This document shows positions 1 through 27,756 of a DNA stretch of 27,756 nucleotides, one piece after another. Location: the IMG/VR virus record IMGVR_UViG_3300038312_000316; one strand, written 5' to 3'. Origin of the DNA: a virus. A program made the position numbers and the translations under genes. How positions within the stretch are numbered: the stretch's first letter is position 1; every line of letters starts with the position of its first letter. The notes below the pieces were generated by a model. It worked only from the letters and a program-made list of their open reading frames with translations, ran no database searches and was not told the DNA's origin.

Positions 1-1664
1 CCGTTGATGTCGGTGTAGAGGCCGTTGTTGTCGAGGTCGCGGGGGATGTTGGTGAGGCCGGGGAATGGTTGCAGGACGGCGACGATGATGTAGCTGGTTT
101 TTGTCTCGGTGTCGCTGTCGTAGGGGTGCGAGGCGGTGAGGGTGACGGTGTGGGCGCCGGCTGTGGTGTAAGTGTGCTGCGGGTTCTGCTCGGTGGAGGT
201 GCCGCCGTCGCCGAAGGTCCAGAGCCATGAGGTGGGGCCGCCGGCGGAGAGGTCGGTGAACTGGACGGTGAGCGGGGCGGTGCCGCCGGTGGGGGTGGCG
301 GAGAATTGGGCGGTGATGGGGCCGTAGACAGTGATGTAGTCGGGTTTTAGTTCGTAGTCGCTGCCGTATTCGTTGGTAGCGGTGAGGTTGACGGTGTAGG
401 TGCCGGGGGCGGTATAGGTGTGCTGCGGGTTCTGGGCGGTTGAGGTGTTGCCGTCCCCGAAGTCCCAGAGCCATGAGGTCGGACTGCCGGTGCTGGTGTC
501 GGTGAACTGGACGGGGAGCGGGGCGAGGCCGGCGGTGGGGGTGGCGGTGAAGGCGGTTGCGGGTGGGGCGGCGGTTTCCTGTTCGCCGGAGAAGGTGAGG
601 GCGGCGGGCGGGGTGGCGCTGTAGGCGCGGACGAGGACGTAATCGATGGTACGGGTGCCTCCGGCTCCGTTGGTATACTCTCCCTGGTGAAAATGGAGGT
701 GCATCGCGTCAGCGGTATAGGTCTGATCCACGACAGATATCAGCTGGTCTGCATCCCGCACGACAGTAATCCTGCCCGATCCTTCCCATGTGATGCGGAT
801 CGTACAGTAGGTGTCGAGTGTGGGATGCAGTTTCACCCCGGGCCACTCACCAATATACGTGAGACCCCCTGCCCCCCTGCGCGCGAGCGATGCCTGATAT
901 TGCCCCTTGACCGCCGGGGTGTCGGTCTGCTGCCCAAAGATGCTGTACCCGTTCCTAAGTGATGCGTGCCACCAACTAGAGGTCCCCCCATTATGGTCCT
1001 CTAATATGGTCTCGCTCCCCCAGCTAGTATCGTGATAATACCCATCCCCCACCTTCTCTCGATACTCGATGCACACGCCTCTCGGGAACGTGGCGGTCGA
1101 GATGACGTTCGCGGAGGAAACCGTATTCGGTGCGCCTGTGAGGCGTAGGTTTCCGATGCCATCATGCTCAGCGATCGCAGAGGCCGAGCCCTTTTTCTCG
1201 ACGATCCACCTTGACAGGTCGAGAGTACCACTTTCGAAGTGATCATGCACGTAATACGTCGCGCCCCCGTCGCTCGTGGTCGCCGCGCTCGGGTTGCCGT
1301 ACCAGACTTGTAGCACCCCGGCAGCGTCCGCCCCCTCCAACCGCACGCAGAACCGGGCGCTGCTGCTGTCGTAATCCGGCCAGAGATAATATGCGAGCTC
1401 CGCCCCGGTGCTGTTGGTGAACCGAACGTCTCCGTAATCCTCCCGGCAGTGCTCCCCGACATAGATGTGCCAGGTCTCCAGCCCGCCGGCGGTCTCGTTG
1501 TACGCGGTGCCGGTCGTGCGGTGGATCACGATGTCCTGCTGGTAGACGTCCTGGTCGCAGGCGGCGTACTCGATCGTCTGATAATACTCGTAGCCGTCGA
1601 GGGCCGAGGCCCCGGCGACGAGCAGGAGGCACCCGAGGAGGAGGGCGAGGGCCGAGCGCCGCAC
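1..1664 (-). CDS. Secreted modular adhesin, version A: signal peptide, DUF2341-like domain, variable beta-rich domain, 2x PKD, dockerin (3' end runs off the window)
   Basis: Hand translation from GTG at 1664 is open to position 1: MRRSALALLLGCLLLVAGASALDGYEYY...DYGDVRFTNSTGAELAYYLWP...QVWYGNP (DUF2341-like), two PKD repeats (TSWLWDFGDG, TSWLWTFGDG), and the dockerin start PRDLDNNGLYTDING. It is absent from the ORF track because its stop lies outside the window. It starts 2 nt after the upstream stop. Confidence 0.9.
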   Translation of the reverse strand, partial: MRRSALALLLGCLLLVAGASALDGYEYYQTIEYAACDQDVYQQDIVIHRTTGTAYNETAGGLETWHIYVGEHCREDYGDVRFTNSTGAELAYYLWPDYDSSSARFCVRLEGADAAGVLQVWYGNPSAATTSDGGATYYVHDHFESGTLDLSRWIVEKKGSASAIAEHDGIGNLRLTGAPNTVSSANVISTATFPRGVCIEYREKVGDGYYHDTSWGSETILEDHNGGTSSWWHASLRNGYSIFGQQTDTPAVKGQYQASLARRGAGGLTYIGEWPGVKLHPTLDTYCTIRITWEGSGRITVVRDADQLISVVDQTYTADAMHLHFHQGEYTNGAGGTRTIDYVLVRAYSATPPAALTFSGEQETAAPPATAFTATPTAGLAPLPVQFTDTSTGSPTSWLWDFGDGNTSTAQNPQHTYTAPGTYTVNLTATNEYGSDYELKPDYITVYGPITAQFSATPTGGTAPLTVQFTDLSAGGPTSWLWTFGDGGTSTEQNPQHTYTTAGAHTVTLTASHPYDSDTETKTSYIIVAVLQPFPGLTNIPRDLDNNGLYTDIN

Positions 1665-1665
1665 G

Positions 1666-2034
1666 TCACTCACTCCCCTTCAGAGACCGGCCGGTGAAGA
1701 ACTGCACCACGGCGACCAGGTAAACAAGCCAAATGGGGCCCTGAAACATCATGGCGACGATCGGATCTATACCGTAGCTGGTGAGGAGGGGGAGGATTGT
1801 CAGGGCGGTTTTGAGCGCCTCGAAGAACACCCCCCCGAGGGTGAACAACACGGTGATCGGGTAGAGGGGCGAGGCCCCGCCCGATGTGGCGCCGGCAGTG
1901 ATTTCTGTCACCTGGGACTCTCCGAGGGCCATGTCGCTGCCGGGGAGCGCGGTGGTGAAGATGCCGAGCGCGTTGACGCCCCCGACGACAAAGCCGAGGG
2001 CGAATAGTGCCAGTGCAATGGTATAAGCTCTCAT
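1666..2034 (-). CDS. Small membrane/virion protein, 122 aa
   Basis: Hydrophobic N- and C-terminal helices; start overlaps the stop of 2031..4583 (ATGA coupling). Confidence 0.85.
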   Translation of the reverse strand: MRAYTIALALFALGFVVGGVNALGIFTTALPGSDMALGESQVTEITAGATSGGASPLYPITVLFTLGGVFFEALKTALTILPLLTSYGIDPIVAMMFQGPIWLVYLVAVVQFFTGRSLKGSE

Positions 2035-4583
2035 GTGTATCCCTCCTCCTTGTATCGGGTGACGATGACACCCATCACCGCGATGGTGCTGACGAGACCG
2101 AGCGAGACCGGGGCGATGAGTCCGAGATCGTCGAGCCAGCCGAAACCCCAGAAGAGCCAGCCGGCGAAGGCGATCACGACCACGCCCCGGGTGGCGCTGG
2201 TCGCGCCGAAGATGCCGCCGAGGAGCATGAGGCCGAACCCGGCGACGTAGATATATAGGCCGTCGGGGAGCGGGCCGAGCGGGACCCGGACGCCTTTGAA
2301 CGCGACGGCGTAGTCTCGGTGGATGGTGCCGAAGTCAGGGTGCTGTGCTTCGAGCCGGACGAAGAACGATTGCCCTTTGTAGACGGAGAGGTCGAAGGTG
2401 TGGGTGACGTTGGCGTCGTTCGCTACGGTGTGTGAGGCGATGACCTCTTCCGGTGCCGAGGAGTCGGTGGTGTTCTGCTGCGTGACCTGGATACTGAGGC
2501 CCGTGGTCTTGCGGGTGGTGTCGTTGTAGTCGATATGGATGTGCCCCGTGTCGCCTTCGGTGCTGGTGGTGACGTTGATATGGATGTCTCGGAGAGCGTC
2601 CCCGGCGTCAGGGAGGAGGGGGCCGCCGGCAGTGGAGATGATGATCGGGTACGTGTCTTCTTTGGGGTAGATTTCTAGCGTCTGGTTGACGACATCGGGC
2701 TTGTAGAGAGAGATGCGGTATTTGACCGCCTCGATCATCATGAAGTTGATCTCCCCGTTGGTGTCGGTGGTGCCGCTCATGAGCTCGCTGTTGATCGGGG
2801 TTGAGGTCATGTTGAGGCCGAGCAGGGCTTCGAGGATGTTGGTGGAGGGGGTTTGCTGGATCCCCTGCGCGGTGATGTTGACGCCGGAGAGAGGGGTACC
2901 TAAGAGGGTTTGGATAGTGAATTTGACGTTGTGCGGGGGATAGTTGGGCATCTCCGGCGGGGGGACGGGTTCGGGTTTGGCAGTCAGGAGGACGGTGGCG
3001 GTGGTGGTGCCGGGCTTGTCGAGGTATGCGGATTGGGTCTGTGGGTAGTAACCGCCGGCGGCTGCGGTGATGGTGTAGGGGCCGTAGTCCCCGGTGAACG
3101 TCGCGGGGTTTGTGGTGCTCTCCTGGCCGTCGCTGAGGGAGATGGTGGCGTTCTGGACGTTTGCGAGCGTGTCGGCGTCCTTGATGGTGACGGTGAGGAG
3201 GTAGTGCCCTTTGAGCGCGAGGTTGTGTTGTGTTGGGGCACTATCTACGGTGACGGGTTCGCTGAGGGCGTCGTGGAGCGGGGCGGAGGCGGAGATATCA
3301 TAAGTGCCGGGCGTCACGTTGTTAAAGAGGTAGAAGCCGGTGCTGCTCGTCGTGGTGCTGCCGTAGCCGTCGAGGGCGACGGTCGCGCCGCTGATCGGCT
3401 GCTGGCTGCCCTGGGTCTGGACGTAGCCGTAGAGCATGGATTTTCCTTCCTCGATCGGTTCGTCGGGAGGGGCGTCGGGCGCCATCCAGAGTACGATCGT
3501 GGCGCCGTCGTCCCCTACTCCGAACAGGATCGGGGAGAGGAGGGTGTAATTATCTGCTGTGGCCGAGGCGATGTACCGCAAGGAGAGGGATTTCTCTAAG
3601 GAGACAGTCCCGGATCCCGTTGTGAGGGTTTGGTTTGTGAACGAGCTTGTATCCCCGTCGAGGATTGAGACTACCGCACCGGGGATTAGGGCACCAGTCT
3701 CCGCTGAACGAACGGAGATGGTGAGAGGGGCGGTGTTGTCGGGTACTCCATATTCGTACTCATATTTTTCCCCGAAGGCGTTTGTGATGGTGACCGATAT
3801 CGGGAAATCAAACCGAGCCACACCAGTATAGAGGTCCGTTGTGCCAGTGGAATTTACGTACTCTCCAGAGGCACCAGATATCACTGTGTTGGAGTTGTAA
3901 GGCTTCCCATCTACAATCCTGTAAACAGACACATCATACAACAAACTCGTTGAATTTGACACGGTGACTTTGTGCTTAAAGGGAGTGACTAGGTTGAGCG
4001 TGTAGTCTCCAGCAAAGCCCCGTCCGGTGCCTGCGCCAGATGTGATGAAAAAACCCATGGGTTTCTCGGCTGAGAGGGTATTATATGGTTTCATCGTCGC
4101 TAGGCCTGGATTCAGCTTCAAACCGTCGAGTGCCGTATCTGCCAGCACGTTGCCAGGGGCGTACAAGCCCACTTGTTGATTACCAGAGAGAGGGGTTGTG
4201 ATCTTCCCGGTCAGTACAATATACCCATACCCGGTAGAGTACCTATAGTATGTCAAAAGACCATTTCCAACAATATTCCCTGACACTTTTAGATCTACAG
4301 TGGTTTGATTCGCATTTAGTGTGGCGTTATTTGTGTATATTTGTCCGAAGTAAACAATGCTAAAATCTGTATCAACGTAGTTTTCAGCCGCGTATATGCC
4401 AATGGCGTTAGGGCGTGGGGAAGTACTAGATCCCGATGCGGTGACGGCGTAATTTGAGGATTGTACAAATGTGTCGTCGATGACCTCTTCCAGGACCGTT
4501 TGCCCCGCCACAGGGCTGATCGCAAGACAAAGGAGGCAGATCACCACGAATATTTTGAGGGTTTTGAAAGTTCGGGGTATCAT
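2031..4583 (-). CDS. 850-aa membrane-anchored adhesin/spike-like protein: signal peptide, carboxypeptidase-regulatory-like/PEGA beta-sandwich repeats, C-terminal multi-TM anchor
   Basis: Long ORF with GGAGG RBS. Contains LYGYVQ..PISGATVALDG..TTTSSTGFYLFNNVTPGTYDISAS (CarboxypepD_reg-like). About 3 hydrophobic segments at the C-terminus. The layout resembles fusellovirus VP4-type proteins (inference). Confidence 0.85.
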   Translation of the reverse strand: MIPRTFKTLKIFVVICLLCLAISPVAGQTVLEEVIDDTFVQSSNYAVTASGSSTSPRPNAIGIYAAENYVDTDFSIVYFGQIYTNNATLNANQTTVDLKVSGNIVGNGLLTYYRYSTGYGYIVLTGKITTPLSGNQQVGLYAPGNVLADTALDGLKLNPGLATMKPYNTLSAEKPMGFFITSGAGTGRGFAGDYTLNLVTPFKHKVTVSNSTSLLYDVSVYRIVDGKPYNSNTVISGASGEYVNSTGTTDLYTGVARFDFPISVTITNAFGEKYEYEYGVPDNTAPLTISVRSAETGALIPGAVVSILDGDTSSFTNQTLTTGSGTVSLEKSLSLRYIASATADNYTLLSPILFGVGDDGATIVLWMAPDAPPDEPIEEGKSMLYGYVQTQGSQQPISGATVALDGYGSTTTSSTGFYLFNNVTPGTYDISASAPLHDALSEPVTVDSAPTQHNLALKGHYLLTVTIKDADTLANVQNATISLSDGQESTTNPATFTGDYGPYTITAAAGGYYPQTQSAYLDKPGTTTATVLLTAKPEPVPPPEMPNYPPHNVKFTIQTLLGTPLSGVNITAQGIQQTPSTNILEALLGLNMTSTPINSELMSGTTDTNGEINFMMIEAVKYRISLYKPDVVNQTLEIYPKEDTYPIIISTAGGPLLPDAGDALRDIHINVTTSTEGDTGHIHIDYNDTTRKTTGLSIQVTQQNTTDSSAPEEVIASHTVANDANVTHTFDLSVYKGQSFFVRLEAQHPDFGTIHRDYAVAFKGVRVPLGPLPDGLYIYVAGFGLMLLGGIFGATSATRGVVVIAFAGWLFWGFGWLDDLGLIAPVSLGLVSTIAVMGVIVTRYKEEGYT

Positions 4584-4701
4584 TATACCTCCCTCCGATA
4601 CCCCCCCTTGGCGATCACGCTCAGTAAGGGGTGCCGCCGGCGGGCGGGGCGACGCGGGAGGGGGAGCCCGGGCGCGAGGGAGCAGGGGGCGGGGGGGCGG
4701 G

Positions 4702-5043
4702 TCACTCTAATCCCCCCATAAGTCGGTTGTACCTGATTTTCCGAATCACTACGAGGTAGACGTACGCGAACGCCGCGATGACCGAGAGCGCGATGAGGAG
4801 CCAGAGCCACTTGAAGAGCGGCATGACGGTCGAGACGAGCGGGCTGTCGATGGTGAGGACCCAGACCGCGAGCCAGTCCCAGAAGGGGCCGATGCAGACG
4901 ACGATGCCGGCCAGGGCGAGCAGGGTGACGATGAGGTACAGGATCGCGTCGAGGATCGAGGGGCCGCCGTCAAGTATGTTATCGAGGGCGTGCTGCGCGG
5001 CAGGCACATCTGCCGCCAGCGGGGTGCTGTGCGCGCACATCAT
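4702..5043 (-). CDS. Two-TM helical-hairpin membrane protein (capsid-like)
   Basis: Two long hydrophobic helices and a basic C-tail (RKIRYNR). A TATA-like TTATAT lies upstream on the minus strand (~5070-5080). Start codon uncertain. Confidence 0.75.
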   Translation of the reverse strand: MMCAHSTPLAADVPAAQHALDNILDGGPSILDAILYLIVTLLALAGIVVCIGPFWDWLAVWVLTIDSPLVSTVMPLFKWLWLLIALSVIAAFAYVYLVVIRKIRYNRLMGGLE

Positions 5044-5504
5044 ATGATGTGGTTTGCGTGCTCCGGGGAGATATAAGTTTCGAGAGCCGAGGCTCGTTGA
5101 GGTAGACCGTTGCGCCTTTTGGTCCGCTGTGAGGGGCAGGATTTGGTTGTCCTGTGTATGATGAACAATTTACGATTTGCGGCTGCCCCACCCGCAAGTA
5201 TGGGGTGCGCGGAAGAGAGAGAAAAGGGTTTCTGTCCGGCGTGAAGGGATGTGGGGCAGGAGGTCAAAGAGGTAGATCGAGACCTGTCTGTCGTCTGCCC
5301 CGGCCGACAACTGAATCTATGGGAGGCAAGGCATAAAAACATTGCCTGTGGGGAATCGTTCCCTCGCGCGGCGTTTTGTGAATAGAGGTTCCCTGAGGGG
5401 TCTGTGCGCGGGGATCTTGTTTCTCCGGCGTCGGACAGCGTAAGATATTTATATTTAGGTGGAGATTTGGGAGTATCTCTGAGTAGTCAGAGAGGTGGAT
5501 CGAA

Positions 5505-5861
5505 ATGCAGAATGATGATGCGGTCTCGCCGGTCCTTATGAGCCCTAGAACCCTTCTTTTTTGTTTCCTCCTGCTCACTGGACTTCTGGCGGCCGACATC
5601 CTAACTACAGTGTGGTTCTGGTCCCTGGGGATGCCGGAGCTCAATCCCGCGATCGCCCCGATCGCCGGGGATCCCCTGGCACAGGTGCAGTATAAGGTCC
5701 CGTTCGTCGTGGCCCTGCTCGTCGGGGTCCTGGTGCTGTCGCGGGGGTGCGAGCGCCTGCGGCCGGGGAGCGGTTGGGGTCCGTGGGCTGTGGTGCTGCT
5801 GATGTTCGCAGTGCCGCCGATCTGGAATCTCGTGCATATCGCGGCACATCATTGGATGTGA
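5505..5861 (+). CDS. DUF5658-like small membrane protein
   Basis: ADILTT...G..ELNP motif and several TM segments; GAGG RBS upstream. Confidence 0.7.
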   Translation: MQNDDAVSPVLMSPRTLLFCFLLLTGLLAADILTTVWFWSLGMPELNPAIAPIAGDPLAQVQYKVPFVVALLVGVLVLSRGCERLRPGSGWGPWAVVLLMFAVPPIWNLVHIAAHHWM

Positions 5862-6206
5862 GCGTACAGTAGTACTGGTAATTTCTCATTACTCTGTTTT
5901 ACTTTCGCGGTGCGCGTGGAGGGGATTTATCTGCTCTCCGTAGAGATGGAGTATTGTCGGCACTTGTGTGCTCCTGCACGAGTGCGAGCCGGGAGAGCTG
6001 ATCCTGTGTGTCGAGCAACACCTCTGTCCTCCCCGACTTCAAGACAGTATATTTTTTTGAGTGATCGGATGATTTTCGAGGGGTCGGGGGTCATTTCTGA
6101 TCGGTTTTGAGGGGTTTTTGCCAGGTTTTAGGGTGCGGCACCTCCGTCTGACGACATATTTTTGATGAGGATAGTGTGATTTGGTAAAACATACACCCGG
6201 AGATAG

Positions 6207-6461
6207 TCTTAAAACTGATATCCATCCATCCATCCATCCATCCATCCATCCATCCATCCATCTAGGGGGAGGAGCCCGGAGCATTCTCCGATTTTCTTCC
6301 GATGTAAAACCGTTGAAGATACTTATTTATATTATTAATTTCATACCCCTACAACATGGCATTTTTCATGCGTTCCATGGCATTTTCATGCGTTCCGGAT
6401 GAGGGTCTAGAGAAATAGTGTGATGGATGGATGGATGGATGGATGGATATCAGTTTTAAGA
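6207..6461. repeat. Inverted repeat pair TCTTAAAACTGATA(TCCA)n flanking an AT-rich core and a 21/20-bp tandem repeat; candidate replication origin
   Basis: Left arm 6207-6262 has ~10.5 TCCA units. Right arm 6422-6461 is the exact reverse complement of 6207-6246. ATGGCATTTT(T)CATGCGTTCC occurs twice at 6356-6396. AT-rich stretch at ~6320-6345. Confidence 0.9.
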
Positions 6462-6463
6462 AA

Positions 6464-6886
6464 TTATGAGAGATTCGTGTTACCGAACTCTCTCATTTTC
6501 CGATCCAAAAACTCGATAATGTGTGTCGGGTGTGCCTGTTTTCCTATATGTTCCCTCAAAAACCTCGAAAAAGCAGGCACAAGATACCTAACATCCTGTC
6601 CATCGTTAAAACAGTCCAATAATTCGTCCTTTAGGAAAGGGGCGTATGCGTCATACGTAATTTCGAAGTCTGCCGGTGTGGCGAAGTCGAGGATGTGATC
6701 TTCGTTCCTCTCTTCGTCAACATCCTCTACCTGGACCTGTTGTTTTGTCATCAGGTCATTGATGAGCTTCCGGATGACGGCCGATCGACCGTATGGGGAG
6801 AGTTGGTCGAGGAACTCAATTTGCCTCACCGTGAGCTGTACATTAATCCGGACCAAGTGGTCTTCGGGGTTTTTCCGATATACCAT
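6464..6886 (-). CDS. 140-aa protein with N-terminal ribbon-helix-helix (CopG-like) DNA-binding domain
   Basis: VRINVQLTVRQIEFLDQL...RSAVIRKLINDL fits the RHH strand-helix-helix pattern. Confidence 0.75.
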   Translation of the reverse strand: MVYRKNPEDHLVRINVQLTVRQIEFLDQLSPYGRSAVIRKLINDLMTKQQVQVEDVDEERNEDHILDFATPADFEITYDAYAPFLKDELLDCFNDGQDVRYLVPAFSRFLREHIGKQAHPTHIIEFLDRKMREFGNTNLS

Positions 6887-6939
6887 AATATCACACGCTC
6901 TGTTTTTGCAGCCTGGAACTGCATCATGTTCAACACTCG

Positions 6940-7125
6940 TTACTGCAGGAAGGCATCCAGGTCAGAGCTCCGGATCCTCCAGAGCCTGCCCACACGGATC
7001 CCTTTCATCTTTCCGCTCTGCAACCACTTGTAAACCACCTCTCGGTTTACCCGCAGTCGCTCGGCTACTTCTGATGGGGTCAACAAACGGTCTTCTCCCA
7101 TGCAAGGAACTATGATGGATATCAT
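6940..7125 (-). CDS. Excisionase-like (HTH_17/MerR-like) DNA-binding protein
   Basis: LLTPSEVAERLRV...VYKWLQSGKMKGIRVGRLWRI..SDLDAFL is the typical xis-like pattern. Start may be ATG 7101. Confidence 0.85.
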   Translation of the reverse strand: MISIIVPCMGEDRLLTPSEVAERLRVNREVVYKWLQSGKMKGIRVGRLWRIRSSDLDAFLQ

Positions 7126-7198
7126 ATTTAATCCTATCTAACCAATTTAAACCAATTCAATTGGAAATACTTATATAAGACCTCTCCTAGAACAGTAT
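7126..7198. promoter_or_regulatory. Divergent AT-rich promoter region with palindrome CCAATT-C-AATTGG (7152-7164) and bidirectional TATA box
   Basis: CTTATATAAG at ~7170-7179 lies between divergently transcribed gene sets. Confidence 0.7.
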
Positions 7199-7387
7199 AT
7201 GTCAAAAAGAAGCAGGCAGGGGTTCCAGGTCCCAGCCTGCGGAGCGTGTGAAATTATGTCGAGCAACAATTTCCCCGAAAACGGGGCCAAGACCAATAGG
7301 ACTTCCCAGTATTTTAGCCTGTTGGTTCAGAATGAGGCCCAGAATAGACCGCAGAACGAAGACCAGATCCGGGGGATCCGGGCATGA
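7199..7387 (+). CDS. Hypothetical protein, 62 aa
   Basis: First ORF after the TATA box; stop overlaps the next ATG. Confidence 0.5.
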   Translation: MSKRSRQGFQVPACGACEIMSSNNFPENGAKTNRTSQYFSLLVQNEAQNRPQNEDQIRGIRA

Positions 7388-7551
7388 ACTACCTCTGCCC
7401 CGTCTGCAAGCGCCCGCTGCGGAAAATCCGCACCGAGGAAAACGCCTTCTTCACCGAGGAGGTCTGGAACTGCTCCGCCTGCATGAAGAACTACTACAAG
7501 CGGCGGAACACCTGGATCGGAACCCGGCCGATCTTCTCGGGGGTGGACTAA
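7384..7551 (+). CDS. Zn-ribbon protein, 55 aa
   Basis: Hand translation MNYLCPVCKRPL...WNCSAC...; overlaps neighbours at both ends; not in the ORF track. Confidence 0.75.
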   Translation: MNYLCPVCKRPLRKIRTEENAFFTEEVWNCSACMKNYYKRRNTWIGTRPIFSGVD

Positions 7552-7748
7552 TGTTACCCTCACCGACCGCCCGGGTCTCCCGGCCCCGCTTCATGGCGGC
7601 TCGCCGGTGGGCCACCAGGCACCCCTGCGACTGCGGGGGATACTTCGCGCGGGAGACTTTCTTCCAGGCGTCCCGGATAATACAGTACACCTGCAACCGC
7701 TGCGGGCAAACAATCCTCGTCCCCTACGAGGACGCGGGGGTGCTCTGA
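7551..7748 (+). CDS. Zn-finger protein, 65 aa
   Basis: CDCGG...YTCNRCG; TAATG coupling to the previous gene. Confidence 0.7.
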   Translation: MLPSPTARVSRPRFMAARRWATRHPCDCGGYFARETFFQASRIIQYTCNRCGQTILVPYEDAGVL

Positions 7749-7915
7749 TGAGCTCGAAAACATCCCGGATCGCGGACCTGCACCGAGCCCCCACCTCCGT
7801 TCATCTCCCCGCCTGCCCGAACGGGTGCGGGGAAATGCTGGCCCTTGACGACGGCTGGCAATGCCCCGTGTGCAACCGTTTCAAAGGATACCGCAGGGGG
7901 GAGCGGCACCCATGA
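7748..7915 (+). CDS. Zn-ribbon protein, 55 aa
   Basis: CPNGCG...WQCPVC; TGATG coupling. Confidence 0.7.
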   Translation: MSSKTSRIADLHRAPTSVHLPACPNGCGEMLALDDGWQCPVCNRFKGYRRGERHP

Positions 7916-8232
7916 GCGGCTTATCTCAATTAATATGGGCGCACGAGGACCACCTGCTCGCGATCTATCGCCGCACAGGCGATACCTCGTTCACCCACGC
8001 CCAGATCGCAGACCTCATCCCGTGCGGGGTAATGCTCCGTTACACCGTCCCGGGCATATTCATGCCCGCCCGGGACGCAAAAGGCAACCCCATCAAAGCA
8101 GGCTCCCGGTCCCGGGCGACCGTCTGGCGCTGGCACCCCCGCGCCGCCGAGCTGTGCCGCCAGGCAATCGAGCGTGATCACCGGCGGGAAAACCTCGCCG
8201 CCGGGCTCACAGGGGGGCAGGAATGTGCATGA
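7912..8232 (+). CDS. Hypothetical protein, possibly winged-helix, 106 aa
   Basis: ATGA coupling; MSGLSQLIWAHEDHLLAIY...FTHAQIADL. Confidence 0.65.
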   Translation: MSGLSQLIWAHEDHLLAIYRRTGDTSFTHAQIADLIPCGVMLRYTVPGIFMPARDAKGNPIKAGSRSRATVWRWHPRAAELCRQAIERDHRRENLAAGLTGGQECA

Positions 8233-8425
8233 GGATCACCGGGCACCCCTCCTCCTCACAACTGGGCGCTGGATCTGCTCAAAATGCCTCCAGCGGATCC
8301 CCGTCGGGGGGGAGTCCTGCCCCCAGTGCGGAGGAAAATCATTCAAGCTCGAGTACAACCCCGCAGCCCTTGCAGAAGCTGACCGGCGCGCAGCCGCCAG
8401 AGGATCACATCATGACATGGGATGA
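8225..8425 (+). CDS. Zn-ribbon protein, ~66 aa
   Basis: WICSKC...SCPQCGG; GTG start chosen within ORF 8174..8425. Confidence 0.65.
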   Translation: MHEDHRAPLLLTTGRWICSKCLQRIPVGGESCPQCGGKSFKLEYNPAALAEADRRAAARGSHHDMG

Positions 8426-8777
8426 ACTCGAAACACTCCGGGACCGGCTCAACACGGTCCTCGAGTACGAGCGCGCCGAGGAGGGGTTCTCCCCCATCGA
8501 GGAGGACTATTATGTCATGTACCGGCAGGCGGCCCGGCGAGCAGTTCTCGACCTTGACCCGAACTACTCCCGCGACCGGGACCGCTACCAAACCCTCCAG
8601 GCAATTTACGATACCGTAGGAGAGATTTACGAGATCAGGAGTGCAAAACTCCGCATGGTCGTTCAGGATCGTGTGGTGTTCAAGCGCGCCGGGGAGCGGC
8701 CTGAGAACCTGACCGAGGAGGAGCGGGTCAGGTACGACATGGCGATCTCCCTCGGGGGGCATGGCAATGCCGCATAA
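8412..8777 (+). CDS. GINS-A-domain-like helical protein
   Basis: YDTVGEIYEIRSAKL...ENLTEEERVRY resembles the archaeal GINS pattern (R..KI...NLT.EE..Y), recognised by eye. Confidence 0.55.
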   Translation: MTWDELETLRDRLNTVLEYERAEEGFSPIEEDYYVMYRQAARRAVLDLDPNYSRDRDRYQTLQAIYDTVGEIYEIRSAKLRMVVQDRVVFKRAGERPENLTEEERVRYDMAISLGGHGNAA

Positions 8778-9027
8778 CATCCTGCAGACCATCGGCTTGC
8801 TCGGAGGCATCGCCGGGGCGGTCCTGGTGGCCGGCCCCACTCCCCGACAGCGGGCCGCCGGGTTCGCCACTTGGATCGCCGGAAATGGTGCCTGGGTTGC
8901 GTTCGCAGCATTGACCGGCTCCCTCTACCTGGGAGCGCAGTTTGGAGTATTCCTTCTGCTCTCCGGGGTCGGGCTGAGGACGAATCTGAATGAACGGAAA
9001 GCAGTATCAAAGTTGGTAGAAAAATGA
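8761..9027 (+). CDS. Small 3-TM membrane protein
   Basis: Hydrophobic; coupled to the next gene (ATGA). Confidence 0.7.
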   Translation: MAMPHNILQTIGLLGGIAGAVLVAGPTPRQRAAGFATWIAGNGAWVAFAALTGSLYLGAQFGVFLLLSGVGLRTNLNERKAVSKLVEK

Positions 9028-9824
9028 TAGTTCAAGCAACGCTCAACAAGGAGCCAAAGATCGCGGTGCTTGCTGCATCCGCGATCCAACGACTCCGCGA
9101 GCATGAGCCCGAGGAAGGATATTATCTCGCGTTCTCCGGGGGGAAGGATTCGATTGTGATCTACGATCTCGCGGTTCTGGCGGGGGTAAGGTTCGACGCC
9201 CATTATCATCAGACGACCGTAGATCCGCCCGAGGTGCAGCAGTATATCAAGGCACACTATCCGGAGATCTCGTGGGAAAAACCCATAAATTCGATGTTCC
9301 GGCTCATCGTCAAAAACAAGATGCCCCCCCTCCCGACCATCAGATATTGCTGCCGTTCACTGAAGGAGATCGGGGGGAAAGGGCGAGATGTGGTCACAGG
9401 AGTTAGGTGGGCCGAGTCGATCCGCCGCAGGCAACGCGGGATCTATGAGGAGTCTCGGCAGGTTCCGGGCAAATGGTTCCTGCACCCTATCATCGACTGG
9501 ACGGATCAGGATGTTTGGGATTATATTCGGTTCCGCAATCTCCCGTATTGCTCGCTTTACGATGAGGGGAAGACCCGGATCGGCTGTATTATGTGCCCGA
9601 TGCAGGGAACGAAGGGGATGCTCATTGATGCCGAGAGATATCCCAAGTTCTACAAAGCATATCTGAAGGCGTTTGATAAAATGCTCACTGCGTTGTGGGC
9701 AGAGGGTAAGGGATATAATGATTGCTCTACCCCGGAAGAAGTCATGCACTGGTGGATCTACAACACGGAACCTGACCGCGAGACAGTACAATCAGTCTTG
9801 GTAGAAAACAGGGAGGAGGAATGA
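9024..9824 (+). CDS. Phosphoadenosine-phosphosulfate (PAPS) reductase family protein
   Basis: PP-loop AFSGGKDS, RYCC, TGVRWAES, HPIIDWT..DVW.YI, LYDEG..RIGCIMCP. Confidence 0.9.
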   Translation: MIVQATLNKEPKIAVLAASAIQRLREHEPEEGYYLAFSGGKDSIVIYDLAVLAGVRFDAHYHQTTVDPPEVQQYIKAHYPEISWEKPINSMFRLIVKNKMPPLPTIRYCCRSLKEIGGKGRDVVTGVRWAESIRRRQRGIYEESRQVPGKWFLHPIIDWTDQDVWDYIRFRNLPYCSLYDEGKTRIGCIMCPMQGTKGMLIDAERYPKFYKAYLKAFDKMLTALWAEGKGYNDCSTPEEVMHWWIYNTEPDRETVQSVLVENREEE

Positions 9825-10081
9825 AAGGAATGGAAGCCGAAGTCACGCACATAACAAAGGGCATCACCGGAGAATGGCGCGATATCGGAGCACTCATGGA
9901 TCAGTGGATTCAGGAGTGCCCCTACAACTGTGCTTGTGTTAAGGGCGGCGAGTGTGAGCATGAGCGATATCAGTATGGTTACTGGCCGGTATGCCGCCAT
10001 CCGCGATACCTAGAGATTTTCGCGGGCATTCCGAGCATGTGCTGTAGCGAGGATGAGTTAGAGGGCATGGTAGAGGAGTGA
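9821..10081 (+). CDS. Hypothetical Cys-containing protein, 86 aa
   Basis: GGAGG RBS; ATGA coupling. Confidence 0.7.
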   Translation: MKGMEAEVTHITKGITGEWRDIGALMDQWIQECPYNCACVKGGECEHERYQYGYWPVCRHPRYLEIFAGIPSMCCSEDELEGMVEE

Positions 10082-10087
10082 AGGACG

Positions 10088-10438
10088 ATGGACGACGAGA
10101 GATATGAGATCATCAAGGCGGGCGCGCCCGATGCCCCGCCGGAGCAGGCCCTGTATCGCATCCAGCAGACCTACCCGGATGGATCCGGGGGGCGGCTCAA
10201 CATAGATTGGAAGGGGCTGCTTCGGCTGCATGAGCTGATCCACGACAGGATCGCGCTGGAGGGGTGCGTCTGTGAAACGTGTAGCACCAGAGGATGCCAC
10301 CGTCCGGCGACCTGGGAAATCGAGTGCCGAGGGGTCGGGGTATCCCGCCGTCTCATCTACTCGTGTGACGAACATTGCCCGGATCCGGCGATCCTGTCGC
10401 CGCAGGACGAGATGCGCAGACTGGTAGAGGAGGAGTAG
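10088..10438 (+). CDS. Hypothetical protein with C-terminal Cys/His cluster, 116 aa
   Basis: RBS; CETCSTRGC...CDEHC. Confidence 0.7.
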   Translation: MDDERYEIIKAGAPDAPPEQALYRIQQTYPDGSGGRLNIDWKGLLRLHELIHDRIALEGCVCETCSTRGCHRPATWEIECRGVGVSRRLIYSCDEHCPDPAILSPQDEMRRLVEEE

Positions 10439-10618
10439 ATGCACACCAGGCGACGGTATAAACCCCGTGATCCTGTGCGGGCTTTCCACGGGCAAACCAA
10501 TTACGAGAAACGGATGGAGGCATGGTTGATGGGATACATCCAGCACGAGAAGCAGATGGTGAGTGACGAGACCCCCGATGGATACCTCTCTGATGGATCG
10601 AGGGATCCATACTCCTGA
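10439..10618 (+). CDS. Hypothetical protein, 59 aa
   Basis: Hand translation MHTRRRYKPRDPVRAF...; ATG directly follows the previous stop; GGAGG RBS. Confidence 0.55.
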   Translation: MHTRRRYKPRDPVRAFHGQTNYEKRMEAWLMGYIQHEKQMVSDETPDGYLSDGSRDPYS

Positions 10619-10654
10619 ACTATCATTCCTCCTGGTAGAAAACAGGAAGGAGGA

Positions 10655-10909
10655 ATGAAGGAGATGAGAGAACGGAAGTACAGCGTGATCTGCATCCTCG
10701 AAGGGCAGGTTTCGGCAGGAAGCAAGCAAGAAGCGCGGAGGCTCGTGGAGGACGGTCTTTTCAAATCGTTTGATGAGGAGGCAGCAAAGGACAGCAATCC
10801 CTCTCTATCTCGGATAGAGGTGTGTATCGGAGGACACATTACGACGACTTGCGGCATGAATCTCAACGCATGGGACTTGGTAGAAAACAGGAAGGTGGAT
10901 GATGTTTAA
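10655..10909 (+). CDS. Hypothetical protein, 84 aa
   Basis: GGAGG RBS. Confidence 0.65.
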   Translation: MKEMRERKYSVICILEGQVSAGSKQEARRLVEDGLFKSFDEEAAKDSNPSLSRIEVCIGGHITTTCGMNLNAWDLVENRKVDDV

Positions 10910-11069
10910 GAGATTCCAAAACCGGGACTATGCCACAAAAGAAGGATATCAGGCGAGGTTAACCGGAGCGCCTATTGAAAAAAATCCATACCCAGAAAAT
11001 TCAAAGAATTGGAGGGATTGGAAAGCGGCATGGTACTATGCGGATCACTTGGTGGAGATGCAAAGATGA
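10902..11069 (+). CDS. Rmf/CrpP-like small protein, 55 aa
   Basis: Hand translation ...KEGYQARLTG...KNPYPENSKNWRDWKAAW; the EGY.A...G..NPY...W..(G/A)W pattern. Confidence 0.55.
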   Translation: MFKRFQNRDYATKEGYQARLTGAPIEKNPYPENSKNWRDWKAAWYYADHLVEMQR

Positions 11070-11251
11070 CGACCAGAAAATGTGTATTTTGTGATGGAGA
11101 GGCGTCCTTGGAGGACACTGATATCTCCATCGGGCAGCAGATATTCCTGACTTTCTGCTGTAAGAAGTGCGACCGCTCGTTTTCAGAGATATTCGAGTAT
11201 TCCCGAACCGAGAACGCAGCCGGGGAAGAGGTTGATGACGCGTACTACTGA
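11066..11251 (+). CDS. Zn-ribbon protein, 61 aa
   Basis: KCVFCDG...CKKCD; ATGA coupling. Confidence 0.7.
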   Translation: MTTRKCVFCDGEASLEDTDISIGQQIFLTFCCKKCDRSFSEIFEYSRTENAAGEEVDDAYY

Positions 11252-11498
11252 AAACCCCTGCCCCAACTGCGGCTGCAAGGGGCGCAAGACCCCCCACATC
11301 CGGATCCACACTCGATCGGAGGCAGAAGAGTTCTGTTGGCGAGACCTCATCTGCGGGTCTTGTGGCCTACCGTTCAGGAGTTACCCGTTTACCCGGCCAG
11401 AAGTGAAACACCTATCAGTCTTCCCCCGAGGAATGATAGATCAGCATCTCTCTATCTCAGAAAACCATCTATTCTTTCGGATTTGCGCCACAGAATAG
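11235..11498 (+). CDS. Zn-finger protein, ~87 aa
   Basis: CPNCG...ICGSCG. Confidence 0.6.
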   Translation: MTRTTENPCPNCGCKGRKTPHIRIHTRSEAEEFCWRDLICGSCGLPFRSYPFTRPEVKHLSVFPRGMIDQHLSISENHLFFRICATE

Positions 11499-11575
11499 CC
11501 CTGATTTGTATAGCGACATCTGGTTTATGATCGCAGTACAAACGGATAGTATCAGTTTCGCAAAAAAGTGATAGG

Positions 11576-11794
11576 TTATTTGGTGTTCTTCCGCGCCTCC
11601 CTTGCAGCCCGCATGCTCCGACGAAACACAGGATACTCACCCCCGGTCACCGGGTTGCGGATCGTCCCGGCCTTGAGATGATAATATCCGTTCTCCACCC
11701 GCTCCCGGATCCGGGCGATGTGGAGGAGGAGGTTAGTGTCTGTTGTCATCCCCTCCAACCGTGCGAGGTCTCGAGCTAACTCGTGTTGGTCCAT
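11576..11794 (-). CDS. Hypothetical protein, 72 aa
   Basis: ATG with GAGG RBS; downstream of the recombinase. Confidence 0.6.
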   Translation of the reverse strand: MDQHELARDLARLEGMTTDTNLLLHIARIRERVENGYYHLKAGTIRNPVTGGEYPVFRRSMRAAREARKNTK

Positions 11795-11828
11795 TCCTCA
11801 CCGTCCCATATCTTACAAGTTTTCAGGC

Positions 11829-11849
11829 TGTCCTAAACAATTTAGGACA
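11829..11849. repeat. Perfect inverted repeat TGTCCTAAA-CAA-TTTAGGACA; candidate resolvase-binding site
   Basis: 9-bp arms with a 3-nt spacer, overlapping the recombinase stop codon. Confidence 0.6.
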
Positions 11850-12423
11850 CTCTCTCTTTCTTCCTTCGATAGAAGGTGGAGAGCTGATATCCGCACACGA
11901 TCGCGGCGGCTCGCTCCGATAGCCCCTTCTTCTTCCACTTCTCGATCTGCTCCCAATCGACCTCAACCCGCTTCCGGCCGATCTGCTTCCCCTGTGCCCG
12001 GGCCCGGTCGAGCCCTGCTTTAGTATCTTCCTGGATCTTCTTCCGCTGCAGGTCGGCGCCGAGAGTTACAGCCGAGGTGAGTAGGGGTTGTAACTCGGGT
12101 TGAGCATGGAGGACGAACTCGTCTAGCTTGTTGAGCGAGACTACCTTGATACCGGCATCCTGCAATCGCCATATCTCTTGTAGGGTTCCCTTCGCATCCC
12201 GGCCGAGGCGGGACAGGTCGGTGACATACAGCTCCTGCACCTCTCCGGTATCGAGGAGTGCCCGCATCTGTTTGTACCCGGGCCTCTGGTCCGGGTCCTT
12301 TGCACCGCTCACCCCCTGGTCGCGGAAGATCAGGTGTTCGGGGATCCCCGCCTCCCGGAGCTGCTTGAGTTGCCGGCTCATATCCTGGCTGTCTTGAGAG
12401 GTCCGGGCGTATGCTATTTTCAT
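11842..12423 (-). CDS. Small serine recombinase (resolvase/invertase family) with C-terminal HTH
   Basis: IAYARTS (catalytic Ser), Q...Q, D.GVSG...RPG, VTDLSRLGRD, I.E.T.AGL..ARAQGK.IGR. Confidence 0.95.
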   Translation of the reverse strand: MKIAYARTSQDSQDMSRQLKQLREAGIPEHLIFRDQGVSGAKDPDQRPGYKQMRALLDTGEVQELYVTDLSRLGRDAKGTLQEIWRLQDAGIKVVSLNKLDEFVLHAQPELQPLLTSAVTLGADLQRKKIQEDTKAGLDRARAQGKQIGRKRVEVDWEQIEKWKKKGLSERAAAIVCGYQLSTFYRRKKERVS

Positions 12424-12517
12424 GCTGCTATCAATCACTCCCTTTGATAATGTATATATGGTATCAGAACATATATGCCTTTTGACACTTTGGAAATGGT
12501 CGTTTGATGGAGTAAAA

Positions 12518-12733
12518 ATGAAGCATAATCAAAATCTCGTCGTACTGGCCCTCGTCGCCGGGGCCCTGGTGGGGGCGGTGCAGACCGTCACCGGCAACCC
12601 CTCCGCAGCCCTCACCGGCCGGCTGGCGGGGGAGTTCCTCGGGGCGGCTGTGATCTATGGGGTGGTGTTCTGGGTCCTCCTGCAGGTGATTTATAGATCC
12701 TCATGGGCCGGGGCGCCAGAGCAAAAAAGATAA
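12518..12733 (+). CDS. Small 2-TM membrane protein, 71 aa
   Basis: ATG at 12518; hydrophobic; AT-rich promoter-like region at 12440-12480. Confidence 0.65.
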   Translation: MKHNQNLVVLALVAGALVGAVQTVTGNPSAALTGRLAGEFLGAAVIYGVVFWVLLQVIYRSSWAGAPEQKR

Positions 12734-12949
12734 TCACCGCCCCTCACGTTTATATCGCTCCCTTCTCTCCTGCTTGATCCGCTCCCGATACTCCGGGTCG
12801 GTCGCATACCGCTCCTTCGCCCGTGCATCGACGCACTCCGCACACCAGGACATCCGCCCTTGCTTCCAATATGCTCTCGGCCGGAACGCGGACAGGGGGA
12901 GGGTCCGCCCGCATTGGGTGCAGGTCTTCACCTCCTCCTCATCAGTCAA
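12734..12949 (-). CDS. Zn-finger protein resembling the N-terminal module of viral HNH proteins, 71 aa
   Basis: KTCTQCGRTLPLSAF...G..SWCAEC followed by a charged helix. Confidence 0.75.
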   Translation of the reverse strand: MTDEEEVKTCTQCGRTLPLSAFRPRAYWKQGRMSWCAECVDARAKERYATDPEYRERIKQERRERYKREGR

Positions 12950-13703
12950 GAGCTGCCCCCCGTAGCTCTCCGTGCGAAACCTCGCACTTATCGATATACA
13001 CCGTGATATGGCAGGCCGGACAGGTCGTCCGGTGCTGTGACCCCCCGCGATACAACCACGAGTGACCGCACTTGTGACACCGCAGCGGGATCCCCTTCAT
13101 CCGGCGGGCGTGCTCCTCACAGTACGCCCGCACCTCCTCGATACTCTCCACCTCGTCGGCCCCCTCCCCCACGAGGGCCTGCCCGTGCTTGTCCACGGCC
13201 CACACCGGGTAAGCAGTATCGACCCCCTCCGGGATTGGGGCGGAGGGGAGCGCGTCCATCCGTATGTAGTCCTCCGCTTTCCGGTCGGCCCGGTCGGCGA
13301 TCTCGTCCAGTTTCGTGAGCATCTCCACCAACCGGGACACATCCTCCGTATCCCAGGCTCGGATCTCCCGCGCGATGATCCGGGCGGCCCGGTCGAGGAC
13401 CTCGAGGTACGCGGCCCGGTCGATCCCCTCCAGAGTATAGAGGGCCTCGTCGTAGTCCTCCTCGAACCAGATAGGCGGGTCGTCCTCGATCGCCACGGCC
13501 CGCTCCCCGAACGTACTATCTGCAAACTCTCGGAGCGGGTAGAGAAATATAGCCAAAACCAGATCCTTACGATCGCTCTCTGTGAGCGCATCAAGGACCC
13601 CTATTCTAAACTCATCCAGCGCGAGGTACTCCCGCGCTTCGTCGTAGTCGAGCCGGACGCAGACCGCCGGCTCACCGTTCCAGGTGGTAGTTTCAGATCT
13701 CAT
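12942..13703 (-). CDS. Acidic 253-aa protein with C-terminal Zn ribbon, translationally coupled to the RAMP-like gene
   Basis: ATGA overlap at 13700-13703; LRCHKCGHSW...TTCPAC. Confidence 0.8.
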   Translation of the reverse strand: MRSETTTWNGEPAVCVRLDYDEAREYLALDEFRIGVLDALTESDRKDLVLAIFLYPLREFADSTFGERAVAIEDDPPIWFEEDYDEALYTLEGIDRAAYLEVLDRAARIIAREIRAWDTEDVSRLVEMLTKLDEIADRADRKAEDYIRMDALPSAPIPEGVDTAYPVWAVDKHGQALVGEGADEVESIEEVRAYCEEHARRMKGIPLRCHKCGHSWLYRGGSQHRTTCPACHITVYIDKCEVSHGELRGAALD

Positions 13704-14239
13704 TCCTGCCGCTCCCATGCCGTCACCATAAACCGCCCAAACGGCCCTTTCCGCTCGGGCCTGAAGTCCAGCAGCCCAACCCGGGCGCCGGCATCATCAA
13801 CCACCGTCCGAAGTTGCTGCTCTGTGAGCAAGTCGGGGTCGTAGTCCAGGGAAAACATCGTCTCCCAGGCATCTATCCGGGGCCGGACCCGCACGATCCG
13901 CCCCTTTGTCGCCGGGACCACAACGGCCCGGGCGTCGATCTTATAGGTCGTCGTGCCAAGACTGCATTGATCCGGGTCCACGAAGACGCAGGCCGCCACA
14001 GGCTTCTGGAGGGTGGCGCGCCCCTTGCCCTTAGAATACGTCGCCGCAGCGATCAGGGCCCGCTGAATCGCAACGCCCGGGATATAGAGTTCTTGCGTCT
14101 CTCCGTCCCGATAGGCCGCAATCTCGGCCTGCTCTTCCCTACTCTTCTTCTCGATTGCCTGTATGGGTTCCAGGGGGAACCGATGCATCAACAGGGGCGA
14201 AATGCCTCGTATTTTAACGTTTACGCGATTGTTTGCCAT
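13700..14239 (-). CDS. RAMP/Cas7-like RRM-fold protein; Vipr-like RNA-guided DNA-binding protein, 179 aa
   Basis: First strand VKIRGISPLLMH, then LYIPG.AIQRAL..AA, GRIVRVRP..W...F, and a C-terminal Gly-rich loop AG.RVGLLDFRPERKGPFGRF. GAGGT RBS. Immediately downstream of the GGY-NN tract. No other cas genes are present. Confidence 0.8.
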   Translation of the reverse strand: MANNRVNVKIRGISPLLMHRFPLEPIQAIEKKSREEQAEIAAYRDGETQELYIPGVAIQRALIAAATYSKGKGRATLQKPVAACVFVDPDQCSLGTTTYKIDARAVVVPATKGRIVRVRPRIDAWETMFSLDYDPDLLTEQQLRTVVDDAGARVGLLDFRPERKGPFGRFMVTAWERQE

Positions 14240-14293
14240 TGTTTTTACCTCGCCTTAATAGTGCCTCTCTCTCGCGAGATCATCAGCAGATTA

Positions 14294-14413
14294 CCGGGCA
14301 CAGGTTCGACCCCGCACCCGGCTCACCGTGCCTTGCCCTACCGTGCCAAACCCCGCCTGACCCTACCAAACCATGCCGGACCCGGCCCCCAATCCCTCGC
14401 CCGGTTTCCCGGG
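14294..14413 (-). ncRNA. Candidate guide RNA (vrRNA-like): GAAA-tetraloop hairpin, 13x GGY-NN tract, 3' hairpin
   Basis: Minus strand 14389-14325 reads GG GGC CG GGT CC GGC AT GGT TT GGT AG GGT CA GGC GG GGT TT GGC AC GGT AG GGC AA GGC AC GGT. 5' hairpin CCCGG-GAAA-CCGGG at 14413-14400. 3' hairpin CCGGGUGCGGG-GUCGAA-CCUGUGCCCGG at 14321-14294. Confidence 0.8.
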
Positions 14414-14479
14414 GTCATCGGGGTCATCGGGGTCATCGGGGTCATCGGGGTCATCGGGGTCATCGGGGTCATCGGGGTC
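14411..14479. repeat. Tandem repeat (GGGGTCATC)x7 plus a partial unit
   Basis: Directly visible; perfect units. Confidence 0.97.
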
Positions 14480-14538
14480 GGAGTCACGTGCGCAATCCTC
14501 GATCTCCTCGGCCGAGATTCCCTCCCCTGAGGGGGAAT

Positions 14539-14585
14539 GCGGCCCCGGGCCTCGAACCCGGGCGGGGCCTGGTTACCCTCGCCGC
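14539..14585 (-). ncRNA. 47-nt tRNA-like element lacking an anticodon arm, copy 1
   Basis: GCGGC GAGGGTAACCAGGCCCCG CCCGGG TTCGAGG CCCGGG GCCGC; begins right after the stop of 14586..15011. Confidence 0.65.
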
Positions 14586-15011
14586 TTAGTCGATCCACTC
14601 AACCTCAATCACGTCGACAGATCCATCGTCAGACTCGATCTGCACCTCTGCCAGATAGCGGAGCTCCTCCCGCCAAACCGATTCGTAGAGATCTGCGTAC
14701 TCGTCGATCAGATCCTTCTCTTCGGGGGTCAACTCGTCCGGAAATACATCCCGGATCCGCCCCTCGTTGATCCGCTCGTCCCTGGCCTCGTTCCACCACT
14801 GCGTCGTATCGTCTGAGAGCTCGGTCGTAACAAAACGTTCAGGGTCATAGATCTCCGGCCCTATGTAGTACGTTCCGCGCCCGACTGCGCTAACCTTCGC
14901 GCGGCCGTTCGACCAGACAAAAACCCCCATCTCGTCGCCCCCGGTCACGGTAGTCTCATTGTTGTGCAGGATCGCGTCTGCGATCTCCTTCCTAGATAGT
15001 TTGATTCTCAT
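14586..15011 (-). CDS. Acidic hypothetical protein, ~141 aa
   Basis: ATG 15011 (alternative 15026) with GAGG-like RBS. Confidence 0.75.
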   Translation of the reverse strand: MRIKLSRKEIADAILHNNETTVTGGDEMGVFVWSNGRAKVSAVGRGTYYIGPEIYDPERFVTTELSDDTTQWWNEARDERINEGRIRDVFPDELTPEEKDLIDEYADLYESVWREELRYLAEVQIESDDGSVDVIEVEWID

Positions 15012-15075
15012 TCTCGTTCGCCTCATTTTGTTCTGGTTTTGCCCTCTCGGGCGATTCCTAACGGATTTTCTGAAA

Positions 15076-15122
15076 GCGGTCCCGGGCTTCGAACCCGGGC
15101 GGGGCCTGGCTACCCTCACCGC
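15076..15122 (-). ncRNA. 47-nt tRNA-like element lacking an anticodon arm, copy 2
   Basis: GCGGT GAGGGTAGCCAGGCCCCG CCCGGG TTCGAAG CCCGGG ACCGC; 43/47 identical to copy 1; begins right after the stop of 15123..15548. Confidence 0.65.
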
Positions 15123-15548
15123 TCACTCAGTCCAAACATCCACGCGCACCGGGCGATCCCAGTCGCACGCATCGCCCTCGTCCTGCACGTAGGGATCGTA
15201 CTCCTTGCGCTCGACCCAGTAGACTTGAGCAGACCGCCCGGTCTCGATCTCCGTTGCAGAGGCCGCGTATGCGTCCTCCAGGAAGTGGCCGTCGGGGAAA
15301 TCAATCCGGCCCACACAATAGGCCTGTTGTGTGAGTCCGTAGATCCGTCCCAGGAACTCGGCCCACCCCCCCTCATACCCCTGCGCAACATCATACTCGT
15401 ACAAAACCTGCTCGCTGATGTGTTGGAGCAGGTCCGCGTTCTCCCGCTCGTCCTCATCGAGGAGGGCGATCCGGTGTTCATAGATTCTGTTCAGGGTTTC
15501 GAGGTCCTCCGAGGAGTACCCCTCTGTGTTTTCGGTCGTGTACTGCAT
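15123..15548 (-). CDS. Acidic hypothetical protein, 141 aa; N-terminal ~54 aa paralogous to 16149..16811
   Basis: Own promoter; YT.ENTEGYS..DLE.LN..YEHRIA.LDED.REN.D.LQHISEQVL.EYD is shared. Confidence 0.8.
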   Translation of the reverse strand: MQYTTENTEGYSSEDLETLNRIYEHRIALLDEDERENADLLQHISEQVLYEYDVAQGYEGGWAEFLGRIYGLTQQAYCVGRIDFPDGHFLEDAYAASATEIETGRSAQVYWVERKEYDPYVQDEGDACDWDRPVRVDVWTE

Positions 15549-15590
15549 GATCTTTCCTCTACTACATACTATGTATGCAAACTATAAATA
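15546..15590 (-). promoter_or_regulatory. Promoter with TACATA-C-TATGTA palindromic operator, copy 1
   Basis: 34 bp (15546-15579) identical to 16016-16049; TTTATAG box just upstream on the minus strand. Confidence 0.8.
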
Positions 15591-15598
15591 AGTTTCTA

Positions 15599-16018
15599 TT
15601 AGTCCTCTCCCGGGATCATGATGGTGATGCACGGCCGGCCCTCGGGATCCGCTGCACCAACCTGCATCTCCAGGGTGATCGTCCTGCGCTGGGCCGCTTT
15701 TTGGATGTAGATCACTTTAAACCGCAGCGCGTCCGCGTCCGGCCTGCATCGCGCAGCGAGCCGGGCCATCCATAGAGTATCCCACAGTCGCCCCTCTACA
15801 CTCTGACCGTACGGGACGGATCGCGGGTCAGGGGTGATGTACTCGTCCCAGAGTGTGCGGGTCACCGAGACCGGGATCGTAAACCCAGCCTCACGGGCCA
15901 TCTCGGATACGTCCACCTGATACCCGTCCCGGATCGCGTCCTCGCGGGTGTATGCGTAGATCAGATCCTCTTCCCCAAAGAGGGGGGTTTCAAAGGTTGT
16001 CTGGATTGTTTCGGTCAT
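15599..16018 (-). CDS. DUF6573-like protein, 139 aa
   Basis: YTREDAIRDG..VDVSE.AREAGF..PV.VT..LW...GQS.EGRLWD.L.M...P.ITIM.P.ED. Confidence 0.7.
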   Translation of the reverse strand: MTETIQTTFETPLFGEEDLIYAYTREDAIRDGYQVDVSEMAREAGFTIPVSVTRTLWDEYITPDPRSVPYGQSVEGRLWDTLWMARLAARCRPDADALRFKVIYIQKAAQRRTITLEMQVGAADPEGRPCITIMIPGED

Positions 16019-16148
16019 GATCTTTCCTCTACTACATACTATGTATGCATAGTATTTATTACTTTCTGTTTGGAGTGTTTGGGGGTGACCGGGCCCTTGA
16101 GGGATAGTATTAGATAATTATATATACTATGCATACATAGTATGTATT
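16016..16148. promoter_or_regulatory. Divergent promoters carrying operator copies 2 and 3
   Basis: 16033-16055 is the exact reverse complement of 16124-16146 (23 bp); TTATATATA at 16118-16126. Confidence 0.8.
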
Positions 16149-16811
16149 ATGGTAAAATACACCCACGAAAACACAGAGGGGTACTCCCCCCAGGATCTCG
16201 AAAATCTGAACGAACTCTACGAGCACCGGATCGCGGGCCTCGACGAGGACCAGCGCGAGAACCCCGACTACCTGCAGCACATCAGCGAGCAGGTCCTCCA
16301 GGAGTACGACCAGTTAGCCACCCTGACCCGGATTGAGCAGATCTACGGTACCCCTCGCCGCGAGGAGGGAGCCCCACCGGACCTCCCTGGGTCGGTGCGA
16401 TCCCTGATAGGCTCGCTCGGGTGCGAGCGGGGGATGCTGTACTCTCTCTGCGACGAGCTCCTCGGGGGTCGCCGGTACCTCTCGTTCGCGGAGTTCCAGG
16501 ACTCGCTCCGTGCAGAGATCGCGGAGCACATCGCCGCGCTCCAGCGCACCGCTGCGATCGGGCGCCCCTCCCCGTCCCCCCGGGACGAGGAGGGTGAGCT
16601 CGCCGAGTCCCTCCTCCGCTCGGGAGTATCCTCTCAGCAGGTCGCCGACCTCCGGCAGACCGGCGACCTCCGGTGCTCCGTCTGTGGCCGCGTCCTCGAG
16701 GTCGTCGAGGAGGACGGGGAGACGACCTGGATTGCCTGCCCGGTCTACAGCACCGGAGCACCAGACGCGGGGGAGCACTCCTCCGTGCGGCTGGACCGCC
16801 CGAGAGAGTGA
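16149..16811 (+). CDS. 220-aa protein: shared N-terminal domain and C-terminal Zn ribbon
   Basis: LRCSVCG...IACPV; apparently leaderless after the operator. Confidence 0.8.
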   Translation: MVKYTHENTEGYSPQDLENLNELYEHRIAGLDEDQRENPDYLQHISEQVLQEYDQLATLTRIEQIYGTPRREEGAPPDLPGSVRSLIGSLGCERGMLYSLCDELLGGRRYLSFAEFQDSLRAEIAEHIAALQRTAAIGRPSPSPRDEEGELAESLLRSGVSSQQVADLRQTGDLRCSVCGRVLEVVEEDGETTWIACPVYSTGAPDAGEHSSVRLDRPRE

Positions 16812-16968
16812 GTCCGCTAGCGGGGTCCGGCGGAGCAACCCGGCCGGCCCGGCGAACCTCTCCCCCGCACACCCCCGGCCCCCGGTCGGGGAGCAGGGAG
16901 AAACTTTTATCGTTATCGAGACCCCACTATCGGACTAGAGCGGCCGAGTGGCCCGGCGAGGTGCGCGA

Positions 16969-17064
16969 ATGAGTAAGCAGCGGGTCAGAGGTCATCTGCG
17001 AAGCGTCCCCGGACGGAAACAGAGGATCCGGGTGAAATCCTACGAACGAAAAAGAGGGAAGTAA
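16969..17064 (+). CDS. 31-aa Arg/Lys-rich peptide, putative genome-binding
   Basis: Hand translation MSKQRVRGHLRSVPGRKQRIRVKSYERKRGK; GAGGTG RBS; stop is 1 nt before the next ATG. Confidence 0.7.
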   Translation: MSKQRVRGHLRSVPGRKQRIRVKSYERKRGK

Positions 17065-17065
17065 C

Positions 17066-17308
17066 ATGGCAAAAGCGAAGGGCTCAACCAAAAAGGCGAG
17101 CACAACCAAAAAGAAGAGCGGACAGACGAAGATCGGTGCCTATGGACGGCGGGTCCTGAAGGCGACGTACAAGCAGACCGGAACCTCCTCGACGGTCCGG
17201 GACAAGAAGCGGAAAGCGATGCAGCCGGGCAAGCGGCGCAGCGCCAGCGGCCGGATCTACACCGAAACGCGGAAGAACCGATCGGACCTCCGGGGATCCC
17301 GGGTCTGA
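17066..17308 (+). CDS. Highly basic 80-aa protein, putative nucleoprotein
   Basis: Lys/Arg-rich; RDKKRKAMQPGKRRSASGRIYTETRKNRSD. Confidence 0.8.
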   Translation: MAKAKGSTKKASTTKKKSGQTKIGAYGRRVLKATYKQTGTSSTVRDKKRKAMQPGKRRSASGRIYTETRKNRSDLRGSRV

Positions 17309-17322
17309 TCAGGGGGAGCCGG

Positions 17323-17523
17323 ATGGTAAAGCGGAGATACGACGCCCCTCCCGAGAAAAAGAAATTCGCGGGAAAGACCTATACCCGGATGGCCTCTTAC
17401 TCCCCCGGGATGCCTAAGAGGGTTTTGGACGAGGCAAAAGGGGTTCTCAGGCGGGGTAACTGCAGCGCCCGAACGGTGAAAACCAAAAAGGGCTATACTT
17501 ATTTGTACATCGCAAAGAAGTGA
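17323..17523 (+). CDS. Basic 66-aa protein
   Basis: KKFAGKTY...G..AR.VK...YLY; paralog-like to the next gene. Confidence 0.75.
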   Translation: MVKRRYDAPPEKKKFAGKTYTRMASYSPGMPKRVLDEAKGVLRRGNCSARTVKTKKGYTYLYIAKK

Positions 17524-17702
17524 TCCACATGGTCCCGGCAGTAACACGAAAACGCTTCGACGGGAAACTGTACGCGCGGTTCCCCATCCCCGAAACCACG
17601 AAGGCGAAGGCACAAACAACCGCAAAGAAGCTGCGAGCAAGAGGAATGTGCGTCCGCGTGGTGAACGAAGACGGACGATACTACTTGTACGGCAGGAAAT
17701 AG
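17520..17702 (+). CDS. Basic 60-aa protein
   Basis: KRFDGKLY...K.LRARG..VRVV...YYLY; GTGA coupling. Confidence 0.75.
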   Translation: MIHMVPAVTRKRFDGKLYARFPIPETTKAKAQTTAKKLRARGMCVRVVNEDGRYYLYGRK

Positions 17703-17705
17703 CCG

Positions 17706-17722
17706 TTCTCTTCTATTTTTGG
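17706..17722 (+). terminator. T-rich archaeal terminator candidate
   Basis: TTCTCTTCTATTTTT just after the last gene of the basic operon. Confidence 0.45.
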
Positions 17723-17873
17723 ACGAATTCTTAATCTGAGCCCTAAGAACGCCCAGATTAAACACCTTCACAGACGCCTTAAAACCGACGATCTCCGGGC
17801 GGGTGGAGTGATACATCCTCCCGTTTTTCCCGCCCCCTTAAATCGCCGTGATACTCAAAGATTTGGGCTCGGA

Positions 17874-18128
17874 TCACTCCGGCCCGGCACTCACCCGATT
17901 CTCCCGCGAGAGGAGGACTCCCTGCAGGCCGAGGAAGGCGATCAGGGTGATGATCAGCGCCTCTATTGGGTACTCCCCGCTCAGAGCCCTGGATCCCGAG
18001 TAGATCGCGGCAACCCAGGCGATCCCGTACGCCCAATGGATCGGGCGGTGGGCGATCTCCGTTGCGAGGGAGTTGATCGCGCGCAATACAATGCTTTCAC
18101 CGGTTTGTTCTGTCGTTTCCATACTCAT
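17874..18128 (-). CDS. Small 2-TM membrane protein, 84 aa
   Basis: GGAG RBS; last gene of the morphogenesis run. Confidence 0.7.
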   Translation of the reverse strand: MSMETTEQTGESIVLRAINSLATEIAHRPIHWAYGIAWVAAIYSGSRALSGEYPIEALIITLIAFLGLQGVLLSRENRVSAGPE

Positions 18129-18136
18129 CTATCTCC

Positions 18137-20431
18137 TTAGAATCCCCCGACCTCGAAGAAGTCCGCCGGCGGCCCGGCCACCGGGGACCGGCGGGAGGAT
18201 TTCTTCCCCTTCTGCCGGGCGGGAGCGTCGAACGACCCCGCCCTACCTAGCGAGAACTCGATATCCGGAACGGGGTTTCGCACGATCCAATCATACGGGT
18301 CCCGCGCCGGACGCCGCCCCTTCCTCTTTCCCGACCGCTCCGCCTCATCGAGCCGGAAGCCCCGGGGCGCTGGCTCGTCCCGGAAGAGTCCCGGGACCCT
18401 GCCGGGGATCCCGCTGTCCCGGGGCCGACCACCGCCCCGCCCCCCTACACGGGGGCGCGGGGGCCGGGGATCCACTTCCCACGGCCGCGACGGGCGAGTC
18501 TCACGGCGGACGGTATCCGGCTCCCGGCGACCGGGGCGGATCTCCGGGTCCGGGCCGCGTATCGCTCGGTCGAGGGATGCCCGCTCCGGACGCACCGCAC
18601 CGCTCCCCCGGGCCTCGGTCGGCCGAGTCTGCCGGGCCGGCCGGACGGTGAACGTTCCTTTGGGCACATCCATAACTCCCCGGGTTCGAGTGCCAGATGC
18701 GTCCCGGCGGCCGGAGGCCGGGCGAGTCGGAGGGCCGGCGAGCACTTCCTCCACCGTCACCCCCCCTCGCCGGCGGCGGCTCGCCTCGGCCGCTCCTGCA
18801 GCTGGGGCCGCCAGCGGGCCAGAGGTGAGATCCGGCAGGCTCGGCAGCTTCGCCCGGATCCGCGGGATGTCAATCAGGATCGGGGGCGGTGGTGCCTGCG
18901 GGACCGGGCTGGTCGAGAACTCCATGATCTCCAGGAACTCCCCCGTTGCCGGGTGGATCGTGTAGGAACTCCCCCGGGTCACGCCGAACCGCTGGAAGAA
19001 CCGGGACCGGCCGCTATGCACCGGATACAGCCGCGTTCCGGGTTTCACGACATACTCATGTTCCGGCAGCCCTTTCCACTCGAATCCCGATATCGGTTTT
19101 GGAGAGACAAGGATCTCCCCTCGTGGAGCGTTGAAGTACTCCTTGTATGCCGCGACAGTGAGATGCTGCTGCAGGGACCGGGGGACTCGCTCCCCGCTCT
19201 GCCGGAGGGCTTCCCGCTCCTTTGCCATCGAGGCCAGCCGATCGGGGATATCCCGCACGGTGCCGCGAACCTTCAGGAACCCTCCCGACGAGAACGGGCC
19301 GTATCCGGTATCCGGCGGCCCGAGGAAGAGCGCGTGTTCCACGGCACCGAACGCCGGATCGACCTTGCCCCGCTCCAGGGCGGCAGCGGCCGCCCGGGTC
19401 TCCGGGATCGCGGTGGGCTTGTGGCCAGCGACCTCCAGCCGCCCCTCTTTCACCCCCAACTCCAGGAAGTCCCGGGAAGTGCCGTGATAGTAGTTCCGGG
19501 GAATCTCGAAGATGTCCGGGGCGAGCTCAAACTTCGTGGACCCTCGTAGAGTGGGATGATACTCCAGGGGGTTCTGCCAACGGGTGATCGCCTCGATCGG
19601 CCCCGGCGCTCCGGTGTAGACATTCATCCCGCGCTCGAAGAACGGATCGAGGTGCGCGACACCGCGCAGGGCCGTAGCTCCGGCCCGCTGCTTGAGCGGA
19701 GCGGTCTTCCCGCCTATCACCACGCCGGCAGCCATCTCCCCGACGAACCGGGCAGGGTTCTCCTGTGCGGCCTGGACGGTCCCCGCACCGACCGCCACGA
19801 GACCGCCGGCGGTCATCCCTGCAGCTCCGGCCGGGTCCCGGAGAGCCATCCGTGCCGCTCGCTCAGCGCCGAGCGGGGCAGCGGTGACGAACTCGATCGT
19901 ATGCTGCGGCATATCAACCGCTGCACCTTTGGCGAGATCGTGCCCGATATCCCCCTCCCAGTTCGGCCGGAGGCGGGTGCCCCCTCCGGTGAGCGGGCCG
20001 GCCGTCACCGGGACGACCTGCCCACCCTCAAATCGGTGGAGCGTCCGGGGGCCGAGGTAGGGGAGCGAGTCGATCGCCTGGGATATGGCCGGCGCTGCGT
20101 TCTTCGTCCACCACTGACTCGCCCCTACCCCGGCATCATAGATCGGTTTGGAGATGTCCTGCGGGATCCCCTGCTGCTTCGGCTGCACCGGCCGGGCCGC
20201 GATCGGCTGCTGCTTCGGGGCGAGTGCCTTCTTCAGCTGCTGCACCGGCTGCACGGGTTTTGCGGCCGTCTGCCGGGCCGGGGTTGCGGCGGCAGGACGG
20301 GAGTACCCTCGACCGTAGAACACCGTCGCCGGCTCCGGCCGGGTCGGTGCGGGGGCCTGTACCGGCTGCTGCTTCGGGGTGAGTGCCTGCCGGACGTTCC
20401 GGCCCTGCTGCACGAACCAATCGAGCACCAT
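18137..20431 (-). CDS. 764-aa protein: Gln/Pro-rich N-terminus, Gly/Ala hydrophobic middle, ADP-ribosyltransferase-like domain, Arg-rich C-tail
   Basis: Long ORF in operon context. Motifs YYHGTS ... LFLG ... EHEYVVKPGTRL. The function call is motif-level only. Confidence 0.8.
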   Translation of the reverse strand: MVLDWFVQQGRNVRQALTPKQQPVQAPAPTRPEPATVFYGRGYSRPAAATPARQTAAKPVQPVQQLKKALAPKQQPIAARPVQPKQQGIPQDISKPIYDAGVGASQWWTKNAAPAISQAIDSLPYLGPRTLHRFEGGQVVPVTAGPLTGGGTRLRPNWEGDIGHDLAKGAAVDMPQHTIEFVTAAPLGAERAARMALRDPAGAAGMTAGGLVAVGAGTVQAAQENPARFVGEMAAGVVIGGKTAPLKQRAGATALRGVAHLDPFFERGMNVYTGAPGPIEAITRWQNPLEYHPTLRGSTKFELAPDIFEIPRNYYHGTSRDFLELGVKEGRLEVAGHKPTAIPETRAAAAALERGKVDPAFGAVEHALFLGPPDTGYGPFSSGGFLKVRGTVRDIPDRLASMAKEREALRQSGERVPRSLQQHLTVAAYKEYFNAPRGEILVSPKPISGFEWKGLPEHEYVVKPGTRLYPVHSGRSRFFQRFGVTRGSSYTIHPATGEFLEIMEFSTSPVPQAPPPPILIDIPRIRAKLPSLPDLTSGPLAAPAAGAAEASRRRRGGVTVEEVLAGPPTRPASGRRDASGTRTRGVMDVPKGTFTVRPARQTRPTEARGSGAVRPERASLDRAIRGPDPEIRPGRREPDTVRRETRPSRPWEVDPRPPRPRVGGRGGGRPRDSGIPGRVPGLFRDEPAPRGFRLDEAERSGKRKGRRPARDPYDWIVRNPVPDIEFSLGRAGSFDAPARQKGKKSSRRSPVAGPPADFFEVGGF

Positions 20432-20433
20432 CC

Positions 20434-20742
20434 TTACCGCCCCTCATAGATTGAGTAGTCGTCCCCGTATCGGTCGTACCGCTTCCGCTGGTGGAGCGTC
20501 ACCACGAAGATCGCCACGCCGAGCACGGGAATCACATACATCAGGAAGTAGTAGATGTTGATCACCAGGTTGATCGTGCCGCTCTGGTCCCACTCTGCCG
20601 GGACATCATAGACGCCGGCGATCGTGAAGCCGTCCACGAGTGCATCGAGGATCGTCCCGCCAGCGAGGCTCATCATAACGCCGATCACAATCGTCACGAT
20701 CATGATAATGAACCCCTGCCACACGGCGCTGAAGCTAGTCAC
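20434..20742 (-). CDS. Helical-hairpin 2-TM protein (capsid-like), 102 aa
   Basis: Two hydrophobic helices; basic residues after TM2; start overlaps the upstream stop. Confidence 0.8.
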   Translation of the reverse strand: MTSFSAVWQGFIIMIVTIVIGVMMSLAGGTILDALVDGFTIAGVYDVPAEWDQSGTINLVINIYYFLMYVIPVLGVAIFVVTLHQRKRYDRYGDDYSIYEGR

Positions 20743-21004
20743 TTGGATTCTCCTCCAGCGCCCTGATGTATGCCCAGTACCCGATACCGAGGAGCCCGAT
20801 GATCGGGATAGCTGCGAACCATCCTAACGACCACCCAACCGCTCCGGCCGTCTGCACGCCAACCTTACCGTCACCTATGAGGGTGTTGGCGGCCTCGATC
20901 GCCCCGTTAAGTGCCGGGGTGAAGCAGATGAAGATCAGCGCGACCATTCCGATGAACATCACGACCGCGATTAACCCATATGCAATGCCTTCGTCGTTTT
21001 TCAT
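20735..21004 (-). CDS. Helical-hairpin 2-TM protein (capsid-like), 89 aa, starting MKNDEG
   Basis: GAGGT RBS; TATA-like TTATATA at ~21060-21067 on the minus strand. Confidence 0.8.
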   Translation of the reverse strand: MKNDEGIAYGLIAVVMFIGMVALIFICFTPALNGAIEAANTLIGDGKVGVQTAGAVGWSLGWFAAIPIIGLLGIGYWAYIRALEENPSD

Positions 21005-21106
21005 TTCAACCTCGCTTCGGCCCCGGTCGGGGAAAAAGAGAGTTTCAAGCCTGTACAAACTATATAATTCGTATTCCGAGCCGGAGTGACGGCGGCGGCA
21101 GGCGTT

Positions 21107-22042
21107 TTAGTCCCCCCTGTAACCGAGTTCCTGCAGCACCCCTCGCGTCTTCCACCGATACCAGGTACGGTCTGGTACTCCGATCTCTTTGAGGGCTTCT
21201 TTGTGTGCCATCCCGATAAGCCGGCACCGCTCGTACTCCGGCAGGACTCTCTTGGCACGATCGTACATATCCGAGGTCATCCGAGGCCCTGGAGCCGGCT
21301 TCTCTTCTTCTTCCCGCCTCGCCCGCTCCGAGATGATCCTCCGGGTTACGTCCTTCCGGATCTTGTCGTACTGCATCGCCAGGAACTTGGGGGGACGGTG
21401 GACCACATACTTGGTGATCTTCGCCCCGTCCTCCGCGACGAGGTGCGGTGTGATACGCTGATTGTTGAGCCGGAAGAGGGTCTTCGTCTTAAAGACCTTC
21501 ATCAGGGAGAAACCCCTACTGTATTCAGAGCGATCCATCTCTGCCATGTAGTTGCAGAGCATCCGGGGCACTTTGTCCAGGAGGAACTGATTCGGCATCG
21601 AGAGGATCTGCACGGTCTGCGCGACACGGTTGATCTGGAAGATGTCGTTCTTGTCCCGGTTGTCCTTGCTCGCAAACGACCGGGAGTTCCACCCCACCCC
21701 AATGTCGTCAAAGAGGTAAATGTTGTACGGTTTCGCCTCTCCAATGATCTCAAATGCTCTATCGGGGTCGATGATGGCGACATTGTTCATGCTGAAGTAT
21801 TTGGTCCACTTGTGCCAGTCGTCGTCGAGGATCTCTGCCACGCACCGGGCCGTATTGTAGGCGATGCGGAGCGAGGCATATGATTTCCCGGAGCCCTTCT
21901 GCCCTTGGAGGAGCATAGCGATATCCTGCTTGTACGGTCCGGTGATGGTGTGCGCGAACCGCTGCGCCAGGAAGTCACAGCCGCCCCGCATAGCAGCATA
22001 GGATAGTCCGGAGCCCTTCTGCGGGAGAGGGTTATGTGACAT
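21107..22042 (-). CDS. P-loop ATPase (Zot-like/spindle-virus morphogenesis type) with C-terminal HTH
   Basis: Walker A GQKGSGKS; Walker B IYLFDD followed by GVGWNSR; tail HKEALKEIGVPDRTWYRWK. Start uncertain (22042-22084). Confidence 0.85.
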   Translation of the reverse strand: MSHNPLPQKGSGLSYAAMRGGCDFLAQRFAHTITGPYKQDIAMLLQGQKGSGKSYASLRIAYNTARCVAEILDDDWHKWTKYFSMNNVAIIDPDRAFEIIGEAKPYNIYLFDDIGVGWNSRSFASKDNRDKNDIFQINRVAQTVQILSMPNQFLLDKVPRMLCNYMAEMDRSEYSRGFSLMKVFKTKTLFRLNNQRITPHLVAEDGAKITKYVVHRPPKFLAMQYDKIRKDVTRRIISERARREEEEKPAPGPRMTSDMYDRAKRVLPEYERCRLIGMAHKEALKEIGVPDRTWYRWKTRGVLQELGYRGD

Positions 22043-22490
22043 CGACGCAGGCAGCTTCGCCATCGGCACCGCCATTGCACTCACCCCCTCCGAACTGGGC
22101 TTCGTCTTCCTCTTCTCCCGGCTGAGGTCCGCACACGCCGTAGGTCATCACGGTTGTAACGCCGAGCATGTTGTCGTACCAGCTCCGGACATCTCCGAGG
22201 ACGCGCGTGCAGGCGTTCACCATCGCTGTCGCTTCGTCGTCGTTTGAGGGCGTTTTGTAATCTTTGAGACCCTCCTCGTAGTACTGCTTTTTTCTCACCC
22301 GGAACTCTTCCCGCATCCCCTCGTCAGTGACTGCCGAGATCATCAGGTCGGTGAAGATCGGGATCCGGGGGTCCCGGATGTTCGTCATCTGAATGATAAT
22401 CTGCTCAAGGGCGTTCCATGAGATGAAATGACTGTGAAGATACTCGTCCTTTGCCGCCATCGGCGGCGTTCCGAGGCTTACCTTTGCCAT
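22032..22490 (-). CDS. Hypothetical helical protein, ~152 aa
   Basis: GGAGG RBS before ATG 22490; overlaps both neighbours. Confidence 0.75.
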   Translation of the reverse strand: MAKVSLGTPPMAAKDEYLHSHFISWNALEQIIIQMTNIRDPRIPIFTDLMISAVTDEGMREEFRVRKKQYYEEGLKDYKTPSNDDEATAMVNACTRVLGDVRSWYDNMLGVTTVMTYGVCGPQPGEEEDEAQFGGGECNGGADGEAACVDVT

Positions 22491-22849
22491 GAGATCACAT
22501 CCCTCCGTGCAAGGATCCGCTGCCACTTCTCGAATAGCTCAATCCCGGCCACCGCTCGCTCCGTGGAGATTTTCTGGTTCCGGGGATCTATCCATGCCCG
22601 GATGCCCTTGAGGAGCTTTACACTATCCTCGTCGTCTTCGTCTACGATCTCCTGATAGGGGGAGGTCAGGGTGAAGAGTGCGGCGAAACACTCATAAAAC
22701 TCCAAAAAGGGTTGGGTGAGCGGCCCCCGGGGATCCATGAGATAGAGGCGGAGGTTGGTGCCCTGCCGGGCCGTGGCGATATATGCGGCGTCGATGACGG
22801 TCGCAATCGCGGGCCGCTCGGTTCTGGGTGTCGGGAGAGATTCTGCCAT
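22478..22849 (-). CDS. Hypothetical protein, 123 aa
   Basis: GAGG RBS; operon position. Confidence 0.75.
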   Translation of the reverse strand: MAESLPTPRTERPAIATVIDAAYIATARQGTNLRLYLMDPRGPLTQPFLEFYECFAALFTLTSPYQEIVDEDDEDSVKLLKGIRAWIDPRNQKISTERAVAGIELFEKWQRILARRDVISWQR

Positions 22850-22856
22850 GTGTGCC

Positions 22857-23675
22857 TCACTTGATGATGTTGTACGCCACTGCTCCGCCGATGATAATCA
22901 TCAGTGCCGCGATCGCTGCCGTGAGAATCAGGCCGAACTTCTTGGCGAAGTCTTCCATCTGTTTCCGCACTTTCCGCTCGATGAGCAGGCCGTACTGGTG
23001 GAGGTCCTGCGAGAGGTAGGCGGTCGGGATGTTCTTGAACGCATAGGCGTAGGAATACATCCCGCTGCTCGGCACCTCGACCTCTGCGGTGCGGTCCTGG
23101 GCGTCGATGATGAGGTTCATCAGGGCGCGAGAGTCGTGGACATCGAACTCCACGGCAGTTGTGGCGGTCATCTCGTAGAGGGACTCGCAGTATTCCTCCA
23201 GGTCGTTCCGGGGTGTGTCGAGGAGCGCCAGAACCTGATCGTCCGTCAGGAATTGCAGCTGCGGGAACTCCGTCCGGATCGTGTAGATCACCGTCTGGAG
23301 AGACATGCAGTGCCGGCCGTCGAGGGCGAGTGGGGTCGTGGTGCCGTAGTGGTAGACCCGCAGCCCTTTTGCGAGCCGGTCGGGGGCGATCTGCCCGCTG
23401 AACTTCGGGTCTACCTGGATACCGAACGACTGGCCTTTGACACTGAAGACCGGATCGCCCTTCTCGTCTTTCCCGCCTAAGATCAAGTCCGTCTCCCCTG
23501 TGCCGGGGACCGTGAGGGCCAAGACCGGGAGGTTCTTCTTCCTCGCCTGGGAGAGGATGCGCCATTCGGGGATCCACTTGTAGACTTCGGAGACGATCAG
23601 GCCGAGGCCGACATAGCCGCCGGCTGCAATGAGTCCACCGGCGATGAGGGTCAGGTCGTCAATTACCATCGGCAT
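22857..23675 (-). CDS. 272-aa protein with N- and C-terminal TM anchors
   Basis: Hydrophobic ends; TAATG coupling. Confidence 0.8.
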   Translation of the reverse strand: MPMVIDDLTLIAGGLIAAGGYVGLGLIVSEVYKWIPEWRILSQARKKNLPVLALTVPGTGETDLILGGKDEKGDPVFSVKGQSFGIQVDPKFSGQIAPDRLAKGLRVYHYGTTTPLALDGRHCMSLQTVIYTIRTEFPQLQFLTDDQVLALLDTPRNDLEEYCESLYEMTATTAVEFDVHDSRALMNLIIDAQDRTAEVEVPSSGMYSYAYAFKNIPTAYLSQDLHQYGLLIERKVRKQMEDFAKKFGLILTAAIAALMIIIGGAVAYNIIK

Positions 23676-24253
23676 TAGTTGTCACCTCCGCCGAAGACCC
23701 GGCTGATGATGCCGAGCCCGCGCTTTGCTCGTTTCTGTTCTTCGTCATTGGTGATCTTCGATACGCTCTCATAGGTTGTTCTGTTCTGCAGGATCCGCTC
23801 TCTCTCTGTGCCGAGGGTGCGGCTGACGATGAAGCGGTTGAAGTGCGCCCGGATCAGCTCTATCAGGTGCGGGTATTCGGGGAGGTTGATATCGACCTTG
23901 TTACAGTTGAGTGCCAGGAGGTTGAGGGCGATATCAAGGTCAATCTCTGCGATCTCTGCGTCCCGCTGGTAGGAGAGAAGTGCCGTGTGTGAGAAGAAGT
24001 TGAGGATCGTCGAGATGAAGGCCCGCTTCGCCCCGGGAGAGAGATGGCTGCCATTGATGCGCTCGATTAAGAAGGGGCGATAATCTGAAGAATAGAGGCT
24101 TTCGAGATAGTTGTAGTGCTCGGCTACGTAAGGGACGGCCGGGCGGCCGGTAGGTGCTGCAGGGTGCTGCTGAGGGTCAGTGCCGTAATCGACCCCGCAC
24201 TCTCCGCCCCAATCGTTCTGGTCCGGGAAGTCGGGGGAGTCGTAACCATCCAT
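23675..24253 (-). CDS. Hypothetical protein, 192 aa
   Basis: GGAG RBS; acidic N-terminus and basic amphipathic C-terminus. Confidence 0.8.
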   Translation of the reverse strand: MDGYDSPDFPDQNDWGGECGVDYGTDPQQHPAAPTGRPAVPYVAEHYNYLESLYSSDYRPFLIERINGSHLSPGAKRAFISTILNFFSHTALLSYQRDAEIAEIDLDIALNLLALNCNKVDINLPEYPHLIELIRAHFNRFIVSRTLGTERERILQNRTTYESVSKITNDEEQKRAKRGLGIISRVFGGGDN

Positions 24254-24299
24254 GAAATCTCCTGCGTAGTCATAGTGTTATGGAGGAATGGAAGGGGGA

Positions 24300-24680
24300 T
24301 TAGATCCCGCCTCCAGACCCGCTGTTGCCCCGGATCCTCATGATGGCCCAGATGATCATCGCAAGGATGGAGACCATCACGGCGAGCGTCAGGAGACTGG
24401 CGTTCTGTTCCCAGATGCCGACACCCGTGGGGATTTCCGTGTTCTCGGTGGCATTCCACTGCGAGCCGGCGGGGATCGACGCCGCACCGTCGATGTTGGA
24501 CCCGATCAGGGGTGCGAGAGAGAATACCGCCACGAGCACGATCAGCCCGATCGCCATCGTCACAGCGACGTCAATCATGGTGTCTCCGGACTCGTTCATG
24601 CGCCGGGAAAAGAGATTCTTCTGCGCTTCCTCTGCCCACTGCTTCAGAGCGGTGCAGGTTTTGAGAGGTTTCTCAAGCAA
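24300..24680 (-). CDS. Probable major capsid protein precursor, spindle-virus-type helical hairpin
   Basis: Polar leader, TM1 (VAVTMAIGLIVLVAVFSLAPLI), loop with an N-x-T sequon, TM2 (LLTLAVMVSILAMIIWAIMRIR). Own strong TATA box (TATAAATA at ~24727-24734, minus strand) and GGAGGT RBS. Start uncertain. Confidence 0.65.
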   Translation of the reverse strand: MLEKPLKTCTALKQWAEEAQKNLFSRRMNESGDTMIDVAVTMAIGLIVLVAVFSLAPLIGSNIDGAASIPAGSQWNATENTEIPTGVGIWEQNASLLTLAVMVSILAMIIWAIMRIRGNSGSGGGI

Positions 24681-24771
24681 AGTGTTTTTGATGACCTCCG
24701 ATGGAGAGTATATCGTCCTTTCGATTATTTATAGGTTTCCCGCCTAATGGGGGATGGGGAGGGGGGGCCGG

Positions 24772-25026
24772 TCAAATCAGCCGGCGGAGGATGATGAGAC
24801 CGGCGATCAGCGCGATGATCACGAGCATCACCGGCAGATAGGAGATTAGGGAGATTGATGCACTTGATGCGCCGACCGTGGCGTTGTACTGGTCCGCATA
24901 CGGGGAGTCGGTCATGTTCGTCGCGCTGTCCGCAGCCCCGAGCGCACTGATGCCGTACGTGAGGCCGATAACCAGGGCGAAGACCACAAGGGCCGCCCCG
25001 AGGATGGTGTTGAGTCCGGTTGCCAT
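24772..25026 (-). CDS. Capsid-like helical-hairpin protein (minor capsid), 84 aa
   Basis: Two hydrophobic helices with N-x-T sequons in the loop; ends YLPVMLVIIALIAGLIILRR, similar in pattern to fusellovirus VP1/VP3. Confidence 0.75.
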   Translation of the reverse strand: MATGLNTILGAALVVFALVIGLTYGISALGAADSATNMTDSPYADQYNATVGASSASISLISYLPVMLVIIALIAGLIILRRLI

Positions 25027-25391
25027 TATTGCAGCTCCTTCATGATTTCGAGGCCGAGTGAGATGATGAGCGCCAGGGATACGATCGTCATGACTGCCGC
25101 GATCCCGGAGAGGAGGAGACCGAGCGCGGGGTCTACGGTGGTTGCAGTCAGGGTGCCGTACTCGATCGTGGTGATGTTCGTGGTGATGTTCGCTGCTGTA
25201 GTCAGCGCGACCGTGGTGATGTCGCCTACATTACCGCCGAGGGTGACGAGGGCGAGATACCAGGAGAGGATCGCGGACCCGACCGCCGAGAGGATGTCCA
25301 TGAAGAGGCGGTTGCCTGTCGCAAGGAAGGCGATTGCGATCAGAGCGGCGTCGAGCAGGAGCAGGGCGATGAAGAGTGATGTAGCGATCAC
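25026..25391 (-). CDS. 3-TM membrane protein with Thr-rich loop, 121 aa
   Basis: Coupled at both ends (GTGA, TAATG). Confidence 0.8.
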   Translation of the reverse strand: MIATSLFIALLLLDAALIAIAFLATGNRLFMDILSAVGSAILSWYLALVTLGGNVGDITTVALTTAANITTNITTIEYGTLTATTVDPALGLLLSGIAAVMTIVSLALIISLGLEIMKELQ

Positions 25392-25558
25392 CGTTCCACC
25401 CCCGTGAGCGTGAGCGTGATTTCTATACCCATCCCCCGCGTCTGAAGGATCTGGTTGAGTTCGGGGATTGCCCGGGTGACTTTGGTATTCTTGACCTCGT
25501 AGATCCGTCCCTCCTCGTCATAGAGAGTGAGGCGCCCGAAATAGAGTTTTGGCATCAT
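25388..25558 (-). CDS. Hypothetical protein, 56 aa
   Basis: Hand translation MMPKLYFGRLTLYDEEGRIYEVKN...; exactly fills the gap between 25560 and 25391. Confidence 0.7.
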   Translation of the reverse strand: MMPKLYFGRLTLYDEEGRIYEVKNTKVTRAIPELNQILQTRGMGIEITLTLTGVER

Positions 25559-25559
25559 G

Positions 25560-26396
25560 TTACGTCCTATCCTTGATTACTCCCCACACGACCGCCAGGA
25601 TGCTGAGCGCGATGAACGCTATCGCGGCAAGGTGGTATTCTGCGGGGGTTTTCGCCAGCATGATCCCGCCCAGGATGATACCGATCGCTGCCGGCACCGC
25701 CATGCTTCCCTGCCTCAACCACTGCATCAGGAAGGGGATAGCGAAGACGATGACGTAGAAGAGCGGCCCGATCAGGTCGGTGTAGGGCCGCTCGGCGGCG
25801 TCTTTCATGCCGAGCCAGTCTACTCCCTCGGTGGTCTCGTTGAGTTGGTTGCTGCCGCCGAAGGCCCCGGTGAGGGCTAGGTAGGGGGCCTCATCGAGAG
25901 TGGGGATCGGGGCGGTGGTTTTGGGCCGGGAGCCGCCGAGTAAGGTGATGGTGCCGGCCTGTGTTGTCGCCACGATCGGGGTGCCGGTGTCGTCGTCGAG
26001 CGCGTTGGCGGTGATGGTGAGACTCACCGTGCCGGCGTCGAGAGCCCGGACGGCGACGGTGCCGAGGAGGATCCCGGCTGCTCCTGACTGGATCTGGTCG
26101 TTGATGTCCGCGCCGGTGATCTGGACGGAACTTGCCGGGGTTGCGCCCACGGTACCGATCGTGGCCCACCCAGGTTTATTGGCGGCCGCGATGGTTGCGA
26201 GGGCTGGGTCGGATACCGATACAGTGATGTCGTAGCCGGAGAGGCCGGCCGGGGCGCTGTCGAGGACGATGTTGACCTCTTTGGGCGCCTGCCCCACGTA
26301 TGCCGTGGTGCTGTGGGCGGAGATGGTCGCCGCCAGTGCCGGGGTTACGAGCAGGGCGACGACGAGCAGCGCCACGAGTAAGAGTTTTCGGGTCAT
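25560..26396 (-). CDS. Membrane-anchored cohesin-domain protein, 278 aa
   Basis: Signal peptide, then LDSAPAGLSGYDITVSVSDPALATI...GTVAVRALDAGTVSLTIT...LDDDTG (archaeal cohesin pattern), then ~3 C-terminal TMs. ATGA-coupled to the dockerin gene. Confidence 0.8.
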   Translation of the reverse strand: MTRKLLLVALLVVALLVTPALAATISAHSTTAYVGQAPKEVNIVLDSAPAGLSGYDITVSVSDPALATIAAANKPGWATIGTVGATPASSVQITGADINDQIQSGAAGILLGTVAVRALDAGTVSLTITANALDDDTGTPIVATTQAGTITLLGGSRPKTTAPIPTLDEAPYLALTGAFGGSNQLNETTEGVDWLGMKDAAERPYTDLIGPLFYVIVFAIPFLMQWLRQGSMAVPAAIGIILGGIMLAKTPAEYHLAAIAFIALSILAVVWGVIKDRT

Positions 26397-27756
26397 GTGT
26401 GTTCCTCCATGATTGTCGAGAATAGGGTGATCACATCATTGTAGTCGAGCCAGCCGTTGCCGTTGAAGTCGAAGCACGCGATAGGCTGCGCGGTTTTCGC
26501 CCAGGCGAGATGTTGGAAGAAGACGGTGAGGTCGTTGTAGTCGAGGCGGTTGTTGCCGTTGATGTCGGTGTAGAGGCCGTTGCCGGCGAGGTCGCGGGGG
26601 ATGTTGGTGAGGCCGGGGAATGGTTGCAGGACGGCGACGATGATGTAGCTGGTTTTTGTCTCGGTGTCGCTGTCGTAGGGGTGCGAGGCGGTGAGGGTGA
26701 CGGTGTGGGCGCCGGCTGTGGTGTAGGTGTGCTGCGGGTTCTGCTCGGTGGAGGTGCCGCCGTCGCCGAAGGTCCAGAGCCATGAGGTGGGGCCGCCGGT
26801 GGAGAGGTCGGTGAACTGGACGGTGAGCGGGGTGAGGCCGGCGGTGGGGGTGGCGGTGAATTGGGCGGTGACGGGGCCGTAGACAGTGATGTAGTTGGTT
26901 TTGGTCTCGGTGTCGCTGCCGTATTCGTTGGTGGCGGTGAGGGTGACGGAGTAGAGGCCGGGGGTGGCGTAGGTGTGCTGCGGGTTCTGCTCGGTGGAGG
27001 TGCCGCCGTCGCCGAAGGACCAGAGCCATGATGTGGGGCCTCTGGTGGAGGTGTCGGTGAACTGCACGGTGAGCGGGGCGAGGCCGGCGGTGGGGGTGGC
27101 GGTGAAGGCGGTTGCGGGTGGGGCGGCGGGCGGGGTGGCGCTGTAGGCGCGGACAGTGATCCAGTCAACATACCCCACCCCGGTATCCCATTTCAGGAAC
27201 GAGGGGTAGAAATTACGATATGCGGGGGAGCCAGATCTGCTACAGATCAATGTACCGTCTGGATAGTAGGCATATTGATTGGCCACCCCCGTTGACGGGC
27301 ATACGTACCTGAAACGGTAGTAACTGTCTGGATACTTTGTCACTGGTGCATAGGAGGTTGAGCCGCCGAGCTTCAGTTCGACCATTCTGGTGTTGAAGTC
27401 GAGGATGATGAAATCCTTGTCCCGATATACTCCTTTCGTGTCCTCAAAATTTAGGTACATCTGATTCGAGGTTCCCGGGTTCCGAAGGGAACACTCGACG
27501 ACCACGTTGGTGAAGGGGTTATATGTGTTGATCTGCCCGGATGCGGATGAAGGGGCCGACGTAACGAGCTTGCCGTCTGAGACGGAGTGAGACGCTTGGG
27601 ATGTTGAGGCCCACTTCGTCCCCCACGCCAGCGGAGATGAAAAATCATCGAAAAATACATACGTCGCGCCCCCGTCGCTCGTGGTCGCCGCGCTCGGGTT
27701 GCCGTACCAGACTTGTAGCACCCCGGCAGCGTCCGCCCCCTCCAACCGCACGCAGA
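26393..27756 (-). CDS. Secreted modular adhesin, version B: DUF2341 end, different variable domain, 2x PKD, complete dockerin (5' end runs off the window)
   Basis: The frame is open to the window edge. Dockerin: DLAGNGLYTDINGNNRLDYNDL...FDFNGNGWLDYNDVITLF. Confidence 0.9.
   Translation of the reverse strand, partial: CVRLEGADAAGVLQVWYGNPSAATTSDGGATYVFFDDFSSPLAWGTKWASTSQASHSVSDGKLVTSAPSSASGQINTYNPFTNVVVECSLRNPGTSNQMYLNFEDTKGVYRDKDFIILDFNTRMVELKLGGSTSYAPVTKYPDSYYRFRYVCPSTGVANQYAYYPDGTLICSRSGSPAYRNFYPSFLKWDTGVGYVDWITVRAYSATPPAAPPATAFTATPTAGLAPLTVQFTDTSTRGPTSWLWSFGDGGTSTEQNPQHTYATPGLYSVTLTATNEYGSDTETKTNYITVYGPVTAQFTATPTAGLTPLTVQFTDLSTGGPTSWLWTFGDGGTSTEQNPQHTYTTAGAHTVTLTASHPYDSDTETKTSYIIVAVLQPFPGLTNIPRDLAGNGLYTDINGNNRLDYNDLTVFFQHLAWAKTAQPIACFDFNGNGWLDYNDVITLFSTIMEEHT
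27659..27756. repeat. 98-bp exact direct repeat of 1254-1351; 26556-27154 is also homologous to 1-632
   Basis: Base-by-base comparison; offsets are 26405 and 26555. Confidence 0.95.

Follow-up and report, generated by a model that had tools for sequence, protein, structure and literature searches.

How can one short viral contig carry, at its two ends, two versions of the same adhesin gene whose flanks match and whose centres do not? This question is raised by the IMG/VR record IMGVR_UViG_3300038312_000316, a stretch of 27,756 nucleotides that we analysed over its full length (the window). Repeat comparison within the window showed positions 1254-1351 and 27659-27756 to be 100% identical; the repeat is exactly 98 nt long, since the bases preceding its two copies differ (A at 1253, C at 27658), and repeats so long and so identical lie far beyond the reach of chance. 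As 98 nt equals k-1 for k = 99, the repeat would be compatible with a de Bruijn assembly in which the contig stops at a junction of the graph. Beyond the variable centre, nucleotide alignment pairs 1-632 with 26556-27154. Within this alignment, 1-275 is near-identical to its right-end counterpart, ~275-530 (the first PKD domain, PKD1) is roughly 76%-91% identical between the left-end version (allele A) and the right-end version (allele B), and 530-565 and 599-632 are identical, with a single 33-nt indel at 566-598. The segments enclosed by these flanks, 633-1253 (621 nt, 207 codons) and 27155-27658 (504 nt, 168 codons), are unrelated in sequence. Repeat, alignment and unrelated segments all lie where the first-pass annotation had placed them, and both versions are in frame as it had claimed, allele A running from 1673 to 3 and allele B from 27754 to 26393 on the minus strand. 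The features of the locus are as follows:

1 to 565, minus strand: linker, PKD1, PKD2 and start of the dockerin linker (DLDNNGLYTDIN) of allele A
3 to 1673, minus strand: adhesin allele A, 557 codons from the GTG at 1673
566 to 598, minus strand: linker insertion LTFSGEQETAA, 33 nt, present in A and in the related protein P0018, not in B
599 to 632, minus strand: 3' joint encoding VRAYSATPPAA, identical in A and B and kept in nearly all relatives
633 to 1253, minus strand: cassette A, 207 codons, predicted L-type lectin/ConA-like beta-sandwich, GC 57%, GC3 67%
1254 to 1664, minus strand: constant 5' part, signal peptide and DUF2341 N-domain (DUF2341 E-value 4.2e-14)
1666 to 2034, minus strand: 122-aa protein with two transmembrane (TM) helices, encoded in the operon of the adhesin gene and immediately upstream of it
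2031 to 4583, minus strand: 850-aa membrane-anchored protein with CarboxypepD_reg domains
25560 to 26396, minus strand: 278-aa protein with a signal peptide, a cohesin-like beta domain (residues 22-156) and three TM helices
26393 to 27756, minus strand: adhesin allele B, N-terminal 105-108 codons lost at the window end
26396 to 26602, minus strand: dockerin-like tail, two Ca-loop and helix repeats (DINGNNRLDYNDL and DFNGNGWLDYNDV)
27155 to 27658, minus strand: cassette B, 168 codons, same predicted lectin fold, GC 52%, GC3 63%

Read along the minus strand, the adhesin consists of a signal peptide, the DUF2341 N-domain, the variable cassette, the VRAYSATPPA joint, two PKD domains and the dockerin-like tail. 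Gene callers choose the GTG at 1664 as its start in relatives. The C-terminal dockerin part of allele A is lost at the window start, and the complete form of allele B is found as a 558-aa protein (P0003/P0013) on the related contig L001. Allele A matches DUF2341 at 8.7e-19; scores for this family (PF10102, cut-off 23.4 bits) are 68.2 bits for allele A, 53.2 for the N-domain alone and 35.8 for the allele B fragment. Two copies of a PKD domain (PF18911 or PF00801) are present per allele, above cut-off with E-values of 1.5e-37 to 1.6e-37, and the second copy is 98%-100% identical between A and B. The N-terminal part of the 850-aa protein encoded nearby is hypervariable among relatives too.

Contigs from other samples show how the two window ends belong together. 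L001, an independent contig from another sample, matches window positions 2183 to 1254 at 100% identity with its positions 1-930 and window positions 27756 to 15560 at 99.9% with its positions 833-13029, and thus connects the two ends of the window through the shared 98 nt, closing the circle. The constant 5' part of the gene (1254 to 1664) is 100% identical to L001, L005, L006 and L007, the last of which comes from a third sample and stops exactly at window position 1254, the cassette edge. In each of three further contigs, L030 (25.6 kb), L031 (25.7 kb) and L032, a single adhesin of 569 aa is flanked by the 122-aa and 278-aa genes, and the context extends over 10 kb to either side. As only one adhesin gene is found in L001, L030, L031 and L032, we read the window as a circle assembled ~1.35 kb beyond its own start, with A and B as alleles; the assembler would have run past the start of the element and into an adhesin gene for which the population holds two versions. 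This supports one of two readings offered by the first-pass annotation, a ~26.4-26.6 kb circle with two alleles. The other, a tandem array of at least two adjacent paralogous dockerin adhesins whose repeats broke the assembly at both ends, is rejected as highly improbable: both contig ends do lie inside paralog-like sequence, and the PKD repeats within the gene could mislead assemblers, but across the locus each of the four independent contigs has precisely one adhesin gene, with the same neighbours, a chromosomal copy (L040) also has a single adhesin, and the lengths of related contigs cluster around 25.6-27 kb, as expected for a single-copy circle.

A chimeric contig, in which allele A derives from a co-occurring relative after an assembler jump at the shared 98-mer, so that A and B would be orthologs from two strains, is harder to set aside, and we consider it improbable. 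No more than 98 nt are shared at the right junction, and a short-read assembly shows a common backbone of A and B only as far as these 98 nt. The exact cassette A occurs only in this window among the relatives compared; a search of IMG/VR returned no exact match for cassette A DNA and for the 98-nt flank, and no relative of the N-domain. PKD1 of A is 9%-24% diverged from that of B, and the last 120 nt of A are closer to L030 than to L001. Against a chimera, the B-bearing contigs match all of 1254-2183 at 100% identity, and mosaic patches of this kind are expected from recombination among co-infecting relatives. Even if the contig were chimeric, the locus, its flanks and the swap would be unchanged and only the term "allele" would be weakened.

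Despite an amino-acid identity of only 17% between them, both cassettes are predicted to adopt the same fold. The AlphaFold2 model of the N-domain with cassette A has a pLDDT of 91.9 and a pTM of 0.90, and by VIA it matches ERGIC-53, Emp46/47 and legume lectins with Z-scores of 19 (model residues 117-331, rmsd 2.6-2.9, ~190 residues aligned; 4ygc_A: Z 19.3, rmsd 2.8, 195 residues). The model of cassette B is of moderate confidence (pLDDT 74.9) and matches legume-lectin-like, ERGIC-53 and GH16 structures with Z-scores of 15-16 (model residues 106-288, ~175 residues aligned; 5zbt: Z 16.1, rmsd 3.0, 176 residues). The models thus confirm a ConA/L-type lectin beta-sandwich for both cassettes, with moderate confidence for B, as anticipated by the first-pass annotation, which had expected a lectin/LamG-like fold. 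Both cassettes therefore resemble the carbohydrate-recognition domains of L-type lectins (ERGIC-53/LMAN1, VIP36, Emp46/47, legume lectins) and the GH16/ConA-like superfamily in fold, but differ from them in sequence (7%-13% identity to L-type lectin templates) and in their position after a DUF2341 domain. GH16 enzymes are among the top Foldseek matches (E-value ~1e-7), but inspection of both cassette translations by eye revealed no GH16 catalytic ExDxxE motif. Sequence searches with the bare cassettes against Pfam, PHROGs and PDB returned nothing significant, the best hint being 3keto-disac_hyd (E-value 0.07) for cassette B. With hhalign, the cassettes alone align at 27% probability (E-value 7e-4, 77 columns), so homology of A and B at the sequence level is unproven and the shared fold alone is established; in the alignment of the whole units, the signal is dominated by the N-domain.

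Comparison with relatives strongly supports the earlier proposal of a cassette swapped between constant flanks. Among 108 related proteins, we distinguished 35 cassette families on the adhesin N-domain. Of 18 pairs whose N-domains are at least 90% identical, 11 carry different families, and conversely 32 pairs combine cassettes at least 80% identical with N-domains at most 75% identical. The motifs noted at the cassette edges are real and recur in relatives, with FxDxF...W marking the start and (I/V)D(Y/W)xxVRAYSATPP marking the end. Cassette B is 100% identical between L030 and L001, the upstream flank 81%-95%; elsewhere, cassette B is found at 86% identity in the 958-aa protein P0014 and at 99% in P0018. 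For cassette A, 97 representative homologs were retrieved, of which 10 were scanned; eight carry DUF2341, and in all eight the cassette follows directly after it. Near-identical cassettes also occur where the backbones have diverged, among them those of tail proteins from tailed viruses and of a chromosomal remnant of 4 kb. A homolog of cassette A (52% identity) lies in an 858-aa protein encoded after a tape-measure-sized gene and tail genes of a tailed virus, and other relatives of the N-domain carry Sipho_Gp37 and Prophage_tail domains. A compositional break accompanies the cassettes, whose GC3 (53%-75%) is lower than that of both flanks (69%-96% and 58%-90%) in all 16 loci, against a genome mean of 76%.

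The explanation that we favour, and regard as probable when taken as a whole, is that the window represents one circular or circularly permuted element of ~26.4 kb whose overlap lands in a single polymorphic adhesin gene; that A and B agree in signal peptide, DUF2341 N-domain, VRAYSATPPA joint, PKD stalk and dockerin-like tail and differ in the lectin head, the 11-aa linker indel and PKD1; and that the head belongs to a stock of at least 35 cassette families common to related elements, to tail proteins from tailed viruses of methanogens and to the chromosomal remnant.

The first-pass annotation had gone further and called the locus a host-range switching device. The exchange of cassettes stands, but an active switch is an overstatement. 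A programmed switch, in which a serine invertase or another enzyme swaps cassettes in the manner of Mu Gin/G or a shufflon, or a diversity-generating retroelement (DGR) diversifies the head, is highly improbable. It could draw on a gene for a Hin/Gin-type serine recombinase at 11842-12438 (PHROG DNA invertase, 1.9e-37), but no inverted repeats or invertase sites bracket the cassette, the unique genome of the window holds no silent or second cassette, and no open reading frame of at least 250 aa contains a reverse transcriptase domain. In addition, position and orientation are the same for A and B, which are unrelated in sequence rather than adenine-mutated copies of each other, and breakpoints vary from genome pair to genome pair. 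The absence of invertase sites, silent copies and a reverse transcriptase makes the exchange look like homologous recombination in the conserved flanks, which would need no dedicated switch. The locus thus shares with Mu Gin/G, P1 Cin/C, archaeal phiCh1 Int1 and the Bordetella BPP-1 DGR the presence of alternative receptor-binding ends in one virus population and, with the invertases, a serine invertase gene, but lacks their crossover sites, stored copies or template repeat.

Further parallels exist among tailed phages. In lactococcal siphophage receptor-binding proteins of the p2, TP901-1 and bIL170 type, heads are exchanged between conserved shoulder and neck parts. As proposed for our adhesin, the head that binds saccharides can be replaced while the part used for attachment is conserved, related phages have unrelated heads, and the exchange is attributed to recombination in conserved linkers. 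In contrast, the variable domain described here is central rather than C-terminal, has an L-type lectin/ConA sandwich, is followed by a PKD stalk and a constant dockerin-like C-terminus, and belongs to an element without tail genes whose host is an archaeon. The tail fibres of T-even and lambdoid phages (gp37/gp38, stf/tfa) are similar in their patchwork identity, breakpoints in conserved segments and modules common to unrelated phages, but they are fibrous trimers with C-terminal tips and chaperones, have no lectin plugged in between globular flanks, and belong to phages of non-archaeal hosts. Domain shuffling is familiar from the receptor-binding proteins of phages, and the locus adds an archaeal example.

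The constant end of the adhesin suggests how the head might be mounted. The tail matches EF-hand_7 (6.5e-6) and Dockerin_1 (PF00404; 1.3e-3, 19.3 bits, under the cut-off of 22.9 bits), the duplicated DxNxNGxxDxxD loops are conserved in all eight aligned tails, and the relative P0193 has a precomputed PF00404 match. A dockerin profile searched against PDB matched EF-hand proteins, with a Ruminococcus dockerin only at an E-value of 0.18. The start of the gene for the 278-aa protein overlaps the adhesin stop codon (ATGA), and this gene lies immediately downstream of the adhesin in all 10 dockerin-type loci with downstream DNA (L008, L011, L014, L016, L024, L030-L033, and L040); it is absent downstream of the adhesin in L017, L018, and L022. 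In the ESM Atlas, 28 of the 30 top matches of the 278-aa protein fall into cohesin sets (scores 0.92-0.93). The Pfam family Cohesin (PF00963) gave no match for this protein and one relative at an E-value of 0.29, and a PDB profile search with the cohesin-like alignment returned no cohesin. We therefore propose the 278-aa protein as a candidate membrane socket for the dockerin tail, cohesin-like by ESM Atlas and below detection by Pfam and PDB sequence searches; the contact itself is predicted from synteny and co-occurrence. Archaeal non-cellulosomal cohesin-dockerin modules are comparable in the duplicated Ca-loop and helix tail, the translationally coupled neighbour with a cohesin-like beta domain and the co-occurrence across loci, whereas here both modules score below Pfam thresholds, the setting is mobile or viral and the pairing is a prediction.

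In the proposed mechanism, the dockerin would clip the secreted adhesin onto the cohesin-like protein that the overlapping downstream gene encodes and that is anchored in the membrane; this would display the lectin head at the end of the PKD stalk, where it may bind a surface glycan of the target cell. If so, swapping the head would change the cells that are bound. The repeat structure, the closure of the circle, the single-copy locus, the folds, the mosaicism and the compositional break are observed directly, whereas we infer a virion location, glycan binding, receptor binding and an effect on host range for the adhesin, as well as the contact of dockerin and cohesin.

The element resembles a virus of Methanomicrobiales of the Methanoculleus type. 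It might instead be a plasmid or a vesicle-forming or integrative element, with the adhesin on the host cell or vesicle serving cell contact or substrate attachment and the cassettes tracking partners or niches, a scenario we consider doubtful. Searches of PHROGs and Pfam yielded no match to a capsid, portal or terminase and nothing significant for hallmarks of spindle-shaped or non-tailed viruses, tblastn of the P-loop ATPase encoded in the window against phage records found no match, and ARAGORN detected no tRNA in the window as a possible att site. A serine recombinase is encoded, and DUF2341-lectin units occur in many cellular surface proteins. A four-gene, 4-kb copy of the adhesin module lies amid housekeeping genes in a 927-kb chromosome contig (L040), so that a role as a host cell-surface adhesin is conceivable. 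However, this chromosomal copy is a truncated fragment that begins inside the 850-aa gene, the N-domain and cassette unit is also used in tail proteins of tailed viruses, and the module of the window lies in a long co-directional block with the ATPase and several two-TM hairpin proteins of 84-126 aa, as is typical of non-tailed archaeal viruses.

To our knowledge, very few viruses that infect methanogens have been described, and the proteins by which they bind receptors are essentially uncharacterised. In a literature search, neither DUF2341-lectin adhesins nor cohesin-dockerin pairs of archaeal viruses turned up as the subject of a paper; spindle-shaped methanogen viruses, which provide context, are the subject of PMC9796341. 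For the interpretation of viromes, the locus demonstrates that a circular genome polymorphic at one hotspot can yield a short-read contig with mismatched terminal overlaps, which helps to judge circularity and microdiversity. As a tentative joint reading, which is possible though not our expectation, non-tailed ~26-kb and tailed viruses of Methanomicrobiales and host chromosomal remnants may share the at least 35 lectin or glycine-rich cassettes, with the DUF2341 end and VRAYSATPPA as adapters, and the adhesin of the 26-kb elements may be a soluble protein in its own right that a virus-encoded cohesin-dockerin pair attaches to the particle. If true, retargeting would work by plug-in parts at two levels, and host chromosomes would be donors of cassettes. 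The locus offers a precisely bounded, naturally interchangeable head domain with dozens of natural variants on one scaffold, and the same heads evidently serve in tail proteins of tailed viruses. It thus provides a concrete candidate for the factor by which these elements, in anaerobic digesters, select the Methanoculleus-type cells to attach to, and this is testable with recombinant heads.

The adhesin gene occurs in two versions at the two ends of the window, and the minus strand is the coding strand at both:

1673..3, minus strand: allele A, 557 codons, with the C-terminus past the window start
27754..26393, minus strand: allele B, 453 codons, with the N-terminus past the window end

Pfam searches placed DUF2341 in the constant N-domain, which accompanies a signal peptide, and two PKD domains (PKD1 and PKD2) behind the joint, a conserved VRAYSATPPA stretch that follows the variable central cassette. 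The last 69 residues matched EF-hand pairs, with a Dockerin_1 match below threshold, and this tail contains two conserved DxNxNGxxDxxD-helix repeats. A repeat search of the window returned 98 identical nucleotides (1254-1351 and 27659-27756), and pairwise alignment of both ends matched 26556-27154 with 1-632, with near-identity across 1-275, clear divergence at about 275-530, identity at 530-565 and 599-632, and a 33-nt indel at 566-598. No alignment is possible between the two segments enclosed by these flanks (633-1253; 27155-27658), which form in-frame cassettes of 207 (A) and 168 (B) codons. The first-pass annotation had described the end structure accurately. At the DNA level, the cassette, the linker indel, and PKD1 distinguish A from B, whereas PKD2 does not. 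With k=99, an overlap of 98 nt is exactly k-1, suggesting that the contig presumably stopped at a junction node.

Two readings of this arrangement had been offered: one circle with two alleles, or a tandem array of adhesin genes. We retrieved contigs from other assemblies by exact look-up of neighbouring proteins. Contig L001 (ENA ERZ27283036, 17 kb) is fully identical (100%) to window 2183..1254 and runs on through the shared 98 nt into 27756..15560 at 99.9% identity, encoding a single complete 558-aa adhesin that combines the N-terminus of A with cassette B. Likewise, contigs L030 (25.6 kb), L031 (25.7 kb), and L032 have only one adhesin gene, for a 569-aa protein, between the genes for the 122-aa and 278-aa neighbours, with about 10 kb matching on either side, which argues against a tandem array. 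As read from these assembled contigs, A and B appear to be two alleles of one circle's locus. The four contigs begin at differing points of one common gene order, consistent with a genome of about 26.4 kb that is circular or circularly permuted; window 1352-27756 spans 26,405 nt, and further relatives lie on contigs of 25.6-29 kb. A contig from a third sample (L007) has its end precisely at the cassette edge (window 1254), which is what an assembly-graph branch at this edge would produce. Among the sequences found, cassette A in its exact form is present only in the window.

A lectin-type fold had been expected for both variable domains, and the predicted structures bear this out. The AlphaFold2 model of the N-domain with cassette A (27 homologs; pLDDT 91.9, pTM 0.90) places the cassette at residues 117-331, where about 190 residues align to L-type lectin domains, including ERGIC-53, Emp46/47, VIP36, and legume lectins (Z about 19, rmsd 2.6-2.9); GH16 enzymes are also among the Foldseek matches. 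Cassette B was modelled with less confidence (pLDDT 74.9) and has the same fold (Z 15-16 across residues 106-288). The edge motifs noted earlier map onto strands of the sandwich in the AlphaFold2 model, the starting motif FxDxF...W onto the first strand and the closing motif (I/V)D(Y/W)xxVR onto the last. Cassettes A and B share 17% sequence identity, and a cassette-only profile comparison between them gave no significant match. In legume lectins, both termini of the fold adjoin one another; such adjoining termini would permit replacement of the whole domain without upsetting the flanks.

The N-domain is carried by 21 JGI loci and 143 protein clusters, and the 108 proteins having both junctions contain 35 cassette families, mostly lectin-like, some glycine-rich, and one RCC1-like. 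Backbone and cassette are strongly discordant: of the 18 pairs whose N-domains are at least 90% identical, 11 have different cassette families, and in 32 pairs the cassettes are at least 80% identical, yet the N-domains at most 75%. Between L030 and L001, DNA identity is 100% over a stretch that begins about 155 nt ahead of cassette B and ends just beyond the joint; farther upstream it is only 81-95%. Since the identity patches of L030/L001 and A/B have differing limits, the breakpoints vary and fall within conserved sequence, the signature of homologous recombination. Cassette GC3 (53-75%) is below that of both flanks in all 16 loci (N-domain 69-96%, C-terminal part 58-90%, genome mean 76%), reflecting either lower-GC donors or flanks GC-enriched through frequent recombination. 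A glycine-rich domain (Gly_rich_2, PF21722) takes the place of the lectin cassette at the same junctions in L009, L016, P0124, P0156, P0172, P0176, P0180, and P0183, as do RCC1 repeats in P0184; thus, the slot accepts unrelated folds.

The locus had also been called a host-range switching device. The exchange of cassettes between constant flanks stands, whereas we found no sign of a programmed switch: the window has no inverted repeats bracketing the cassette, no further cassette-like sequence, and no RT domain in any ORF of at least 250 aa. It does encode a recombinase:

11842-12438, minus strand: Hin/Gin-type serine recombinase/DNA invertase (Resolvase 2.2e-28; PHROG DNA invertase 1.9e-37)

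A perfect 40-nt inverted repeat of TCCA microsatellites (6207-6246 / 6422-6461, 175 nt between arms) lies away from the recombinase gene. The A/B variation is a population-level polymorphism rather than a programmed switch.

The adhesin has no membrane anchor, and its gene overlaps at the stop codon with the beginning of the 278-aa gene, whose product combines a signal peptide with a beta domain and three TM helices. In all dockerin-type loci that extend downstream, this gene (31-99% identity) comes after the adhesin gene; the dockerin-less loci L017, L018, and L022 do not have it there. Cohesin sets account for 28 of the 30 top ESM Atlas matches of the 278-aa protein (scores 0.92-0.93), while Pfam and PDB sequence searches gave no support for this assignment. 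The adhesin is probably attached via a predicted cohesin-dockerin pair. A sub-lineage (L020, L021, L022, and P0011) shares the N-domain and the cassettes, and its protein ends after the joint in a short tail that is conserved (...HHVVFGSANMMVI); as PKD domain, dockerin, and cohesin-like neighbour are all missing, its mode of attachment differs.

The adhesin gene lies within a long co-directional block encoding several two-TM hairpin proteins, a P-loop ATPase, a 764-aa basic protein, and a large membrane protein; the accessory gene cluster of the element includes a PAPS-reductase-domain gene:

2031-4583, minus strand: 850-aa membrane-anchored protein with a hypervariable N-terminus, adjoining the adhesin gene in the same operon
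9024-9824, plus strand: PAPS-reductase-domain protein (PF01507, 2.4e-23)

Compared with the 843-aa protein of L030, the 850-aa protein is about 95% identical over the C-terminal ~300 aa and about 75% in the middle, with no similarity over the N-terminal ~215 aa; it appears to be a second hypervariable surface protein. Among the window proteins, none was recognisable as a capsid, portal, or terminase protein; the element is most likely a non-tailed archaeal virus, a plasmid or vesicle element being possible. Two divergently transcribed genes (15123-15548, minus strand; 16149-16811, plus strand) have paralogous N-termini (M.YT.ENTEGYS..DLE.LN..YEHRIA), which accounts for a 152-nt inverted repeat (15391-15542 / 16158-16309, 78%); their upstream regions have promoter-like AT-rich repeats in common (D15, I3, I4).

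Cassettes also occur outside this element. Cassette A has 97 representative homologs; in eight of the ten scanned, it directly follows DUF2341, the remaining architecture being varied. A 52% identical copy is found in an 858-aa protein of a tailed virus, after a tape-measure-sized gene and tail genes, other relatives have Sipho_Gp37 or Prophage_tail domains, and cassette B recurs (86% identity) within a 958-aa membrane-anchored protein. On the 927-kb chromosomal contig FZPS01000021.1 (NCBI GCA_900198705.1), a 4-kb fragment (L040, 8578-12625) is 88-93% identical to the window. It comprises the 850-aa gene, reduced to its 3' third, a small TM gene (123 aa), an adhesin gene whose cassette belongs to a third family, and the cohesin-like 278-aa gene. 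This remnant, set amid cellular housekeeping genes (M20 peptidase, class Ib tRNA synthetase), connects the element with a cellular host and is also a possible cassette donor. Genome matches lie in Methanomicrobiales and Methanoregula MAGs. Furthermore, a 95-nt stretch (16758-16852) that covers the last part of ORF 16149-16811 and runs slightly past it shares 96.8% identity with an unannotated intergenic region of Methanoculleus virus Blf4/L4768, whose host is M. bourgensis; this is a host or ecosystem link.

Taken together, the locus provides a clear archaeal case of head-domain shuffling, here in a putative target-binding protein. The exchange is of the same kind as in known head-domain shuffling systems, but here the variable domain sits centrally and the setting is archaeal. 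Also unusual are the conservation of the frame across virus morphotypes and, probably, the attachment of an adhesin via cohesin and dockerin.

Follow-up and report, generated by a model that had tools for sequence, protein, structure and literature searches.

Genes and RNA Features of the Locus

We analyzed a 27,756-base stretch of viral DNA (hereafter the window), the minus strand of which carries a tract of 13 GGY-NN units (positions 14323..14387), a gene for a 179-aa protein (vipr, 13700..14239), and a gene for a 253-aa protein (12942..13703). In VIPR (Viral Interference Programmable Repeat) systems, first published in April 2026, a Vipr protein related to CRISPR RAMPs occurs with vrRNAs made of 9–16 YNNGG repeats and a structured 3′ tail; the NN letters read double-stranded DNA with one base skipped per unit, and the system silences transcription of rival phages and satellites (10.64898/2026.04.26.720920). 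Seven VIPR types are distinguished, found mainly in phages and archaeal viruses (10.64898/2026.04.26.720920). Structures (10.64898/2026.04.26.720927) and a phage-satellite study (10.64898/2026.10.15.759431) have followed, and a language-model survey recovered 99 VIPR-like clusters (10.64898/2026.10.21.760802). VIPR experiments have so far all been bacterial, with the skip rule and silencing established in type II bacterial systems only. An earlier note, made from the DNA letters of the window, had given an account of VIPR that agrees with the first report (10.64898/2026.04.26.720920) and had proposed a locus of this type here.

Read on the minus strand from 14387 down to 14323, the guide tract consists of 13 consecutive, in-phase pentamers, each opening with GG and a pyrimidine, which on the plus strand appear as RCC at 14325, 14330 ... 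14385. A phase-aware scan reproduced exactly the 5-nt spacing and the positions that the earlier note had given. The NN letters are, 5′ to 3′, CG CC AT TT AG CA GG TT AC AG AA AC GA. On both strands of the window, runs of four or more GGY units are confined to this tract, and in a looser scan of the window ten-unit stretches outside it peak at 5/10 GGY. The longest GGY run in 200 mononucleotide shuffles was three units in 159 cases and four in 38, with a maximum of six (once). The count of 13 units lies inside the published VIPR range of 9–16. The tract is located upstream of vipr on the same strand, 83 nt separating its last pentamer from the vipr start (∼85 nt had been estimated), and the interval that holds it, from the upstream gene to vipr, was left without a gene by the callers on ten near-identical contigs.

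A GAAA-loop hairpin is found directly 5′ of the tract, inside 14391–14425, where it had been expected. The hairpin after the tract is likewise present (14293..14322, minus strand), with a stem of 12 bp according to RNAfold and not the 11 bp first counted. This 3′ tail hairpin closes on a GUCGAA loop and has a predicted free energy of −23.9 kcal/mol (z-score −4.5; 0 of 200 shuffles fold as well).

The 179-aa Protein Belongs to the Vipr Family

The product of 13700..14239 (minus strand) is a member of the Vipr family; it is a RAMP protein that has one RRM, a thumb hairpin, and a Gly-rich loop. It contains SPLLMH, YIP, and GLLDFRPERKGPFGRF, which had been put forward as RAMP hallmarks. No Pfam family matched the protein; it matches PHROG 4652 (phrog_4652, function unknown) with an E-value of 3.9e-21. 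Searched as a single sequence with phmmer, it matched one solved structure, annotated as SUSP1 Vipr protein (PDB ID 36pp, E 9e-6). A profile calculated from 108 family members (profile A1) aligns with the same chain over its full length (E 3.4e-24; profile positions 2–178 correspond to chain residues 1–191), and the next match of this profile, Cas7-11, is insignificant (E 0.15). The family comprises 1494 proteins at E ≤ 1e-3 in a set clustered at 90%, many of them 65–70% identical, and 2524 representative clusters (50% identity) at the same E-value cutoff.

The cryo-EM analysis of SUSP1 Vipr identified H17, R138, D177, W178, and R179 as GGY-contacting residues (10.64898/2026.04.26.720927). These align to H19, R119, D158, F159, and R160 of the window Vipr. 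Among the 108 family members, conservation of R119 and R160 is 90% or higher, and an aromatic residue is retained at the position of W178 (F159).

AlphaFold2 returned an unusable model from the single sequence (pLDDT 35), and we used the model calculated with the 108-row alignment (pLDDT 97.5). Its strands and helices follow the β-α-β-β-α-β order of an RRM, from which a long β hairpin (the thumb, approximately residues 100–122) and a Gly-rich loop (residues 155–169) can be distinguished. Csm3/Cas7 chains rank first in a Foldseek search with this model (E ∼5e-8), and VIA-align yields Z-scores of 13.2 to 6ifk_E and 11.9 to 6ifn_E, the Cas7 query used by the VIPR authors with a cut-off of Z 6 (10.64898/2026.04.26.720920). 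The model thus bears out the RRM/RAMP fold foreseen for this gene. Vipr shares with Cas7/Csm3 (6IFN chain E, 6IFK) the RRM core, the thumb hairpin, and the Gly-rich loop (Z 12–13 over at least 160 residues), and presumably also the use of one protomer per repeat unit along the RNA. The sequences are, however, ∼12% identical, Vipr comes without a CRISPR array, other cas genes, or a second RRM, and the RNA period is 5 nt with a fixed GGY in VIPR compared with 6 nt along the spacer in Cas7/Csm3.

Gene and Tract Occur Together in Relatives

Same-strand GGY/NN tracts adjoin the gene in 22 of 22 distinct relatives' loci that we checked, and their NN letters all differ. All 12 IMG/VR loci that encode a Vipr relative (59–71% identity) contain between one and seven such tracts, placed on the strand of the gene, directly before or after it, and with different NN letters. 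Tracts also lie beside the gene in closer metagenome relatives (loci L023–L029) and in loci L069–L072. The L023–L029 group includes a Methanoregula metagenome-assembled genome (MAG) whose Vipr relative is 90% identical to ours. The association of homologous genes with GGY-NN tracts, on which the earlier note had staked its reading, therefore holds in the 12 IMG/VR loci and in the further distinct loci fetched.

At least 23 contigs, drawn from several studies, encode the identical Vipr protein. We inspected ten of these, and the guide is letter-for-letter the same in nine; the tenth, which has diverged flanks, carries one guide change, located at an NN position (unit 12, AC to AT). A 9-nt repeat upstream of the guide is present in one, three, five, or 7–8 copies among the contigs with the identical protein.

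For closer comparison we assembled a clade of six loci with ∼60% GC, namely the window and L023, L024, L025, L029, and L069, whose Vipr proteins are 72–90% identical to that of the window. These loci have a common unit in which a 5′ motif is followed by the GGY-NN tract and then by a hairpin with a GUCNNA loop. The stem of this tail hairpin has a wholly different sequence in the relatives yet remains paired, and the 6-nt GUCNNA loop is kept. The window holds one full guide, compared with two to four in its close relatives.

A Kink-turn-like Motif Precedes the Guides

Two copies of the 5′ motif are located in the window, both on the minus strand. Copy 1 (14391..14425), directly before the guide tract, combines a CCC/GGG stem with a GAU bulge, tandem GA/GA, and the hairpin with the GAAA loop. 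Copy 2 (14260..14290) reads CUGAUGA, then a UCUC-GCGA-GAGA hairpin, and then GAGG; RNAfold predicts a 4-bp stem that leads through a 5+2 internal loop to a hairpin, and the same order of stem, 5+2 internal loop, and hairpin is predicted for both copies. Comparison of 12 copies from six loci gives a consensus of CC, R-A-U, G-A, a hairpin (often with a GNRA loop), G-A, and GG. In every one of the 12 copies the closing stem is paired at positions −1 to −3; four types of pair occur at position −3 (C-G, G-C, U-G, and A-U), and both GA dinucleotides are invariant in all 12. The inner hairpin varies in sequence and in length and keeps its pairing. When the 3′ flanks were re-dealt among the motif copies, the observed pairing at positions −3 to −5 was reached in 11 of 5000 trials.

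The motif has the parts of a kink-turn (C stem, 3-nt bulge, tandem G·A pairs, and NC stem), with covariation in both stems, and its layout is one that we take to be the kink-turn layout of Kt-7 and box C/D. Like these, it has a Watson-Crick stem that ends in C-G, a bulge of 3 nt, tandem sheared G·A/A·G pairs, and a second stem; it differs from k-turns such as box C/D in having no box D or guide function and in being placed at the 5′ end of the vrRNA. Kink-turn motifs such as Kt-7 and box C/D are bound by archaeal L7Ae. In the clade, motifs equal guides in number, and at the start of an array the first guide has its motif with no tail hairpin preceding it, which assigns the motif to the 5′ end of each guide. 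Among other viral GGY tracts, one of 121 pattern matches, among the matches listed, passed the stem filters, and no hairpin fold was obtained. The one new feature of the locus, specific to this clade among the loci compared, is a probable kink-turn RNA fold ahead of the guide.

In VIPR types I and V, vrRNA arrays are interspersed with hammerhead ribozymes (fig. S19 in 10.64898/2026.04.26.720920). As in those arrays, a CUGAUGA-like heptamer, a hairpin, and then GA stand between guides in the clade of the window. We rejected a hammerhead reading of the motif: all 12 copies have GAGG in place of the required GAAA, the core position 5 is A and not G in two copies, position 4 is C in most, and the closing stem joins the two flanks in the manner of a k-turn. 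Nor did Rfam return a hammerhead or any other known ribozyme, even for short stretches at an E-value of 10.

The 9-nt repeat (14410..14479, minus strand; 7.8 copies of CCCCGATGA with 100% matches in TRF) duplicates the 5′ strand of motif copy 1. At the other end of the guide region, the tail hairpin is followed by motif copy 2, by two residual GGY-NN units (GGCGA GGTAA, 14245..14254, minus strand) that form a Shine-Dalgarno-like stretch, and by the vipr ATG. Where the window has these two units, L023 and L025 have a full guide of 14–16 units that reaches the start codon. Motif copy 2 would head a second guide, which has eroded to these two units, now part of the vipr ribosome-binding region.

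Upstream Context of the Guide

Between the stop codon of the upstream gene (14586) and the vrRNA lies a tRNA-like minihelix (14536..14585, minus strand) with an acceptor-like stem and a T-arm-like hairpin that carries a TTCGAGG loop. A second copy is found at 15072–15141, after the next gene (repeat family D3), and elements resembling it stand before the arrays of L029 and L023. The minihelix has a fold z-score of only −0.4, and ARAGORN called no tRNA; the element is a possible site for processing by RNase P/Z. Two small hairpins are also located between the stop codon and the guide. We detected no archaeal TATA-like box in this interval, and in the absence of such a promoter directly upstream, expression of the guide would depend on read-through from the upstream genes. 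AT-rich, promoter-like repeats (family D5) are present before the genes at ∼15590 and ∼16060. The simplest reading, which we infer from this arrangement, is a single transcript that starts near 15590, spans two small genes together with the guide, vipr, and the downstream gene, and is then cut.

A Zinc-ribbon Gene Is Linked to vipr

The downstream gene (12942..13703, minus strand; 253 aa, or 258 aa from an earlier ATG) overlaps the vipr stop codon with its start (ATGA) and is a candidate accessory gene of the vap kind. Its product has a C-terminal CxxC...CxxC zinc ribbon, for which Pfam gave only weak zinc-ribbon matches, and in a protein atlas it scored at most 0.83, which is chance level. 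Since it falls in no known family, it cannot be matched to the published vap1-6. Homologues adjoin the VIPR locus in L024, L069, and L029, where they come before the guides, and in L023, where the gene follows vipr. Linkage to vipr is thus seen in five clade members, on either side of the locus, and this linkage, having outlasted rearrangement, suggests that the zinc-ribbon protein may be a functional partner of the VIPR locus.

The Element and Its Host

Bases 1–1351 of the window recur, with an internal difference, at ∼26406–27756, so that the contig probably represents a circular or terminally redundant element of ∼26.4 kb. Its products include a serine recombinase, a PAPS-reductase-like protein, a DnaA-like ATPase, an HTH protein, and DUF6573, together with surface proteins that contain PKD and CarboxypepD_reg domains. 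Among 25 ORFs scanned (all with Pfam, 15 with PHROGs), we recognized no terminase, portal, HK97 capsid, or tail family, no capsid gene, and no cas family; the label "non-tailed virus" given to the element earlier is plausible. The window has no CRISPR repeat-spacer array, in line with what had been stated.

An intergenic segment of 95 nt (16758–16852) is 97% identical to the biogas-sludge Methanoculleus virus Blf4/L4768, and among genomes it is the Methanoregula MAG that carries the closest Vipr relative. Together, these two links indicate Methanomicrobiales hosts. The element is seen in many anaerobic-digester metagenomes, among them those of the ENA assemblies ERZ27283046, ERZ922858, and ERZ724022.

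Searches for a Target

For target searches we decoded the guide as NN-x-NN-x, with a 1-nt skip and 26 NN letters. The window itself contains no target within three mismatches and no match of 16/26 or better; self-targets were also not found for VIPR guides in the published own-contig controls (10.64898/2026.04.26.720920). An exact scan of IMG/VR with the full pattern gave matches at chance level only. The central eight units produced 34 matches there, the number that chance predicts, the best reaching 21/26 when extended, and units 1–9 and units 5–13 produced none. In JGI metagenome contigs, units 2–11 matched twice, on contigs with 32% GC (20 and 23/26), where chance predicts one to two matches. 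In 401 genomes from the order of the Methanoregula MAG there was no match within three mismatches, compared with two for a reversed control pattern. The best match in the Methanoculleus virus Blf4/L4768 genome was 17/26 (control, 16), and related loci L001–L032 reached at most 18/26. Mobile elements of methanogens are thinly covered in the searched collections, and a blank target result is weak evidence.

Discussion

We interpret the locus as a VIPR system and assign this reading a probability of about 0.88. The tract, the Vipr homology, the protein fold, the contact residues, and the association of gene and tract in relatives all agree on the identity proposed in the earlier note. The class is already published, and the locus is a further member of it, not a system of a new kind.

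By analogy with SUSP1, the minus strand would be transcribed, probably within an operon starting near 15590, and the transcript would be cut to give a vrRNA of ∼130 nt with the kink-turn-like hairpin at its 5′ end, 13 GGY-NN units, and the 12-bp hairpin at its 3′ end. One Vipr protomer would occupy each pentamer, with H19, R119, D158, F159, and R160 sequestering GGY and the 13 NN dinucleotides being presented. The resulting filament would then read a double-stranded DNA target as NNxNNx..., skipping one base per unit, and would block transcription of that target, which may be a competitor among the mobile elements of the same methanogen host.

A locus that has become vestigial, in which protein and one guide persist after silencing is lost, that guide having no living target, is an improbable account, though the best of those that compete with an active system. 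It would explain why the window retains one full guide where close relatives have two to four, why the second guide is down to two units, and why none of the searched collections yielded a target. The blank searches weigh little given the thin coverage of methanogen elements, however, and an idle locus sits poorly with an identical protein on 23 or more contigs across several studies, with GGY-contact residues that are all intact, and with a guide that stays constant while the adjoining 9-nt repeat varies freely. We consider it even less probable that Vipr acts in cis, binding the tract in its own mRNA leader and controlling its own translation and not guiding DNA recognition. The guide does lie in the vipr transcription unit, 83 nt before the ATG, and the ribosome-binding purines of L023 and L025 are provided by the last guide, which directly adjoins the start codon; but relatives have guides downstream of vipr and multi-guide arrays with differing NN letters, which an operator would not need, the homologous SUSP1 system targets DNA in trans (10.64898/2026.04.26.720920), and a role in cis could coexist with guiding in trans. 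That the protein is an orphan Cas7-like RAMP with another job, such as RNA binding or cleavage, beside a 5-nt microsatellite that is adjacent by coincidence would fit the RNA-targeting Csm3 subunits being its closest solved relatives in the Foldseek library, yet is very improbable, as gene and tract are paired in every relative checked, the homology to Vipr (E 3.4e-24) far exceeds that to Cas7-11 (E 0.15), and the window has no CRISPR array.

The VIPR locus of the window has a protein homologous to that of SUSP1, an Escherichia phage with a type II system, with the GGY-contact residues kept and W178 of SUSP1 replaced by F. It resembles published VIPR loci in its unit count, its structured 3′ tail, and its same-strand guide in flanking intergenic space, and in being a minimal locus on a mobile element that has neither a CRISPR array nor a self-target. 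It differs from them in that the element is archaeal (Methanomicrobiales-associated), in having a single guide with an eroded second one, and in its linked candidate accessory gene, a zinc-ribbon gene outside the known families. The 3′ tail in the clade of the window is a plain 12-bp GUCNNA hairpin, whereas that of SUSP1 is a hairpin-pseudoknot. The kink-turn-like guide head of the clade goes unmentioned in the three VIPR studies (10.64898/2026.04.26.720920, 10.64898/2026.04.26.720927, and 10.64898/2026.10.15.759431).

These clade-specific features could be joined in one tentative and, taken as a whole, rather unlikely reading, according to which the vrRNAs of the clade are made and bounded by the RNA machinery of the host and not by a ribozyme or a Cas6-like enzyme. 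RNase P/Z would cut at the tRNA-like minihelix and free a precursor; each guide would be capped at its 5′ end by a kink-turn with host L7Ae on it, which would also define the starting point of the Vipr filament; and the 9-nt repeat, which copies the 5′ half of the kink-turn and is present in one to eight copies between strains, might tune the amount of guide.

The locus leaves the picture of what VIPR is unchanged. It provides a clean, minimal archaeal example, in which an element of ∼26.4 kb carries a single guide, a single Vipr, and a single linked zinc-ribbon gene. Should the kink-turn-like handle prove real, it would be the first indication of a host RNA-binding protein in vrRNA biogenesis, and would supply a defined 5′ boundary for guide engineering in archaea.

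Elements surrounding the VIPR locus

Just upstream of the vrRNA guide tract, the run of GGY-NN units, the window contains a perfect tandem repeat of a 9-nt unit in 7.8 copies (14410-14479). The unit is the same as the 5' strand of the hairpin preceding each guide, the kink-turn-like motif. Contigs encoding the identical Vipr protein carry 1, 3, 5 or 7-8 copies of the repeat unit. We located a tRNA-like minihelix twice (14536-14585 and 15072-15141, 83% alike), with a T-arm-like loop of sequence TTCGAGG and with both copies placed directly after a stop codon. ARAGORN called no tRNA at either copy, and elements resembling the minihelix are found upstream of the vrRNA arrays in two loci of other contigs, L029 and L023. 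An AT-rich element of ∼50 nt occurs three times in the window (15546-15600, 16016-16070 and 16108-16156), in a divergent arrangement and with a TTATTTATA-like box ∼36 nt upstream of start codons; they probably serve as promoters for the operon containing the VIPR locus. In the viral contig L090 (2280-3360), each of five guides is preceded by a conserved AT-rich element, UUUWAUGAAUUUAAUUUGGCGAGG, which differs from the guide-preceding element of the window's clade and represents another clade-specific inter-guide spacer.

Relationship to other viruses

Positions 1-1351 of the window are repeated at 26406-27756, except for a differing internal stretch, and its PKD-domain surface protein gene is present in two versions. 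The contig is likely to be circular or to carry terminal redundancy, and its unit would measure ∼26.4 kb. Among deposited phage records, only Blf4/L4768, a tailed Methanoculleus virus from biogas sludge, resembles the window at the DNA level: a 95-nt segment (16758-16852) is 96.8% identical to an intergenic, unannotated region (24615-24709) of that virus.

Vipr relatives also occur in bacteria, in an Anaerolineaceae MAG (L031) and a Deltaproteobacteria MAG (P0029). They share 67-69% sequence identity with the Vipr of this archaeal element, which is unusually close for proteins from different domains of life and suggests a recent exchange between bacterial and archaeal viruses in anoxic habitats.

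What the first reader, a model, noticed from the sequence alone, without database searches (positions are those of the whole stretch)
14325..14389. Decoded guide: predicted gapped DNA target
The NN positions read 5'-(GG) CG CC AT TT AG CA GG TT AC AG AA AC-3'. If every third target base is skipped, the target is CGnCCnATnTTnAGnCAnGGnTTnACnAGnAAnAC or its reverse complement GTnTTnCTnGTnAAnCCnTGnCTnAAnATnGGnCG. That is 24 specified bases over 35 bp. If aligned to codons, the skip would fall on wobble positions. I found no convincing match in this window by eye, which would be consistent with a foreign target.
Basis: partly seen in the sequence, partly recalled or inferred. Interest (0 to 1): 0.8.

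Follow-up and report, generated by a model that had tools for sequence, protein, structure and literature searches.

The report
VIPR guide RNA, target not found
The 65-base repeat is the guide part of the single guide RNA of a VIPR system (a CRISPR-related, RNA-guided DNA silencer published in 2026) on a virus-like element of methane-producing archaea.

Summary
The minus strand 14389-14325 holds 13 perfect NNGGY pentamers. The next-longest run in the window is 3, and shuffles reach 3-5.

It is a known kind of element, a VIPR vrRNA (bioRxiv 10.64898/2026.04.26.720920). This scan has already noted VIPR arrays on other DNA (28 notes, at least 25 genomes).

- **Protein:** the gene 85 nt downstream (13700-14239, minus strand) is a Vipr. 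Its family profile matches the solved SUSP1 Vipr (PDB 36pp) at E=1e-23. The model folds like Csm3/Cas7, and the GGY-reading residues are kept.
- **Relatives:** arrays lie beside vipr in every relative examined in detail. Their NN sets differ completely even at 80-90% protein identity.
- **Decoding:** the 12 dinucleotides and both printed strands are correct under the published skip-one-base rule. In the structural register (GGY then NN), the extra unit is the 3' GA, not the 5' GG.
- **Target:** none was found.
  - The best match is 14/24 in the window and 17/24 in 686 kb of related elements, both at or below shuffled guides.
  - There was no exact hit in the viral, metagenome or genome collections.
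  - No IMG/VR hit of 22/24 or better turned up.
  - There was no hit with up to 3 mismatches in 401 order-level and 228 family-level methanogen genomes.
"10 of 12 dinucleotides" is too lax for large databases.

This is a new member of a known kind, with a plausible but unverified foreign target.

The parts
14325..14389 (-). Guide segment of the vrRNA: 13 perfect NNGGY (GGY-NN) pentamers
   Evidence: It is the only such array in the window. It is identical in L022 apart from one NN base (14328, minus-strand C to T).
14323..14324 (-).
   Evidence: Sequence. The register G1G2Y3N4N5 comes from the cryo-EM paper.
14293..14322 (-). 3' tail hairpin: 12-bp stem, with flanking bases that make up the invariant loop region GGGUCRNACC
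   Evidence: Fold z=-3.4. In 13 modules from relatives, 9 of its 12 pairs keep pairing through changes on both sides.
14394..14422 (-). K-turn-like hairpin 5' of the array: CCC / GAU bulge / GA / stem with GAAA loop / GA / GGG
   Evidence: Sequence. The same motif, with a co-varying 3-bp outer stem, lies upstream of 15 of 204 arrays, nearly all in the close archaeal clade. The K-turn reading is inference from the motif.
14263..14287 (-). Second K-turn-like hairpin (GCU / GAU / GA / UCUC-GCGA-GAGA / GA / GGC) between the tail hairpin and the vipr ribosome site
   Evidence: It is homologous to the inter-array spacer module of relatives.
14247..14256 (-). Two further pentamers, AAGGC GAGGT, that serve as the Shine-Dalgarno region of vipr (7 nt before the ATG)
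   Evidence: In relatives the proximal array runs straight into this site.
13700..14239 (-). vipr gene (179 aa, P0001), a minimal RAMP
   Evidence: The family profile hits PDB 36pp 'SUSP1 Vipr protein' at E=1.1e-23 over the full length; the single sequence gives E=9e-6. The AF2 model has pLDDT 97.5. Top Foldseek hits are Csm3/Cas7, probability 1.0. It matches phrog_4652. H19, R119, D158, F159 and R160 align with SUSP1 H17, R138, D177, W178 and R179.
12942..13718 (-). 258-aa ORF with weak C-terminal zinc-ribbon matches, a possible accessory (vap) gene
   Evidence: One search gives only sub-threshold Zn-ribbon hits. Homologues sit next to the VIPR locus in the close clade only, upstream in some loci and downstream in others. 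The assignment is not established.
14410..14479 (-). 7.8 tandem copies of GATGACCCC, the 5' half of the K-turn motif amplified
   Evidence: L022 lacks 54 of these bases.

Best explanation
The array is the programmable part of the only vrRNA of a VIPR system carried by a roughly 26-kb virus-like element of Methanoregula-type methanogens. Shown for the E. coli phage SUSP1 and inferred here: Vipr protomers (P0001) polymerise along the RNA, one per pentamer. They bury each GGY and expose the NN pairs. The filament then binds double-stranded DNA in which the NN pairs are matched and every third base is skipped, which silences transcription. By that rule this guide reads 5'-CGnCCnATnTTnAGnCAnGGnTTnACnAGnAAnAC(nGA)-3' on either strand. 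The RNA is probably cut out of a longer leftward transcript, because no TATA-like element lies between the upstream gene and the array. It carries a co-varying 12-bp 3' hairpin and is flanked by K-turn-like hairpins. Its natural target is most likely a competing mobile element of the same hosts that is not in the collections searched. The target remains unidentified.
For: Array statistics. Vipr homology, fold and GGY-reading residues. Relatives examined in detail carry same-strand NNGGY arrays next to vipr, and all 12 IMG/VR loci do. NN sets are unrelated between Viprs that are 80-90% identical, while the spacer modules are conserved. The cassette from K-turn to vipr is 98.5-100% identical to L022, whereas the upstream gene is 84% identical, so guide and effector travel together. 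There is no self-target, as the discovery paper reports for native guides. Host link: L102 is a Methanoregula sp. MAG contig with a 90% identical Vipr and syntenic neighbours.
Against: No target was found. There were 0 exact matches in viral contigs, metagenome contigs and genome contigs. The best IMG/VR hits are 21/24 on unrelated contigs. There were 0 hits with up to 3 mismatches in 401 plus 228 methanogen genomes, while the reversed control pattern gave 4 and 3. Skip 1 is not favoured over other rules for 102 clade guides on the small local set. NN usage is biased (AA and GA make up 29%, more at the last two units), so the 3' units AG AA AC may be partly constrained. Expression, processing and binding are untested.
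Confidence: 0.75

Rival explanations
1. The array is mainly a cis-acting Vipr-binding leader that controls translation of vipr, in the way TRAP acts on a leader. It would have no external DNA target.
For: It lies in the 5' untranslated region 85 nt before the ATG. Two further pentamers form the ribosome site. No target was found. NN usage is biased.
Against: NN sets are wholly replaced between 80-90% identical proteins while GGY and the spacer modules are kept; drift in a simple binding site would not do this. Relatives carry up to four or five arrays on either side of the gene. The homologous SUSP1 system is shown to target DNA.
Confidence: 0.08
2. It is a real guide, but this clade reads targets by another rule (contiguous, 2- or 3-base skip, or RNA targets), so the printed target is wrong.
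For: Skip 1 is not better than the other rules for 102 clade guides. An earlier scan note (e1-5963124) reports a VIPR clade that seems to read contiguous targets. P0001 is distant from SUSP1 Vipr (single-sequence E=9e-6).
Against: Exact skip-0 and skip-2 patterns also give 0 hits in IMG/VR, and local best scores are at chance. The residues that read GGY are conserved. The paper applied the 1-skip rule to types III and V as well.
Confidence: 0.1
3. It is a real guide whose target is simply unsampled, extinct or too diverged, or the guide has decayed.
For: All searches were negative. Methanogen mobile elements are poorly represented: the closest IMG/VR Vipr is only 71% identical, and the close clade comes from a handful of metagenomes.
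Against: The guide is kept almost unchanged (1 of 65 bases) in L022, although the upstream gene has diverged to 84%. That argues for current use rather than decay.
Confidence: 0.6

Closest known systems
Type II VIPR of Escherichia phage SUSP1 and the Pseudomonas fulva prophage (bioRxiv 10.64898/2026.04.26.720920; structures 10.64898/2026.04.26.720927, PDB 36pp)
   Same: Both have a single small RAMP protein with the same GGY-reading residues and a vrRNA of GGY/NN pentamers in the published 9-16 repeat range. Both have a structured 3' tail, a vrRNA upstream of vipr on the same strand, carriage on a viral element, and no self-target.
   Different: This host is an archaeon. There is only one vrRNA. 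The tail is a simple 12-bp hairpin, with no pseudoknot shown. K-turn-like hairpins and tRNA-like elements flank the RNA. No recognisable vap gene and no natural target have been identified.
Cas7/Csm3 backbone subunits of type III and type VII CRISPR effector complexes
   Same: The RRM core, G-loop and thumb fold are shared (Foldseek probability 1.0, E about 1e-8). Both use one protomer per fixed RNA step, with flipped bases.
   Different: The step is 5 nt rather than 6 nt. Three guide bases are buried per step. There is no CRISPR array and there are no other cas genes. Sequence identity is 10-14%.
Hammerhead-interspersed and single-vrRNA VIPR architectures (types I, III, V)
   Same: The guide is released from a longer transcript by structured spacer elements, and single-guide loci exist.
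   Different: Rfam finds no hammerhead or any other family here. The CUGAUGA...GA elements lack the GAAA core and fit a K-turn better.

Membership tests
VIPR system | Vipr protein homologous to the characterised SUSP1 Vipr | tested here: met
   The profile of 101 family members hits PDB 36pp_D at E=1.1e-23, covering residues 2-176 of 179. The single sequence gives E=9e-6.
VIPR system | Minimal RAMP fold (RRM core, G-loop, thumb) | tested here: met
   AF2 model with pLDDT 97.5 and pTM 0.91. Top Foldseek hits are Csm3/Cas7 chains, probability 1.0.
VIPR system | Residues that read G1, G2 and Y3 (SUSP1 H17, R138, D177, W178, R179) | tested here: met
   They align with H19, R119, D158, F159 (aromatic kept) and R160. 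Of these, only R119 and R160 are among the nearly invariant columns of the family alignment.
VIPR system | Tandem GGY/NN (YNNGG) array of 9-16 units next to vipr | tested here: met
   13 GGY motifs (12 YNNGG units) lie 85 nt upstream on the same strand.
VIPR system | GGY conserved and NN hypervariable among relatives | tested here: met
   136 distinct guides in 90 loci. NN sets are unrelated at 80-90% protein identity.
VIPR system | Conserved structured 3' tail | tested here: met
   12-bp hairpin with an invariant loop region and compensatory changes at 9 of 12 pairs. No pseudoknot was tested.
VIPR system | Accessory vap gene | tested here: inconclusive
   The 258-aa neighbour co-occurs only in the close clade, on either side of the locus. 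It has only sub-threshold zinc-ribbon matches.
VIPR system | Natural target matching the guide by the 1-nt skip rule | tested here: inconclusive
   No match above chance. The databases cover methanogen elements poorly.
VIPR system | No self-targeting by the native guide | tested here: met
   The best window match is 14/24, below shuffled guides.
VIPR system | vrRNA expressed, bound by Vipr, and able to silence DNA | not testable with these tools
   This needs RNA sequencing, pull-down and reporter assays.
Hammerhead ribozyme (as spacer element) | CUGAUGA ... GAAA core recognised by Rfam models | tested here: not met
   No Rfam match even at E<=5 over 14150-15200. The element has GAG where GAA is required.

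The most novel reading that the evidence does not exclude
Archaeal VIPR systems may have their own way of making guides. Each guide is bracketed by a K-turn hairpin (a binding site for the archaeal protein L7Ae) and a 12-bp minihelix, and tRNA-like elements lie nearby. Host RNA-processing factors, rather than ribozymes or a pseudoknot cap, would then define the mature vrRNA. On this reading the single guide here is aimed at an unsampled methanogen mobile element.
Probability: 0.3. Interest if true: 0.5.

Novelty: new member of a known kind. Interest (0 to 1): 0.3.

Why it matters
This places a complete single-guide VIPR system on a virus-like element of methanogens, a host group for which such systems have not been described in detail. 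It gives an exact 35-38 bp sequence that can be synthesised to test whether the skip-one-base rule holds for an archaeal Vipr. It also sets a statistical standard for a 12-dinucleotide guide. Only matches of 22-23 or more of 24 bases mean anything in collections the size of IMG/VR, so '80% NN match' target calls for short guides should be treated with caution.

Tried and rejected
1. My first reading was a TRAP/CsrA-like periodic protein-binding leader. I dropped it once the neighbour proved to be a Vipr homologue and the NN turnover was seen.

2. Self-target in the window under skip 0, 1 or 2: scores were at chance.

3. The best partial IMG/VR hits were 21/24 (L020; also L111 and L117). L020 also matches the 3' GA. 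It is a 35-45% GC contig, and its hit has the skipped base at codon position 1. None of the 46 hit loci shares a gene with the window. About 13 such hits are expected by chance.

4. 'Guide spells a rival allele of a neighbouring gene' (earlier scan notes). DNA and degenerate-peptide scans of the window and 686 kb of related elements were both negative: best 17/24 against a shuffled mode of 17, and no peptide hit of 9/14 or better.

5. Guides of relatives aimed at this window or at each other: none. One 15-unit guide from L031, searched against 228 family genomes, gave 0 hits.

6. A G-U wobble-tolerant pattern gave 0 hits in IMG/VR.

7. Hammerhead or any other Rfam family in the spacers: none.

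8. A single-sequence structure prediction was useless (pLDDT 35).

No whole genome is held for the window. The full 28-kb record behind L031 is not held. The paper's supplements are not held.

Full report
**Observation**

On the minus strand, window 14389 to 14325 is 13 consecutive NNGGY pentamers. The NN values are GG CG CC AT TT AG CA GG TT AC AG AA AC.
- No other run longer than 3 units exists on either strand, and 200 shuffles of the window reach only 3-5.
- A tolerant scan finds no second array.
- Period 5 with a fixed trinucleotide does not fit coding sequence.
- ARAGORN finds no tRNA and Rfam finds no family here, even at E<=5.

**What it is**

- VIPR systems consist of a small RAMP protein, Vipr, and vrRNAs made of 9-16 YNNGG repeats followed by a structured 3' tail.
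- Only the NN dinucleotides pair with double-stranded DNA, and the target skips every third base. Either strand can be the target and there is no PAM. Natural targets are competing phages and satellites (10.64898/2026.04.26.720920).
- Cryo-EM shows one protomer per repeat, with the register G1 G2 Y3 N4 N5. It also names the residues that read GGY (10.64898/2026.04.26.720927).

**The protein**

The ORF 13700-14239 (minus strand, 179 aa, P0001) starts 85 nt after the array.
- It has no Pfam family but matches phrog_4652.
- It belongs to a very large family: 2524 cluster representatives at E<=1e-3.
- A profile of 101 members hits PDB 36pp, 'SUSP1 Vipr protein', at E=1.1e-23 over the full length. 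The single sequence gives E=9e-6.
- With the alignment, AlphaFold gives pLDDT 97.5. The best Foldseek matches are Csm3/Cas7 subunits at probability 1.0.
- In the profile alignment, SUSP1 H17, R138, D177, W178 and R179 correspond to H19, R119, D158, F159 and R160 here.

**Comparative evidence**

- All 12 IMG/VR relatives carry NNGGY arrays directly upstream or downstream of vipr on the same strand. So do the metagenome relatives examined in detail and a Methanoregula sp. MAG contig (L102).
- Viprs that are 80-90% identical to P0001 carry one to four arrays whose NN sets are unrelated to this one, while the spacer modules are conserved.
- L022 encodes the identical protein and has the same guide with one NN base changed (14328).
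- In that locus the stretch from the 5' hairpin to vipr is 98.5-100% identical to the window, whereas the upstream gene is only 84% identical. The cassette therefore moves or is kept as a unit.

**Anatomy of the RNA region (minus strand, 5' to 3')**

1. Stop codon of the upstream gene at 14586.
2. A tRNA-like element and a hairpin. A separate follow-up report in this scan covers these; I only read them by eye.
3. 7.8 copies of GATGACCCC (14479-14410).
4. A K-turn-like hairpin (14422-14394).
5. ATTG, then the array.
6. GA, then a 12-bp hairpin (14322-14293). Its loop region is invariant, and 9 of its 12 pairs show compensatory changes across 13 modules.
7. A second K-turn-like hairpin (14287-14263).
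8. AAGGC GAGGT as the ribosome site, then the ATG.

I saw no TATA-like element by eye between 14585 and 14240, so co-transcription with the upstream genes followed by processing is the likelier route. This is inference.

**The decoding**

In the structural register the optional thirteenth dinucleotide is the 3' GA rather than the 5' GG.

There is one caveat. Across 136 guides of the family, AA and GA make up 29% of all NN and are commoner in the last two units. The terminal AG AA AC may therefore not be free.

**Target search**

| Search space | Result |
|---|---|
| Window, skip 1 | best 14/24; shuffled-order guides give 15-16 |
| 686 kb of related elements | best 17/24; shuffled mode 17 |
| Degenerate peptides, both orientations | no hit of 9/14 or better |
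| Full 24-base pattern, exact | 0 in viral contigs, metagenome contigs and genome contigs |
| Three IMG/VR scans, each with two thirds of the guide exact (these cover every single-mismatch target) | 9, 25 and 12 hits; best 21/24 three times; none 22/24 or better |
| G-U-tolerant pattern, IMG/VR | 0 |
| Exact skip-0 and skip-2 patterns, IMG/VR | 0 |
| 401 genomes of the order of the Methanoregula MAG, up to 3 mismatches | 0; the tool's reversed control gave 4 |
| All 228 held genomes of its family, up to 3 mismatches | 0; reversed control gave 3 |

- None of the 46 IMG/VR hit loci shares a gene with the window.
- L020, one of the three 21/24 hits, is a low-GC contig, and its hit has the skipped base at codon position 1.
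- 102 guides of relatives do no better under skip 1 than under skip 0, 2 or 3 or shuffled order on the local set.
- One 15-unit guide from L031 has no match in the 228 family genomes.

**Statistical power**

The anchor-hit counts imply about 6.6e10 searchable sites in IMG/VR. Chance then gives the following expected numbers of hits:

| Match level | Expected chance hits in IMG/VR |
|---|---|
| 20/24 or better | about 215 |
| 21/24 or better | about 13 |
| 22/24 or better | 0.6 |
| 23/24 or better | 0.02 |

Only near-perfect matches, or matches in a small relevant set, count.

**Verdict**

The feature is real and is a vrRNA guide of a VIPR system, so it is a new member of a known kind. This scan has noted VIPR arrays on other DNA many times. 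The predicted target sequence is the correct application of the published rule and can be tested at the bench. Its natural target is unidentified, and the rule is unverified for this archaeal clade.

Noticed in passing
window 14394-14422 and 14263-14287 (minus strand); L023-L033, L102: Each guide array in the close archaeal clade is preceded by a hairpin of the form 3-bp stem / GAU bulge / GA / stem-loop (GNRA-type loop in most copies) / GA / 3-bp stem. This is the pattern of a K-turn, the binding site of archaeal L7Ae. The motif was found at 15 of 204 arrays in the family, nearly all in the close archaeal clade.
   Followed up: partly
window 14410-14479: GATGACCCC is repeated 7.8 times. It is the 5' half of the K-turn motif amplified in tandem. 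The near-identical cassette in L022 has 54 bases fewer.
   Followed up: partly
window 13349-15096 versus L022: There is a mosaic boundary near 14480-14585. The guide, tail, vipr and the next gene are 97.7-100% identical to L022, while the upstream 177-aa gene is 84% identical. This suggests exchange of the VIPR cassette between related elements.
   Followed up: partly
window 12942-13718 (minus strand): A 258-aa ORF with weak C-terminal zinc-ribbon matches lies beside the VIPR locus in the close clade. It is downstream of vipr here and in L022, L024 and L025, and upstream of the arrays in L023, L026-L028, L031, L032 and L102. It is a candidate accessory gene.
   Followed up: partly
window 14247-14256 (minus strand): The ribosome-binding site of vipr is itself two GGY pentamers (AAGGC GAGGT). 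In relatives the proximal array runs straight into it, so Vipr binding could also affect its own translation.
   Followed up: no
136 guides in L001-L104: NN dinucleotides are biased towards a purine in the first position: AA, GA, AT, GG, AG and GT lead. This would fit guides written in the sense of codon positions 1-2, or a structural constraint.
   Followed up: no
L117:2946-2980: This is a 21/24 match of the guide on a 66% GC IMG/VR contig, with all three mismatches in dinucleotides 2-4. It is at chance level and was not examined further.
   Followed up: no
window 11842-12438 (minus strand): A serine recombinase (Resolvase domain, E=2e-28) lies two genes from the VIPR locus and is syntenic in L024, L031 and L032.
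   Followed up: no
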